Source: Octopus sinensis (Eukaryota). From it: a DNA stretch of 64,000 nucleotides. A model generated the notes under the pieces. That model was given only the letters and a program-made list of their open reading frames with translations. It had not been told where the DNA came from and ran no database searches. The stretch covers positions 39,494,001-39,558,000 of the forward strand of contig NC_043009.1 in assembly GCF_006345805.1 (NCBI RefSeq). Reading direction: 5' to 3'. Both the position numbers and the translations under genes were made by a program. Numbering within the stretch: the first letter of the stretch is position 1; every line of letters starts with the position of its first letter. Of the stretch, positions 1 to 64,000 are shown piece by piece.

Positions 1-654
1 TGTAAATATTTATATGAATATACACCGACATGTATATATACAAACATACACAATACATGTTCATATACACTTGCACGCACGCACACAGACACACACACAC
101 ACAGGTACAAACACTAGCATACATGTAGTGGTATCTATTTGTCCATACATGCATCCAGCAGAAAATGAAAGACCTATACCCCTTTGAATCCAACCATCTC
201 AAAAGCTAACCTTCAATTCCATAAGTAAGCAAACACCTTTCAGTCTAATCTGAAATCTTATATTAAACCAATAAATAAATATATCTAGAAAGTAGACTAA
301 TATTTTCTGACACGGCTAAAACTTATATAAAACATACAACATCCTACACAGCGACTAGTAACAAATAACATAATAGAAAATTCCATGAAATCTTACGCAC
401 AAATACATAACAATCTCACTATATGTCAGCGAAAAATATACCATAAAATCTAAACCTAGACACTTGATTAGATGCAGTAGATAACTTAGCGAAACGAATA
501 CATATATTACATTTAAGGACCACAAATTAATCTGCAAAAAAGTTCCTCCTATAAATTTGTCTCTCCCCATTTATTGTTATTACAGAGATTTCTACACATC
601 TGTGTTAAGAGACTGTAAACTACTAATAATTTCAGTTGATCTATTTGCTGTCAC

Positions 655-1135
655 AGTAAGTATATGGTCATCAAATCTAAGTAGAGACTTCAAACTTGAA
701 ATCTTCAAAGCCACAGTCGAACCAATTCTACTATATGGCTCAGAAACCTGGACGTTGTCAAAGAAGCTTGAGAGGCGGATGGATGGAACCTACACTCGCC
801 TCCTTATGAGAGCTCAAAATCTCTCGTGGAAGCGTCATCCAACCAAAATGCAAATATATGGGAAACTACCACCTGTGTCATCTCTTGTGAAAGGTAGGAG
901 AGTCCAGTTTGCTGGACATTGTTGTAGAGCTGAAAACGAGGCAATTTCTACTCTTCTCCTCTGGAAGCCATCTTCTCGCAATACCAGAGGGCGCACGCTC
1001 TCCTACCCTGATGTAATCTCCAGGGATACAGGCATCCAGCAACAGGACCTCCGTAATGCCATGATGGACCGTGAAGTCTGGCATAGCATGGTAAATTCCA
1101 TTGTCTCGACCACGGTCGAACAATGATGATGATGA
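655..1135 (+). mobile_element. RTE-like LINE 3' fragment (RT C-terminal region) with (TGA)n tail
   Basis: ORF 557..1126 contains WSSNLSRDFKLEIFKATVEPILLYGSETWTLS...QFAGHC...WKP...DREVW, typical of the C-terminus of RTE-like ORF2. The stop is followed by tgatgatgatga. The N-terminal part of the ORF is flanking DNA. Confidence 0.85.
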
Positions 1136-1619
1136 AGTATAAGCCACCTTAAACGTAGGTTAAATAATCAGCAGAATCTGATACTGGGGTAGTCAGCACG
1201 TAAGTGGTGATTTTTATAACATGTATAACATTTGAAAAGCTTAGTCATTCTAACACTGGTGAAATAGCCACAGAGTCACTCGGTAGTCGAACATTATTAC
1301 TATTAAGTAAAACTTCAGATATATCCGTACTGTCGAATGCTATCCTTCAACCTCTAAAGCCTTTGGATTTAGAATGCGCGAAAATCTTGGAGAGACAAAC
1401 AGTTCACAAGTAAACTGAAGTTTCCTTCAGAAGCAATGAGTAATAGCGGAGGATAGTAAATAAGTTGGAGGATATAAGTTGTTGGTTGACAATGGAGAAT
1501 GTGGTGTTAGAAAGTGTTTTTATATTTGCACAGTTTTCTTACATTTGAAATTCCTGTTCATGACTCCTCCTAAACATTCCTCTTTTTCCTCTCCCTCTCC
1601 GATCTATCACTTTCCGTCC

Positions 1620-1651
<32 letters not shown>

Positions 1652-2099
1652 GCTTGTCTTTCTGTCTATCTGACTGTATCTCTCTCTCTCTCTATTTCTC
1701 TCTCTTTGTCACTGTCTTTCTGCCTGTCTCTTGCTCTCTCTCTTTCTCACTCTCTCTTACTACCTGCACTTCACATTAGCAAATTCTTTTTCTTTTTCTC
1801 CTCCTCCTCAATTCTCTCCTTCATAATCCTCTCCCACTCTCTCCTATACAATGCATGCACAAATCAGTGCCCATTGCAGTCCACAGCATCTTCTAATTTA
1901 TTCTTTTATGCATTCCCCCTCTCCAAGTTTACGATAGTACACATCTTTTCCATGCAATCCTCTTCGAAAAAGAAATCGTGTTCCAGTCATCAAAAACTTC
2001 TCCCACGCAACGGCATAAACATAAATAATTATGCATACGTACTCAAGCATACACCTACTCAAACACACATATATATATGCATGGTTATGTGCAGATGAG

Positions 2100-2344
<245 letters not shown>

Positions 2345-2858
2345 AAATGAAAGATTGAAGATGGAATATACAAGCATATATAGATACAGATATACGTATA
2401 TAAGTGCATATAGAAAGGAAAAGGAGAGAGGAGGGCGATTTGAAAGAAATAACATTCACTCGTTGTTTATATGCCATATTGTTTTTCAAGTTGTTTAGAC
2501 CTCTTCAGATTGTTAGTTACAAACTTAAGATTTCCCAAGCAAGATGCAAATATTTATTTTAAAAACAATGAATTCAAATATGCTTAACATGAGTGTTTTC
2601 AAAGATACCCCCCTACACACAGTTGCACTTACATACACGCACATGTTCATACACACACACTCGCACAAAACACACGAGCATGCTTTTATAAATCGATTTT
2701 ATATTTAAATCAATTTTATATTTAAAACATAATTACATACTTTAAGCATGTAAATGCTTCATTGTCTGAATTATGCAAAACACTAAGAAACGAACAAAAA
2801 ACAAAATAAACATGAGTATGCTATTCGTATGTGGGCGTGGTGTGTCTGTTCATGTGTG

Positions 2859-3105
2859 TGTGAAAGCGTGCGGCTCAGTGGTTAGTGCGTCGGAATCAGA
2901 ATCATGAGGTAGTGAGTTCGATTCCGGGACCGGGGTGTGAGTTATGTTCTTGAGCAAGACACTTTACTTCACGTTGCTACAGTTCGCTCAGCTGTAGAAA
3001 TGCGTTGTGACGTCACTGTTGCCAACCTGTTTCGGCTTTTGCCTTTCCTTTGAATAACATCGGTGACGTGGTGAGGAGAAGGGAGACTGTTATGCATAGG
3101 CGACT
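2859..3105 (+). mobile_element. tRNA-derived SINE (family A), 3'-truncated
   Basis: Head ggctcagtggttagtg (box A) and gagttcgattcc (box B), then CORE-like ttcttgagcaagacacttt. Colinear with the full copy at 61745-62097 up to gcataggcgactgc. Confidence 0.8.
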
Positions 3106-3200
3106 GCACAGGAATGGGTGTGGGGTAAGAAGCTTGCCTCCTAACAACATGGTTCTTTGTGAGTGGATTTGGTGGACGGAAAATGAAAGACGCTTGTCGT
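3106..3200 (+). mobile_element. SINE family B head, internally deleted, fused to the preceding SINE
   Basis: gcacaggaatgggtgtggggtaagaagcttgc...ttgtgagtggatttggtggacggaaaatgaaagacgcttgtcg matches 10871-11035 with a central deletion. Confidence 0.7.
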
Positions 3201-3277
3201 ATATATATATATATATATATGTGTGTGTGCTTGTGTGTGTGTATGTGTGTGTGTGCGTGTGTGTGTGTGTAATATGT

Positions 3278-3315
<38 letters not shown>

Positions 3316-4274
3316 CGTCGTTTTCGCTGGTATATCTTTGATTTAATTAGATAACAAAGAAGGAAGCAAAGATGAAGGCAGGATTTACGATCGTTTCAAT
3401 TTACTAGTTTTAGTAAATCTCTGAAGAATGCGAAGATAGATAGATACATCGGTTAGGATGCGAAAATAATTGATGCATATGTGATTGTAATAGAAGCAAA
3501 AATAGTAAGTCTTTAAACTTTGTCTTTGTGCTGGTAATTTCGCTGGGGAGAGGTTTCATTGTAGTAGATTTGTTAGTTTCTTTCGGCAATTAGAGTGAGG
3601 TGAATATTATTTTGGTGTGGGGTTCCGAATTTGACTAAGCTTATTTTTTCGCACGTTTGTATTAAATTTGTTTTTAGTCCGCAGTGGGTTTAGTCACCGG
3701 TGGTGTAAGTGAAAGGGGTTAACTCTAACTTAGGGTAAAAAGGGAGCTAATTCATACAAATTTTTATTAGACTAGGTAGAATGGTTTAGAATTGTATTAT
3801 GGCTAAGAAATATATTATTACTAGAGTTTAGTAAGTTCTTAGTGCTAGAAGGGGCCTTATCTAGGTGCAATGTAAATTATTATGGAATGTGGAAGGCGAG
3901 TCGGTTTCTGGGGTGACTATTTGTGTGTAAGTGTTTAAGGTGGTTCCTAGTTAATTAGATTTATATAGATGACTATTCAAGTTTGGGATTATGAAAGACA
4001 GCGGCCTAATTGAAGACAATTCTACCGGTATTTTGAAAATGCATAAAGGCCCACATGAATGCAAAATGGGTTGTTCGCAAATTTTCACCTTAGAAGGGGC
4101 TGTTTAGCCGTAAGTATAACTAGGCGTTCTGATAGAGTGTATATATATATATATATATACCACAACAACGACGACGACGACGACCACCACCACCACCACC
4201 ATCGCCATAACCAGCACTACCACAGTCACCACCAATTCTATCATCACCGCTACTAGTACCACGATCAGCATGCT

Positions 4275-4305
<31 letters not shown>

Positions 4306-5814
4306 GTATATTTATATGCTTATACACACACATTCACATATACATATACATACATATATATATATATATATACACTCACATATATATATATATGTATATA
4401 TACACTCACATCACATACATGTGCATCTATTAGCTTCTGAACACGGAAGTACTTTTCGTGTTTAATCAACAAAATGTCTTCTAAAGCGAGTTATTCTGGA
4501 AGTTATCTTATGTTGTTTTATGACACCTGTTAATAGTGTTAGTGTGAAATTTTTGCAAAACAAGGGTTAAAATAAAGAAATTCTGAAATTTATGTGCCAT
4601 GTTAAAGGAGATTTAAGTGTTTCTGTTTTAATTCTCACATCATGTAGCTTTTCATTTGCAGCAACACTTTAATTGAAAACTAAACTCTGTGCTAACCACA
4701 TGACTTTTTTCCAAGAATTCTTTCTAACTTTTGAATAACTAAGTGTCACTGTAAATTCAGTTAGACTTTTAAATTAAAGAGATATGATAAAATTATTCCA
4801 CGAAGAGTCACGAATTATCAAATTTTAAAACTTTTTAACTGAACGTGTAACAAAATTGTTTTTGACATGGTTGCAATATTAAAATCAAATATCTAAGCGA
4901 TTTATTATTTTTTTTTCATTTTGCTTTGCTTTCCATCTTGGAACTGTTTTAGTGTGTGTTGCCAAATGTCTGAATCGTAGAAGTAACTTATGAGAGAGTT
5001 GTGCCAACAATGGAATTGTGATTCCTCACCAGATTCATTTTATTTCATTTATCTTCCAGATTGTTAAAAAAAAAACAAAAACAAAAAAAGAAAAAGACTG
5101 TCCAAATTCTCTCTCCGATGAACATGATATTTTGACAGCCAAGAAAGAACTCTCTGAGTGATTGCTTCAACCACTGCAGTTATCAGGCGAATCTTCCTGA
5201 TTATTATACACTGATGTCTTTAAAAAGTGGCTTCTCCAATCCTGAATATATTATTGCAGAAGAAATACATGAAAGTCACGGTCGGAAAGCATCGATAAAA
5301 AAATAACTTCTCGCGTTGTTAAAAAGTAACCGGACCAATGGGCTGCTACACCATGTTGAATTAAGTCTAGCCCGGTGCTAGACAAGAATAACTACAACAA
5401 ATTGTTATACTAGTGCTAAAGCATGGCCCTTGCTCTAGTGCATAAAACAAACTTAAAGAAAGTCAAATTACTCCAAGGTTTAGGAAGTGACTCATGAAAA
5501 TATTGCCAATTCATTTTGACATATAGTTCTATTTAGATTGAGAATATGAAATATGTGAGTAGGTGTATGTTTCTTTGTACTTTTGTTGTGAGTGTTCGTG
5601 TGTGCTCACGCACTTGTGCATGTGTATATATTTATGTGTGTGTGTGTGTGTGAATCATTTTACAGATTTAATGTTTTAGCAGGGAAAAGTCCGCCTTCGT
5701 TGCTCATCTCAAATGATATAACATAGTGACATTTGTAAAACAGTACCATTTGCTCCGCAGTTATATATAATGAGTATTGAGTCCTCTTGTATTCCTAATC
5801 GCTTTGATCTATGC

Positions 5815-6130
5815 CATAGGTTCTCAAAGTAGGTGCTACAGACCCAGTGGGCGTTGAGACGGTCCAGGTGGGCACTGGAGCCGTAGGGGGCGATGTGGGG
5901 CTGGCGTTAGAGAAAAAGGAGACGTTGAGCAGAAGGCACTGACTTGAGGAACGCTATGAATTTATTATAATATTATTATCGCATTGTATACAAATTATAT
6001 AATATTATATTAAATATCAAATGATTAATAGTATATATAAATTCGTAAAATTTCAAATACTTCTTTATACATAAAAGTAGGGGTTGGGCGCTGGGGATAT
6101 TATGTGGCACCAAAAGTTTGAGAATCTCTG
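5815..6130. mobile_element. non-autonomous hAT-like element (MITE)
   Basis: Imperfect TIRs cataggttctcaaa / tttgagaatctctg. Flanking 8-mers atctatgc (5807-5814) and atctaagc (6131-6138) match 7/8, consistent with an 8-bp hAT target-site duplication. Confidence 0.65.
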
Positions 6131-6200
6131 ATCTAAGCTGAAAGAATTTTCCAACACACACACATACGCTTACACACATACACACACACACACGCACACA

Positions 6201-6232
<32 letters not shown>

Positions 6233-6895
6233 TACACCATACTCTGACATACCAACATATACATATATGCATGCACACATACACCACACAGTATCAAAGT
6301 TTATATCAACAGTCGTGTTTTTCTTGCATCATTATCTAATTTTAAACAGTCCCTTATTTTCGTAACCGATTTTATGTGGACTAGTGGCTTTTGATTCCCA
6401 CCATGGTTCACATTACTTCTAGAATTTATATTGGCTCTTTTCTAATTTTAAATGCATAAGGAGTACGAAATGCATGTCACTAACCTAACTTTGAGATTTT
6501 ATTCACTTCTTTGCAGTTGTCACAACACACCATATTCCACGAGAAAAAATATTTAAGAGCATGCATATCAGACTTTTAAAGACAAATTCCTTTCTGGTTG
6601 GCTATATATCTCTATACGCATGGAAAATGTATTCTTACCGGATACCAAACGGAAGAAATTAAAACTAATTCTCTGAGACTTACCGTATCTAAACTCCATG
6701 CTTACAGAACGGTGATTCTCTAGAAATGTGTAAAGACGACATGTGTTCATACGTAGTGTAATAGCATCATTTCAGTTCCAGAGTGTGTGCGTGACTGTTC
6801 AAGTGTTTGAGCGCGCGTACGTATTTATGTGTGTGTGTGTGTGTGGTGTGTGTGTGTGTGTGTTGTGTGTGTGTGTGTGAGTGTGTGTATGTGTA

Positions 6896-6938
<43 letters not shown>

Positions 6939-8780
6939 GCGATGTGTGTGGGAGTTCAATATGGATACACATTTCTCTTTTAATGTATATCAACTTGTAA
7001 CTGAAAACTTAATTCCATTAGTGATCGTAATGTCATTACGGTTCCTGTTTGGAAACAAAGTAGTCTGTGATGCTTTTAAGCTTGTTTCTGCATATTTAAT
7101 GATTGCATTTTACTAACACGTACGTTAGAAGCCTTCTTGCATACAACTGTTATAGATAGCCCGTCTACTTTATCTGTTTTTAAATAATCCAGGAAAATTA
7201 ATTTGGGATAGAATAAGCGTAGCAATAACAATACAGATACGTTACTTGGTTTCGTAACCAATTCGTCTGGGAACTGCGAATACTAAGCAACTCACACGGC
7301 AGATGTATTGTAGACTCGGTTCGAACAACAAGTTGGGAGTGGAATCTTGTGCATGCAAGCTTGTATACATACAAGCATATATGCGTGCATACATACATGC
7401 ATACATATGTACGTACGTACATATACATCACACATACATTCATACATGCATACATACATATGCACATATATGCACATGTAAACACACACACATATATATG
7501 CATATAACGAGAGATGAATAATCATAAGTGTATGGAATATATTTACATGAGGTGCTACGTAGTTTTACCTATATAACCATATTTTTACGGCTGTATGCAT
7601 GTATCCTGTGAATAGCGGTTATTATTACGCATATTATGCAAATAGAAGCAAACGTTATAAGGCAAAACAACTGGAAAGCACATAAGCAAACTTAATATCG
7701 ATATACAAGAACCATCATATATAAGAAACTTCATGCGTCAACCACAGCACATCATTTTCAGAAGGTATGGCTAATACAAGCAAGGGAATAATTCTAAGAA
7801 ATTAATAGTGGCATCTGAGAATTCTGAGAAATGAATAGGTGTTGGTATAAAGAAATGAGAATGAGAGAGAGAAAAACTAATGAGAAAGTTATTTCAAAAT
7901 AAGAAGACAGAGAAGGGGCCAAGTCATGAGTATCAGATAAGAAGTGTGGTGTAAATTACAAGGTACGAAGAGGTAGTAGAATGTGAGATAAGAAGGGGAG
8001 ATTTAAGGGAAGAAAGTGCTAGGAAGGTCCTGGGAAGGAAGAAGGGAGGATAATGTGTGAAGGGATCCAGAGCTAGCAAAGTAATTCTTTCTAATTACAT
8101 CTAAATTTTGATACTAGGCCAGAAATGACCCCAGTATTTGACTGGTAACCAGACTGATACTTTAGTTTTAGAAGAAATGATGCTAATAATTTTGTTCGAC
8201 GTGCCCGTTGGATTAAAGAAGGCAGGATAATGATGGACAAAAATATTTAAGCGCCTTACCAACCTTTGTACAACACCTGATCTGCTATAAGGAAGATTTA
8301 TAAATGGTTAGAAGGGTGAGCAAAGAGTGTAAGTGAAATCTATCATAACAAAGAAAGGAATGATTGAGAAAAAGAAAAAAAAGACCCTTTAAACATTTAA
8401 AGAAAGCAAAACTTGTTCAAAACCTGGTCTGGTACAAATGCTTAACATTGATTTTAAAAATGCTGAGTAATAAGGTAGAGCTACAAACGGGTATGTTGAA
8501 GGAAATATATATTCATAACAACTTTAACAGCTGAATCGATTAATGTAAGGGTAAAGAATTTATAAAATCAGATTTCGAAGCAATATTTCTTTACAAGTGA
8601 CTTAATACACCAAATATAAAAATACGTATCTTGTCCCATTAAAAAAGTGAGTAAAAAGAATTTTTAAACAAAGTTCCATTTTTCATCTCTCTCTCCCTCT
8701 GTCTATCTCTCTTTCTCTCTCTGCATACACATACACACATATATATATATATATATGTGTGTGTATGTATGTATGTATGA

Positions 8781-8845
<65 letters not shown>

Positions 8846-8904
8846 TACATATACACACACAGATATATATGTGTGTGTATGCGTCATTGTGTCTGTATCT
8901 ATAT

Positions 8905-9052
8905 CCCAGCATCATCACTTGATAACCGGTGTGAAATCGATAGAATACGTAACAGGCTTGGCAAAAGTCCTGGAGTCGATTTGCTCGACTAAAACCCTTC
9001 ATAGCGCTGCTACAGCATGACCGCAGTCAAATTACTGAAAGAAATAAAAGAA
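8905..9052 (+). mobile_element. SINE family B 3' module, degenerate
   Basis: gatagaatacgtaacaggctt...gtcgatttgctcgactaaa...cagcatgaccgcagtcaaattactgaaa matches 11150-11260. Confidence 0.7.
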
Positions 9053-9092
9053 GGAAAGAAAAATTATTTAGATTAAAATATAAATGTAAAAT

Positions 9093-9340
9093 GTGGAGGC
9101 GCGTGGCTTAGTGATTAGGGTGTTGAACTCATGATCGTAAGGTTGTGGTTTCGATTCCTGGACAGGGCGATGTGTTGTGTTCTTGAGCAAAACACTTTAT
9201 TTTAACGTTGCTCCAGTCCACTCAGGTGGTAAAAATGAGTAATCCTGCAACGGACCGGCGTCCCGTCCAGGTGGAGAATTTCTACGCCACTGAAACCTGG
9301 AAACCGGCCCTAATGAGCCTGACTTCGCTCGAGAAGGAAC
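9093..9340 (+). mobile_element. tRNA-derived CORE-like SINE with target-site duplication
   Basis: Box A/B head followed by ttcttgagcaaaacacttt. Flanked by a perfect 13-bp direct repeat ataaatgtaaaat (9080-9092 and 9341-9353). Confidence 0.85.
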
Positions 9341-9755
9341 ATAAATGTAAAATATAAGAAAATCAACATCAAAGAATATCGAGAAACCACAGATTAAAAA
9401 ATCCTAGATGAATAGCTGAGAATAAAATTGGGTGACTATGGAGAGTCAATGATGGCTGGAAAATGCCTGCATTATTGCAAAAAGAGAAATCACAATTTTA
9501 GCTGTATAATATGAAAGCTTTACCAAAAAACTCACTCGAATAACTCAATAGTTATCAATACTAAATTTAATCCTGTAGTAAATTATAGGCATAACATTCT
9601 TAAGACCATTCTAGATAAATAAGGAAAACTAGATAAGGGAAACAAAAAGATTTATGTCTGTTTAAAATAAAGCAGCCAAACTTTGACATAGTGATTATAT
9701 AGTTACAAAGTTTGATAGTGAGGAATATTTTTCTAAAGCAACAATCATATCTAGT

Positions 9756-9802
9756 GTATTATTATTAATATTATTATTATCATCATAATCATCCATCATC
9801 AA

Positions 9803-9833
<31 letters not shown>

Positions 9834-10430
9834 TCATTATTATTATTTTGGACAAGTTCCATGCCGAGTTGCAGCAACAAGGTTCGTCTGCCACACTTCC
9901 CGGTCTATCACCACTGACTCGCGGTCCTGGATACATTCCAGGCTAGTGTCTGCAATCAGATTGTCGATGTAAGTGTGATGACGTTTTCCTCTTCTTACAT
10001 CACCATGAAGTGGGTTCCATAAGACTAGTCTAGTTGCTTCCAATTCAGAGTGGCGCACGCAGCGACCAGATATTCGGAGCCATCTTTGCCTAATCTTCTC
10101 GTTAACTTTCGACAGCCCTCCATCTTGTTGCCATTTCACAGTTAGGCCCATACGTGGTACCCATGTGTAGTAGCCCGTTTGATAAATTGTTTGTCAGTGT
10201 CCATGTTTCACCGCCATATAATAACACTGATTCGACAGTTGCAATGGAACAAATGATGCTGAACTGTTTGCTCTGAACGGTTCCGAATGGAATTTTACGG
10301 TAAACTTCGAGTAGTTAAGTGATTACGTAAGCAGATCGGAAGCAGACATTAAGATCAATAACGCACAAGCATGGGCAGCCTGTCACAAACTAAAGATGGT
10401 CTGGAACGCTGAATTGCCCATGCGAAACAA
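9756..10430 (-). mobile_element. RTE-like LINE 3' fragment with inverted 5' segment
   Basis: Minus strand 9845-10256 encodes ATVESVLLYGGETWTLT...LWNPLHG...DREVW followed by a (TAA/TGA)n tail. Plus strand 10258-10430 encodes the immediately upstream part, VNFE*LSDYVSRSEADIKINNAQAWAACHKLKMVW. Direct repeat atatctagt at 9747-9755 and 10431-10439. Confidence 0.8.
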
Positions 10431-10870
10431 ATATCTAGTATAGATAAATACGAATACTAAAAGAAACAAATATAAAACTGGTTTCTGTCTTCAAGTGAGT
10501 TAACAAATACATGACAAGGCTAAGATATGATACAGCATCGACAAGGCTAAGATATGATATAGTTCTTCTTTAAGAAGAACTGAGAAATACCTACAGAAAT
10601 TATGAAAAAATAGAACTATTCTAAATTAATATATCATGCAACGACGGTGAAAAATAAAATATACAGTGGCAATATCTCATAAGACAGGATAAAGACTGAG
10701 AAATGTTGCATTTAAAGCTGTGACCAAGACGTACACAAATTATTTTCAAAACAGAATATAGAACACAAACAGGAATTGCAGATTATGTGGAGATTGCGAA
10801 GATGCAATTGAGTCCATTGTTTCTGGGAATCCATTCTTAGCTAACAAAAGAGAATACATACATATATATA

Positions 10871-11265
10871 GGCGCAGGAGTGGCTGTGTGGTAAGTAGCT
10901 TGCTAACCAACCACATGGTTCCGGGTTCATTCCCACTGCGTGGCATCTTGGGCAAGTGTCTTCTGCTATAGCCCCGGGCCGACCAATGCCTTGTGAGTGG
11001 ATTTGGTAGACGGAAACTGAAAGAAGCCTGTCGTATATATGTATATATATATATGTGTTGTGTGTCTGTGTTTGTCCCCCTAGCATTGCCTAACAACCGA
11101 TGCTGGGGTGTTTACGTCCCCGTCACTTAGCGGTTCGGCAAAAGAGACCGATAGAATAAGTACTGGGCTTACAAAGAATAAGTTCCGGGGTTGATTTGCT
11201 CGACTAAAGGCGGTGCTCCAGCATGGCCGCAGTCAAATGACTGAAACAACTAAAAGATTAAAAGA
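10871..11265 (+). mobile_element. tRNA-derived SINE family B, full length (head + internal microsatellite + 3' module)
   Basis: Head ggcgcaggagtggctgtgtggtaag...ggttcattccc, CORE-like cttgggcaagtgtctt, an internal (TA)/(TG) tract, and a 3' module ending ggcggtgctccagcatggccgcagtcaaatgactgaaac. Confidence 0.85.
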
Positions 11266-11619
11266 GTAAGAGTATATATATATATATATATACACACGTT
11301 ATAAGAATTTAGAAATTTCTTTGAACATGACACAAATCGTATTGAGAAAATTTTATCTACTACAAGTCGATAAAGCTATAAATAACAGCGTTTTGAATGT
11401 CTGTTATGTATACAGAAGATGCGGTTTCGAATCCCATGGGCAGCATTCGCTGATCTTCATCAAAGGTTGTTATTATCCCAATATTTACACAGTATTATTT
11501 ACACCTTCATAGAGTTGGCGTTCCATTGTTAAAAACGATTTATCCATCCATCCATCCATACATACATACATACATAAATGCAGACAAACACACAGGCATG
11601 CGCACAAACGTAATACATG

Positions 11620-11900
<281 letters not shown>

Positions 11901-12589
11901 TATTATCGGAAGAGTTGGCGCTATCTTACGCTGGTAAATGAGCCAGCATTTTAAATATCAACAGCAAAGATATGTTTAAACATACAATGCAAAATATCTC
12001 AGTGAATGACAAAGAGACACTATTGCCAACTCATGCAAACAAGGAGATTAAGTCAAATCGACCGGATATTAATTCCAAGGACCCTCAATAAAGGAAGTTT
12101 CTCATCAGAAATGTATCAGTCCCAATAGACAATAATATATATCTAAAAGAAATGGAAAAATCTACACAATGTTCTAGAAATAGAAATAACCAGTATGTGG
12201 GGATTTAAAACAGAAGCAATCCAGATAATATACATTCAATAATGGCTGTCTTGGGAACGGTTAGAATTTGCTGTAGACAAATGCATAACCCGAAATCCAT
12301 GACTTTATAAATATATATGCTATAGAGAAAATAGCTGTACTGAGATCTGCATGCGCATTCACTACGAGAGGAAATATAAAACCAAACACAAAGCATTGTA
12401 TGCAGCCGAGGTGCACAAACATGCACTCGGTAGCGCAATGATATTACGCAATAAAAATAAGATTACAGGAAAAGCAAACCGTTTATTTATTTCTCCCAAG
12501 AACCCATCCATTCAATACAAAATGAGTTAAAAATGGATATAGGGAGTGTACACATATACATGCATAGATACAATGTATATATATATATA

Positions 12590-12654
12590 TATATATATAT
12601 ACATAAGATATATGATACACACACTCACAAGCATGCACACACGTATATATATGC

Positions 12655-12691
<37 letters not shown>

Positions 12692-12770
12692 CATAAGATA
12701 TATGATACACACACTCACAAGCATGCACACACGTATATATATATGCGTGTATATATATATATATATATAT
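12590..12770. repeat. about 90-bp tandem duplication in microsatellite-rich DNA
   Basis: acataagatatatgatacacacactcacaagcatgcacacacg occurs at 12601 and 12691. Confidence 0.85.
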
Positions 12771-13009
12771 ACAAAAATACATTCCTACATACATATACGT
12801 ATGTATACGACTGAAACCATTAAGATAATACACGGGGGCACAGAGACGCGCACACACACCTGCACATATATGTACACCTGCTCCTCTATTTCTCTTTTCT
12901 ATGTACGTATGTATGTATGTATATATGTATTTATCTATCTAGCAACTAGCTATCCATCCACCTCCTCTCTTTTTCTCTGTGTGTACATATATATATATAT
13001 TTATATATA

Positions 13010-13690
13010 TAGTCTTTGAAGTCTGTAGCAACTCTGAGTTTCACATCTTCCACTCGATCACCTCTAACATCCCTTACATCTCCCACTCCGCCTGTCCTGT
13101 AAACTCCGTGACCTACTCATTTGTCGCTCCTTTTCTGGACCCTTTCTATACTCTTCCATCCATAGTTACACTTATCTCTTCTTTGTCCAATGTCAAAATC
13201 CTTACTGTATCTAATCATATAATAGATTCCTTCATTTCCTCCTTTGTATACATCGGGGTTAAGGTCAACAGCTGTTCAAACGCTTTACTGAACATTTACG
13301 AGACAAAAATACCTTCAAAGCAACTCAACCGTTTCAAGATATTGCCTATCCTTTTTTTTTTCTTCTTTTTTTGGTCAATATTTAGTTACTTACATTTACC
13401 GAAAAATTAAGTAAGTCGGTGAAGCTACTAGATAGGATACGAGATTTTTCGGCTATACAAGGCCTGCACCTCCTCGGTGCACCAAAGTATGGCGCTGAAC
13501 GTTCAACGATATTCCAGTTGATGGGGTGTGTGGATTCTTCCATCGTACCTTTGACTTAACGCTGCACAGCAGTTACCCGAACTCTCCATCGCAAACAAGT
13601 TCACACATTTTTTCTCTACTCTTTAAGCCGCTATACACTGGAACACTAGATTCTCATAAACAGGTCCATCAATACTTTACCATCAAATGC
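13010..13690 (-). mobile_element. Penelope-like element remnant (GIY-YIG C-terminal region plus downstream sequence)
   Basis: Minus strand reads INWNIVERSAPYFGAPRRCRPCIAEKSRIL...LLN, resembling the W..I...A.PY.....RC.LC..EK..I....LLN motif that follows the GIY-YIG domain of Penelope-like elements. 13128-13493 is closely similar to 17893-18255. Confidence 0.6.
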
Positions 13691-15936
13691 GTGCACACAT
13701 AGATACGCAGATATAAGCATGATGGAAAAAAATATACCTGTATATCCATGACTTCATGTAACAGTCAAGCTAAACACTTGCAATATAATATGCACATATC
13801 CATACGCCAAAATACACCTTACAACTCACATAGCCATTCAGAGCAAATAACAAAACATGCACGTGATATAAGTGATCTGTAATGCTAGCATTTATACATG
13901 GTCCCTCTTGCATATTATTCATCCACCTTAGTTTACAGTCTACTACTCTGTTACAACACTGTATTTGCTTGCGTCTGTCTGTTTTTAAATGAGCAAAACG
14001 CACTCAAGCTCTCATGCGTATACATACGCATACACGAAACATATGACCTACATTCGTATACACAGGGTTCTAAACATAACAGACAAATCTGAGAGAAACA
14101 CGTTAGCAAAGACTTCAGTATATACACACATACACACGTAAGCACTGATGCTCACAGACCCATAGTTACTTCCCTTGTTGCTCTCGCAAATACAAAACCA
14201 CTTTCCTTCCTGTTAACTTCCAATCATCACTAAACTCCGCGCACTTCTAACGTAACTTGACACAGACTAAAACAGATTTTCCTATTATTTCCGTTTTAAC
14301 TCGATTTTATTATTTCCTTCCTTTTACACTTCTTCTGAAGATCTTAAAACTCGAACGTCAATGACAACGCCATACAGTCACTGACACCTAAACACACACA
14401 CGGTACACACACACACATGCACACACACACATGCACACAAACACACACACACACATGCACACAAACACACACACACATGCACACAAACACACACACACAC
14501 AAATTCTGACACTCACACAAGCAAACTCACGCATATGTATACACATATAATCTTACGTACAATATATATATATATATATATATACATATGTGTCTGTGTG
14601 TGTGTGTATGTATGTATGTATATATTTTTTTACATAAATATATGTAAATATGTTGCAAACACACACACACATACACACACATATAAATGTATGAATAGTT
14701 TACTTTTCAGCTAAGCTCGATCAAAAATGTACTACATCAAGTGAAAAATAAATATTATTTAATATACACAGTACAAAGATACGAGTTGCTAATAGTTTCA
14801 TGCATTAGACATGCGAGGCTAAGCAGGGTTTTATAATACGTCTTGTGTCTGCAAGGAGTTTTTAGGCTTCGGGCACATGGTCTATTCAATTTACAAATCT
14901 AGAGGCTGAGACCAGAGAAAGTACGAGCAAAAAGAAAATGAGAATATAGATACAACACGTGGAAGGGCGGAAAATCTGAAAAAGAAAAGAAAGAAGAAAG
15001 AAAATTAGACTTGTGCCTCGTTTGACATTATTATTCGTAAATTGTTGATACCCGGCGCTCAAAGGTTAATAAATGTAATTAAAAATTAGGAAATACACTT
15101 ATAAAACAAACACAATAACTATCTCGTTGTGACATACTGACAGAGTCCATTATAATTCTAGTCTTATTAGGTACAAAATGCAAACAGGTAATGAGTTTTG
15201 TTGAAAAAATAGAAATGTTATAATTGTGTCAGTTAAGCGAAATCTATTTTGTAGGAAACGAAAGAAAATAATTTACATATGCTCTTAATTTAGAGAAATT
15301 GGGATAGAATTTTATACAATATCATTTACGGTAATCGAAATAATAATTAAGTGGTGTTCTTGTAATGCAGTGTTTAACCAAGTATTAAAATAAATTTGAA
15401 ATTAAATATTTGGTGAATTTTAAATACAAAACTGCTTCAGTTCAGACATATTCACAATAGTGAGTTGAATGAAGGAATAAGAGAGTGAGACATTTTTACA
15501 ATAGTCAATTAATACAGGCAAAAAAAAAAGAAAAGAAAAAGAAAAAGGAAAAGTAATCTTAGCTGCACAAAAAAAATGAACAAACGATAAATTAACTACA
15601 TTTCACAATGGCAATTCACGCGAGGTTCGAAAATGAAGACAAATCGCAAATTATCCGGAACTTGAATGATAACGAATAATGAGATAATGATAGCATATAG
15701 TATGCCAAAAAACCGTCGAATTACGATACTCTATAGATATATATAGAAGACGTTGGCAGTTTTCGATATGAAACTAACACCCCAATTTTTGTGTTAGTGG
15801 GCGGCATTTTAAACCGATCATAAATAACATTAAGAATTTAATCCAGCCAGGCTTTATCAATGACAACCCTGAGAAATTTTAAATACACTATGATTACAGT
15901 ATCCATACATACACACACTGACACATACACATATAC

Positions 15937-16002
<66 letters not shown>

Positions 16003-16043
16003 GCATATATATGTACACACACATACACGCATACACACACACA

Positions 16044-16176
16044 TTGCTGTGTCTGAGGAGAGTCATCCTCTTTTCTTTTAGTGCCTTATTATTTAACACA
16101 CTCACGGGAAACTTTACCGATAAGTGTGTTAATTAATAAGGCACTAAAAGAGAATGATTATCACCAGATACAACAA
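16044..16176. mobile_element. about 130-bp fold-back MITE made of two transposon termini
   Basis: Left arm tgtgtctgaggagagtcatcc...tagtgccttattatttaacacact is the approximate reverse complement of the right arm agtgtgttaattaataaggcactaaaagagaatga...ccagatacaaca. The same terminus occurs at 44263. Confidence 0.7.
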
Positions 16177-16477
16177 AGCATATTTCAATACACGAACTCG
16201 CATAAAGAATCTTGCAAACCAAATCCAAAACCAAAGTATATATATTTCGTTTACACGAATTAATATATGATTTTGCAAGATTTGTGTAGAACAGATTAAC
16301 CCAGTACTTATTCTTAGAGACTGATATGTATTCTATCGGTCTTTGTTGCCGAATCTCTAGGTTGTGAAATTGGAAACAAACCAACAGATTTTCCCAAGCG
16401 GTGTGTGTAGGGACAAATACCTACATATAATTACACTCATCCACGCATACACACGCGCACACACACACATACACACA

Positions 16478-16521
<44 letters not shown>

Positions 16522-17039
16522 TCCATATGAATTTATGTATGTATGAATGTATGTATGAATGTATGTATGTATGTGTGTATGTATGTATAGTGTACAGTTC
16601 TGTTATTGGTTGGAACCATAAAAAATACGCCATTCAGTGAGAGATAAATAGTTATTGTATACAGGATTTAAACGTGAGGTACTATAAGTTTCATGCCTTT
16701 GATGATACAGTATTCAGACGAAGTTGTATAGTGTTTCGTGTATTGTTACGCAAAATTTCGGCTTCAGAATACAGCACGGCAGCTCTCTGGGAGAAATGGA
16801 GGAAGAACGTGAGGAGAAAGAGAATGTAAAAATAGGTTATAAAAAAAAATATATAAGAAAAGGCGATAAGAGTTGTGCACCTATGTTCCTTTAGAATGGT
16901 AACTGATAATGGTTGGGGTAGCTAATTCAACGTTAAAGTTTGAGAGCCTGCATGCTTAAACAGGATTAGGTAGTGCTTTCATTGTCAATAATAAAAATAA
17001 AAATCTATTCAGCTGCTTACAATTAGTAAACCTTTCAAT

Positions 17040-17590
17040 GGGTCAGTGGAGTTGTTAGAATATGTGATTTTTCAGCTATACGAGGCCAGCACCTCATTGA
17101 TACACCAACGTATGGTGCAGACCGTCCTACGATGTCCCACTTGGTGGCGTGCGCGCGTGTGTATGCTGTTCTGCCTTTGGTCCCAGGTATGTCTTGCTGA
17201 CTTAGTGGTTCTCTTATTTATCCGCTGGAAAGAAGACTAGTGGTTGACACATATTTTTTAAAAGTCACTATCGCATATTCCAGTATGCTTTTCTTTTGAA
17301 CTTCGTTGTTTTAGAACCAGCTTCGTAAACCACTGAGCTAAACATGCATGCCTGGTCGCATGGGTAAGTATCTGGGCCTCTACTGGTACATTCCCGAGTA
17401 GGTGCCTTACTTGTAATAATATTCTTTTAGGATAGGGTAACAGCTGTAAAAAATACTTTGACAAGACGTTTATTATACTTTTTCTTATATGTACACCTAA
17501 ACACTTATCTATGAAGGTAAGAAATTTTCTACATATATTAATCTTAACGTTCAACGAAAAAGCTGTTTTCCTTCTAAATTATTTTACAGT
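17040..17590 (-). mobile_element. Penelope-like element remnant (GIY-YIG endonuclease region)
   Basis: Minus-strand frames give AFSLNVKINICRKFLTFIDK, HTGICDSDF, NH*SSFQRINKRTTKSARHTW and KWDIVGRSAPY...RCWPRIAEKSHIL, in the order expected for a PLE endonuclease region. Confidence 0.7.
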
Positions 17591-17599
17591 CACCTAAAA

Positions 17600-17880
17600 G
17601 GGTGATAGACAAATGATAGTCAGATCGGGCAAGTTCTGAAGAGTAAGAAAAAGTCCTAAATTTAGTGTCATAATCTTTTTCTGGGTAGCTCAGACACGAT
17701 GTTGTTTTGCATTATCGTGTAAGATCAACCGAATTTTTGGCCAAGCTTTCCATTGATGACAATACTTCTCAGCATCGACTTAACACTGCATGATAGATGA
17801 CGTCATTCATATCAACCCGAACGCAGAGCATAAATTTATCGAAGGCAATCCTGGGTGGGAATACAATCTAGCCTTTGACT
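17600..17880 (-). pseudogene. mariner transposase remnant (catalytic region)
   Basis: Frameshifted minus-strand peptides KFMLCVRVDMNDVIY, VDAEKYCHQ, ILHDNAKQH and SYSSELARSDYHL match mariner KVMLCVWWD.KGVIY / LHDNARPH / PYSPDLAPSDYHL. Confidence 0.75.
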
Positions 17881-17892
17881 GTGTGCTAACCA

Positions 17893-18255
17893 TCCTTTTC
17901 TGCGCCCTTTCTATACTCTTCCATCCATAGTTACACTTATCTCTTCTGTGTCCAATGTCAAAATCCTTACTGTGTCTAATCACATAATAGATTCCTCCAT
18001 TTCCTCCTTTGTATACATCGGGGTTAAGGTCAACAGCTGTTCAAACACTTTACTGAACATTTACGAGACAAAAATACCTTCAAAGCAACTCAACCGTTTC
18101 AAGATATTGCCTATCCTTTTTATTTCTTTTTTTTGGTCAATATTTAGCTACTTACATTTACCGAATAATTAAGTAAGTCGGTGAAGTTATTAGATAGGAT
18201 ACGAGATCTTTCGGCTATACAAAGCCTGCACCTCCCCGGTGCACCAAAGTATGGC
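17893..18255 (-). mobile_element. Penelope-like 3' fragment, second copy of 13128-13493
   Basis: Closely similar to 13128-13493; encodes PYFGAPGRCRLCIAERSRIL...LLN. Confidence 0.65.
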
Positions 18256-18954
18256 CTGAATGTGAGAACTCACTTTTCATCTTGTTCATATTGAGAACTC
18301 ACTTTTCATCACATGCAATGATTCTACACAGGAAAAGTTCGGCAGCAAGTCTACTCTGCAATAACAGATAGTGGGCAACTCTTCGATTAAGCTGTGAATC
18401 AATCAGATAATGTGGAATCCCACTGACCAAGTTTAAACACATTTACTAGTTCATGAAGGTATTTTATGATCGAAATGTGACATGAATTGAAATGATTCGC
18501 TAATTCGAGTGCAGTTTGCTTTGGAATTTCCTCAGAAACGATTTTCCGAAGTTCAATATTGACAGAACTTAATCGTCCAAATCGAGAGCAATGTATGAGA
18601 GAAAAATATCTCGAGCGTAACTAGTGAAAACATCATCGGTGTGTTCGGACACTTGAAGCTACATTTCCATAGACCGTACATATATTTCTTGCTATTTCTA
18701 TTGCTGAAGAGCCATACATCAGTGTCTGATGTAGGTTTGATCTATAAGGTTAAAATCGATGTGTTTAACCACCGTGGCATAAAGTAATGTGCAAAGAAAC
18801 ACATACGCAAAAAGAACCCCCTCACCACACACACACACAAAAAAACAAACAATCAAAAATACATCGGAATGTAAAAGTGTTTGTTTTTACTGTGAATATT
18901 GAAAAAGCACCTTCAAAGTGATCATATGAAAAATGCAATAGAACTTTCTTTCTA

Positions 18955-19162
<208 letters not shown>

Positions 19163-19258
19163 ATATATATATAAATTTATATGACGTGTTTGTATGTAAG
19201 TATATCGTACGTTGTATATATATATATTTGTATTTATGTGCTATCTGAGTATATTCCA

Positions 19259-19304
<46 letters not shown>

Positions 19305-20440
19305 GTCTAAATACATACATAAATATATATAGATGTACTCATATACTTTTTACTATATTTTCCTCTGTTGTAATTTTGTAAAGAATATATTAGTTCTTCA
19401 TAGCCACCGTTTGTGGTGATGCTTTCCTTGTTATCCAACTGTATATTAGTATTTTACATTTTCATGTATAACACTATATATTTTCTCTTATTCGGAATTG
19501 GTACCATGATATTTTACCTAAGATTCATATAGCATTCATCTCAAATAATGTTGTAAGTATATTGATATCATTCCTTTGCATAAAAAGTCTTCAATAAGCT
19601 GAAAAAAAGAAATGTACAAAACTTTAGACAGAATAAAATACAAAATATATTAAAAAAAAACTGCTAAATACTTTGGATAGTTGATGATTTTTCCATATTC
19701 CTTGTAGCCCGAAGCTTATTGCATCGAGTTTTATGTCTAAGTGATATCACAGCTGGCTGCCTTCACAGCTTGGCAGATATGATAGACACTTTTATGTTAC
19801 ATTTAAAGGAAATTACCATAACATAATATTAGAAAGATGACACGCAACTGCATTTAATGTACATATTATATTCAGTAAATTATATTTTTGTCTATCTCGT
19901 ATTGTAGCCAAAACGTGATTCAATTCAATATCAGAGTAATATATGCCTCACCTTATTCCATTCGTAATTACATAAAAATAGTGTCCAACATTGTAGGTAC
20001 ATTACATACATCTGTAATACATGAATATTGATACCTTGCAACTTTAACATCAGGCGACTAATATTACCCTTTAAATGAATTAGAAAGTCTTTATGCGTAT
20101 TAAAAGCTACAGTATTTGAATTACTTCATTCAAAATATTCTCCGGTTTTCTTTAAGGGTACCTCAATACATGCAACCTCGACATCTTACTTCATGCTGAG
20201 GTTATATATTTAGATATTTAAATCTCTTCTTTACTTCAGTTTCTTGGATAGTTGTTAACTTAAACACCCACAAATTAACTTTTCCCTTTGTTTCTTGTTT
20301 TCCAATTCAATAGAGTCGCTTTGTCCTTGCTGTAGATAGAATGAATAATACATAATTCACAACTGTGTTATGTAACATGACGATGAGAAGAATAAAAGGA
20401 GTAGTTGTACACCACAGTTTACAGTTTCCCTCATTTCCTG

Positions 20441-20441
<1 letters not shown>

Positions 20442-20537
<96 letters not shown>

Positions 20538-20645
20538 CTATCTCTATTTGCCTATCTGGCTGTCTTTGTCTCTCTGTCAGTCAGTCTGCATGTTTGTCTG
20601 TGTCTTTTTTCTCTCTCTGTCACTCATTCAATTCTATCTATCTAC

Positions 20646-20739
<94 letters not shown>

Positions 20740-20768
20740 GTCTGCCGTCTGTCTGTCTATCTATCTAT
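20442..20768. repeat. compound (TATC)n/(TGTC)n microsatellite, 5' flank of the LINE copy
   Basis: Direct inspection; continues after the element at 21853-22035. Confidence 0.9.
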
Positions 20769-21852
20769 CCGCGAGTGTCGCGTTGCTCTCAAGCAACTCT
20801 GCCGTCCTGGGTCGACCTTGAGTGACTTCAACACAACCAAAGCATTCTATAGGGGTTTAGTGGAGGGGAGGTACGACGACGAGCTCGGGGCGTACCTGGA
20901 CGTCGACGAGGAGTACCTGACCCGCCTGTTCAGGACGACTTTCGGGCCAGGGCCCATGGACACTTCCAGAGATCCCTGGCCTGGCAGTGCTACCGAGAAG
21001 CGCTACCCGTTCGGGATAAGCCCTACAGACACGGCTCGAGAAACACGGGGCCGACCTGCCCGAGATGCGGTCAGAGCGACGAAAAACCGTTCTGCACGCA
21101 CTCGTGCAGGTCCAACAATTTCCGACCTGTGGGCTGTGTCGAACAACTGCTGTCACGTGTGGGACGAGTCGGTTTATCAGCTGAGTCTATCGTAATATTG
21201 TCACGCCTCCCTCCTTCAAAGGGAAGGAAGAGCTATTTTCATCATCTTGTGGGCTATGGCGAAAGAATGTATCTGGTGGAAGCGTCATTCTGAAAGGATT
21301 GGAGACAAACACTTTCCTCTCTGGTCAATCTCTCACAACTTCTTCAAGTACCACTTGAAAAGGAAAGTGAGAGTAGAGAGGCAAGTTTTGTCTAGCGAAT
21401 GTTTTAAAAAAAGATGGGTGAATGTAGCAAGAATGGTACGTATGAATGACGAAGTCACCTTGAGCATGATCCTATGAACCCAGAAATTGAAAACAGAGAG
21501 TTGCTTATTTGCAAAAAAAAAAAAAAAGAAATATAACATGTGACTCATGACCGAGGTTACCGTGGCTTTTCGTAGGCTTTTCTTACCACGGGTAAACTCA
21601 CCTGTCCTCCCTTTAACTTCATATGACATTTCTGTGATAACGATCCCTATTGATCAAAAATTTTTTTTTTTTTCCTATCCCCCTTTTTTAAACCACCCCT
21701 TTTTTTTGTCCTCTTTCTCTCCTTTACGATCCCTTTGATTCGAAACTCCCCCTTCCTTTTTTCTTTTTTTTTTTTTTAACCTTCAAAAGAAAAGCTTCTA
21801 CCTTGTAATTTGTCTATATCTGTGTGCAGCCCTGTGTGGCTAATAAAGAAAC
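20769..21852 (+). mobile_element. 5'-truncated copy of the Tx1/L1-like retrotransposon
   Basis: Colinear with 38027-39104 ([20 protein letters not shown]..., 3' UTR, ctaataaagaaac). Candidate TSD tatctatcc at 20762-20770 and 21854-21862. Several small indels break the frame. Confidence 0.95.
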
Positions 21853-21895
21853 ATATCTATCCATCTATCTATCTATCTATCTACATCTATCTATC

Positions 21896-21933
<38 letters not shown>

Positions 21934-21959
21934 TATATCTATCTATCTATATATATATA

Positions 21960-22034
<75 letters not shown>

Positions 22035-22035
22035 T
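21853..22035. repeat. (TATC)n microsatellite, 3' flank of the LINE copy
   Basis: Direct inspection. Confidence 0.9.
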
Positions 22036-25000
22036 TATGTCTTTTTGCCTGTCTGTCAGTCTATCTGGCTGGCTGTCTGTCCATCTATCCATCTATTCAT
22101 CTGTCTCTCTGCTTGTCTCTCTCTGGCTGTCTCAGTCTTCGGTCAGTCAGTATGTCTGTCTGTATATGTATCTATCTATCATCTGTCTATCTATACACGC
22201 AAAGAAACACCCGTCACACACACACACAGACACACACACGCACACACAGAGACACATTGATATAAAGTCATCGCATTTGTCCTAGCAAGGGAGTAGTCAA
22301 ACATACACACTAGCACTCACAAACACACCTACTCACACACGTATGCACACACACACACACACGCGCACACATAACACTCCCTATTACACACTTTCTCAAT
22401 AATACCTACCTCACCATCACCTACTCACCGTCTTCAAATACGAACAATTATTTCTTGCTTCTTTATATTCCAGTGTAACAGTCTCTCGCAAGAATTGTTC
22501 CTACATTGACTTTGAGAGAGTGATTTTTTAGTTGCTTTCTTTCCTAAATAAACAAGCCAATTTACCTATTTCCGTTAACACCTAGAAACACATTGATGTC
22601 TCTTCTACACGTTCTAAAACATTTTCTTATTTTACAATGTATCTGCTATGGCCTGTCAATGATCGTCTTTTTTATGATTTACCTGTAAGTAATCGTTGTT
22701 TTGCTGTTTTTGTCCTTATTATCATTAAAGCTTTCAACCATCCCTGACACAAAGCGTTTCAGGTTTAAACGTCATACAACTATAACACTATATTATCAAC
22801 ATGTGTTTTCTCTAAAACACTCTCTGTCAAACCATTCCTGCTTCAGATTTCGTAATTCTTTCTACCAACCTAATCTCTAGAAAGAACTTATGGCCATTAT
22901 TGAAATAAACATTATAATCACAATAGAATAAGTAGAAGAATATTACGTTTTTACGAAGAAACAATTTCAAAGAGTTGAAACTATGGTTTTGATCCGGTTC
23001 GATGAATTTGAGAGCAAAATTTTAGTTTTCTTGTTATACTTTCGAGTTAAACGCTTTTGATGTTTGTAACAAGTTCTGAATCAAGATATGGAATATTTTT
23101 CTAGCAATAAAATTCAAATCAAGAATAATTGCACGTCATAACTGATTCAAACGTGAAGAGCTAATTCATTTCAAGAGAGATTTGGAATGAATTATCTCTT
23201 TAGCTTTGAATCGGTTATGACATATTCAGAAGAGTATGGCAGTACTCAAAAGTTTGTAAGCGGTATTAGGAATGTATTCGTTTAATCACTGCCTAACAAT
23301 TGTAAAGTACGACGCGTTATATTTGGAGGTTTATGCTACGAAATCTTTCTTGCTTCATGAATCATGAACAGGTTTATGCTGATTACCTGTAGCAACAATC
23401 GTTCTTCACTCCATCCTACTAACGAGGCATAGTTATACAAGCAACTGGAGACCCCTTTGTAGTAAGATTCTTACAATCATCATGCAACTGATACCTATTT
23501 CCTATCCTATAATGAGTGATTTACACGCAGCATTACATTGGGTTATTGACTACGACATATGGAAGTGGTCACGCACCTCCATCAATGCGAGAATTCCTGT
23601 CGAAACCTTCTCTATAAGACACCCGATACCTTTCTATTTATCACTTCTCAACCAAGAGAGTTCTATCAGCTACATTTCTGCCGAGAAGCTTTCATATTTG
23701 CTGTTCTCTTCCTTTTTTTATTTTCAACTCTACATTGCAAACAACTTAGTCAAAGCATTCCAACTGCACTAAACTCACCAAAAATGCAGAGTAAAAAACA
23801 GTGAAGATTCCTTCCAGCATCCAAACCTTTAATAGGATCCGAATTTGATGATATCCTTCAGTTCCTTTCGAATATCATAAGTATTATTTCTTACAAACTC
23901 CAAACTATTGAAGCTTTCTTTATTTATAGAAACGAATCGATGCTTTTGAGCAATGCTATAGTGTCTAGATTCCACCAATAGGAAGCGCATTTATTCTACT
24001 AACAACTATCTTAAGATGCTAACTTCCAGCAATTTAATGATGACGGAAACAGTCATTATAACAATGAATCCCATCATCCTTTGATGTCCTTGCTCCTAAC
24101 AGGCTCATACAATACAGCTTCTACCACTGAACACTTTGCTTAAACGAATGTAACAAAAAATGTTAGAATTAATGTCAGAAAATTTAGATTTTGGAATAGA
24201 AAAAAACAACATTTAGCTATATTGCTCCTAAAGGATTTATCTTTCTCTAATACCTTGCTGTGGAATCATTCTTCGGCGATCTTACTCAATAATGCATTAA
24301 TGGTGATCAAAATTATATCTTTACTCTAAACAAATCTCTTAAATAAGCGAGTAAACTGTTAACACTTCTAACATAGATAAACCCTTATATTGTATGTCAA
24401 TCTTTATTTGTCCTTAACCTTACGCAAAAATCGTAATCCATATGCAATCTAGATGTCCCAATGACCGCATAGAAACAGTTTAGATATAAATAAGAGAAGA
24501 AAAGTTCTTGGAGTGTCCGTGCCATGGAAGAATATGGAGAGATATCAGTGAAGCCTGATAAATCTTTCGCTACAGGAAACAGTTCGGCCCGTTTTACGCA
24601 TCACACATGCGTGGCGAGTTTGGGAGCTAAGAGTTGTTGAATGCATTGAAATCACCGAAATTAATAGCTTCAAAGACCGGTCAATTGAGAGAAATACTAG
24701 CAATGCAGTATGAGAGATAATCTTTCGACAGTTAACTGTTGGACGACCTCCAAGAACAGTAGAAATATAAAACTGCGGCTGATGAGGTTTCATACATTTA
24801 CAGCCTTTCCTTTATAGTTGTGTTGTTTCACTGAAGAGGTTGTTTGTGAGGAAGTTACCTGCCCAATCTCAAATTAGAGGTTATATCTTCTTTTGCATTC
24901 TTTGCAGTGCGTTGTTTACTGAAGAGGATCAGGGGCTGAGGCAAAAGCGACAATCCCCCAAAGGAATTCAAAGTGCTTGCGTGTGTTCTAATTATGCTTA

Positions 25001-25101
25001 TGCATCGATCTGATTTACTTACTAAATCTATGTGTGTTGTGACATGTTGAACGTATTTCTTTGTATGATTTTAGCTCAACATAAGTGCATGTGTGTTTGA
25101 A

Positions 25102-25139
<38 letters not shown>

Positions 25140-25728
25140 TTTGTGTATGCATGTTTGTGTTTGTGTGTTTATATATGTATATGTGTGTGCGGGTTTATGG
25201 TGTGGAGTCTTATACTTGATTGTGTGTACATGTCTCTAGAGATGTTGTTCAGATTGGAAATTGTGGATTTAGTACATGTTATATTAAGTCAGGATTTCAG
25301 ATTATTAAGGATTACAGTTAGGACAGGAACCTGTTGATCTAATGTAGAGGATATAAGAAGAACTGGATGTAATATTCAATATGTTGCTCTGTATCTTTTG
25401 TTATGTGAAATGTTCATCTTCCTTCGCTCGTCTTCTAGTTTGCTCTGATGTATCTCGGGATGGTTAACGCAATATATTTCATCAATATTTAGCACAATAG
25501 ATAGCGAATTTAAGGATATTTGGTCATTGTTTCTAGCGTGTAGATCGGCTATGAAAGAAACCTTTGTTGAATAGTCAGTAAAATTGCTCCAGGTTATTGA
25601 CGGATGTCGTCAAGGGGTTTAGTTTCCTAAACGGAGTAAGGATGTGAACGGTTAGCAAGCGATTCTCTACATATTTTACTCGAGGGCTTCAAAGCAACGA
25701 AAGTAGTAAGTGGTGTTTTTGTGTGTGC

Positions 25729-25785
<57 letters not shown>

Positions 25786-26864
25786 GGTGTTCTTCCGTAT
25801 GTATCGTCTTAAGGCATAAAAGTGAAACAAGTATAGGCATCTTCCTAGGGATTTGTTTTAGCAACGAAGAAAGATGGCGTTACGAAACGATATCCAATAC
25901 AGAGGCATAGATGAAGAGAACATGATACACGGAATATTATAAATAATTTCTGGTTCACACGGAAGGAAAGCATTGCAGTTAGGGTAAACATGACATAAAG
26001 AGCTTACAGAGCGCTGGCAAAACTCGTAGATGTACTACATTTCTGGCCCATTTCCAGCCAGTTACATGGATTTCTTTTGTTCGTGATCTACAGTTATGTC
26101 TATGTACATATCGTAGCAGACGTTTGAGTAACACTTTAATGTAAATTACTGTTGTGCACTACTTTAGGAAGGTTTGTCACAATTCGACCGCAGATATTCT
26201 CTGTATCTAAAAAGAAACGCTATCATTTTGATGTACTCAGGCTATCTTCACACAGTTTTTATTGTGAATCCTTGTGGTGTCAGTTTATCAGATATCTTAA
26301 GTTATAACTTTCCTAGACTACTGTGTATTGTTTGTGTGTAGGGAGGTGTAGTGTTTTAATTATATTTTCATGGCACGTATATTGATTGTAAGCTTGTGAT
26401 ATTGAATGAGATTAGGTATGTTTCATTGGAGGATATTTTCAAGGTCACTGATCATAACAGAAATAGTTTATATGTTTATATCTGGTCTGAGATGTCTGGC
26501 TGTGGGCGAATGACGCCTGCTTTAGAAATGCTATGAAATTGTGAACATTGGTGCCATGTTAACGGGAGAGTGGGTGTAAATAACAGCAAGTAGGTCGTTA
26601 CTGTATACTAGATTGAATTAAAAATCAGTATGAAGACTTTTGTATTTAATAGTGCGTTGTGCATTTTAATCCCGTGAGCAAACCATCTCAACCCGATATA
26701 TTCTCCACGGCAACTATCACAGCAGAGCAAGTTACAAATATCTTTACTGGTTTTCATATCTAATAACTGCGTGAATTTTGGTCTTTTACCTGAAAAATCA
26801 CATCTACATTACTTTTAGGATTAAATACTTTGTTTTCTTTACCATCCATTTACATGTTAAAAGT

Positions 26865-27260
26865 TATAAGGCGGCCATGCTGGGGCACCAGAGTGAAGAA
26901 TTTTTAACAGAATTGATTGACCCCAGTGTTTTTTTAAGTCTGATACTTATTCTATCCATTAAATTATGGGGACCTAAACACCATGGCTGGTTATCAGGCA
27001 ACAGTGGGGTACATAAAGACACACACACAAACACACACACACACACACACATATCCCGTCAGATATAAATAAATGTATGTGTGTGTGTGCGTGTGTGTAC
27101 GAAGGGTTTCTTTCAGATTTAGTCTAGCAAATCCAGTCACTAATCTTTGGTTGGCCCGACGCTATAGTAGAAGAAGACGCTTGCCCATGGTGCAACACAG
27201 TGGGACTGAACCCACATCCACGTCTGCGCCAACATGTGTGGCACTCAGATGAATCTGTTA
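26865..27260 (-). mobile_element. SINE family B, degenerate full-length copy
   Basis: The reverse complement contains the family B head/core (27095-27260), an internal CA tract and the 3' module gatagaataagtatc...ggtgccccagcatggccgcc (26865-26955). Confidence 0.65.
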
Positions 27261-27664
27261 AATATTTCACGGATAGAAAGCAACAGATTGGCAGAATGGT
27301 TGGAGCGTCTGACAATATGCCTTGTGGTGTGTTATTTCTTCCAGGTCTTTACACATTGAATGCAATAACCCACAGATGTCAATTTACGCTGAGGACATAA
27401 TAAGATATAGTAGTGTTTATGTACTGCGGTTCATTCAATAATGATTCTTTATGTGTGCCAGCACGGATTGAACTACTAAGGTTCAATAGACTCCAAGTTC
27501 AAGTATGGGGCTACGATGAAAAGTTAAGTGCAAACACACGTTACACTACACTGTCGGTGCACCAATGTGTTATCTTTGTGTACATTTCATATTTCTTGCA
27601 ACCCATACAAATTCACACTCAAATACGCAATCCTACCGTTGACTCATATATACGCGTACGCACG

Positions 27665-27740
<76 letters not shown>

Positions 27741-28821
27741 CTCTCGCTCCCTCCGTTCTCTGTCTCTGCCTGGCTATCTGCCTGTTTCTCTGTCTGCCTG
27801 TCTGTCTGTCAGTTTCTAGGAGCGATAACGCATACGAAAAAGACCATTCTATTGACTAAAAATTTACTGCCAGTCAGCGGAATTAACTGTATTAATAGTT
27901 GCTGATTTAGCCCACTCCTTGCCATTCTTTAGCATAAATAACTATGTATATAGATAAGATGTACGCACTTAGCTTAATATTGATACTAGATTCTTATACG
28001 AGAGTCTTATATGCAATCCATTAATGGATCGTACTTTCACTATCAACAGTAAAGCCGCCGGGTTTCATGCTATAAATGTTAAATGGAAAATGGAAGCATG
28101 TTCTGAGATATTGGTTCAAGAAGACAGATATTTCAAGTTATATTTAGATCTAGTTTCATTATAATTCTAAGCCGTATCCTTTAAGCCATGTTATTCAGTG
28201 AAATATCGAATAGACAAAATATGTAAAAATACAATCTGTTATTTCTTCATTTTCTTGTCTGCTCCTATCTGTCTTTTTCTACGAATCGATACGTCTGTCT
28301 AATTTTGTATATCTCTCTTTCTCTCTTTCTCTCTCACCCCCTCTCAGTTATTCTTCTGTTAGATTTACCCCCAACATGTTAGGACAAAAATATCGCATAT
28401 GTTCTACATATGAACAGCTTTTGACACCAGAAATATTTCGCACAAATATTTAGCCACTATTTTATTATTGTTTACTCATGGGCTACATCTCAAAGTATTT
28501 ATCTTTGCATGTATGTATACATATACTTACATAGAGACATAAAGATATATATTATATGTGTATACATACATTAATACATACACACGTATACACACGCGCA
28601 CACAGACATACACACACACACACATACACACACATAACGGAATATGTTTTAGCTGTCACTGAATTGAAAAATAAAACTAGGCGGAAAATTCTGAAATATA
28701 CATACATAGGCATACATAAATACACACACACTCACACATCTATATATGTATCACGTCCTCACGTTGTTGTGTTTTCTCTTTGTGTTTTCATGCTCGGATT
28801 AACTATATATTCGTGTGTGTG

Positions 28822-28903
<82 letters not shown>

Positions 28904-29049
28904 ATATATATACATACATACATATATATATGTCCAGGTATCGTAATATGGCTAAGAAACTTCCTTTGTAATCACGAGGCTTAGATTCCATTTCCATTGT
29001 ACGGCAATTATGGCCCAGGCCATATATATATGTATGTATGTATGTATGT

Positions 29050-32000
29050 CTTCTATTTCTTAATTCCTATAAATCTTCCACTGAGAAAGGAGCCGGTTTC
29101 CAACAAAGATACAACAAAGATACGTCTTTGGGATTTTGTTAAGACAGACATATTCACATGTGGAACTTGAGAAAAGTCTGGCATATTTTACTGTTCGACT
29201 CACAGAGTGGACTTGTATGAATCAGCCAGTCAATTTCTTCTTCTGAAAGTTCCAGTTGATCCAGATACTCCCTTAATCATTTTCTAACAAAACTATTATT
29301 GGTATGAATATGGATTCATTCTCTGGATATAGAATCTGGATCTTTCAAAGCGGCTATTCATAGATATCCTCTTTTTCTTTGATTTTCAATGAGATATCTA
29401 TATCTACAGGGCAGCTAACCTCTATGATGGTACATACTTTTGCCTCTTCTGTCTTCAAACAACAATATCCGGCGTGTTATGCTTACATTTGACAGACGTT
29501 TTGATGGGAATATTCCACCAGTGTTCATTCCGTTGGTGTTTATGAATATATTCCATAACAGAGGGATTTTCTAAGTTTACTTCGGGACAGTCTTTCTTGC
29601 GGATGGCATTGTAAATTGTTTTAGCAACAACATCGTACCGCATAGGGAGGTAGTACCGTGACAAAGTCTTACGACAGCTGCTAATCACATGCGTAATATC
29701 TTCCACAGAAACATGACATATGTGATTGCACCTAGGGATTACATGATCGTCACTGTCTCTCTTGTTCACCAGGTACTCTGTGGCAATCTCCTGTTATGGA
29801 TTACAAACGCATAGCCTTCAAAGTGTGATGTGATGTAGTGGTCTAGTGTCCAAGAGAGGCTACACTTCATGTCAATTCTACTGTCTTCTTCAAGCTTCCA
29901 GGCAACATACCCATGCATGCTCTCTTTTTTTTATGCTGAGTGTTTTCCATCCAGGTCTTCTCTGAGGTAAGAAAGCTCAGCTGTTTTGGGGCTGTACAGG
30001 AGATCATCAGGATGAGATTTTTTCTTGAGTAATTCACTGCCAACTCGTACAATGTTGCTCACTTCACTTTTCAGGACTGCATTAATATAATTTTTTTCGC
30101 TGCTGTTCTTTAGCAGGTGCTGCCAGAGTGATACCATACGGCATTTCAAGGCCGTCTGCACTGATCTCAGGCTTCTACCACATTCACTTCTTCTTAGGTA
30201 GAGCCTGTCAAAACTCACTGCTTTGTGGAAGTTCCCAGTTGCTGTCAGGATTTTGTGGGTTTTTATATCTATGGAGTGGATTTCCTCTACAGACCAATCA
30301 AGTATCCCAAATGTGGGATCAGCACTGGTACTGCAAATGCATTGTGGGATATTGTTTTGTTGTAAGAGGGGAGTTCCGACTGCCATATTTTCCTAAGTTT
30401 GGTGTAATATTCTCGGATCACTCTATCTTTATTCACAGTGCCTTCATATGATACATTTTCGTATATGCCTAGGTACTTGTAAAATTCTTTTTCTGGAATA
30501 GGAGAGATAGAACGACCGTTTATGCACAGGTTTTTGGTTTCGGAGACTGACTTTCCTCGTTCTATAACTAATTATGAACATTTATTTTAGACAAATTCCA
30601 TGCCTATGTCAGCTGAAAATATTCTTAATTCCAATTGTTTTTGGCATTGTTAATATTTTTAGCATAAATCTTCAGGTCGTCTACAAAACAATTATGAGTT
30701 ACATTGATATTTCTGGCAGTTGAAGATCCTAGCATGTAACCATTTGTTTTCTGCAGTAGGAATGATAATGAATTCAGTGCCAAAATGAAAAGAAATACAG
30801 GAAGTCTATCTCCCTGGAATATTCCCTTTGTAATACCTATACTATTAGTGACAATTATTCTGTTCTCAGTTGTAAGGCTAAGAATAGTTGTCCATGTCTT
30901 TGTGAGTCTCTCTATAGCAACAATTAAGGTAGTATGTACTTTTTCCAGATGTAGGCACTTTAACAGGCATAAATGAGGCATAGAGTCGAATGCCTTCTTA
31001 TAGTCAAACCATACTGTCATAAGGTTTCTGCGTTGTTTTGTTACTTCAGACAGTACAACTTTGTTTATTAAAAGTTGTTCGGCACATACCCACAATCCTT
31101 CTTCCTACCTACCAATTTCATCAGTCACAATGTTATTTGACTCACAATGGTCCTCGAAGAATTGGTTGAGGTAATTTGTGTACAGTTTGTACATAATGTT
31201 TGGCCAAAAAATGGGCTTGTAGTTTCCTGCCATCTCGGTGATTTCATTATTAGAAACAATGTGACCTTCCATAGTCTTTTTGAACATACGTATCAATTGC
31301 TTTCTATAAAATGTCAGCTTCTTGAAACAAAATCCAACTATTAGGTCCCTTCCAGGTGCCTTCCCATTCTGCAGTTTGCTTACTGCTATAAGGAAGGTTT
31401 CTGCATCAATTTTGTTATGTTTCACTTTTAGTGTTGCTACAGTATTCTCTCTCAATTGTATTGAACCATTATGCATTCAGGTTGAAAATAATTTTGCATT
31501 CCAAATTTTTGACGAGAATGATTGTAGATCTTCTTGGGAGGGAGCTTTCTTAATGCTTATGTTTTCCTTCCTCATCTCTCTGTATAATGCTTGTGGATTG
31601 CAGGCAAACTTGCGATTAATACCGGCTCGCTCAAAAATTCGGATTTTCTCGCTCATCGTCTTGAGTTCATGTTTTAAAGTGATTAAACTTTCCTCAAGAG
31701 CTCAGCGGGAAGACTTGCCATACAATTTCATTAATCTTTGTTTACGGTACATTTTACTGTTGTAGTTAAGCATCCAAAATGGCGGCGCACGTTATTGATG
31801 TTTTCTTCAAATTGTGTTTTCCATCTAGTTTGTTTCCGTTTAGTAATTTCGTTACTTTGTTCCTCCTAGGTGTTCTTTAGAAATAATAGTGGCTGTGTAT
31901 ATAAGAGTATTAATATTGCAGTATTATAAGAGCATTAATGATTTCATGTGCTCTCCAGCAACATCGTTGATAACTTTAAACGTTAGATCGTGTTGGGAAT
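29050..32000 (-). mobile_element. decayed R4/Dong-type non-LTR retrotransposon (RT + zinc finger + restriction-like endonuclease)
   Basis: Frame-broken minus-strand ORFs: KAPGRD...NYKPI (31105-31476); WFDYKKAFDS, GIFQGD, FVDDLKIYAK (30625-31095); CNHIC...HVISSC...MRYDVVAK, PDIVV (29455-29769); then KVCTIIEVSCPVD...KEKE, a PD-(D/E)xK-type endonuclease. Ends in an (ACAT)n tail near 29030-29048. The 5' boundary is approximate. Confidence 0.85.
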
Positions 32001-32311
32001 AATCTGTTGCTCAACGAAAGCTTCGAGAAATTAGCAAAATGTTTTTTGCGAATTGCAATTTAAAAATGTTTTTGAGTTGGATGTATTCCGCACTCTTCAC
32101 TATTGAATCAGCTAAATTTGGAGACACACACGAATTTAGCGATGGGTTTGTTTACATTATATTTTACGACGATTTGGGCAGATTTTGACCCGTTTCAGTA
32201 TTTTAGGAGTATCGAGGATTAGCTGATTTTTTTTTTAGCAAAAGATGCTTGTTGACGGTGCTGTTTCGCCGTGAAGTTGCGATGAGCTTCGTTCCATTAT
32301 TGTTTTAACTG

Positions 32312-32366
<55 letters not shown>

Positions 32367-32613
32367 ATATATATAATATATATATATATAAATTGAATTA
32401 GAGATAAATCCTCAATTAGGCATCTCAAACAGTGATACACATAAATCAACTGTTTGAGTTGCCTAATAATAGTTTTATCTCTAAATTAATTTATATTTAT
32501 ACTGTGAAATTTGATTTAATCCTAAATCTAATTTTTCCCTGTAAATTTGGATATACTCCCTAATATTATATATATACGTGTGTGTATACATATATGTATA
32601 TATATAATATATA

Positions 32614-32656
<43 letters not shown>

Positions 32657-33365
32657 TACACACGAACATATATAAGTATGTATGTAAGTATGTAGGAGGT
32701 AAGTAAGTAAGTAGGTAGGTAGGTATGTAGGTAGGTAGGTAGGTATGTGCACAGATACATATGCATGTAAATATAAAATAACAACGATTCCTGGTGGAAT
32801 TAAAGGTGTTTTGCAACTGAGAACCTGCAGTAATAATCTATTTTAAATGATGAAGATTGAGTGGAGAGTAAACTAAATACACGATAGTGAAACATCATAC
32901 TCGAGAAAAGGCAGTACGTGGGCTCTATCATTGGCAATGATAGAGAGCGCACGTTGTTTTGGTCTGTTAATTTACAGATGAAAATACAAGATAAAATTAT
33001 GACATCATTCAAGAAAAGAGACAGATTTAATTCGATGGTGATGATGAGGAATCAGCCTCTAATGTGCAACCTATAATTACGGACTGCAATGATGAAGAGG
33101 ATGCGTACGACGGTATCATTTACCTTAACGATTATCAAGGTTTATTCAGTGCTGGAGAATAGGAACGGTGTTATTTTACAGAATTTTTAGTGAAAATTTC
33201 CATATCAAATATTTGAGATTTAACATGTAATTTTAATTTAAAGCCATATTAAATTTCTACTTCGGTTGCGTATCATTAGACGGAGCTTAAATATTCACTT
33301 TCAGTCGTTATCTTATTTATGATTTTTCGTTTTAATATTTATAGCCGTAAATTATTTGCTCCGAA

Positions 33366-33545
33366 CAAAATGCTTAGCGGCAAGTCGTCTGTCTTTAAGT
33401 TCTCAGTTCAAATTCCATCAATGCTGACATTGTCTTTCGTCCTTCTTGGGGTCGATGAAATAAGTACAAGTTTAAAACTGAGTTGATATGATTAATCTAG
33501 CCCCTCCTCAAAATTGCTGGCCTTGTTTCAAAATCTGAAATCAAT
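33366..33545 (+). mobile_element. SINE family C, degenerate
   Basis: aaatgcttagcgg...gttcaaattcc...ggggtcgatgaaataagtac resembles the reverse complement of 33922-34158. Confidence 0.55.
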
Positions 33546-33784
33546 ATTCATAGTTTAAACTTATTTAGATAACGTAATAATAATCTAAACTCAACTTGTC
33601 TCCGTTAACATTGGTTTGACTTTTGATATATATGTTAATATTTTCTTTTCTTTTCTTTACATAGAGCCTCTTGATAACTTCTTTTATTTTAAACCCTGAC
33701 CCCCCACTCCTAACTGCATGATCCAGAGAAACGAATTCAGGCTATGTGTATGTGTATCGTTTACATACATATACACACACATCA

Positions 33785-33820
<36 letters not shown>

Positions 33821-33841
33821 CATACATACATACATACATAT

Positions 33842-33897
<56 letters not shown>

Positions 33898-33921
33898 CAG
33901 ACAACAGTTATAATGATTACC

Positions 33922-34158
33922 TATGTCTTTATTACCCACAAGAGGCTAAACATAGAGGGGACAAACAAGGACAGACATAGGTATTAAGTCGATTACATCG
34001 ACCCCAGTGCGTAACTGGTACTTAATTTATCGACCCCGAAATGATGAAAGGTAAAGTCGACCTCGGCGGAATTTGAACTCACAACGTAACGGCAGACGAA
34101 ATACCGCTAAGCATTTCGCCGGGCGTGTTAACGTTTCTGCCAGCTCGCCGCCTTACTT
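33922..34158 (-). mobile_element. tRNA-derived SINE family C with target-site duplication
   Basis: Minus strand aggcggcgagctggcagaaacgttaac...gagttcaaattccgccgaggtcgac. Flanked by a perfect 14-bp repeat ttataatgattacc (33908-33921 and 34159-34172). Confidence 0.85.
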
Positions 34159-34314
34159 TTATAATGATTACCGATGAGTAACATGCCAAGGAAAAGACAT
34201 ATATCCATTTACTAAACACTATCCTGGAGTTCTTTCTTACGATCGTTTATTATGACTATACAATGGGCATTTTGTCAGTATATATGTCCATCCGTCTATT
34301 TATCTGTCTCTCTC

Positions 34315-34351
<37 letters not shown>

Positions 34352-34380
34352 GTATCTATGTAACTATCTATCTATCTAGC

Positions 34381-35253
34381 TATTTGTGTGGAAGCGAAAC
34401 ACACTTGAAAAAGACGTGCCCAACCACTGCACACCAAGAGCAACAACAACAACCACTACCACAACCAAAGCACTCCGGAAAAAAAGCTCTACTACCCACA
34501 CCACCATCAACACAGAAGACGACAAGAGAAGCACACCAAGCTAATCCGTCATCAACCAAAAACCACTCGACACCTGAAAAAATACCAACACCACCATCAA
34601 CAGCAAAACCCAAAGAAACAGAAAAACAAAGAAAACACACACAAACTGATCCCCCATCCCTTATACCGCACTCAACCCACACAAACACTCAACAACCAAC
34701 AACAACGAAAACAACAACACAACCACTTACACAGACATACATAGAAGCCCACAACATACCCCTACCCCCTACCGATTCCTCAGAAATTTCGTCGGAAGAC
34801 GAAACCAGTGAGGAATGGCAAATAGCTACAAAAAGAAGGAAAATAAAGAGCAGAAACACAACCAAACCAAATGCAAACACGAACAAAGCAGGGGGAAATA
34901 CATCTCACGAAGACATTTCAAAACCCAACGCAATCAACAGCCACACCAACACCACAAAAATATATACAGCAAACATGCTCACAGCTATAGACACCAAAAA
35001 CACAAATTTGATGGAATACATCCAATCAAAAACTAACATAACAGAAGATGACATAAAAACAAACAATCACCCATACACAACACCACCAGACCACATCAAA
35101 ATATTACACATCTCCAAAAGTCTGCACCACACACTCAAAGGCATTTTCCCCAGCGCGGTTGGTAAATGCCAAACATATCTCACAAAGAAACTGTACTGGG
35201 ATCTCCTCGAGGACAAACCAAAGGAGGAGAAAGCAAAAACTTTCGAGCAGTAA
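34381..35253 (+). pseudogene. ORF1 C-terminal part (zinc-knuckle remnant followed by a low-complexity P/T/K-rich region)
   Basis: YLCGSETHLKKTC provides C-x4-H-x4-C of a gag-like knuckle. The part of ORF 34252..35253 upstream of about 34380 is microsatellite/flanking DNA. Confidence 0.7.
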
Positions 35254-35297
35254 GTAACCCTCTGTTCCTTTCACTTGTATTCTAATTCATTGGGACT

Positions 35298-38200
35298 ATG
35301 ATCAAGATTAGTTGTGTAAATGCGCGTGGCTTGGGGTCCCCTTGGAAACAAGGGTACCTCTTAAATGACATAAAGTCACATAAGTTAGAAATCATAGCAA
35401 TAAGTGAGACCAGACTCCACAATCCGCGGGCCCTAAAGACCATGTTTGGCGGACAGTTCAACATTTATTTTTCCCCCTGTCTGCCGAGAATGGGCGGTAG
35501 TGGCACCGCGGTACTTTTTCACAAGAGTCTGGATCTCAAAGTAAGGACAATATTCGTAGACCCGGAGGGTAGACTGGTCGTCCTGGATGTCGACGGCAGC
35601 AATGGGTGCGCTTTTAGACTCGTATCAGTCTACGCACCGCCCTTAACAGGTCGGGCGGATTTCTTTCAACGTCTAGAAGTATTCTTGGGAACGTCTCGTC
35701 CTTTACTCTTAGTGGGGGATTGAAATGCTACCTTGGACACGCATGTAGACTACGTGGGTAGAGATAGGAATAGACGGGGATGCAAATGCCTCAGAGACCT
35801 GCTCAGACGCTTTCAACTGTCTGACAGGTTCCGACTAGACCACCCGAATGCGCCAACGTGGACATGGAGCAACCGCATCGGGTCGTCGAGATCGTATCTA
35901 GATAGGATACTGTGTAGGACAGTAGACAGAGATAGCATAGGATGTCCACAATTCCACATAGTCAGCTACACGGATCACAAACTTGTGACATGTACGCTAG
36001 ACTTAGGTAAGACACTTAGGCAGGGTCCGGATACTGGAAACTAAACGCGTCTTTCCCATCGAGACAGGTTTTCAGAGACCGGATTAGCACACTAGTAAAG
36101 AGGGCTTTGACGGGAGCCATCATCAACAACAAATGGTGGTTTGCCCTCAAGAGAGCAGTAAAAGCAGAAGCGATTAGATACAGCAAAGCACTAGCCATAG
36201 ATAGAAATAGAGTAGAGGGTGAGCTAGATAAGAAGCTAGAAGAGGCAATTAGAAGCGGCATCGCATCCGACGTTTTGGCGGCGAGGTTGGTCCTCGACCA
36301 ACACTTCAACGCCAAACACGAAGGATGTGCTGTCAGAGCTAGGATGCGTGCTCTAAGGAACGAAGGTGTTGGAGCCGCGAGAGAGGCCCGGGTGGCAGAG
36401 GCGCAACAGGGCAACAAAGCCACCATTCGGTCCCTGGTAGATGAACAGGGGCGCGAATTGCTCGAGCCAAGTAAAATGTGTGAGGCCTTTCAGCAGCATT
36501 TAGTCCGACTGTTCGGAACGAGTGGAGGGCAAGAACGTAGGGTGGACTTCAGTGCCTACCTACATAGCCTACCACGACTCTCGACAAGAAAGGCAGGGTG
36601 CTGCGAAGGTGCCATAACGGCGGCGGAAGTGCGGGAAGCGATGGCAGAATGCTCGAGGGACAAATCACCGGGTTTGGATGGTCTACCCTACGAGCTTTAC
36701 AATTGTATGCCAGACTTGTTTGGAGATCTCTTGGCGGTGGTGTACTGCAACTGGCAGCAAAACGGGAGCATTCCTGGTTTTGTGAGCCGAGGAGCCGTAA
36801 CACTGCTGAAGAAAGATCTAAACAAGGGAAATGTAATAGATAACTTTAGGCCCATCACTCTGCTTAATGCAGACTTGAAAATTTTGGCCAAGGTGCTAGC
36901 CAAGAGGTTGGCGCTTGTCATCGAGAAACTGGTCGACAGGGCGCAAACATGCGCCGTGCCAGGCCGGACCATCCATGACAACCTTCACCTGATGCGCTAC
37001 ATCATAGACAGGGTAGTTAACGAACCTGGCATGGGTGGGGCGCTGATCAATTTGGATCAATCGAAAGCTTTCGATAGGGTGGACTATCGATACTTGGAGG
37101 CGGTCCTCGGAGCGGCTGGCTTCGGTCCCGTCTTCCGCGGCTGGATAGCCGCTTTGTGCAGAGGCATCCGTTCGGTAATTCGCGTGAATGGACATCTATC
37201 GAGACCCTTCGACATCGCACGTTCGGTCCGTCAGGGATGCCCCCTCTCGTCGCTTCTATACGTATTGACTCTCGAGCCATTATTGCGGAAGCTGGCAACC
37301 TTGAGAGGCATCCCGCGAGAACTGGGATGCGGGACGAGCGTGTCTGCATACGCGGACGACGTCACCGTCATAGTGTCTAGCCACGAGCACATCGAGCTGG
37401 TCGGCGAGACACTGAAAAACTACGAAGCGGTGACAGGAGCGAAAATCAACCGGGAAAAGTCAGTGGGCTTGCGACTAGGCACCTGGAGAAGCAAGCCCAT
37501 GCTGTCCACCAGCGCCTCCGTCGTGGGACGCTGGACCGACGGCCCGGTTGAGTTGCTCGGGGTCTGGTTTGGTCCGGACCTCCAAGTGGAGAAGAACTGG
37601 AACGAGATAACGAGTAGGGTGGTCACTCTCGCCCGGCAATGGGCCGAGAGGAAACTGTCCCTAAAAGGTCGGGCGGAGGTGGCGAACACGTACATCACGT
37701 CCGTCATCTACCACCGCCAGACCATCGTACCTTGTCCCGACCCTACCATCACCAAACTACAACGCATTCTCTTTCGCTTCTTGTGGAAAGGATGCGTCCC
37801 GATGGTCAGGCGATCCATTTGCTGTCAACACCCGTTAAAAGGAGGGCTGGGCATGCCGTGGTTGATGATGCACAGACACGCGCTGAGACTGCGACATCTC
37901 GGCTCTATGTAGACGACGCGGTGAACAGGTGTGGTCGCCGTTTGTGAGGCACGCTTTCCCGCAGCTCGTCTCCATGACCGAACTGCAGTCGTGGATCACA
38001 AAGAGGCCGAGGAAGGGCGAATGGCACCGCGAGTGTCGCGTTGCTCTCAAGCAACTCTGCCGTCCTGGGTCGACCTTGAGTGACTTCAACACAACCAATG
38101 CATTCTATAGGGGTTTAGTAGAGGGGAGGTACGACGACGAGCTCGGGGCGAACCTGGACGTCGACGAGGAATACCTGACCCGCCTGTTCAGGACGACTTT

Positions 38201-38735
38201 CGGGCCAGGGCCCATGGACAACTTCCAGAGATCCCTGGCCTGGCAGTGCTACCGAGAAGCGCTACCCGTTCGGGATAAGCTCTACAGACACGGCTCGAGA
38301 AACACGGGGCCGACCTGCCCGAGATGCGGTCAGAGCGACGAAACCGTTCTGCACGCACTCGTGCAGTGTCCAACAATTTCCGGCCTGTGGGCTTGTGTCG
38401 AACAACTGCTGTCACGTGTGGGACGAGTCAGTTTATCAGCTGAGTCTATCGTCAATATTGTCACGCCTCCCTCCTTCAAACGGGAAGGAAGAGCTATTTT
38501 CATCATCCTTGTGGCTATGGTGAAAGAACGTATCTGGTTGACGCGTCTGAAAGGATTGGAGACAAACACTTTCCTCTCTGGTCAATCTCTCATCAACTTC
38601 TTCAAGTACGACTTGAAAAGGAAAGTGAGAGTAGAGAGGCAAGTTTTGTCTAGCGAATGTTTTAAAAAAAGATGGGTGAATGTAGCAAGAATGGCACGTA
38701 TGAATGACGAAGCCACCTTGAGCATGATCCTATGA
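35298..38735 (+). pseudogene. ORF2: APE endonuclease + reverse transcriptase + CCHC (one nonsense codon, at least two frameshifts)
   Basis: MIKISCVNARGL...AISETR; LVGD*NATLD (TGA at 35721); SYLDRIL...YTDHKLV; GP(G)YWKLN with a frameshift near 36030; FRPITLLNADLKILAK, LDQSKAFDRV, RQGCPLS, AYADD; frameshift(s) near 37900-37920; CPRCGQSDETVLHALVQC. Confidence 0.92.
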
Positions 38736-39265
38736 ACCCAGAAATTGAAAACAGAGAGTTGCTTATTTGCAAAAAAAAAAAAAAGAAATATAACATGTGA
38801 CTCCATTGACCGAGGTTACCGTGGTCTTTTCCGTAGGTTTTTCTATCCACGGGTAAACCTCACCTGTCCTCCCCTTTACACTTCATATTGACATTTCTGC
38901 GATAACGATCCCTATTGATCAATTTTTTTTTCCTCTCCTCCTTTTTTTTAACCCCCCCTTATTTTTGTCCTCTTTCTCTCCATTTACGATCCCCTTTGAT
39001 CGAAACTCCCCCTTCCTTTTTTTTTTTTTTAAACCTTCAAAAGAAAAGCTCTACCTTGTAATTTGTTCTATCTGTGTGCAGCCCTGTGTGGCTAATAAAG
39101 AAACATATCTATCTTTCTATCTATTCATTTATGTGTCTATAGGTTTGCATATATAGACAATCGCACAAAGGCAGATATTCTCGCATACCGATTTACATAC
39201 ATTTATCTGGCCATGAGTTTGTGTCTGTGTGCATGCTATGTATTTATAGATGTATATGCACCTAC

Positions 39266-39304
<39 letters not shown>

Positions 39305-40611
39305 ACACACACACACACATACTCACTCAAACATACACACAAACATACACACACACAATCACACGAGTGCACACATACAAAACATACAGATTAATGCTAG
39401 TGCATCAAACCGAAATTTATTTGCTCCTAATTTCAATTAGGAAATAATAGATAAATTTATTTTATCTTTACTAAATTAGGCTAAAGTTTGATAATTATTC
39501 GCAGAGTAATTTCCGCAATAGCTGCATGTGTACCTCATATATTGTATCATATACAATACAGAAAAGTGAAATGGAGAAAACTATTGGCTATGCTGCAGAG
39601 AACGTTTCTAAACGTAATATTGAGTTGCAAACACCCTACTACTCAAAACATCCAATACTGTCATTTGAAATATGATTATTTTAACCAATTTCCCTTCTAG
39701 TTAAATGACATAACATAAACGTTATTGTATCTGTCTTTTCTAACGTTTCTTTTAGTTTTCGGCGGAATCTAATTTTACTGGAAACAGAATATGTAATTTG
39801 AACAAGAATCTCTTTTATCTTCCATAATGTGTCATTATGTGCCAGAATTCTGTGCAAATATAAATGCTTTCTAACATTCATTGATGTATTTCTGAAGTTG
39901 GTATTTCTCGTTCCCTAATTTCTTAATGTAACAAAAACACAAGTCCTAACTCCTTTATAGTAGGGAAAATCAAAGAAGGAAATGGAAGTGATTAATTTCT
40001 AAATCTCCTGCCAAGCTAAATCCATTGGCCGCTGGCGGTAATAACAGAGGTGTATTTGGATGTGAAAATATTATAGAGTAAATATATAGGACCAGTCTTT
40101 TTAACTCTATAATGAAAACCTAGTAAGTTCGCTTCGATATAGATGTATACTGTTGTTGCTATTTTATTGGTTTTATTGTTATTGTTGTGTTTATTTGTGT
40201 TATTTTGCTGCTCTTTTTTATTGTTATTCACTGACTGGCTTTGATGGAACACACCTAAAATAAAAGGCTTTCCAGCTGTGACTAGCTTGTGTTCTTGTTA
40301 TAGCTTGAATAACAACGTAAGCATAATTTGTTTTTTAAACATTCAATTGTTACTTCAGAAAATGTTACTACAGTTTCTAACAGGTTTATTCCTACAACGA
40401 GCTTGTTCACATGCTGATTCGTATTTGCCTATTTCCAAACGCCTGTGAAATGATTTTTAAAAATAGCAGCAGCATAGCTGTCAATTAGCGAATTGTGAAA
40501 GATTGACATTATCCAAGAAATTACTCAATTAACCGACAAATGTTCAATGTAGGTGTGTTTAAGATCTAAACTCGAGAAGCAGAGACGGTATGTCTCATAA
40601 ATATATTGGTT

Positions 40612-40797
40612 TCAAGTGCTGGCACAAGGCCGGCAATTTTGAGGGAATGGGTAATTCGATTACATCGACCTCAGTGCTCAGCTGGTACTTATTTGATCGA
40701 TTCCGAAAGATTGAAAGGCAAAGTCGACTTCGGTGGAATTTGAACTCAGAATGTAATGACTAGCGAAATGCTGAGGTCTCTACCTGTTCGCCGCCTA
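40612..40797 (-). mobile_element. SINE family C, degenerate
   Basis: gattacatcgacctcagtg...ctggtacttattt...aaggcaaagtcgacttcggtggaatttgaactcag matches 33985-34085. Confidence 0.75.
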
Positions 40798-40899
40798 AAG
40801 TCGCATAAGTATATCGATCGAAATTTTCGGACATTATCGACAATGCAGTCTGCAACAAATCAATTGAACTCATTGTGTAAATATTTCACATGTATGAAC

Positions 40900-41420
40900 A
40901 GCCATCTTCTCTGTCCGTTACTCCTTGAAGGTTAGTTGGCGTTGACTCCACAGGTACCTCTTTTACAGAGCTTTACCAGGAGCAACCGTCGATCCCTTGT
41001 TTGGCTGGAATCCTAAGTGTGACCAGTTGAGACCAGTTGAGATATTATCTAACCATCTCATTTTCGGTGTACCTCTAGGTCTCCTGCCGATTCGCTCGGC
41101 TTACAGGATCCGTTTTGCGACTTCTTCCCGCGACATTCTCACCATAGGTCTTTAGTACCAGAGATATAAACTTCTCAGTATGGAGAAGTAGCAGTTCCGG
41201 TTCAGGAAACTCACTTAGAGGGGACATGCACACTTCTGTGTAACTTTACGGCAGTTTGTATTCGACATCGTACTCTTTAAGTCGATACCCAACACTCATG
41301 ATCATAAATAAGAATGTGCGCGAAAACCGAACTGAACATAGCGAGTTTGGCTTTTTCACCAACCTGTTTTCAGAATTATATTCATACTACGAGATATTGT
41401 AGCATTCAGAGCAGGTTTTT
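40900..41420 (-). mobile_element. RTE-type LINE 3' remnant
   Basis: Minus-strand peptides KAKLAMFSSVFAHILIYDHECWV and RIL*AERIGRRPRGTPKMRWLDNI resemble the RTE ORF2 C-terminus. Confidence 0.65.
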
Positions 41421-42245
41421 AAATTACACCGATAAGATGGTCAACATGACTTAAGTTTTTCTTTCTTCGTAGATATTACTATACTTTACATAGAGGGATT
41501 AGATGATCAACAGTTGGTAATGTTTCATAACAGATTATGTTGATTGTACATATTTTCTCCAGAAAATAAGTCATTTCTTAGATACTCGAAGTAGAGAGAA
41601 ACATCTTCAGAATTAGTTACCTTTTTTTCTATAAGGTATTACTACTATGATTCGTATTTCAGGATATTATGATAACATAAATAAACTAAAACATAATAAA
41701 GAAATCTAAATGTTTGCTTAAATTAAATTTAATCTCGTATTTATAGTTTTATTCACCCGAAGCAAAATATATTAAGATATTCGCATGAAATAATTATCCG
41801 AATGAACCAACCAATCTGTGTAGATTAAAACAACGGTTCATTCGTTGCCTCTCCTTGTACAAGATCTTTCTATAGAAAACTTTATTTACAACCGAGTTTC
41901 ATATATATAAATATATAAACCAGCATAATCGTATTTTGAACAAAGAAAGTACACAAGTAAAAAATATGATTTTCTATTAACTATACGCTTCAATAAAAGA
42001 TAGAATTGTAACATCCTAAAACGAGCTTAAAATTTTGTTTTCTACGCAATTATTTTAACTACCTATAAATATAAAACATAGAAAGATTTATTGATCCGCT
42101 CTCTCTTTCTTTACATCGCCCTCCCACTTTCTTTCACTTTCTCTCTAAAAGCAGTTACGTCAATGAAAATAAGAGAACTACATACATACATACATACATA
42201 CATACTTACATACATACATATATACATATATACATACATACATAC

Positions 42246-42300
<55 letters not shown>

Positions 42301-42362
42301 CATGTGTGTATATATTCATATACGGTATTTCAATTTGCATGTATATGTAATATATACATACT

Positions 42363-42444
<82 letters not shown>

Positions 42445-43009
42445 TGTAAATAAATATATATATATGTATATACACACATATATATATATATATGATACTG
42501 ACTTAATAAACTATGCTGAAGAATAAATGAACTAAGTTTACCAGACATTTAAACATACGTGTATCATAGCTTAAGAAATCGTTTTCTATTCTGGAAAAAA
42601 AAAAAGAGATGGAAAAAAAATATCTTCGCAGTTTCCTGCGAATGTAAACAAATTAGTCTGAAGCAACATACAAAAGATGAGGTCGAATAAGTCAAAAATC
42701 TCCAAGTCATATTGTTCTCGTATGTGAAAGGAAAAATATATCTTCATAAAACTAGGCGCATATATCATCAGAAGGCAACAATATATATATATATATTATA
42801 TATATATATATATGTGTGTGTGTATATATATATATGTGTGTGTGTGTGAGTTTGTGTGTACGTGCGTGTGGGTGTACGTGTGGGTGCATGTTTGTGTGTG
42901 TATGTATATATTTATGTATATATATACTCAAGCACACACGTACACACAAAGATACAAACACACATACACACAAACAAACCAGATAAATGTATATATATAT
43001 ATAGACAGA

Positions 43010-43014
43010 TAAAT

Positions 43015-43074
<60 letters not shown>

Positions 43075-43075
43075 T
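43010..43075. repeat. (GATA)n microsatellite without an insertion
   Basis: Direct inspection. Confidence 0.9.
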
Positions 43076-43204
43076 CATATATACATATATGATATACATA
43101 TAACATACTTATATACTTATATATATACATATATATAAGTATATATATACTTATATATATATACATATACATTTTATAGGGATATATGTAGCTATATGTG
43201 TATG

Positions 43205-43236
<32 letters not shown>

Positions 43237-43327
43237 TAGATAGATAGATAGATATAGATATATATATATTTATATATATAGATATATAAGGAAAATGCGC
43301 ATGCACACAGACGCGCAAATATGTGTG

Positions 43328-43359
<32 letters not shown>

Positions 43360-43847
43360 CTTAGTTCTATATTGAATTCACACTTGTATGCTAACCACTT
43401 TATCTCCAAGCTAACACTTGTAGTCGATATATTTTTACTTTCTTTTCGAAAAGATATATTGCCATTGTATGTATGCAAAATGTATGTGTGTATATTTGTG
43501 CATGTATGACCGTATATATATATATATACATATGCTCATGTATATGTGGAGATATGTTATACACACGCACACACTTGCACACATGCACGCACACACATAT
43601 TTATATATGTTTGAATATCAAAAACATCAATTCATATCAGTATTTTCTTCGTCTGTCCGCCTGTCAGTCAGAATTTTCAGTTTCTTTCCTTTCTTATAAA
43701 CAAAGACGAACCGTTATGAAAACAGCTAGTGTAAAGAAATGAGAAATTAGACACGTAGCAAATTTTCTATTTTTCTATTTAAACCAATTAAACACACTCC
43801 TAAAGAAACACACGTAATAGAAATACCACCATTTGTAACAAGACGAA

Positions 43848-43879
<32 letters not shown>

Positions 43880-43884
43880 GTATG

Positions 43885-43937
<53 letters not shown>

Positions 43938-44244
43938 CACCGTGATCACCGTGACCGACCAGGCTATCAGATGTTGCTACACATCGCTGGTCACAATGCA
44001 TTGTTTTTAGCCTTCAAATGATGGCACCTTGCTGGCCAACACGAGCAGGCCAACAGAAGAAAGAGCGAGAGAAAGTTGTGGCGAAAGAGTACAGCAGGGA
44101 TTGCCATCACCCCCTGTCGGAGCCTCGTGGAGCTTTGGGCATTTTCGCTCAATAAACACGCACAACCCTCGGTCTTTGAATCGAAACCGCGATCCTCCGA
44201 CAGCGATTCCGCTGCCCTAACCACTGGGCCATTGCGCCTCCACA
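43938..44244 (-). mobile_element. tRNA-derived SINE (distinct body) inserted in a TA tract
   Basis: Minus strand tgtggaggcgcaatggcccagtggttaggg (box A)...ggtttcgattc (box B); TA repeats on both sides. Confidence 0.8.
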
Positions 44245-44262
44245 TGCGTATATATATATATA

Positions 44263-44400
44263 CTGTTGTGTCTGGGGAGAGTCATTCTCTTTTAGTGCCT
44301 TATCATTTAACACACTCACCGGTAAAATTGCCACTTATTTCTTATTTTTATTTTCTAAAATTTTCGTTGCGTCTTATAATCTTGCAAACCAAATCCCAAA
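44263..44400 (+). mobile_element. DNA transposon terminus (same family as the 16044-16176 fold-back)
   Basis: ta|ctgttgtgtctggggagagtcattctcttttagtgccttat...aacacactcac matches the left arm of 16044-16176; no partner end seen downstream. Confidence 0.6.
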
Positions 44401-44422
44401 AAGGAATTATATATATATATAT

Positions 44423-45235
44423 ATCAACAATCAAGGAACGGCCATAATAGGCCATTCACCCACTAGAAATAACAGCCAAAGCTTCAACCGCAAATAAAAA
44501 TCAATTCCGTAAACCAGGAGAAAGTTTAAAAAACATTTACCCTGTAATTTCTTATACGATGCACCGTTTCATCTGCTGTTTAATGGTAAACTAACCTGAT
44601 TAAATTAAATCAAGCCAATCTTCATAGGCCCTCAGATTCTTCAGTAAGAAATAGCCAAGTCGGAACAGATATTTTCACGAGGCATTTCCGACCCTGCCAA
44701 GGCAATATCTGACCTAAAATTTTCAAATCATCGCACTCGCGCCAAATTATCGGCAGCAAATAAATACAAGCCGTCGATTCCATTACGGAATTTGCTGGTG
44801 GCAAAAAAATTCTACAAAATTTTTTTTGCCACCCTATATTGATTAATTATGAATTTTCTTGTTAATTCCGTAATGGAATCGACGGCTTATATTTATTTGC
44901 TGCCGATAAATTTGGCGCGAGTGCGATGATTTGAAAATTTTAGGTCAGATATTGCCTTGGCAGGGTCGGAAATGCCTCGTGAAAATATCTGTTCCGACTT
45001 GGCTATTTCTTACTGAAGAATCTGAGGGCCTATGGAAGATTGGCTTGATTTAATTTAATCAGGTTAGTTTACCATTAAACAGCAGATGAAACGGTGCATC
45101 GTATAAGAAATTACAGGGTAAATGTTTTTTAAATTTTCTCCTGGTTTACGGAATTGATTTTTATTTGCGGTTGAAGCTTTGGCTGTTATTTCTAGTGGGT
45201 GAATGGCCTATTATGGCCGTTCCTTGATTGTTGAT
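44423..45235. repeat. 370-bp inverted repeat with a 71-bp spacer
   Basis: 44423-44792 is the reverse complement of 44864-45235, with about four differences by eye. Confidence 0.95.
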
Positions 45236-45830
45236 GTTGTAACTTAAAAATGGTCTATGACTATTTAATTTTTTCCCACTAGGCCGCTGGTGGCAAAAAA
45301 ATTCTACAAAATTTTTTTTGCCACCCTATATTGATTAATTATGAATTTTCTTGTTAATTCCGTAATGGAATCGACGGCTTATATTTATTTGCTGCCGATA
45401 AATTTGGCGCGAGTGCGATGATTTGAAAATTTTAGGTCAGATATTGCCTTGGCAGGGTCGGAAATGCCTCGTGAAAATATCTGTCCCGACTTGGCTATTT
45501 CTTACTGAAGAATCTGAGGGCCTATTGAAGATTGGCTTGATTTAATTTAATCAGGTTAGTTTACCATTTAACAGCAGATGAAACGGTGCATCGTATAAGA
45601 AATTACAGGGTAAATGTTTTTTAAATTTTCTCCTGGTTTACGGAATTGATTTTTATTTGCGGTTGAAGCTTTGGCTGTTATTTCTAGTGGGTGAATGGCC
45701 TATTATGGCCGTTCCTTGATTGTTGATGTTGAACTTAAAAATGGTCTATGACTATTTAATTTTTTCCCACTAGGCCGCTGGTGGCAAAAAAATTCTACAA
45801 AATTTTTTTTGCCACCCTATATTGATTAAT

Positions 45831-45833
<3 letters not shown>
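44794..45833. repeat. about 492-bp tandem duplication (about 2.1 units)
   Basis: Hairpin ggtggcaaaaaaa...tttttttgccacc recurs at 44797, 45289 and 45780; the intervening units are nearly identical. Confidence 0.95.
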
Positions 45834-45868
<35 letters not shown>

Positions 45869-45912
45869 TATATATTATATATACATACATATATATATAT
45901 ATATACATATAC

Positions 45913-45959
<47 letters not shown>

Positions 45960-45964
45960 TACTG

Positions 45965-45995
<31 letters not shown>

Positions 45996-46033
45996 TACTG
46001 TATAATATATATATAGATATATATAATATAATA

Positions 46034-46075
<42 letters not shown>

Positions 46076-46078
46076 TAC

Positions 46079-46109
<31 letters not shown>

Positions 46110-46130
46110 ATTATATATTATATATACAAA
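45834..46130. repeat. degenerate (TA)n microsatellite
   Basis: Direct inspection. Confidence 0.9.
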
Positions 46131-46414
46131 TTATAATCTGCGATATTAGTGAACCACAGAAGACATTCTGATCCGAAGCCTCGGTGATGCTTTCTTTTCC
46201 GATGTCTTTTTCTTTCACTGGTGGTGCATTAGCATGGCCAGAATATTGGCGATATCATAGACATTGGCAATGTCAAGGACGTTAGCGATATTATGGGCAT
46301 TGGCGATGTTATGGACTTCACGAACATGCAGTGTGAATGAGTGAACGTAATAGAATCAACAATCAATATGTTTCAATATTCTTATATATATATATAGATG
46401 TTGTAGAGATTCAT

Positions 46415-46675
46415 ATGCGTAGGCGTGGCCATATGGTAGGAAGCTTGCTTTCCAACCGATGGCTCCAGATGTGGTCGCAGTGCGTAGCACCTTCGGCAAT
46501 CGTCTTCTGCTATAACCCAGGACGACCGAAGCCATGAGAATGTATTTGGTAGATGGAAACTGAAAGAAACCCGTTGTTTATTTACCTATTTGTGTGTGCG
46601 GGAATGTATGCATGTATGTATGGATGGATGGGTGTCTTTGTGTCATTATGTTTCTGTTCATTTCCCCATCCCTTG
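46415..46675 (+). mobile_element. SINE family B head and internal microsatellite, directly upstream of the satellite array
   Basis: gcgtaggcgtggccatatggtaggaagcttgc...gtcttctgctata...atttggtagatggaaactgaaagaa aligns with 10871-11035. Confidence 0.8.
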
Positions 46676-49600
46676 ACGGCCGATGTTGGTTTGTTTAAGT
46701 TCTGTAACTTAGCGATTCGGCAATTGTGAAGTATAGAATAAGTACGCGGCTAAAAAAGAAAAATAGAGAATCTATTCGTTCGATTGGAATCTTCCAAGGC
46801 GCTACCCAAGTACGGCCGATGCTGGTTTGTTTAAGTTCTGTAGCTTAGCGATTCGGCAATTGTGAAGTATAGAATAAGTACGCGGCTAAAAAAGAAAAAT
46901 AGAGAATCTATTCGTTCGATTGGAATCTTCCAAGGCGCTACCCAAGTACGGCCGATGTTGGTTTGTTTAAGTTCTGTAACTTAGCGATTCGGCAATTGTG
47001 AAGTATAGAATAAGTACGCGGCTAACAAAGAAAAATAGAGAATCTATTCGTTCGATTGGAATCTTCCAAGGCGCTACCCAAGTACGGCCGATGTTGGTTT
47101 GTTTAAGTTCTGTAACTTAGCGATTCGGCAATTGTGAAGTATAGAATAAGTACGCGGCTAACAAAGAAAAATAGAGAATCGATTCGTTCGATTGGAATCT
47201 TCCAAGGCGCTACCCAAGTACGGCCGATGTTGGTTTGTTTAAGTTCTGTAACTTAGCGATTCGGCAATTGTGAAGTATAGAATAAGTACGCGGCTAAAAA
47301 AGAAAAATAGAGAATCGATTCGTTCGATTGGAATCTTCCAAGGCGCTACCCAAGTACGGCCGATGTTGGTTTGTTTAAGTTCTGTAACTTAGCGATTCGG
47401 CAATTGTGAAGTATAGAATAAGTAAGCGGCTAAAAAAGAAAAATAGAGAATCGATTCGTTCGATTGGAATCTTCCAAGGCGCTACCCAAGTACGGCCGAT
47501 GCTGGTTTGTTTAAGTTCTGTAACTTAGCGATTCGGCAATTGTGAAGTATAGAATAAGTACGCGGCTAAAAAAGAAAAATAGAGAATCTATTCGTTCGAT
47601 TGGAATCTTCCAAGGCGCTACCCAAGTACGGCCGATGTTGGTTTGTTTAAGTTCTGTAGCTTAGCGATTCGGCAATTGTGAAGTATAGAATAAGTACGCG
47701 GCGCTAAAAAAGAAAAATAGAGAATCGATTCGTTCGATTGGAATCTCCAAGGCGCTACCCAAGTACGGCCGATGTTGGTTTGTTTAAGTTCTGTAACTTA
47801 GCGATTCGGCAATTGTGAAGTATAGAATAAGTACGCGGCTAAAAAAGAAAAATAGAGAATCGATTCGTTCGATTGGAATCTTCCAAGGCGCCACCCAAGT
47901 ACGGCCGATGTTGGTTTGTTTAAGTTCTGTAACTTAGCGATTCGGCAATTGTGAAGTATAGAATAAGTACGCGGCTAAAAAAGAAAAATAGAGAATCGAT
48001 TCGTTCGATTGGAATCTTCCAAGGCGCCACCCAAGTACGGCCGATGTTGGTTTGTTTAAGTTCTGTAACTTAGCGATTCGGCAATTGTGAAGTATAGAAT
48101 AAGTACGCGGCTAAAAAAGAAAAATAGAGAATCGATTCGTTCGATTGGAATCTTCCAAGGCGCCACCCAAGTACGGCCGATGTTGGTTTGTTTAAGTTCT
48201 GTAACTTAGCGATTCGGCAATTGTGAAGTATAGAATAAGTACGCGGCTAAAAAAGAAAAATAGAGAATCGATTCGTTCGATTGGAATCTTCCAAGGCGCC
48301 ACCCAAGTACGGCCGATGTTGGTTTGTTTAAGTTCTGTAACTTAGCGATTCGGCAATTGTGAAGTATAGAATAAGTACGCGGCTAAAAAAGAAAAATAGA
48401 GAATCGATTCGTTCGATTGGAATCTTCCAAGGCGCCACCCAAGTACGGCCGATGTTGGTTTGTTTAAGTTCTGTAACTTAGCGATTCGGCAATTGTGAAG
48501 TATAGAATAAGTACGCGGCTAAAAAAGAAAAATAGAGAATCGATTCGTTCGATTGGAATCTTCCAAGGCGCTGCCCAAGTACGGCCGATGTTGGTTTGTT
48601 TAAGTTCTGTAACTTAGCGATTCGGCAATTGTGAAGTATAGAATAAGTACGCGGCTAAAAAAGAAAAATAGAGAATCGATTCGTTCGATTGGAATCTTCC
48701 AAGGCGCTACCCAAGTACGGCCGATGTTGTTTGTTTGTTTAAGTTCTGTAACTTAGCGATTCGGCAATTGTGAAGTATAGATAAGTACGCGGCGGCTAAA
48801 AAAGAAAAATAGAGAATCGATTCGTTCGATTGGAATCTTCCAAGGCGCTACCCAAGTACGGCCGATGTTGGTTTGTTTAAGTTCTGTAACTTAGCGATTC
48901 GGCAATTGTGAAGTATAGAATAAGTACGCGGCTAAAAAAGAAAAATAGAGAATCGATTCGTTCGATTGGAATCTTCCAAGGCGCTACCCAAGTACGGCCG
49001 ATGTTGGTTTGTTTAAGTTCTGTAACTTAGCGATTCGGCAATTGTGAAGTATAGAATAAGTACGCGGCTAAAAAAGAAAAATAGAGAATCGATTCGTTCG
49101 ATTGGAATTCCAAGGCGCTACCCAAGTACGGCCGATGTTGGTTTGTTTAAGTTCTGTAACTTAGCGATTCGGCAATTGTGAAGTATAGAATAAGTAGGCG
49201 GCTAACAAAGAAAAATAGAGAATCGATTCGTTCGATTGGAATCTTCCAAGGCGCTACCCAAGTACGGCCGATGTTGGTTTGTTTAAGTTCTGTAACTTAG
49301 CGATTCGGCAATTGTGAAGTATAGAATAAGTACGCGGCTAAAAAAGAAAAATAGAGAATCGATTCGTTCGATTGGAATCTTCCAAGGCGCTACCCAAGTA
49401 CGGCCGATGTTGGTTTGTTTAAGTTCTGTAACTTAGCGATTCGGCAATTGTGAAGTATAGAATAAGTACGCGGCTCTAAAAAAGAAAAATAGAGAATCGA
49501 TTCGTTCGATTGGAATCTTCCAAGGCGCTACCCAAGTACGGCCGATGTTGGTTTGTTTAAGTTCTGTAACTTAGCGATTCGGCAATTGTGAAGTATAGAA

Positions 49601-52600
49601 TAAGTAGGCGGCTAACAAAGAAAAATAGAGAATCGATTCGTTCGATTGGAATCTTCCAAGGCGCTACCCAAGTACGGCCGATGTTGGTTTGTTTAAGTTC
49701 TGTAACTTAGCGATTCGGCAATTGTGAAGTATAGAATAAGTACGCGGCTAAAAAAGAAAAATAGAGAATCGATTCGTTCGATTGGAATCTTCCAAGGCGC
49801 TACCCAAGTACGGCCGATGTTGGTTTGTTTAAGTTCTGTAACTTAGCGATTCGGCAATTGTGAAGTATAGAATAAGTAGGCGGCTAACAAAGAAAAATAG
49901 AGAATCGATTCGTTCGATTGGAATCTTCCAAGGCGCTACCCAAGTACGGCCGATGTTGGTTTGTTTAAGTTCTGTAACTTAGCGATTCGGCAATTGTGAA
50001 GTATAGAATAAGTACGCGGCTAAAAAAGAAAAATAGAGAATCGATTCGTTCGATTGGAATCTTCCAAGGCGCTACCCAAGTACGGCCGATGTTGGTTTGT
50101 TTAAGTTCTGTAACTTAGCGATTCGGCAATTGTGAAGTATAGAATAAGTACGCGGCTAAAAAAGAAAAATAGAGAATCGATTCGTTCGATTGGAATCTTC
50201 CAAGGCGCTACCCAAGTACGGCCGATGTTGGTTTGTTTAAGTTCTGTAACTTAGCGATTCGGCAATTGTGAAGTATAGAATAAGTAGGCGGCTAAAAAAG
50301 AAAAATAGAGAATCGATTCGTTCGATTGGAATCTTCCAAGGCGCTACCCAAGTACGGCCGATGTTGGTTTGTTTAAGTTCTGTAACTTAGCGATTCGGCA
50401 ATTGTGAAGTATAGAATAAGTACGCGGCTAACAAAGAAAAATAGAGAATCGATTCGTTCGATTGGAATCTTCCAAGGCGCTACCCAAGTACGGCCGATGT
50501 TGTTTGTTTAAGTTCTGTAACTTAGCGATTCGGCAATTGTGAAGTATAGAATAAGTACGCGGCTAAAAAAAAAATAGAGAATCGATTCGTTCGATTGGAA
50601 TCTTCCAAGGCGCTACCCAAGTACGGCCGATGTTGGTTTGTTTAAGTTCTGTAACTTAGCGATTCGGCAATTGTGAAGTATAGAATAAGTACGCGGCTAA
50701 AAAAGAAAAATAGAGAATCGATTCGTTCGATTGGAATCTTCCAAGGCGCTACCCAAGTACGGCCGATGTTGGTTTGTTTAAGTTCTGTAACTTAGCGATT
50801 CGGCAATTGTGAAGTATAGAATAAGTACGCGGCTAAAAAAGAAAAATAGAGAATCGATTCGTTCGATTGGAATCTTCCAAGGCGCTACCCAAGTACGGCC
50901 GATGTTGGTTTGTTTAAGTTCTGTAACTTAGCGATTCGGCAATTGTGAAGTATAGAATAAGTACGCGGCTAAAAAAGAAAAATAGAGAATCGATTCGTTC
51001 GATTGGAATCTTCCAAGGCGCTACCCAAGTACGGCCGATGTTGGTTTGTTTAAGTTCTGTAACTTAGCGATTCGGCAATTGTGAAGTATAGAATAAGTAC
51101 GCGGCTCTAAAAAAGAAAAATAGAGAATCGATTCGTTCGATTGGAATCTTCCAAGGCGCTACCCAAGTACGGCCGATGTTGGTTTGTTTAAGTTCTGTAG
51201 CTTAGCGATTCGGCAATTGTGAAGTATAGAATAAGTACGCGGCTAAAAAAGAAAAATAGAGAATCGATTCGTTCGATTGGAATCTTCCAAGGCGCTACCC
51301 AAGTACGGCCGATGTTGGTTTGTTTAAGTTCTGCAACTTAGCGATTCGGCAATTGTGAAGTATAGAATAAGTACGCGGCTAAAAAAGAAAAATAGAGAAT
51401 CGATTCGTTCGATTGGAATCTTCCAAGGCGCTACCCAAGTACGGCCGATGTTGGTTTGTTTAAGTTCTGTAACTTAGCGATTCGGCAATTGTGAAGTATA
51501 GAATAAGTACGCGGCTAACAAAGAAAAATAGAGAATCGATTCGTTCGATTGGAATCTTCCAAGGCGCTACCCAAGTACGGCCGATGTTGGTTTGTTTAAG
51601 TTCTGTAACTTAGCGATTCGGCAATTTGAAGTATAGAATAAGTACGCGGCTAAAAAAGAAAAATAGAGAATCGATTCGTTCGATTGGAATCTTCCAAGGC
51701 GCTACCCAAGTACGGCCGATGTTGGTTTGTTTAAGTACTGTAGCTTAGCGATTCGGCAATTGTGAAGTATAGAATAAGTACGCGGCTAAAAAAGAAAAAT
51801 AGAGAATCGATTCGTTCGATTGGAATCTTCCAAGGCGCTACCCAAGTACGGCCGATGTTGGTTTGTTTAAGTTCTGCAACTTAGCGATTCGGCAATTGTG
51901 AAGTATAGAATAAGTACGCGGCTAACAAAGAAAAATAGAGAATCGATTCGTTCGATTGGAATCTTCCAAGGCGCTACCCAAGTACGGCCGATGTTGGTTT
52001 GTTTAAGTTCTGTAACTTAGCGATTCGGCAATTGTGAAGTATACAATAAGTACGCGGCTAACAAAGAAAAATAGAGAATCGATTCGTTCGATTGGAATCT
52101 TCCAAGGCGCTACCCAAGTACGGCCGATGTTGGTTTGTTTAAGTTCTGCAACTTAGCGATCGGCAATTGTGAAGTATAGAATAAGTACGCGGCTAACAAA
52201 GAAAAATAGAGAATCGATTCGTTCGATTGGAATCTTCCAAGGCGCTACCCAAGTACGGCCGATGTTGGTTTGTTTAAGTTCTGTAACTTAGCGATTCGGC
52301 AATTGTGAAGTATACAATAAGTACGCGGCTAAAAAAGAAAAATAGAGAATCGATTCGTTCGATTGGAATCTTCCAAGGCGCTACCCAAGTACGGCCGATG
52401 TTGGTTTGTTAAGTTCTGTAACTTAGCGATTCGGCAATTGTGAAGTATAGAATAAGTACGCGGCTAAAAAAGAAAAATAGAGAATCGATTCGTTCGATTG
52501 GAATCTTCCAAGGCGCTACCCAAGTACGGCCGATGTTGGTTTGTTTAAGTTCTGTAACTTAGCGATTCGGCAATTGTGAAGTATAGAATAAGTACGCGGC

Positions 52601-55600
52601 TAAAAAAGAAAAATAGAGAATCGATTCGTTCGATTGGAATCTTCCAAGGCGCTACCCAAGTACGGCCGATGTTGGTTTGTTTAAGTTCTGTAACTTAGCG
52701 ATTCGGCAATTGTGAAGTATAGAATAAGTAGGCGGCTAACAAAGAAAAATAGAGAATCGATTCGTTCGATTGGAATCTTCCAAGGCGCTACCCAAGTACG
52801 GCCGATGTTGGTTTGTTTAAGTTCTGTAACTTAGCGATTCGGCAATTGTGAAGTATAGAATAAGTACGCGGCTAAAAAAGAAAAATAGAGAATCGATTCG
52901 TTCGATTGGAATCTTCCAAGGCGCTACCCAAGTACGGCCGATGTTGGTTTGTTTAAGTTCTGTAACTTAGCGATTCGGCAATTGTGAAGTATAGAATAAG
53001 TAGGCGGCTAAAAAAGAAAAATAGAGAATCGATTCGTTCGATTGGAATCTTCCAAGGCGCTACCCAAGTACGGCCGATGTTGGTTTGTTTAAGTTCTGTA
53101 ACTTAGCGATTCGGCAATTGTGAAGTATAGAATAAGTAGGCGGCTAAAAAAGAAAAATAGAGAATCGATTCGTTCGATTGGAATCTTCCAAGGCGCTGCC
53201 CAAGTACGGCCGATGTTGGTTTGTTTAAGTTCTGTAACTTAGCGATTCGGCAATTGTGAAGTATAGAATAAGTACGCGGCTAAAAAAGAAAAATAGAGAA
53301 TCGATTCGTTCGATTGGAATCTTCCAAGGCGCTACCCAAGTACGGCCGATGTTGGTTTGTTTAAGTTCTGTAACTTAGCGATTCGGCAATTGTGAAGTAT
53401 AGAATAAGTACGCGGCTAAAAAGAAAAATAGAGAATCGATTCGTTCGATTGGAATCTTCCAAGGCGCTACCCAAGTACGGCCGATGTTGGTTTGTTTAAG
53501 TTCTGTAACTTAGCGATTCGGCAATTGTGAAGTATAGAATAAGTAGGCGGCTAAAAAAGAAAAATAGAGAATCGATTCGTTCGATTGGAATCTTCCAAGG
53601 CGCTACCCAAGTACGGCCGATGTTGGTTTGTTTAAGTTCTGTAACTTAGCGATTCGGCAATTGTGAAGTATAGAATAAGTAGGCGGCTAAAAAAGAAAAA
53701 TAGAGAATCGATTCGTTCGATTGGAATCTTCCAAGGCGCTGCCCAAGTACGGCCGATGTTGGTTTGTTTAAGTTCTGTAACTTAGCGATTCGGCAATTGT
53801 GAAGTATAGAATAAGTACGCGGCTAAAAAAGAAAAATAGAGAATCGATTCGTTCGATTGGAATCTTCCAAGGCGCTACCCAAGTACGGCCGATGTTGGTT
53901 TGTTTAAGTTCTGTAACTTAGCGATTCGGCAATTGTGAAGTATAGAATAAGTAGGCGGCTAAAAAGAAAAATAGAGAATCGATTCGTTCGATTGGAATCT
54001 TCCAAGGCGCTACCAAGTACGGCCGATGTTGTTTTGTTAAGTTCTGTAACTTAGCGATTCGGCAATTGTGAAGTATAGAATAAGTACGCGGCTAAAAAAG
54101 AAAAATAGAGAATCGATTCGTTCGATTGGAATCTTCCAAGGCGCTACCCAAGTACGGCCGATGTTGGTTTGTTTAAGTTCTGTAACTTAGCGATTCGGCA
54201 ATTGTGAAGTATAGAATAAGTACGCGGCTAAAAAAGAAAAATAGAGAATCGATTCGTTCGATTGGAATCTTCCAAGGCGCTACCCAAGTACGGCCGATGT
54301 TGGTTTGTTTAAGTTCTGTAACTTAGCGATTCGGCAATTGTGAAGTATAGAATAAGTACGCGGCTAACAAAGAAAAATAGAGAATCGATTCGTTCGATTG
54401 GAATCTTCCAAGGCGCTACCCAAGTACGGCCGATGTTGTTTGTTTAAGTTCTGTAACTTAGCGATTCGGCAATTGTGAAGTATAGAATAAGTACGCGGCT
54501 AACAAAGAAAAATAGAGAATCGATTCGTTCGATTGGAATCTTCCAAGGCGCTACCCAAGTACGGCCGATGTTGGTTTGTTTAAGTTCTGTAACTTAGCGA
54601 TTCGGCAATTGTGAAGTATAGAATAAGTAGGCGGCTAACAAAGAAAAATAGAGAATCGATTCGTTCGATTGGAATCTTCCAAGGCGCTACCCAAGTACGG
54701 CCGATGTTGGTTTGTTTAAGTACTGTAACTTAGCGATTCGGCAATTGTGAAGTATAGAATAAGTAGGCGGCTAACAAAGAAAAATAGAGAATCGATTCGT
54801 TCGATTGGAATCTTCCAAGGCGCTACCCAAGTACGGCCGATGTTGGTTTGTTTAAGTACTGTAACTTAGCGATTCGGCAATTGTGAAGTATAGAATAAGT
54901 AGGCGGCTAACAAAAAGAAAAATAGAGAATCGATTCGTTCGATTGGAATCTTCCAAGGCGCTACCCAAGTACGGCCGATGGTTTGTTTGTTTAAGTTCTG
55001 TAACTTAGCGATTCGGCAATTGTGAAGTATAGAATAAGTAGGCGGCTAAAAAAAAAAAATAGAGAATCGATTCGTTCGATTGGAATCTTCCAAGGCGCTA
55101 CCCAAGTACGGCCGATGTTGGTTTGTTTAAGTTCTGTAACTTAGCGATTCGGCAATTGTGAAGTATAGAATAAGTAGGCGGCTAAAAAAGAAAAATAGAG
55201 AATCGATTCGTTCGATTGGAATCTTCCAAGGCGCTACCCAAGTACGGCCGATGTTGGTTTGTTTAAGTTCTGTAACTTAGCGATTCCGCAATTGTGAAGT
55301 ATAGAATAAGTAGGCGGCTAAAAAAGAAAAATAGAGAATCGATTCGTTCGATTGGAATCTTCCAAGGCGCTACCCAAGTACGGCCGATGTTGGTTTGTTT
55401 AAGTTCTGTAACTTAGCGATTCGGCAATTGTGAAGTATAGAATAAGTACGCGGCTAAAAAGAAAAATAGAGAATCGATTCGTTCGATTGGAATCTTCCAA
55501 GGCGCTACCCAAGTACGGCCGATGTTGGTTTGTTTAAGTTCTGTAACTTAGCGATTCGGCAATTGTGAAGTATAGAATAAGTACGCGGCCTAAAAAGAAA

Positions 55601-58600
55601 AATAGAGAATCGATTCGTTCGATTGGAATCTTCCAAGGCGCTACCCAAGTACGGCCGATGTTGGTTTGTTTAAGTTCTGTAACTTAGCGATTCGGCAATT
55701 GTGAAGTATAGAATAAGTACGCGGCTAAAAAAGAAAAATAGAGAATCGATTCGTTCGATTGGAATCTTCCAAGGCGCTACCCAAGTACGGCCGATGTTGG
55801 TTTGTTTAAGTTCTGTAACTTAGCGATTCGGCAATTGTGAAGTATAGAATAAGTACGCGGCTAAAAAAGAAAAATAGAGAATCGATTCGTTCGATTGGAA
55901 TCTTCCAAGGCGCTACCCAAGTACGGCCGATGTTGGTTGTTTAAGTTCTGTAACTTAGCGATTCGGCAATTGTGAAGTATAGTATAGAATAAGTACGCGG
56001 CTAACAAAGAAAAATAGAGAATCGATTCGTTCGATTGGAATCTTCCAAGGCGCTACCAAGTACGGCCGATGTTGGTTTGTTTAAGTTCTGTAACTTAGCG
56101 ATTCGGCAATTGTGAAGTATAGAATAAGTACGCGGCTAAAAAGAAAAATAGAGAATCGATTCGTTCGATTGGAATCTTCCAAGGCGCTACCCAAGTACGG
56201 CCGATGTTGGTTTGTTTAAGTTCTGTAACTTAGCGATTCGGCAATTGTGAAGTATAGTATAGAATAAGTAGGCGGCTAAAAAAAAGAAAAATAGAGAATC
56301 GATTCGTTCGATTGGAATCTTCCAAGGCGCTACCCAAGTACGGCCGATGTTGGTTTGTTTAAGTTCTGTAACTTAGCGATTCGGCAATTGTGAAGTATAG
56401 AATAAGTAGGCGGCTAAAAAGAAAAATAGAGAATCGATTCGTTCGATTGGAATCTTCCAAGGCGCTACCCAAGTACGGCCGATGTTGGTTTGTTTAAGTT
56501 CTGTAACTTAGCGATTCGGCAATTGTGAAGTATAGAATAAGTACGCGGCTAAAAAAGAAAATAGAGAATCGATTCGTTCGATTGGAATCTTCCAAGGCGC
56601 TACCCAAGTACGGCCGATGTTGGTTTGTTTAAGTTCTGTAACTTAGCGATTCGGCAATTGTGAAGTATAGAATAAGTACGCGGCTCTAAAAAAGAAAATA
56701 GAGAATCGATTCGTTCGATTGGAATCTTCCAAGGCGCTACCCAAGTACGGCCGATGTTGGTTTGTTTAAGTTCTGTAACTTAGCGATTCGGCAATTGTGA
56801 AGTAGTATAGAATAAGTAGGCGGCTAAAAAAAAGAAAAATAGAGAATCTATTCGTTCGATTGGAATCTTCCAAGGCGCTACCCAAGTACGGCCGATGTTG
56901 GTTTGTTTAAGTTCTGTAACTTAGCGATTCGGCAATTGTGAAGTATAGAATAAGTACGCGGCTAAAAAAGAAAAATAGAGAATCGATTCGTTCGATTGGA
57001 ATCTTCCAAGGCGCTACCCAAGTACGGCCGATGTTGGTTTGTTTAAGTTCTGTAACTTAGCGATTCGGCAATTGTGAAGTATAGAATAAGTACGCGGCTA
57101 AAAAAGAAAAATAGAGAATCTATTCGTTCGATTGGAATCTTCCAAGGCGCTACCCAAGTACGGCCGATGTTGGTTGTTTAAGTTCTGTAACTTAGCGATT
57201 CGGCAATTGTGAAGTATAGAATAAGTACGCGGCTAAAAAAGAAAAATAGAGAATCGATTCGTTCGATTGGAATCTTCCAAGGCGCTACCCAAGTACGGCC
57301 GATGTTGGTTTGTTTAAGTTCTGTAACTTAGCGATTCGGCAATTGTGAAGTATAGAATAAGTACGCGGCTAAAAAAGAAAAATAGAGAATCGATTCGTTC
57401 GATTGGAATCTTCCAAGGCGCTACCCAAGTACGGCCGATGTTGGTTTGTTAAGTTCTGTAACTTAGCGATTCGGCAATTGTGAAGTATAGAATAAGTACG
57501 CGGCTAAAAAAAAAAAATAGAGAATCGATTCGTTCGATTGGAATCTTCCAGGCGCTACCCAAGTACGGCCGATGTTGGTTGTTTAAGTTCTGTAACTTAG
57601 CGATTCGGCAATTGTGAAGTATAGAATAAGTACGCGGCTAAAAAAGAAAAATAGAGAATCGATTCGTTCGATTGGAATCTTCCAAGGCGCTACCCAAGTA
57701 CGGCCGATGTTGGTTTGTTAAGTTCTGTAACTTAGCGATTCGGCAATTGTGAAGTATAGAAGAAGTACGCGGCTAAAAAAGAAAAATAGAGAATCGATTC
57801 GTTCGATTGGAATCTTCCAAGGCGCTACCCAAGTACGGCCGATGTTGGTTTGTTTAAGTTCTGTAACTTAGCGATTCGGCAATTGTGAAGTATAGAATAA
57901 GTAGGCGGCTAACAAAGAAAAAATAGAGAATCGATTCGTTCGATTGGAATCTTCCAAGGCGCTACCCAAGTACGGCCGATGTTGGTGTTTGTTTAAGTTC
58001 TGTAACTTAGCGATTCGGCAATTGTGAAGTATAGAATAAGTACGCGGCTAAAAAAGAAAAATAGAGAATCTATTCGTTCGATTGGAATCTTCCAAGGCGC
58101 TACCCAAGTACGGCCGATGTTGTTTGTTTAAGTTCTGTTTCTGTAGCTTAGCGATTCGGCAATTGTGAAGTATAGAATAAGTACGCGGCTAAAAAAGAAA
58201 AATAGAGAATCGATTCGTTCGATTGGAATCTTCCAAGGCGCTACCCAAGTACGGCCGATGTTGGTTTGTTTAAGTTCTGTAACTTAGCGATTCGGCAATT
58301 GTGAAGTATAGAATAAGTACGCGGCTAACAAAGAAAAATAGAAATAGAGAATCTATTCGTTCGATTGGAATCTTCCAAGGCGCTACCCAAGTACGGCCGA
58401 TGTTGGTTTGTTTAAGTTCTGTAACTTAGCGATTCGGCAATTGTGAAGTATAGAATAAGTACGCGGCTAAAAAAGAAAAATAGAGAATCGATTCGTTCGA
58501 TTGGAATCTTCCAAGGCGCTACCCAAGTACGGCCGATGTTGGTTTGTTTAAGTTCTGTAGCTTAGCGATTCGGCAATTGTGAAGTATAGAATAAGTACGC

Positions 58601-61374
58601 GGCTAAAAAAGAAAAATAGAGAATCGATTCGTTCGATTGGAATCTTCCAAGGCGCTACCCAAGTACGGCCGATGTTGGTTTGTTTAAGTTCTGTAACTTA
58701 GCGATCAGCAATTGTGAAGTATAGAATAAGTACGCGGCTAAAAAGAAAAATAGAGAATCGATTCGTTCGATTGGAATCTTCCAAGGCGCTACCCAAGTAC
58801 GGCGATGTTGGTTTGTTTAAGTTCTGTAACTTAGCGATTCGGCAATTGTGAAGTATAGAATAAGTACGCGGCTAAAAAAGAAAAATAGAGAATCGATTCG
58901 TTCGATTGGAATCTTCCAAGGCGCTACCCAAGTACGGCCGATGTTGGTTGTTTAAGTTCTGTAACTTAGCGATTCGGCAATTGTGAAGTATAGAATAAGT
59001 AGGCGGCTAACAAAGAAAAATAGAGAATCGATTCGTTCGATTGGAATCTTCCAAGGCGCTACCCAAGTACGGCCGATGTTGGTTTGTTTAAGTTCTGTAG
59101 CTTAGCGATTCGGCAATTGTGAAGTATAGAATAAGTACGCGGCTAAAAAAGAAAAATAGAGAATCGATTCGTTCGATTGGAATCTTCCAAGGCGCTACCC
59201 AAGTACGGCCGATGTTGGTTTGTTAAGTTCTGTAACTTAGCGATTCAGCAATTGTGAAGTATAGAATAAGTACGCGGCTAAAAAGAAAAATAGAGAATCG
59301 ATTCGTTCGATTGGAATCTTCCAAGGCGCTACCCAAGTACGGCCGATGTTGGTTTGTTTAAGTTCTGTAACTTAGCGATTCGGCAATTGTGAAGTATAGA
59401 ATAAGTACGCGGCTCTAAAAAAGAAAAATAGAGAATCGATTCGTTCGATTGGAATCTTCCAAGGCGCTACCCAAGTACGGCCGATGTTGGTTTGTTTAAG
59501 TTCTGTAACTTAGCGATTCAGCAATTGTGAAGTATAGAAAAGTACGCGGCTTAAAAAAGAAAAATAGAGAATCGATTCGTTCGATTGGAATCTTCCAAGG
59601 CGCTACCCAAGTACGGCCGATGTTGGTTGTTTAAGTTCTGTAACTTAGCGATTCGGCAATTGTGAAGAGTATAGAATAAGTACGCGGCTAAAAAAGAAAA
59701 ATAGAGAATCGATTCGTTCGATTGGAATCTTCCAAGGCGCTACCCAAGTACGGCGATGTTGGTTTGTTTAAGTTCTGTAGCTTAGCGATTCGGCAATTGT
59801 GAAGTATAGAATAAGTACGCGGCTAAAAAGAAAAATAGAGAATCGATTCGTTCGATTGGAATCTTCCAAGGCGCTACCCAAGTACGGCCGATGTTGTTTG
59901 TTTAAGTTCTGTAGCTTAGCGATTCGGCAATGTGAAGTATAGAATAAGTAGGCGGCTAACAAAGAAAAATAGAGAATCGATTCGTTCGATTGGAATCTTC
60001 CAAGGCGCTACCCAAGTACGGCCGATGTTGGTTTGTTTAAGTTCTGTAGCTTAGCGATTCAGCAATTGTGAAGTATAGAATAAGTACGCGGCTAAAAAAG
60101 AAAAATAGAGAATCGATTCGTTCGATTGGAATCTTCCAAGGCGCTACACAAGTACGGCCGATGTTGGTTTGTTTAAGTTCTGTAACTTAGCGATTCGGCA
60201 ATTGTGAAGTATAGAATAAGTAGGCGGCTAACAAAGAAAAATAGAGAATCTATTCGTTCGATTGGAATCTTCCAAGGCGCTACCCAAGTACGGCCGATGT
60301 TGGTTTGTTTAAGTTCTGTAACTTAGCGATTCAGCAATTGTGAAGTATAGAATAAGTACGCGGCTAAAAAGAAAAATAGAGAATCGATTCGTTCGATTGG
60401 ATCTTTCCAAGGCGCTACCCAAGTACGGCCGATGTTGGTTTGTTTAAGTTCTGTAGCTTAGCGATTCGGCAATTGTGAAGTATAGAATAAGTAGGCGGCT
60501 AACAAAGAAAAATAGAGAATCGATTCGTTCGATTGGAATCTTCCAAGGCGCTACCCAAGTACGGCCGATGTTGGTTGTTTGTTTAAGTTCTGTAGCTTAG
60601 CGATTCGGCAATTGTGAAGTATAGAATAAGTACGCGGCTAAAAAAGAAAAATAGAGAATATATTCGTTCGATTGGAATCTTCCAAGGCGCTACCCAAGTA
60701 CGCCGATGTTGGTTTGTTTAAGTTCTGTAACTTAGCGATTCGGCAATTGTGAAGTATAGAATAAGTACGCGGCTAAAAAAGAAAAATAGAGAATCGATTC
60801 GTTCGATTGGAATCTTCCAAGGCGCTACCCAAGTACGGCCGATGTTGGTTTGTTTAAGTTCTGTAACTTAGCGATTCGGCAATTGTGAAGTATAGAATAA
60901 GTACGCGGCTAAAAAAGAAAAATAGAGAATCGATTCGTTCGATTGGAATCTTCCAAGGCGCTACCCAAGTACGGCCGATGTTGGTTTGTTTAAGTTCTGT
61001 AACTTAGCGATTCGGCAATTGTGAAGTATAGAATAAGTAGGCGGCTAACAAAGAAAAATAGAGAATCGATTCGTTCGATTGGAATCTTCCAAGGCGCTAC
61101 CCAAGTACGGCCGATGTTGGTTTGTTTAAGTTCTGTAGCTTAGCGATTCGGCAATTGTGAAGTATAGAATAAGTAGGCGGCTAAAACAGAAAAATAGAGA
61201 ATCGATTCGTTCGATTGGAATCTTCCAAAGCGCTACCCAAGTACGGCCGATGTTGGTTTGTTTAAGTTCTGTAGCTTAGCGATTCGGCAATTGTGAAGTA
61301 TAGAATAACTACGCGGCTAAAAAAGAAAAATACAGAATCTATTCGTTCGATTGGAATCTTCCAAGGCGCCACCC
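46676..61374. repeat. satellite array, 136-bp unit, about 108 copies
   Basis: Unit gtacggccgatgttggtttgtttaagttctgtaacttagcgattcggcaattgtgaagtatagaataagtacgcggctaaaaaagaaaaatagagaatcgattcgttcgattggaatcttccaaggcgctacccaa. Period of 136 measured at 48035/48171/48307; 14699/136 is about 108. Confidence 0.98.
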
Positions 61375-61422
61375 GAGCATGACCGCAACAAATGAAACAA
61401 GTCAAAAACTGGAAATAAAGGA
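61375..61422 (+). mobile_element. SINE family B terminal segment closing the array
   Basis: gagcatgaccgcaacaaatgaaacaagtcaaaa resembles cagcatggccgcagtcaaatgactgaaacaactaaaa (11220-11260). Confidence 0.7.
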
Positions 61423-61744
61423 TATATATAATATTTATACAGTGTAGGAGCTGAATGAAGCATTTGTCGTTTGTTCATTTATGCTTATGGAAAGATTACA
61501 CGAATGAAATTCATCGGAGTATAATGGAATAAAGGGATAAATATGCCAGCATGACTTTCTGGCTCAGAATTTCGCTTAGCCAGAACATTGTTTCGGTTTC
61601 AGTAGAACTGCCTGGCACTTTCAGCGAGTCTATTCCTCTGTCCCAGGCCAACTATTAAAATGTGTGTGAATTTAGGTGAAGGAATGTTGAAGCCCAATAC
61701 ACATACATACATACATACATGCATGTATATATATATATATATAT

Positions 61745-62097
61745 AAAAGGTAAAGGTAAAGACCCCCTTCGGTCATGAATGGCCATGGGATTGCACCTAG
61801 AAAGTTACCCTCCTAGTCACAAGTCTGGGCAAGGTTGTTTATGGAAGACCAGCAGTCGCCCATGCATACCAGCCTCCCCTCTCCACGCCACCAGTGTTAT
61901 CCAAGGGAAAGGCAAAGGGGCCGATACAGCTTGGCACCTGTGACGTCGCAACTCATTTCTACAGATGAGTGAACTGGAGCAACGTGAAATAAAGTGCCTT
62001 GCTCAAGAACACAACACGCAGCCCGGTCCCGGATTCGAGCTCACAACCTCACAATCGTAAGCTCGACGCTCTAACCACTGAGCCATGCGCCTTCACA
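61745..62097 (-). mobile_element. tRNA-derived SINE family A, full length, with (CTTTAC)n tail
   Basis: Minus strand tgtgaaggcgcatggctcagtggttagagcg...gagctcgaatcc, CORE-like ttcttgagcaaggcacttt, tail ctttacctttacctttt. Confidence 0.85.
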
Positions 62098-62592
62098 TAT
62101 ATATATATATATATACATATGTGTGTGTGTATGTGTGCGTGTGTGTGTGTCTATATGCGTCTGTGTGTGTCTCTGTATGTGTTTATGTATGCACATAATT
62201 ATCTATGTATGCTTATGTGTTTTGTGTTTGTGTTTCTTCCTCACAACCGCTTGACAACCAGTTGTTGTTTTTATTCTTTCTCGATAACCTGTGGTTCGGC
62301 AAAACAAACCCATAGGGTGAGTATTTATTTGACTACGCCCTTCAACACGTTGCCCCTGTCTCGGCACAGTTCGGTGAATGAAATAAGTAAAGGATAAAAC
62401 ATTAAAAGCTCCGAATTTTTTTATTTAATGTTCACTACATTAATAATGCGATAGTTTACTAGCTACTGTTTTTTATGCAGATGGAGTGTCTAGAGTACTT
62501 ATCTTTAATCTTTTGTTGCTGAGTTTTTACATATATTAATTACTCAAGCCTGTGCGTCTATTGTATATAACCTCTCGAAAGAGCTGTTCTTC

Positions 62593-62892
62593 ACCCCTGC
62601 TCCAGCCAGAGCGTCGGCTGCGGGGTCACTCCGAAAAGCTCTATCTGCGACGATTTAATCTCAATCGAAGGAGAGGGGGCTTTCTCCGTGCGGGTTGCGG
62701 ATCCGTGGAATAAGCTGCCGGATGAGATAGTGAAGATGCCGACGACCGCTCGGTTCAAAGTCTCTCTTGACCAGAAATGGCCTGAACTCTTTGTATGAAC
62801 ACCTTCCCTGTACATAACTCTATGTCCCCCTACATGGCCTCGCTTTTTGCTTTTTGAGCCCCAAAATTAACTTAACTTAACTTAACTTAACT
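62593..62892 (+). mobile_element. CR1-clade LINE 3' end with (TAACT)n tail
   Basis: RRLRGHSEKLYLRRFNLNRRR.AFSVRVADPWNKLPDEIV...FKVSLD matches the CR1 RGH..KL...FS.RV...WN.LP...FK..LD C-terminus; tail ttaacttaacttaacttaact. Confidence 0.85.
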
Positions 62893-63496
62893 AGTCATTC
62901 TCGCATCACATTTCACTAGCTGTATGACGTCAATATTTCACTGAGAAGCCTCCAATTAAACCAAAATATGACCTGAGTTACCTCCCGTACCTTAGTGAAA
63001 TTACTCCAGCGTTATTCGCTCAAGAGCAATTCTCTTCTCTTCATCCTACAAATATTCTATTTAAGTTTTTAATGTTCATCCCATTCAGCTTGTTAACAAT
63101 AACTTAATTGTTGCTTTTAATTCCGATGGTGTCTTGTTAGCTTCTGTTTTCTTTTTAATACTCACTGCATTATACACGCTAACATTGGCTTAGCTTTAAC
63201 AATATATTCTATATTGTCAGACCTGAAAATGGATGCAACAGATAATTTCCTACTAACGGAACTGGTGACAGACAATAATAATAATAATAATAATCTCAGA
63301 CGTATTTGTTAGTTATGAATTGGTTATGTGGAGTGTGTGTATATGAAGTGTGTGTGTGATGTATACATATGTATATATATAAACACACACACACACACGC
63401 ACACACACACACATATATATATACATACATATGCATATATATATATATATTTATGATATACATACATACATATATATATATAAATATATATATATA

Positions 63497-64000
63497 CGAG
63501 GGACGTTCAATAAGTAATGCCTCTGACCCACTTGCAATTGTTTGATCTAGCTGAAATTTTGCATGTGCAATCATTTATATTTCTATAGAGTAAGTGGCAA
63601 ATTACAGCTCTGAATTAATTGTGGTGTCTGATTTACAAGTGTGAAATGGAGCCTGTTGAGTGTCGATCAGTGATCCGGTTTTTGTATTTGAAAGGACGCA
63701 CACCACGGGAGACTTTTGATGAAATGAAAGTAACTTATGGTGATGATGCCCCATCATATGACCTTGTAAAACGCTGGCATCGTGAATTCAAACATGGTCG
63801 GAACTCTGTGAAAACAGCTCCCAGATCTGGTCCCCCCCCTTCTGCCATTGATGAGGCATCTGTCCGTCAAGTTGAGGCTGCCATTTTGAAAGATCGACGC
63901 ATAATTATTCGCCAAATAGCCCATGAGGTCAAGATTAGTACCGGATCTGTGGAAACTATCATTCATGACCATTTGCATATGCAAAAGGTGTCTACCAGAT
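63497..64000 (+). mobile_element. mariner DNA transposon, left end, running off the window
   Basis: TA followed by a cgagggacgttcaataagtaatg TIR, within a TA tract. Confidence 0.9.
63646..64000 (+). CDS. mariner transposase, N-terminal HTH region (partial, open to the window edge)
   Basis: Manual translation MEPVECRSVIRFLYLKGRTPRETFDEMKVTYGDDAPSYDLVKRWHREFKHGRNSVKTAPRSGPPPSAIDEASVRQVEAAILKDRRIIIRQIAHEVKISTGSVETIIHDHLHMQKVSTR, with no stop; not listed in the ORF track, probably because it has no stop within the window. Confidence 0.85.
   Translation, partial: MEPVECRSVIRFLYLKGRTPRETFDEMKVTYGDDAPSYDLVKRWHREFKHGRNSVKTAPRSGPPPSAIDEASVRQVEAAILKDRRIIIRQIAHEVKISTGSVETIIHDHLHMQKVSTR

What the first reader, a model, noticed from the sequence alone, without database searches (positions are those of the whole stretch)
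46415..61422. A 14.7-kb satellite born inside a single SINE copy: one 400-bp SINE inflated to about 15 kb
Seen in sequence: the 136-bp unit is homologous to the 3' module of the family B SINE at 11097-11230 (gtaacttagcgattcggcaa vs gtcacttagcggttcggcaa; atagaataagtac identical; ggctaacaaagaa vs ggcttacaaagaa). The SINE head lies directly upstream (46415-46675) and the SINE terminus directly downstream (61375-61422), so head, array and tail read as one element. The unit junction cccaagtacggccg resembles the terminal cccgagcatgaccg (10/14), and the SINE has GGCCG-like motifs at both ends of the amplified segment. Inference: an initial duplication through this short homology was followed by local expansion. 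TE-derived satellites are known in general, but a locus retaining both ancestral flanks and the founding junction shows the origin directly.
Basis: partly seen in the sequence, partly recalled or inferred. Interest (0 to 1): 0.8.

Follow-up and report, generated by a model that had tools for sequence, protein, structure and literature searches.

The report
SINE-derived 136-bp satellite array
An internal 136-bp piece of one old SINE retrotransposon copy in a cephalopod (octopod-like) genome has been copied head-to-tail 108 times into a 14.7-kb satellite still flanked by that SINE's head and tail; it is a clean example of a phenomenon already described in reptiles and a limpet.

Summary
TRF finds one uninterrupted array at 46676-61374: period 136, 108 copies, 97% matches. 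The unit is homologous to the 3' module of a dispersed SINE family (local score 68 against 16.7±2.2 for shuffles; nhmmer E=2.5e-13). Head, one unit and tail align collinearly with the full copy at 10870-11262. Head and amplified module are equally diverged from that copy (77% and 76%), while units differ by only about 2%. Of 107 junctions, 92 are identical and the rest listed are one-step variants, so the array descends from one founding duplication. In-situ expansion inside one SINE copy is therefore well supported.

The proposed founding short homology is no better than chance (p≈0.2), and the crossover lies just outside GGCCG with at most 1-2 nt of microhomology. Whether this is the only or first locus could not be tested, because every external search was null and uninformative.

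The class is known: SINE-derived satellites in squamates (Vassetzky 2023), including rare loci that keep both SINE termini, and PcH-sat in Patella (2024). This is a new member of a known kind, possibly the first in a cephalopod. Interest is moderate to low.

The parts
46415..46675 (+). 5' part of the host SINE copy: tRNA-like head, conserved core, and the family's variable internal TG/TA-rich stretch, ending at the 5' border ...CCCTTG|ACGGCCGATG
   Evidence: nhmmer E=8.7e-26 to SINE positions 3-186. 77% identity to the 10870 copy. Collinear alignment.
46676..61374 (+). Satellite array: 108 head-to-tail units of about 136 bp, derived from roughly positions 224-356 of the full SINE copy at 10870-11262 (its 3' module)
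   Evidence: TRF. Segmentation and consensus. z=23 against shuffles. 2.0% mean pairwise substitution, 65 distinct unit sequences, no higher-order period.
46802..46818 (+). First copy of the novel unit-to-unit junction CTACCCAAGT|ACGGCCG. The left 9 nt resemble the 3' border and the right 7 nt are identical to the 5' border.
   Evidence: 92 of 107 junctions are identical and the other listed variants are one-step derivatives. Sequence read.
61243..61374 (+). Last unit (u108), the most diverged from consensus (8 differences, tied with four internal units). It reads straight into the SINE terminus.
61375..61425 (+). 3' terminus of the host SINE copy (…GAGCATGACCGCAACAAATGAAACAAGTCAAAAACTGGAAATAAAGGA), followed by TA-rich flank
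   Evidence: Aligns to the family 3' end CCAGCATGGCCGCAGTCAAATGACTGAAACAA…
10870..11262 (+). Full-length unexpanded copy of the same SINE family, used as reference. Its module 11096-11205 is the best match to the unit outside the array.
26866..27223 (-). Second near-full copy of the family, carrying a single 3' module
   Evidence: nhmmer E=2.6e-31. Alignment A1.

Best explanation
This is a SINE-derived satellite that arose and grew in place inside one old copy of a dispersed SINE in a cephalopod (octopod-like) genome.

Step 1 (inferred): a roughly 400-bp SINE inserted in a TA-rich site.

Step 2 (inferred from the junction): one illegitimate event duplicated an internal 136-bp segment of its 3' module. 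Candidates are replication slippage or template switching, or end-joining. The event used at most 1-2 nt of microhomology and created the new junction …CCCAAGT|ACGGCCG….

Step 3 (supported by array statistics): once two units existed, unequal sister-chromatid or homologue exchange, slippage and gene conversion expanded and homogenised the array to 108 units (14.7 kb). The unduplicated SINE head and tail stayed as flanks.

No function is indicated. It is most likely a neutral by-product of repeat instability. The host copy's B-box region is degenerate by eye, so Pol III transcription from the head is unlikely.
For: There is one uninterrupted array. Head, one unit and tail are collinear with the full SINE (A1). 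Unit homology to the SINE module is z=23 and E=2.5e-13.

The array copy's head and module are equally diverged from the reference copy, 77% and 76%, within the 67-82% range seen among dispersed copies. Units differ by about 2%.

The junction is identical in 92 of 107 cases, so all units share one founding event. The right side of the junction (ACGGCCGATG) equals this copy's own 5' border, whereas the five other copies in the window read ACAACCGATG or other variants.

Four-gamete configurations occur at 11 of the 21 pairs of common variant sites. There are local variant runs (128C in units 9-13) and insertion variants shared by non-adjacent units, with no higher-order period. These fit ongoing unequal exchange or conversion.

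Outside the array, the 49 kb of window holds only single modules inside ordinary SINE copies.
Against: No target-site duplication brackets head and tail, because both flanks are TA-rich (p=0.47-0.88). A single insertion event is therefore inferred from collinearity, not proven.

The genome-wide distribution of the unit is unknown. In squamates, such satellites are usually multi-locus (PMC10702118).

Array length and contiguity rest on an assembly I cannot check. The excess of homopolymer-length variants, and the higher variability of the right half, could partly be sequencing error.
Confidence: 0.8

Rival explanations
1. This locus is one of many arrays of a genome-wide SINE-derived satellite family and is not the birthplace. 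A SINE subfamily whose master copy already carried a 2-3-unit internal duplication may have retrotransposed to many sites and expanded independently, or arrays may have spread by ectopic exchange or eccDNA.
For: In squamates most sSat families occupy tens to thousands of loci, with homogeneity between loci. Retained head and tail would also be expected for a retrotransposed pre-duplicated SINE. My tests for other loci were all uninformative.
Against: None of the six other family copies or fragments in the window carries even a dimer. The GG at the 5' border/junction is private to this copy among those sampled. The sample is only 49 kb.
Confidence: 0.25
2. The first duplication arose at the RNA/cDNA level, by reverse-transcriptase template switching during retrotransposition. 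The copy would then have inserted already as a dimer, and only later expansion was DNA-based.
For: The junction has minimal microhomology, which is compatible with template jumps. SINEs with internal duplications are known (PMC10702118, discussion).
Against: There is nothing specific. It is indistinguishable from DNA-level slippage with these data.
Confidence: 0.15
3. Assembly artefact: the array is mis-sized, or the head and tail were joined to it chimerically.
For: A 14.7-kb array of 98%-identical units is hard to assemble. Frequent 1-nt homopolymer-length variants (positions 15 and 77) and a noisier right half could reflect read errors.
Against: There are 65 distinct unit sequences, with recurrent shared substitutions and shared multi-base insertions (CTCT in u21, u33 and u94; TATAGTATAG in u69 and u71). 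Both edges pass seamlessly and in phase into SINE sequence.
Confidence: 0.07
4. Reverse direction: a pre-existing satellite monomer was captured as the 3' module of the SINE family.
For: Only the shared sequence itself.
Against: The module is single-copy in every dispersed SINE and is as diverged as the rest of the SINE (67-82%). The array is young (2%), and it is flanked in phase by SINE head and tail.
Confidence: 0.03

Closest known systems
SINE-derived satellites (sSats) of squamate reptiles, from Squam1/2/3 SINEs (Vassetzky, Kosushkin & Ryskov 2023, Mob DNA, PMC10702118)
   Same: Both are tandem arrays whose unit is an internal portion of a tRNA-type SINE. Terminal units run on into the SINE terminus. 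Unit homogeneity is far above that of dispersed SINE copies and rises with array length. Arrays reach hundreds of units. The proposed pathway is the same: primary duplication, amplification, then homogenisation.
   Different: The host is a cephalopod mollusc and the SINE family is unrelated. The unit is 136 bp from the 3' module (the snake sSat3 unit is 67 nt from head and body). Both SINE termini are retained here, which is only a minor variant in squamates. The number of loci and the chromosomal position are unknown here.
PcH-sat of the limpet Patella caerulea, derived from a Nin-SINE (Petraccioli et al. 2024, PMC11121367)
   Same: It is a molluscan satellite whose monomer contains a large segment of a tRNA-type SINE that lacks the Pol III boxes.
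   Different: PcH-sat is an abundant (about 10% of the genome), pericentromeric, multi-chromosome satellite with a 179-bp monomer. No founding locus with SINE flanks was shown. Here there is a single 14.7-kb locus with both flanks and unknown abundance.
Satellites and tandem arrays inside other non-autonomous TEs (bivalve Helentron/MITE-borne repeats; cited from my own knowledge, with reviews cited in PMC11121367 and PMC10702118)
   Same: A TE-internal segment serves as the seed of a tandem array.
   Different: In those cases the arrays are carried and dispersed by the mobile element. A 15-kb SINE cannot be retrotransposed, so this array must have grown in place.

Membership tests
SINE-derived satellite (sSat sensu Vassetzky et al. 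2023) | Head-to-tail tandem array whose unit is homologous to part of a SINE | tested here: met
   (z=23; E=2.5e-13)
SINE-derived satellite (sSat sensu Vassetzky et al. 2023) | Terminal unit(s) extend into SINE sequence up to the SINE terminus | tested here: met
   Both ends do: head 46415-46675 and tail 61375 to about 61425
SINE-derived satellite (sSat sensu Vassetzky et al. 2023) | Units much more alike than dispersed copies of the parent SINE | tested here: met
   About 98% between units against 67-82% between dispersed copies
SINE-derived satellite (sSat sensu Vassetzky et al. 2023) | Multiple loci per genome with a subtelomeric bias | not testable with these tools
   The source genome is not available. 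Searches were null and uninformative.
Classical satellite DNA | Long array (over 10 kb) of homogeneous monomers | tested here: met
   14,699 bp, 108 units
Classical satellite DNA | High genomic abundance and heterochromatic location | not testable with these tools
   Needs the whole genome, or FISH
tRNA-derived SINE | Many dispersed copies of a non-coding element a few hundred bp long | tested here: met
   Seven copies or fragments in 49 kb
tRNA-derived SINE | tRNA-related head with Pol III A and B boxes | tested here: inconclusive
   ARAGORN found no tRNA and Rfam gave no tRNA hit at E<=10. A-box-like TGGCTGTGTGG and B-box-like GGTTCATTCCC are seen only by eye in the 10870 copy. The B-box region is degenerate in the array copy.
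tRNA-derived SINE | Target-site duplications | tested here: inconclusive
   Array copy: none above chance. Reference copy: a possible 23-nt TA-rich match (20/23), with no shuffle control and in low-complexity sequence.
CORE-SINE superfamily (octopus OR1/OR2 are assigned to it in PMC4824008 and PMC4758252) | Shared CORE central domain | tested here: inconclusive
A roughly 100-nt core is shared with Argonauta hians elements.

The most novel reading that the evidence does not exclude
This may be the single birth locus of a young, lineage-specific satellite, and the first SINE-derived satellite documented in a cephalopod. It would be caught with both ancestral flanks and its founding junction intact. 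Sister species or other individuals would then carry the same SINE unexpanded or with different unit counts, giving a natural series for watching a satellite being born.
Probability: 0.35. Interest if true: 0.5.

Novelty: new member of a known kind. Interest (0 to 1): 0.35.

Why it matters
It extends SINE-derived satellites beyond squamates and a limpet to cephalopods. Vassetzky et al. explicitly left open whether they occur outside squamates. The locus is unusually legible: host SINE head, founding junction, 108 units and tail are all preserved. That lets the breakpoint of the first duplication be mapped to 1-2 nt and shows that it needed essentially no homology. If the locus proves unique and variable between individuals or species, it would be a convenient model for the early steps of satellite genesis. 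It does not reveal a new mechanism.

Tried and rejected
(1) A target-site duplication, to prove a single insertion: nothing above chance, because the flanks are TA-rich.

(2) Founding homology between the two borders: 10/17, p≈0.2, so rejected as evidence.

(3) Higher-order repeat structure: the lag profile is flat.

(4) Slippage-prone secondary structure of the unit: ssDNA fold z=-0.28.

(5) Finding the satellite elsewhere. An exact lookup of the array's accidental 40-aa ORF and a fuzzy protein search with it found nothing. A satellite 24-mer found nothing in JGI metagenomes. The SINE-core control pattern also found nothing. The collection therefore probably holds little or no DNA carrying this SINE family, and these nulls say nothing about copy number. 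One JGI sample does carry a related cephalopod-type LINE, so the control is imperfect.

(6) Exact lookups of the LINE ORFs, to find the source assembly: not on record.

(7) tRNA ancestry of the head by Rfam and ARAGORN: no hit.

(9) An orthology anchor: no host gene in the window, only TE ORFs.

(10) The unit in Argonauta hians: absent from the 43 kb sampled. Only the SINE core is shared.

Full report
**Observation**

Tandem Repeats Finder reports a single array at 46676-61374 with period 136, 108.0 copies, 97% matches and 1% indels. I segmented it into 108 units of 133-143 bp, 67 of them exactly 136 bp, and derived a 136-nt consensus. All the quoted sequence matches are present.

**Homology to the SINE**

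A full-length copy of a dispersed element lies at 10870-11262. The unit consensus aligns to its 3' module with local score 68. A thousand dinucleotide shuffles gave 16.7±2.2 with a maximum of 30, so z=23. A profile of all units finds 11096-11205 at E=2.5e-13.

I built a composite of the upstream flank (46415-46675), the last unit and the downstream flank. It aligns collinearly with the whole reference copy, from the first base of the head to the A-rich terminus. nhmmer places 46417-46598 on SINE positions 3-186 at E=8.7e-26.

The window holds five further copies or fragments of the family:
- 26866-27223 (−)
- 8861-9051 (+)
- 16284-16443 (−)
- 62198-62398 (+)
- heads at 3107-3238 and 61563-61722

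Each has at most one 3' module, and none is even dimeric. The multiple alignment also shows that the unit is homologous to the family across a stretch (…AAACCCTTCA…) that the 10870 copy happens to have lost.

**One element, one history**

The array copy's head is 77% identical to the reference copy, and its module plus tail is 76% identical. Both values sit within the 67-82% range seen between any two dispersed copies. Units differ from each other by only 2.0% in substitutions. Head, amplified segment and tail therefore share the age of an old insertion, while the present array was expanded or homogenised much more recently.

A rough timing follows from the calibration published for Octopus vulgaris TEs (JC 0.065≈18 My, 0.2≈56 My; PMC13282606). 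Pairwise divergence of about 23% between copies gives roughly 35-40 My per lineage. The 2% between units gives roughly 3 My. This is an order-of-magnitude inference only, because the species is unknown.

**Junction**

Of 107 unit-to-unit junctions, 92 read CGCTACCCAAGT|ACGGCCGATG, and the other listed variants are one-step derivatives. All units therefore descend from a single founding duplication.

The right side, ACGGCCGATG, is identical to this copy's own 5' border (…CCCTTG|ACGGCCGATG, 46670-46685). The five other family copies read ACAACCGATG, ATAACCAG and so on at that position, so the GG is private to this copy within the sample. The left side, CTACCCAAG, matches the 3' border (CCACCCGAG) at 7 of 9 positions. 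The switch between the two lies within 1-2 nt, just upstream of GGCCG.

However, the best 17-mer match between the two border windows (10/17) is equalled in 20% of shuffles. The first duplication was therefore an illegitimate, essentially homology-independent event, not one driven by a short repeat. The unit has no unusual single-strand structure (z=-0.28).

**Array dynamics**

There are 65 distinct unit sequences, and the commonest occurs 20 times. Mean distance does not depend on lag up to about 50 units and rises slightly beyond, so there is no higher-order repeat.

Common variants are scattered, with some local runs such as 128C in units 9-13. Eleven of the 21 pairs of common sites show all four allele combinations. 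Multi-base insertion variants recur in non-adjacent units: CTCT in u21, u33 and u94, and TATAGTATAG in u69 and u71. This is the signature of repeated unequal exchange or gene conversion, rather than one burst followed by independent decay.

The right half is more variable than the left (3.4 against 2.1 substitutions per pair). The last unit carries 8 differences from consensus, the joint-highest count among units kept in register (tied with four internal units), which fits weaker homogenisation at array edges.

**What could not be shown**

- No target-site duplication brackets the element, because both ends abut TA-rich sequence.
- The head is not recognised as tRNA by ARAGORN or Rfam. A-box and B-box-like motifs are seen only by eye.
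- Genome-wide distribution is untested. The array's 40-aa accidental ORF is not on record, exactly or approximately. A satellite 24-mer and a SINE-core control both found nothing in the metagenome collection, so those nulls are uninformative.

**Taxon**

A LINE at about 34.3-38.7 kb has an RT ORF whose best named relatives are from Argonauta hians (67%) and Acanthosepion pharaonis. The closest unnamed hit (71%) is in assembly GCA_024449705.1.

Forty-three kb of A. hians DNA contain three elements that share only the roughly 100-nt core of this SINE (positions 50-170), with unrelated 3' halves and no satellite unit. The window is therefore from a cephalopod, probably an octopod other than Argonauta. 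The literature assigns octopus OR1/OR2 SINEs to the CORE superfamily. My test of that assignment was inconclusive.

**Comparison with what is known**

Vassetzky et al. 2023 (PMC10702118) describe SINE-derived satellites in 56 squamate genomes:
- units taken from part of a SINE;
- a longer terminal unit reaching the SINE terminus at one end, or rarely at both;
- up to about 1000 units;
- homogeneity that rises with length;
- many loci, often subtelomeric.

They note that occurrence outside squamates is uncertain. Petraccioli et al. 2024 (PMC11121367) trace an abundant limpet satellite to a Nin-SINE. I found no paper on cephalopod satellites or SINE-derived arrays in the library.

The present locus meets every sequence-level criterion of an sSat. 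Locus number and chromosomal position could not be tested.

**Verdict**

The feature is real and the core reading is right. The mechanistic detail (founding homology) is not supported, and the claim of a unique birth locus is open. This is a new member of a known kind and of moderate interest, mainly as a very clean worked example and a possible first for cephalopods.

Noticed in passing
window 44423-45833: A near-perfect palindrome: left arm 44423-44792 and right arm 44864-45235 (about 370 nt, 96-100% complementary, 71-nt spacer). The right arm lies inside a 492-bp unit repeated 2.1 times at 99% identity (44794-45833). It could be a foldback-like element or a recent inverted-plus-tandem duplication.
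   Followed up: partly
window 45831-46316: (TA)~152 at 45831-46126 and an 18-bp x4 minisatellite at 46245-46316 lie directly upstream of the SINE head. Together with the palindrome, this gives an unusual concentration of tandem and inverted structures within 2 kb of the satellite. That may mark a replication-stress-prone neighbourhood, which is speculation.
   Followed up: no
window 46676-61374: The satellite unit is CpG-rich for its composition: 10 CpG in 136 bp at 40% GC, observed/expected 1.87. The rest of the window is 0.82 and the other SINE modules are 0.18-1.08. This could mean a lack of germline methylation or a young age. It rests on a single 136-bp sequence, so the statistical support is weak.
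   Followed up: partly
window 61563-62398: Another family-B SINE just downstream appears split: head at 61563-61722 and 3' part at 62198-62398. The split is caused by a minus-strand insertion of a second SINE family with a clear tRNA-like head (61746-62100), placed in the family's central microsatellite. Copies of that second family also lie at 2859-3108 and 9091-9251, each next to a family-B fragment.
   Followed up: partly
window 10870-11262 and the other family copies; L003 3972-4088, 4861-4946, 6333-6450: The SINE family is modular: head, a conserved core of about 100 nt, a variable internal (TA)n/(TG)n microsatellite, and a 3' module. Argonauta hians elements share only the core, with unrelated 3' halves, which suggests module shuffling among octopod SINEs.
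   Followed up: partly
window 34252-38735; also 20800-21195, 557-1126, 29931-31476: A LINE with endonuclease, RT and zf-RVT regions is split over several ORFs (35298-35723, 35733-36044, 36107-37912, 37929-38735) and preceded by a (TCTA)n tract. A 3' fragment of the same LINE sits at about 20.8-21.2 kb, also after (TCTA)n. Unrelated RT fragments lie at 557-1126 (+) and 29931-31476 (−). No host gene was seen in the window.
   Followed up: partly
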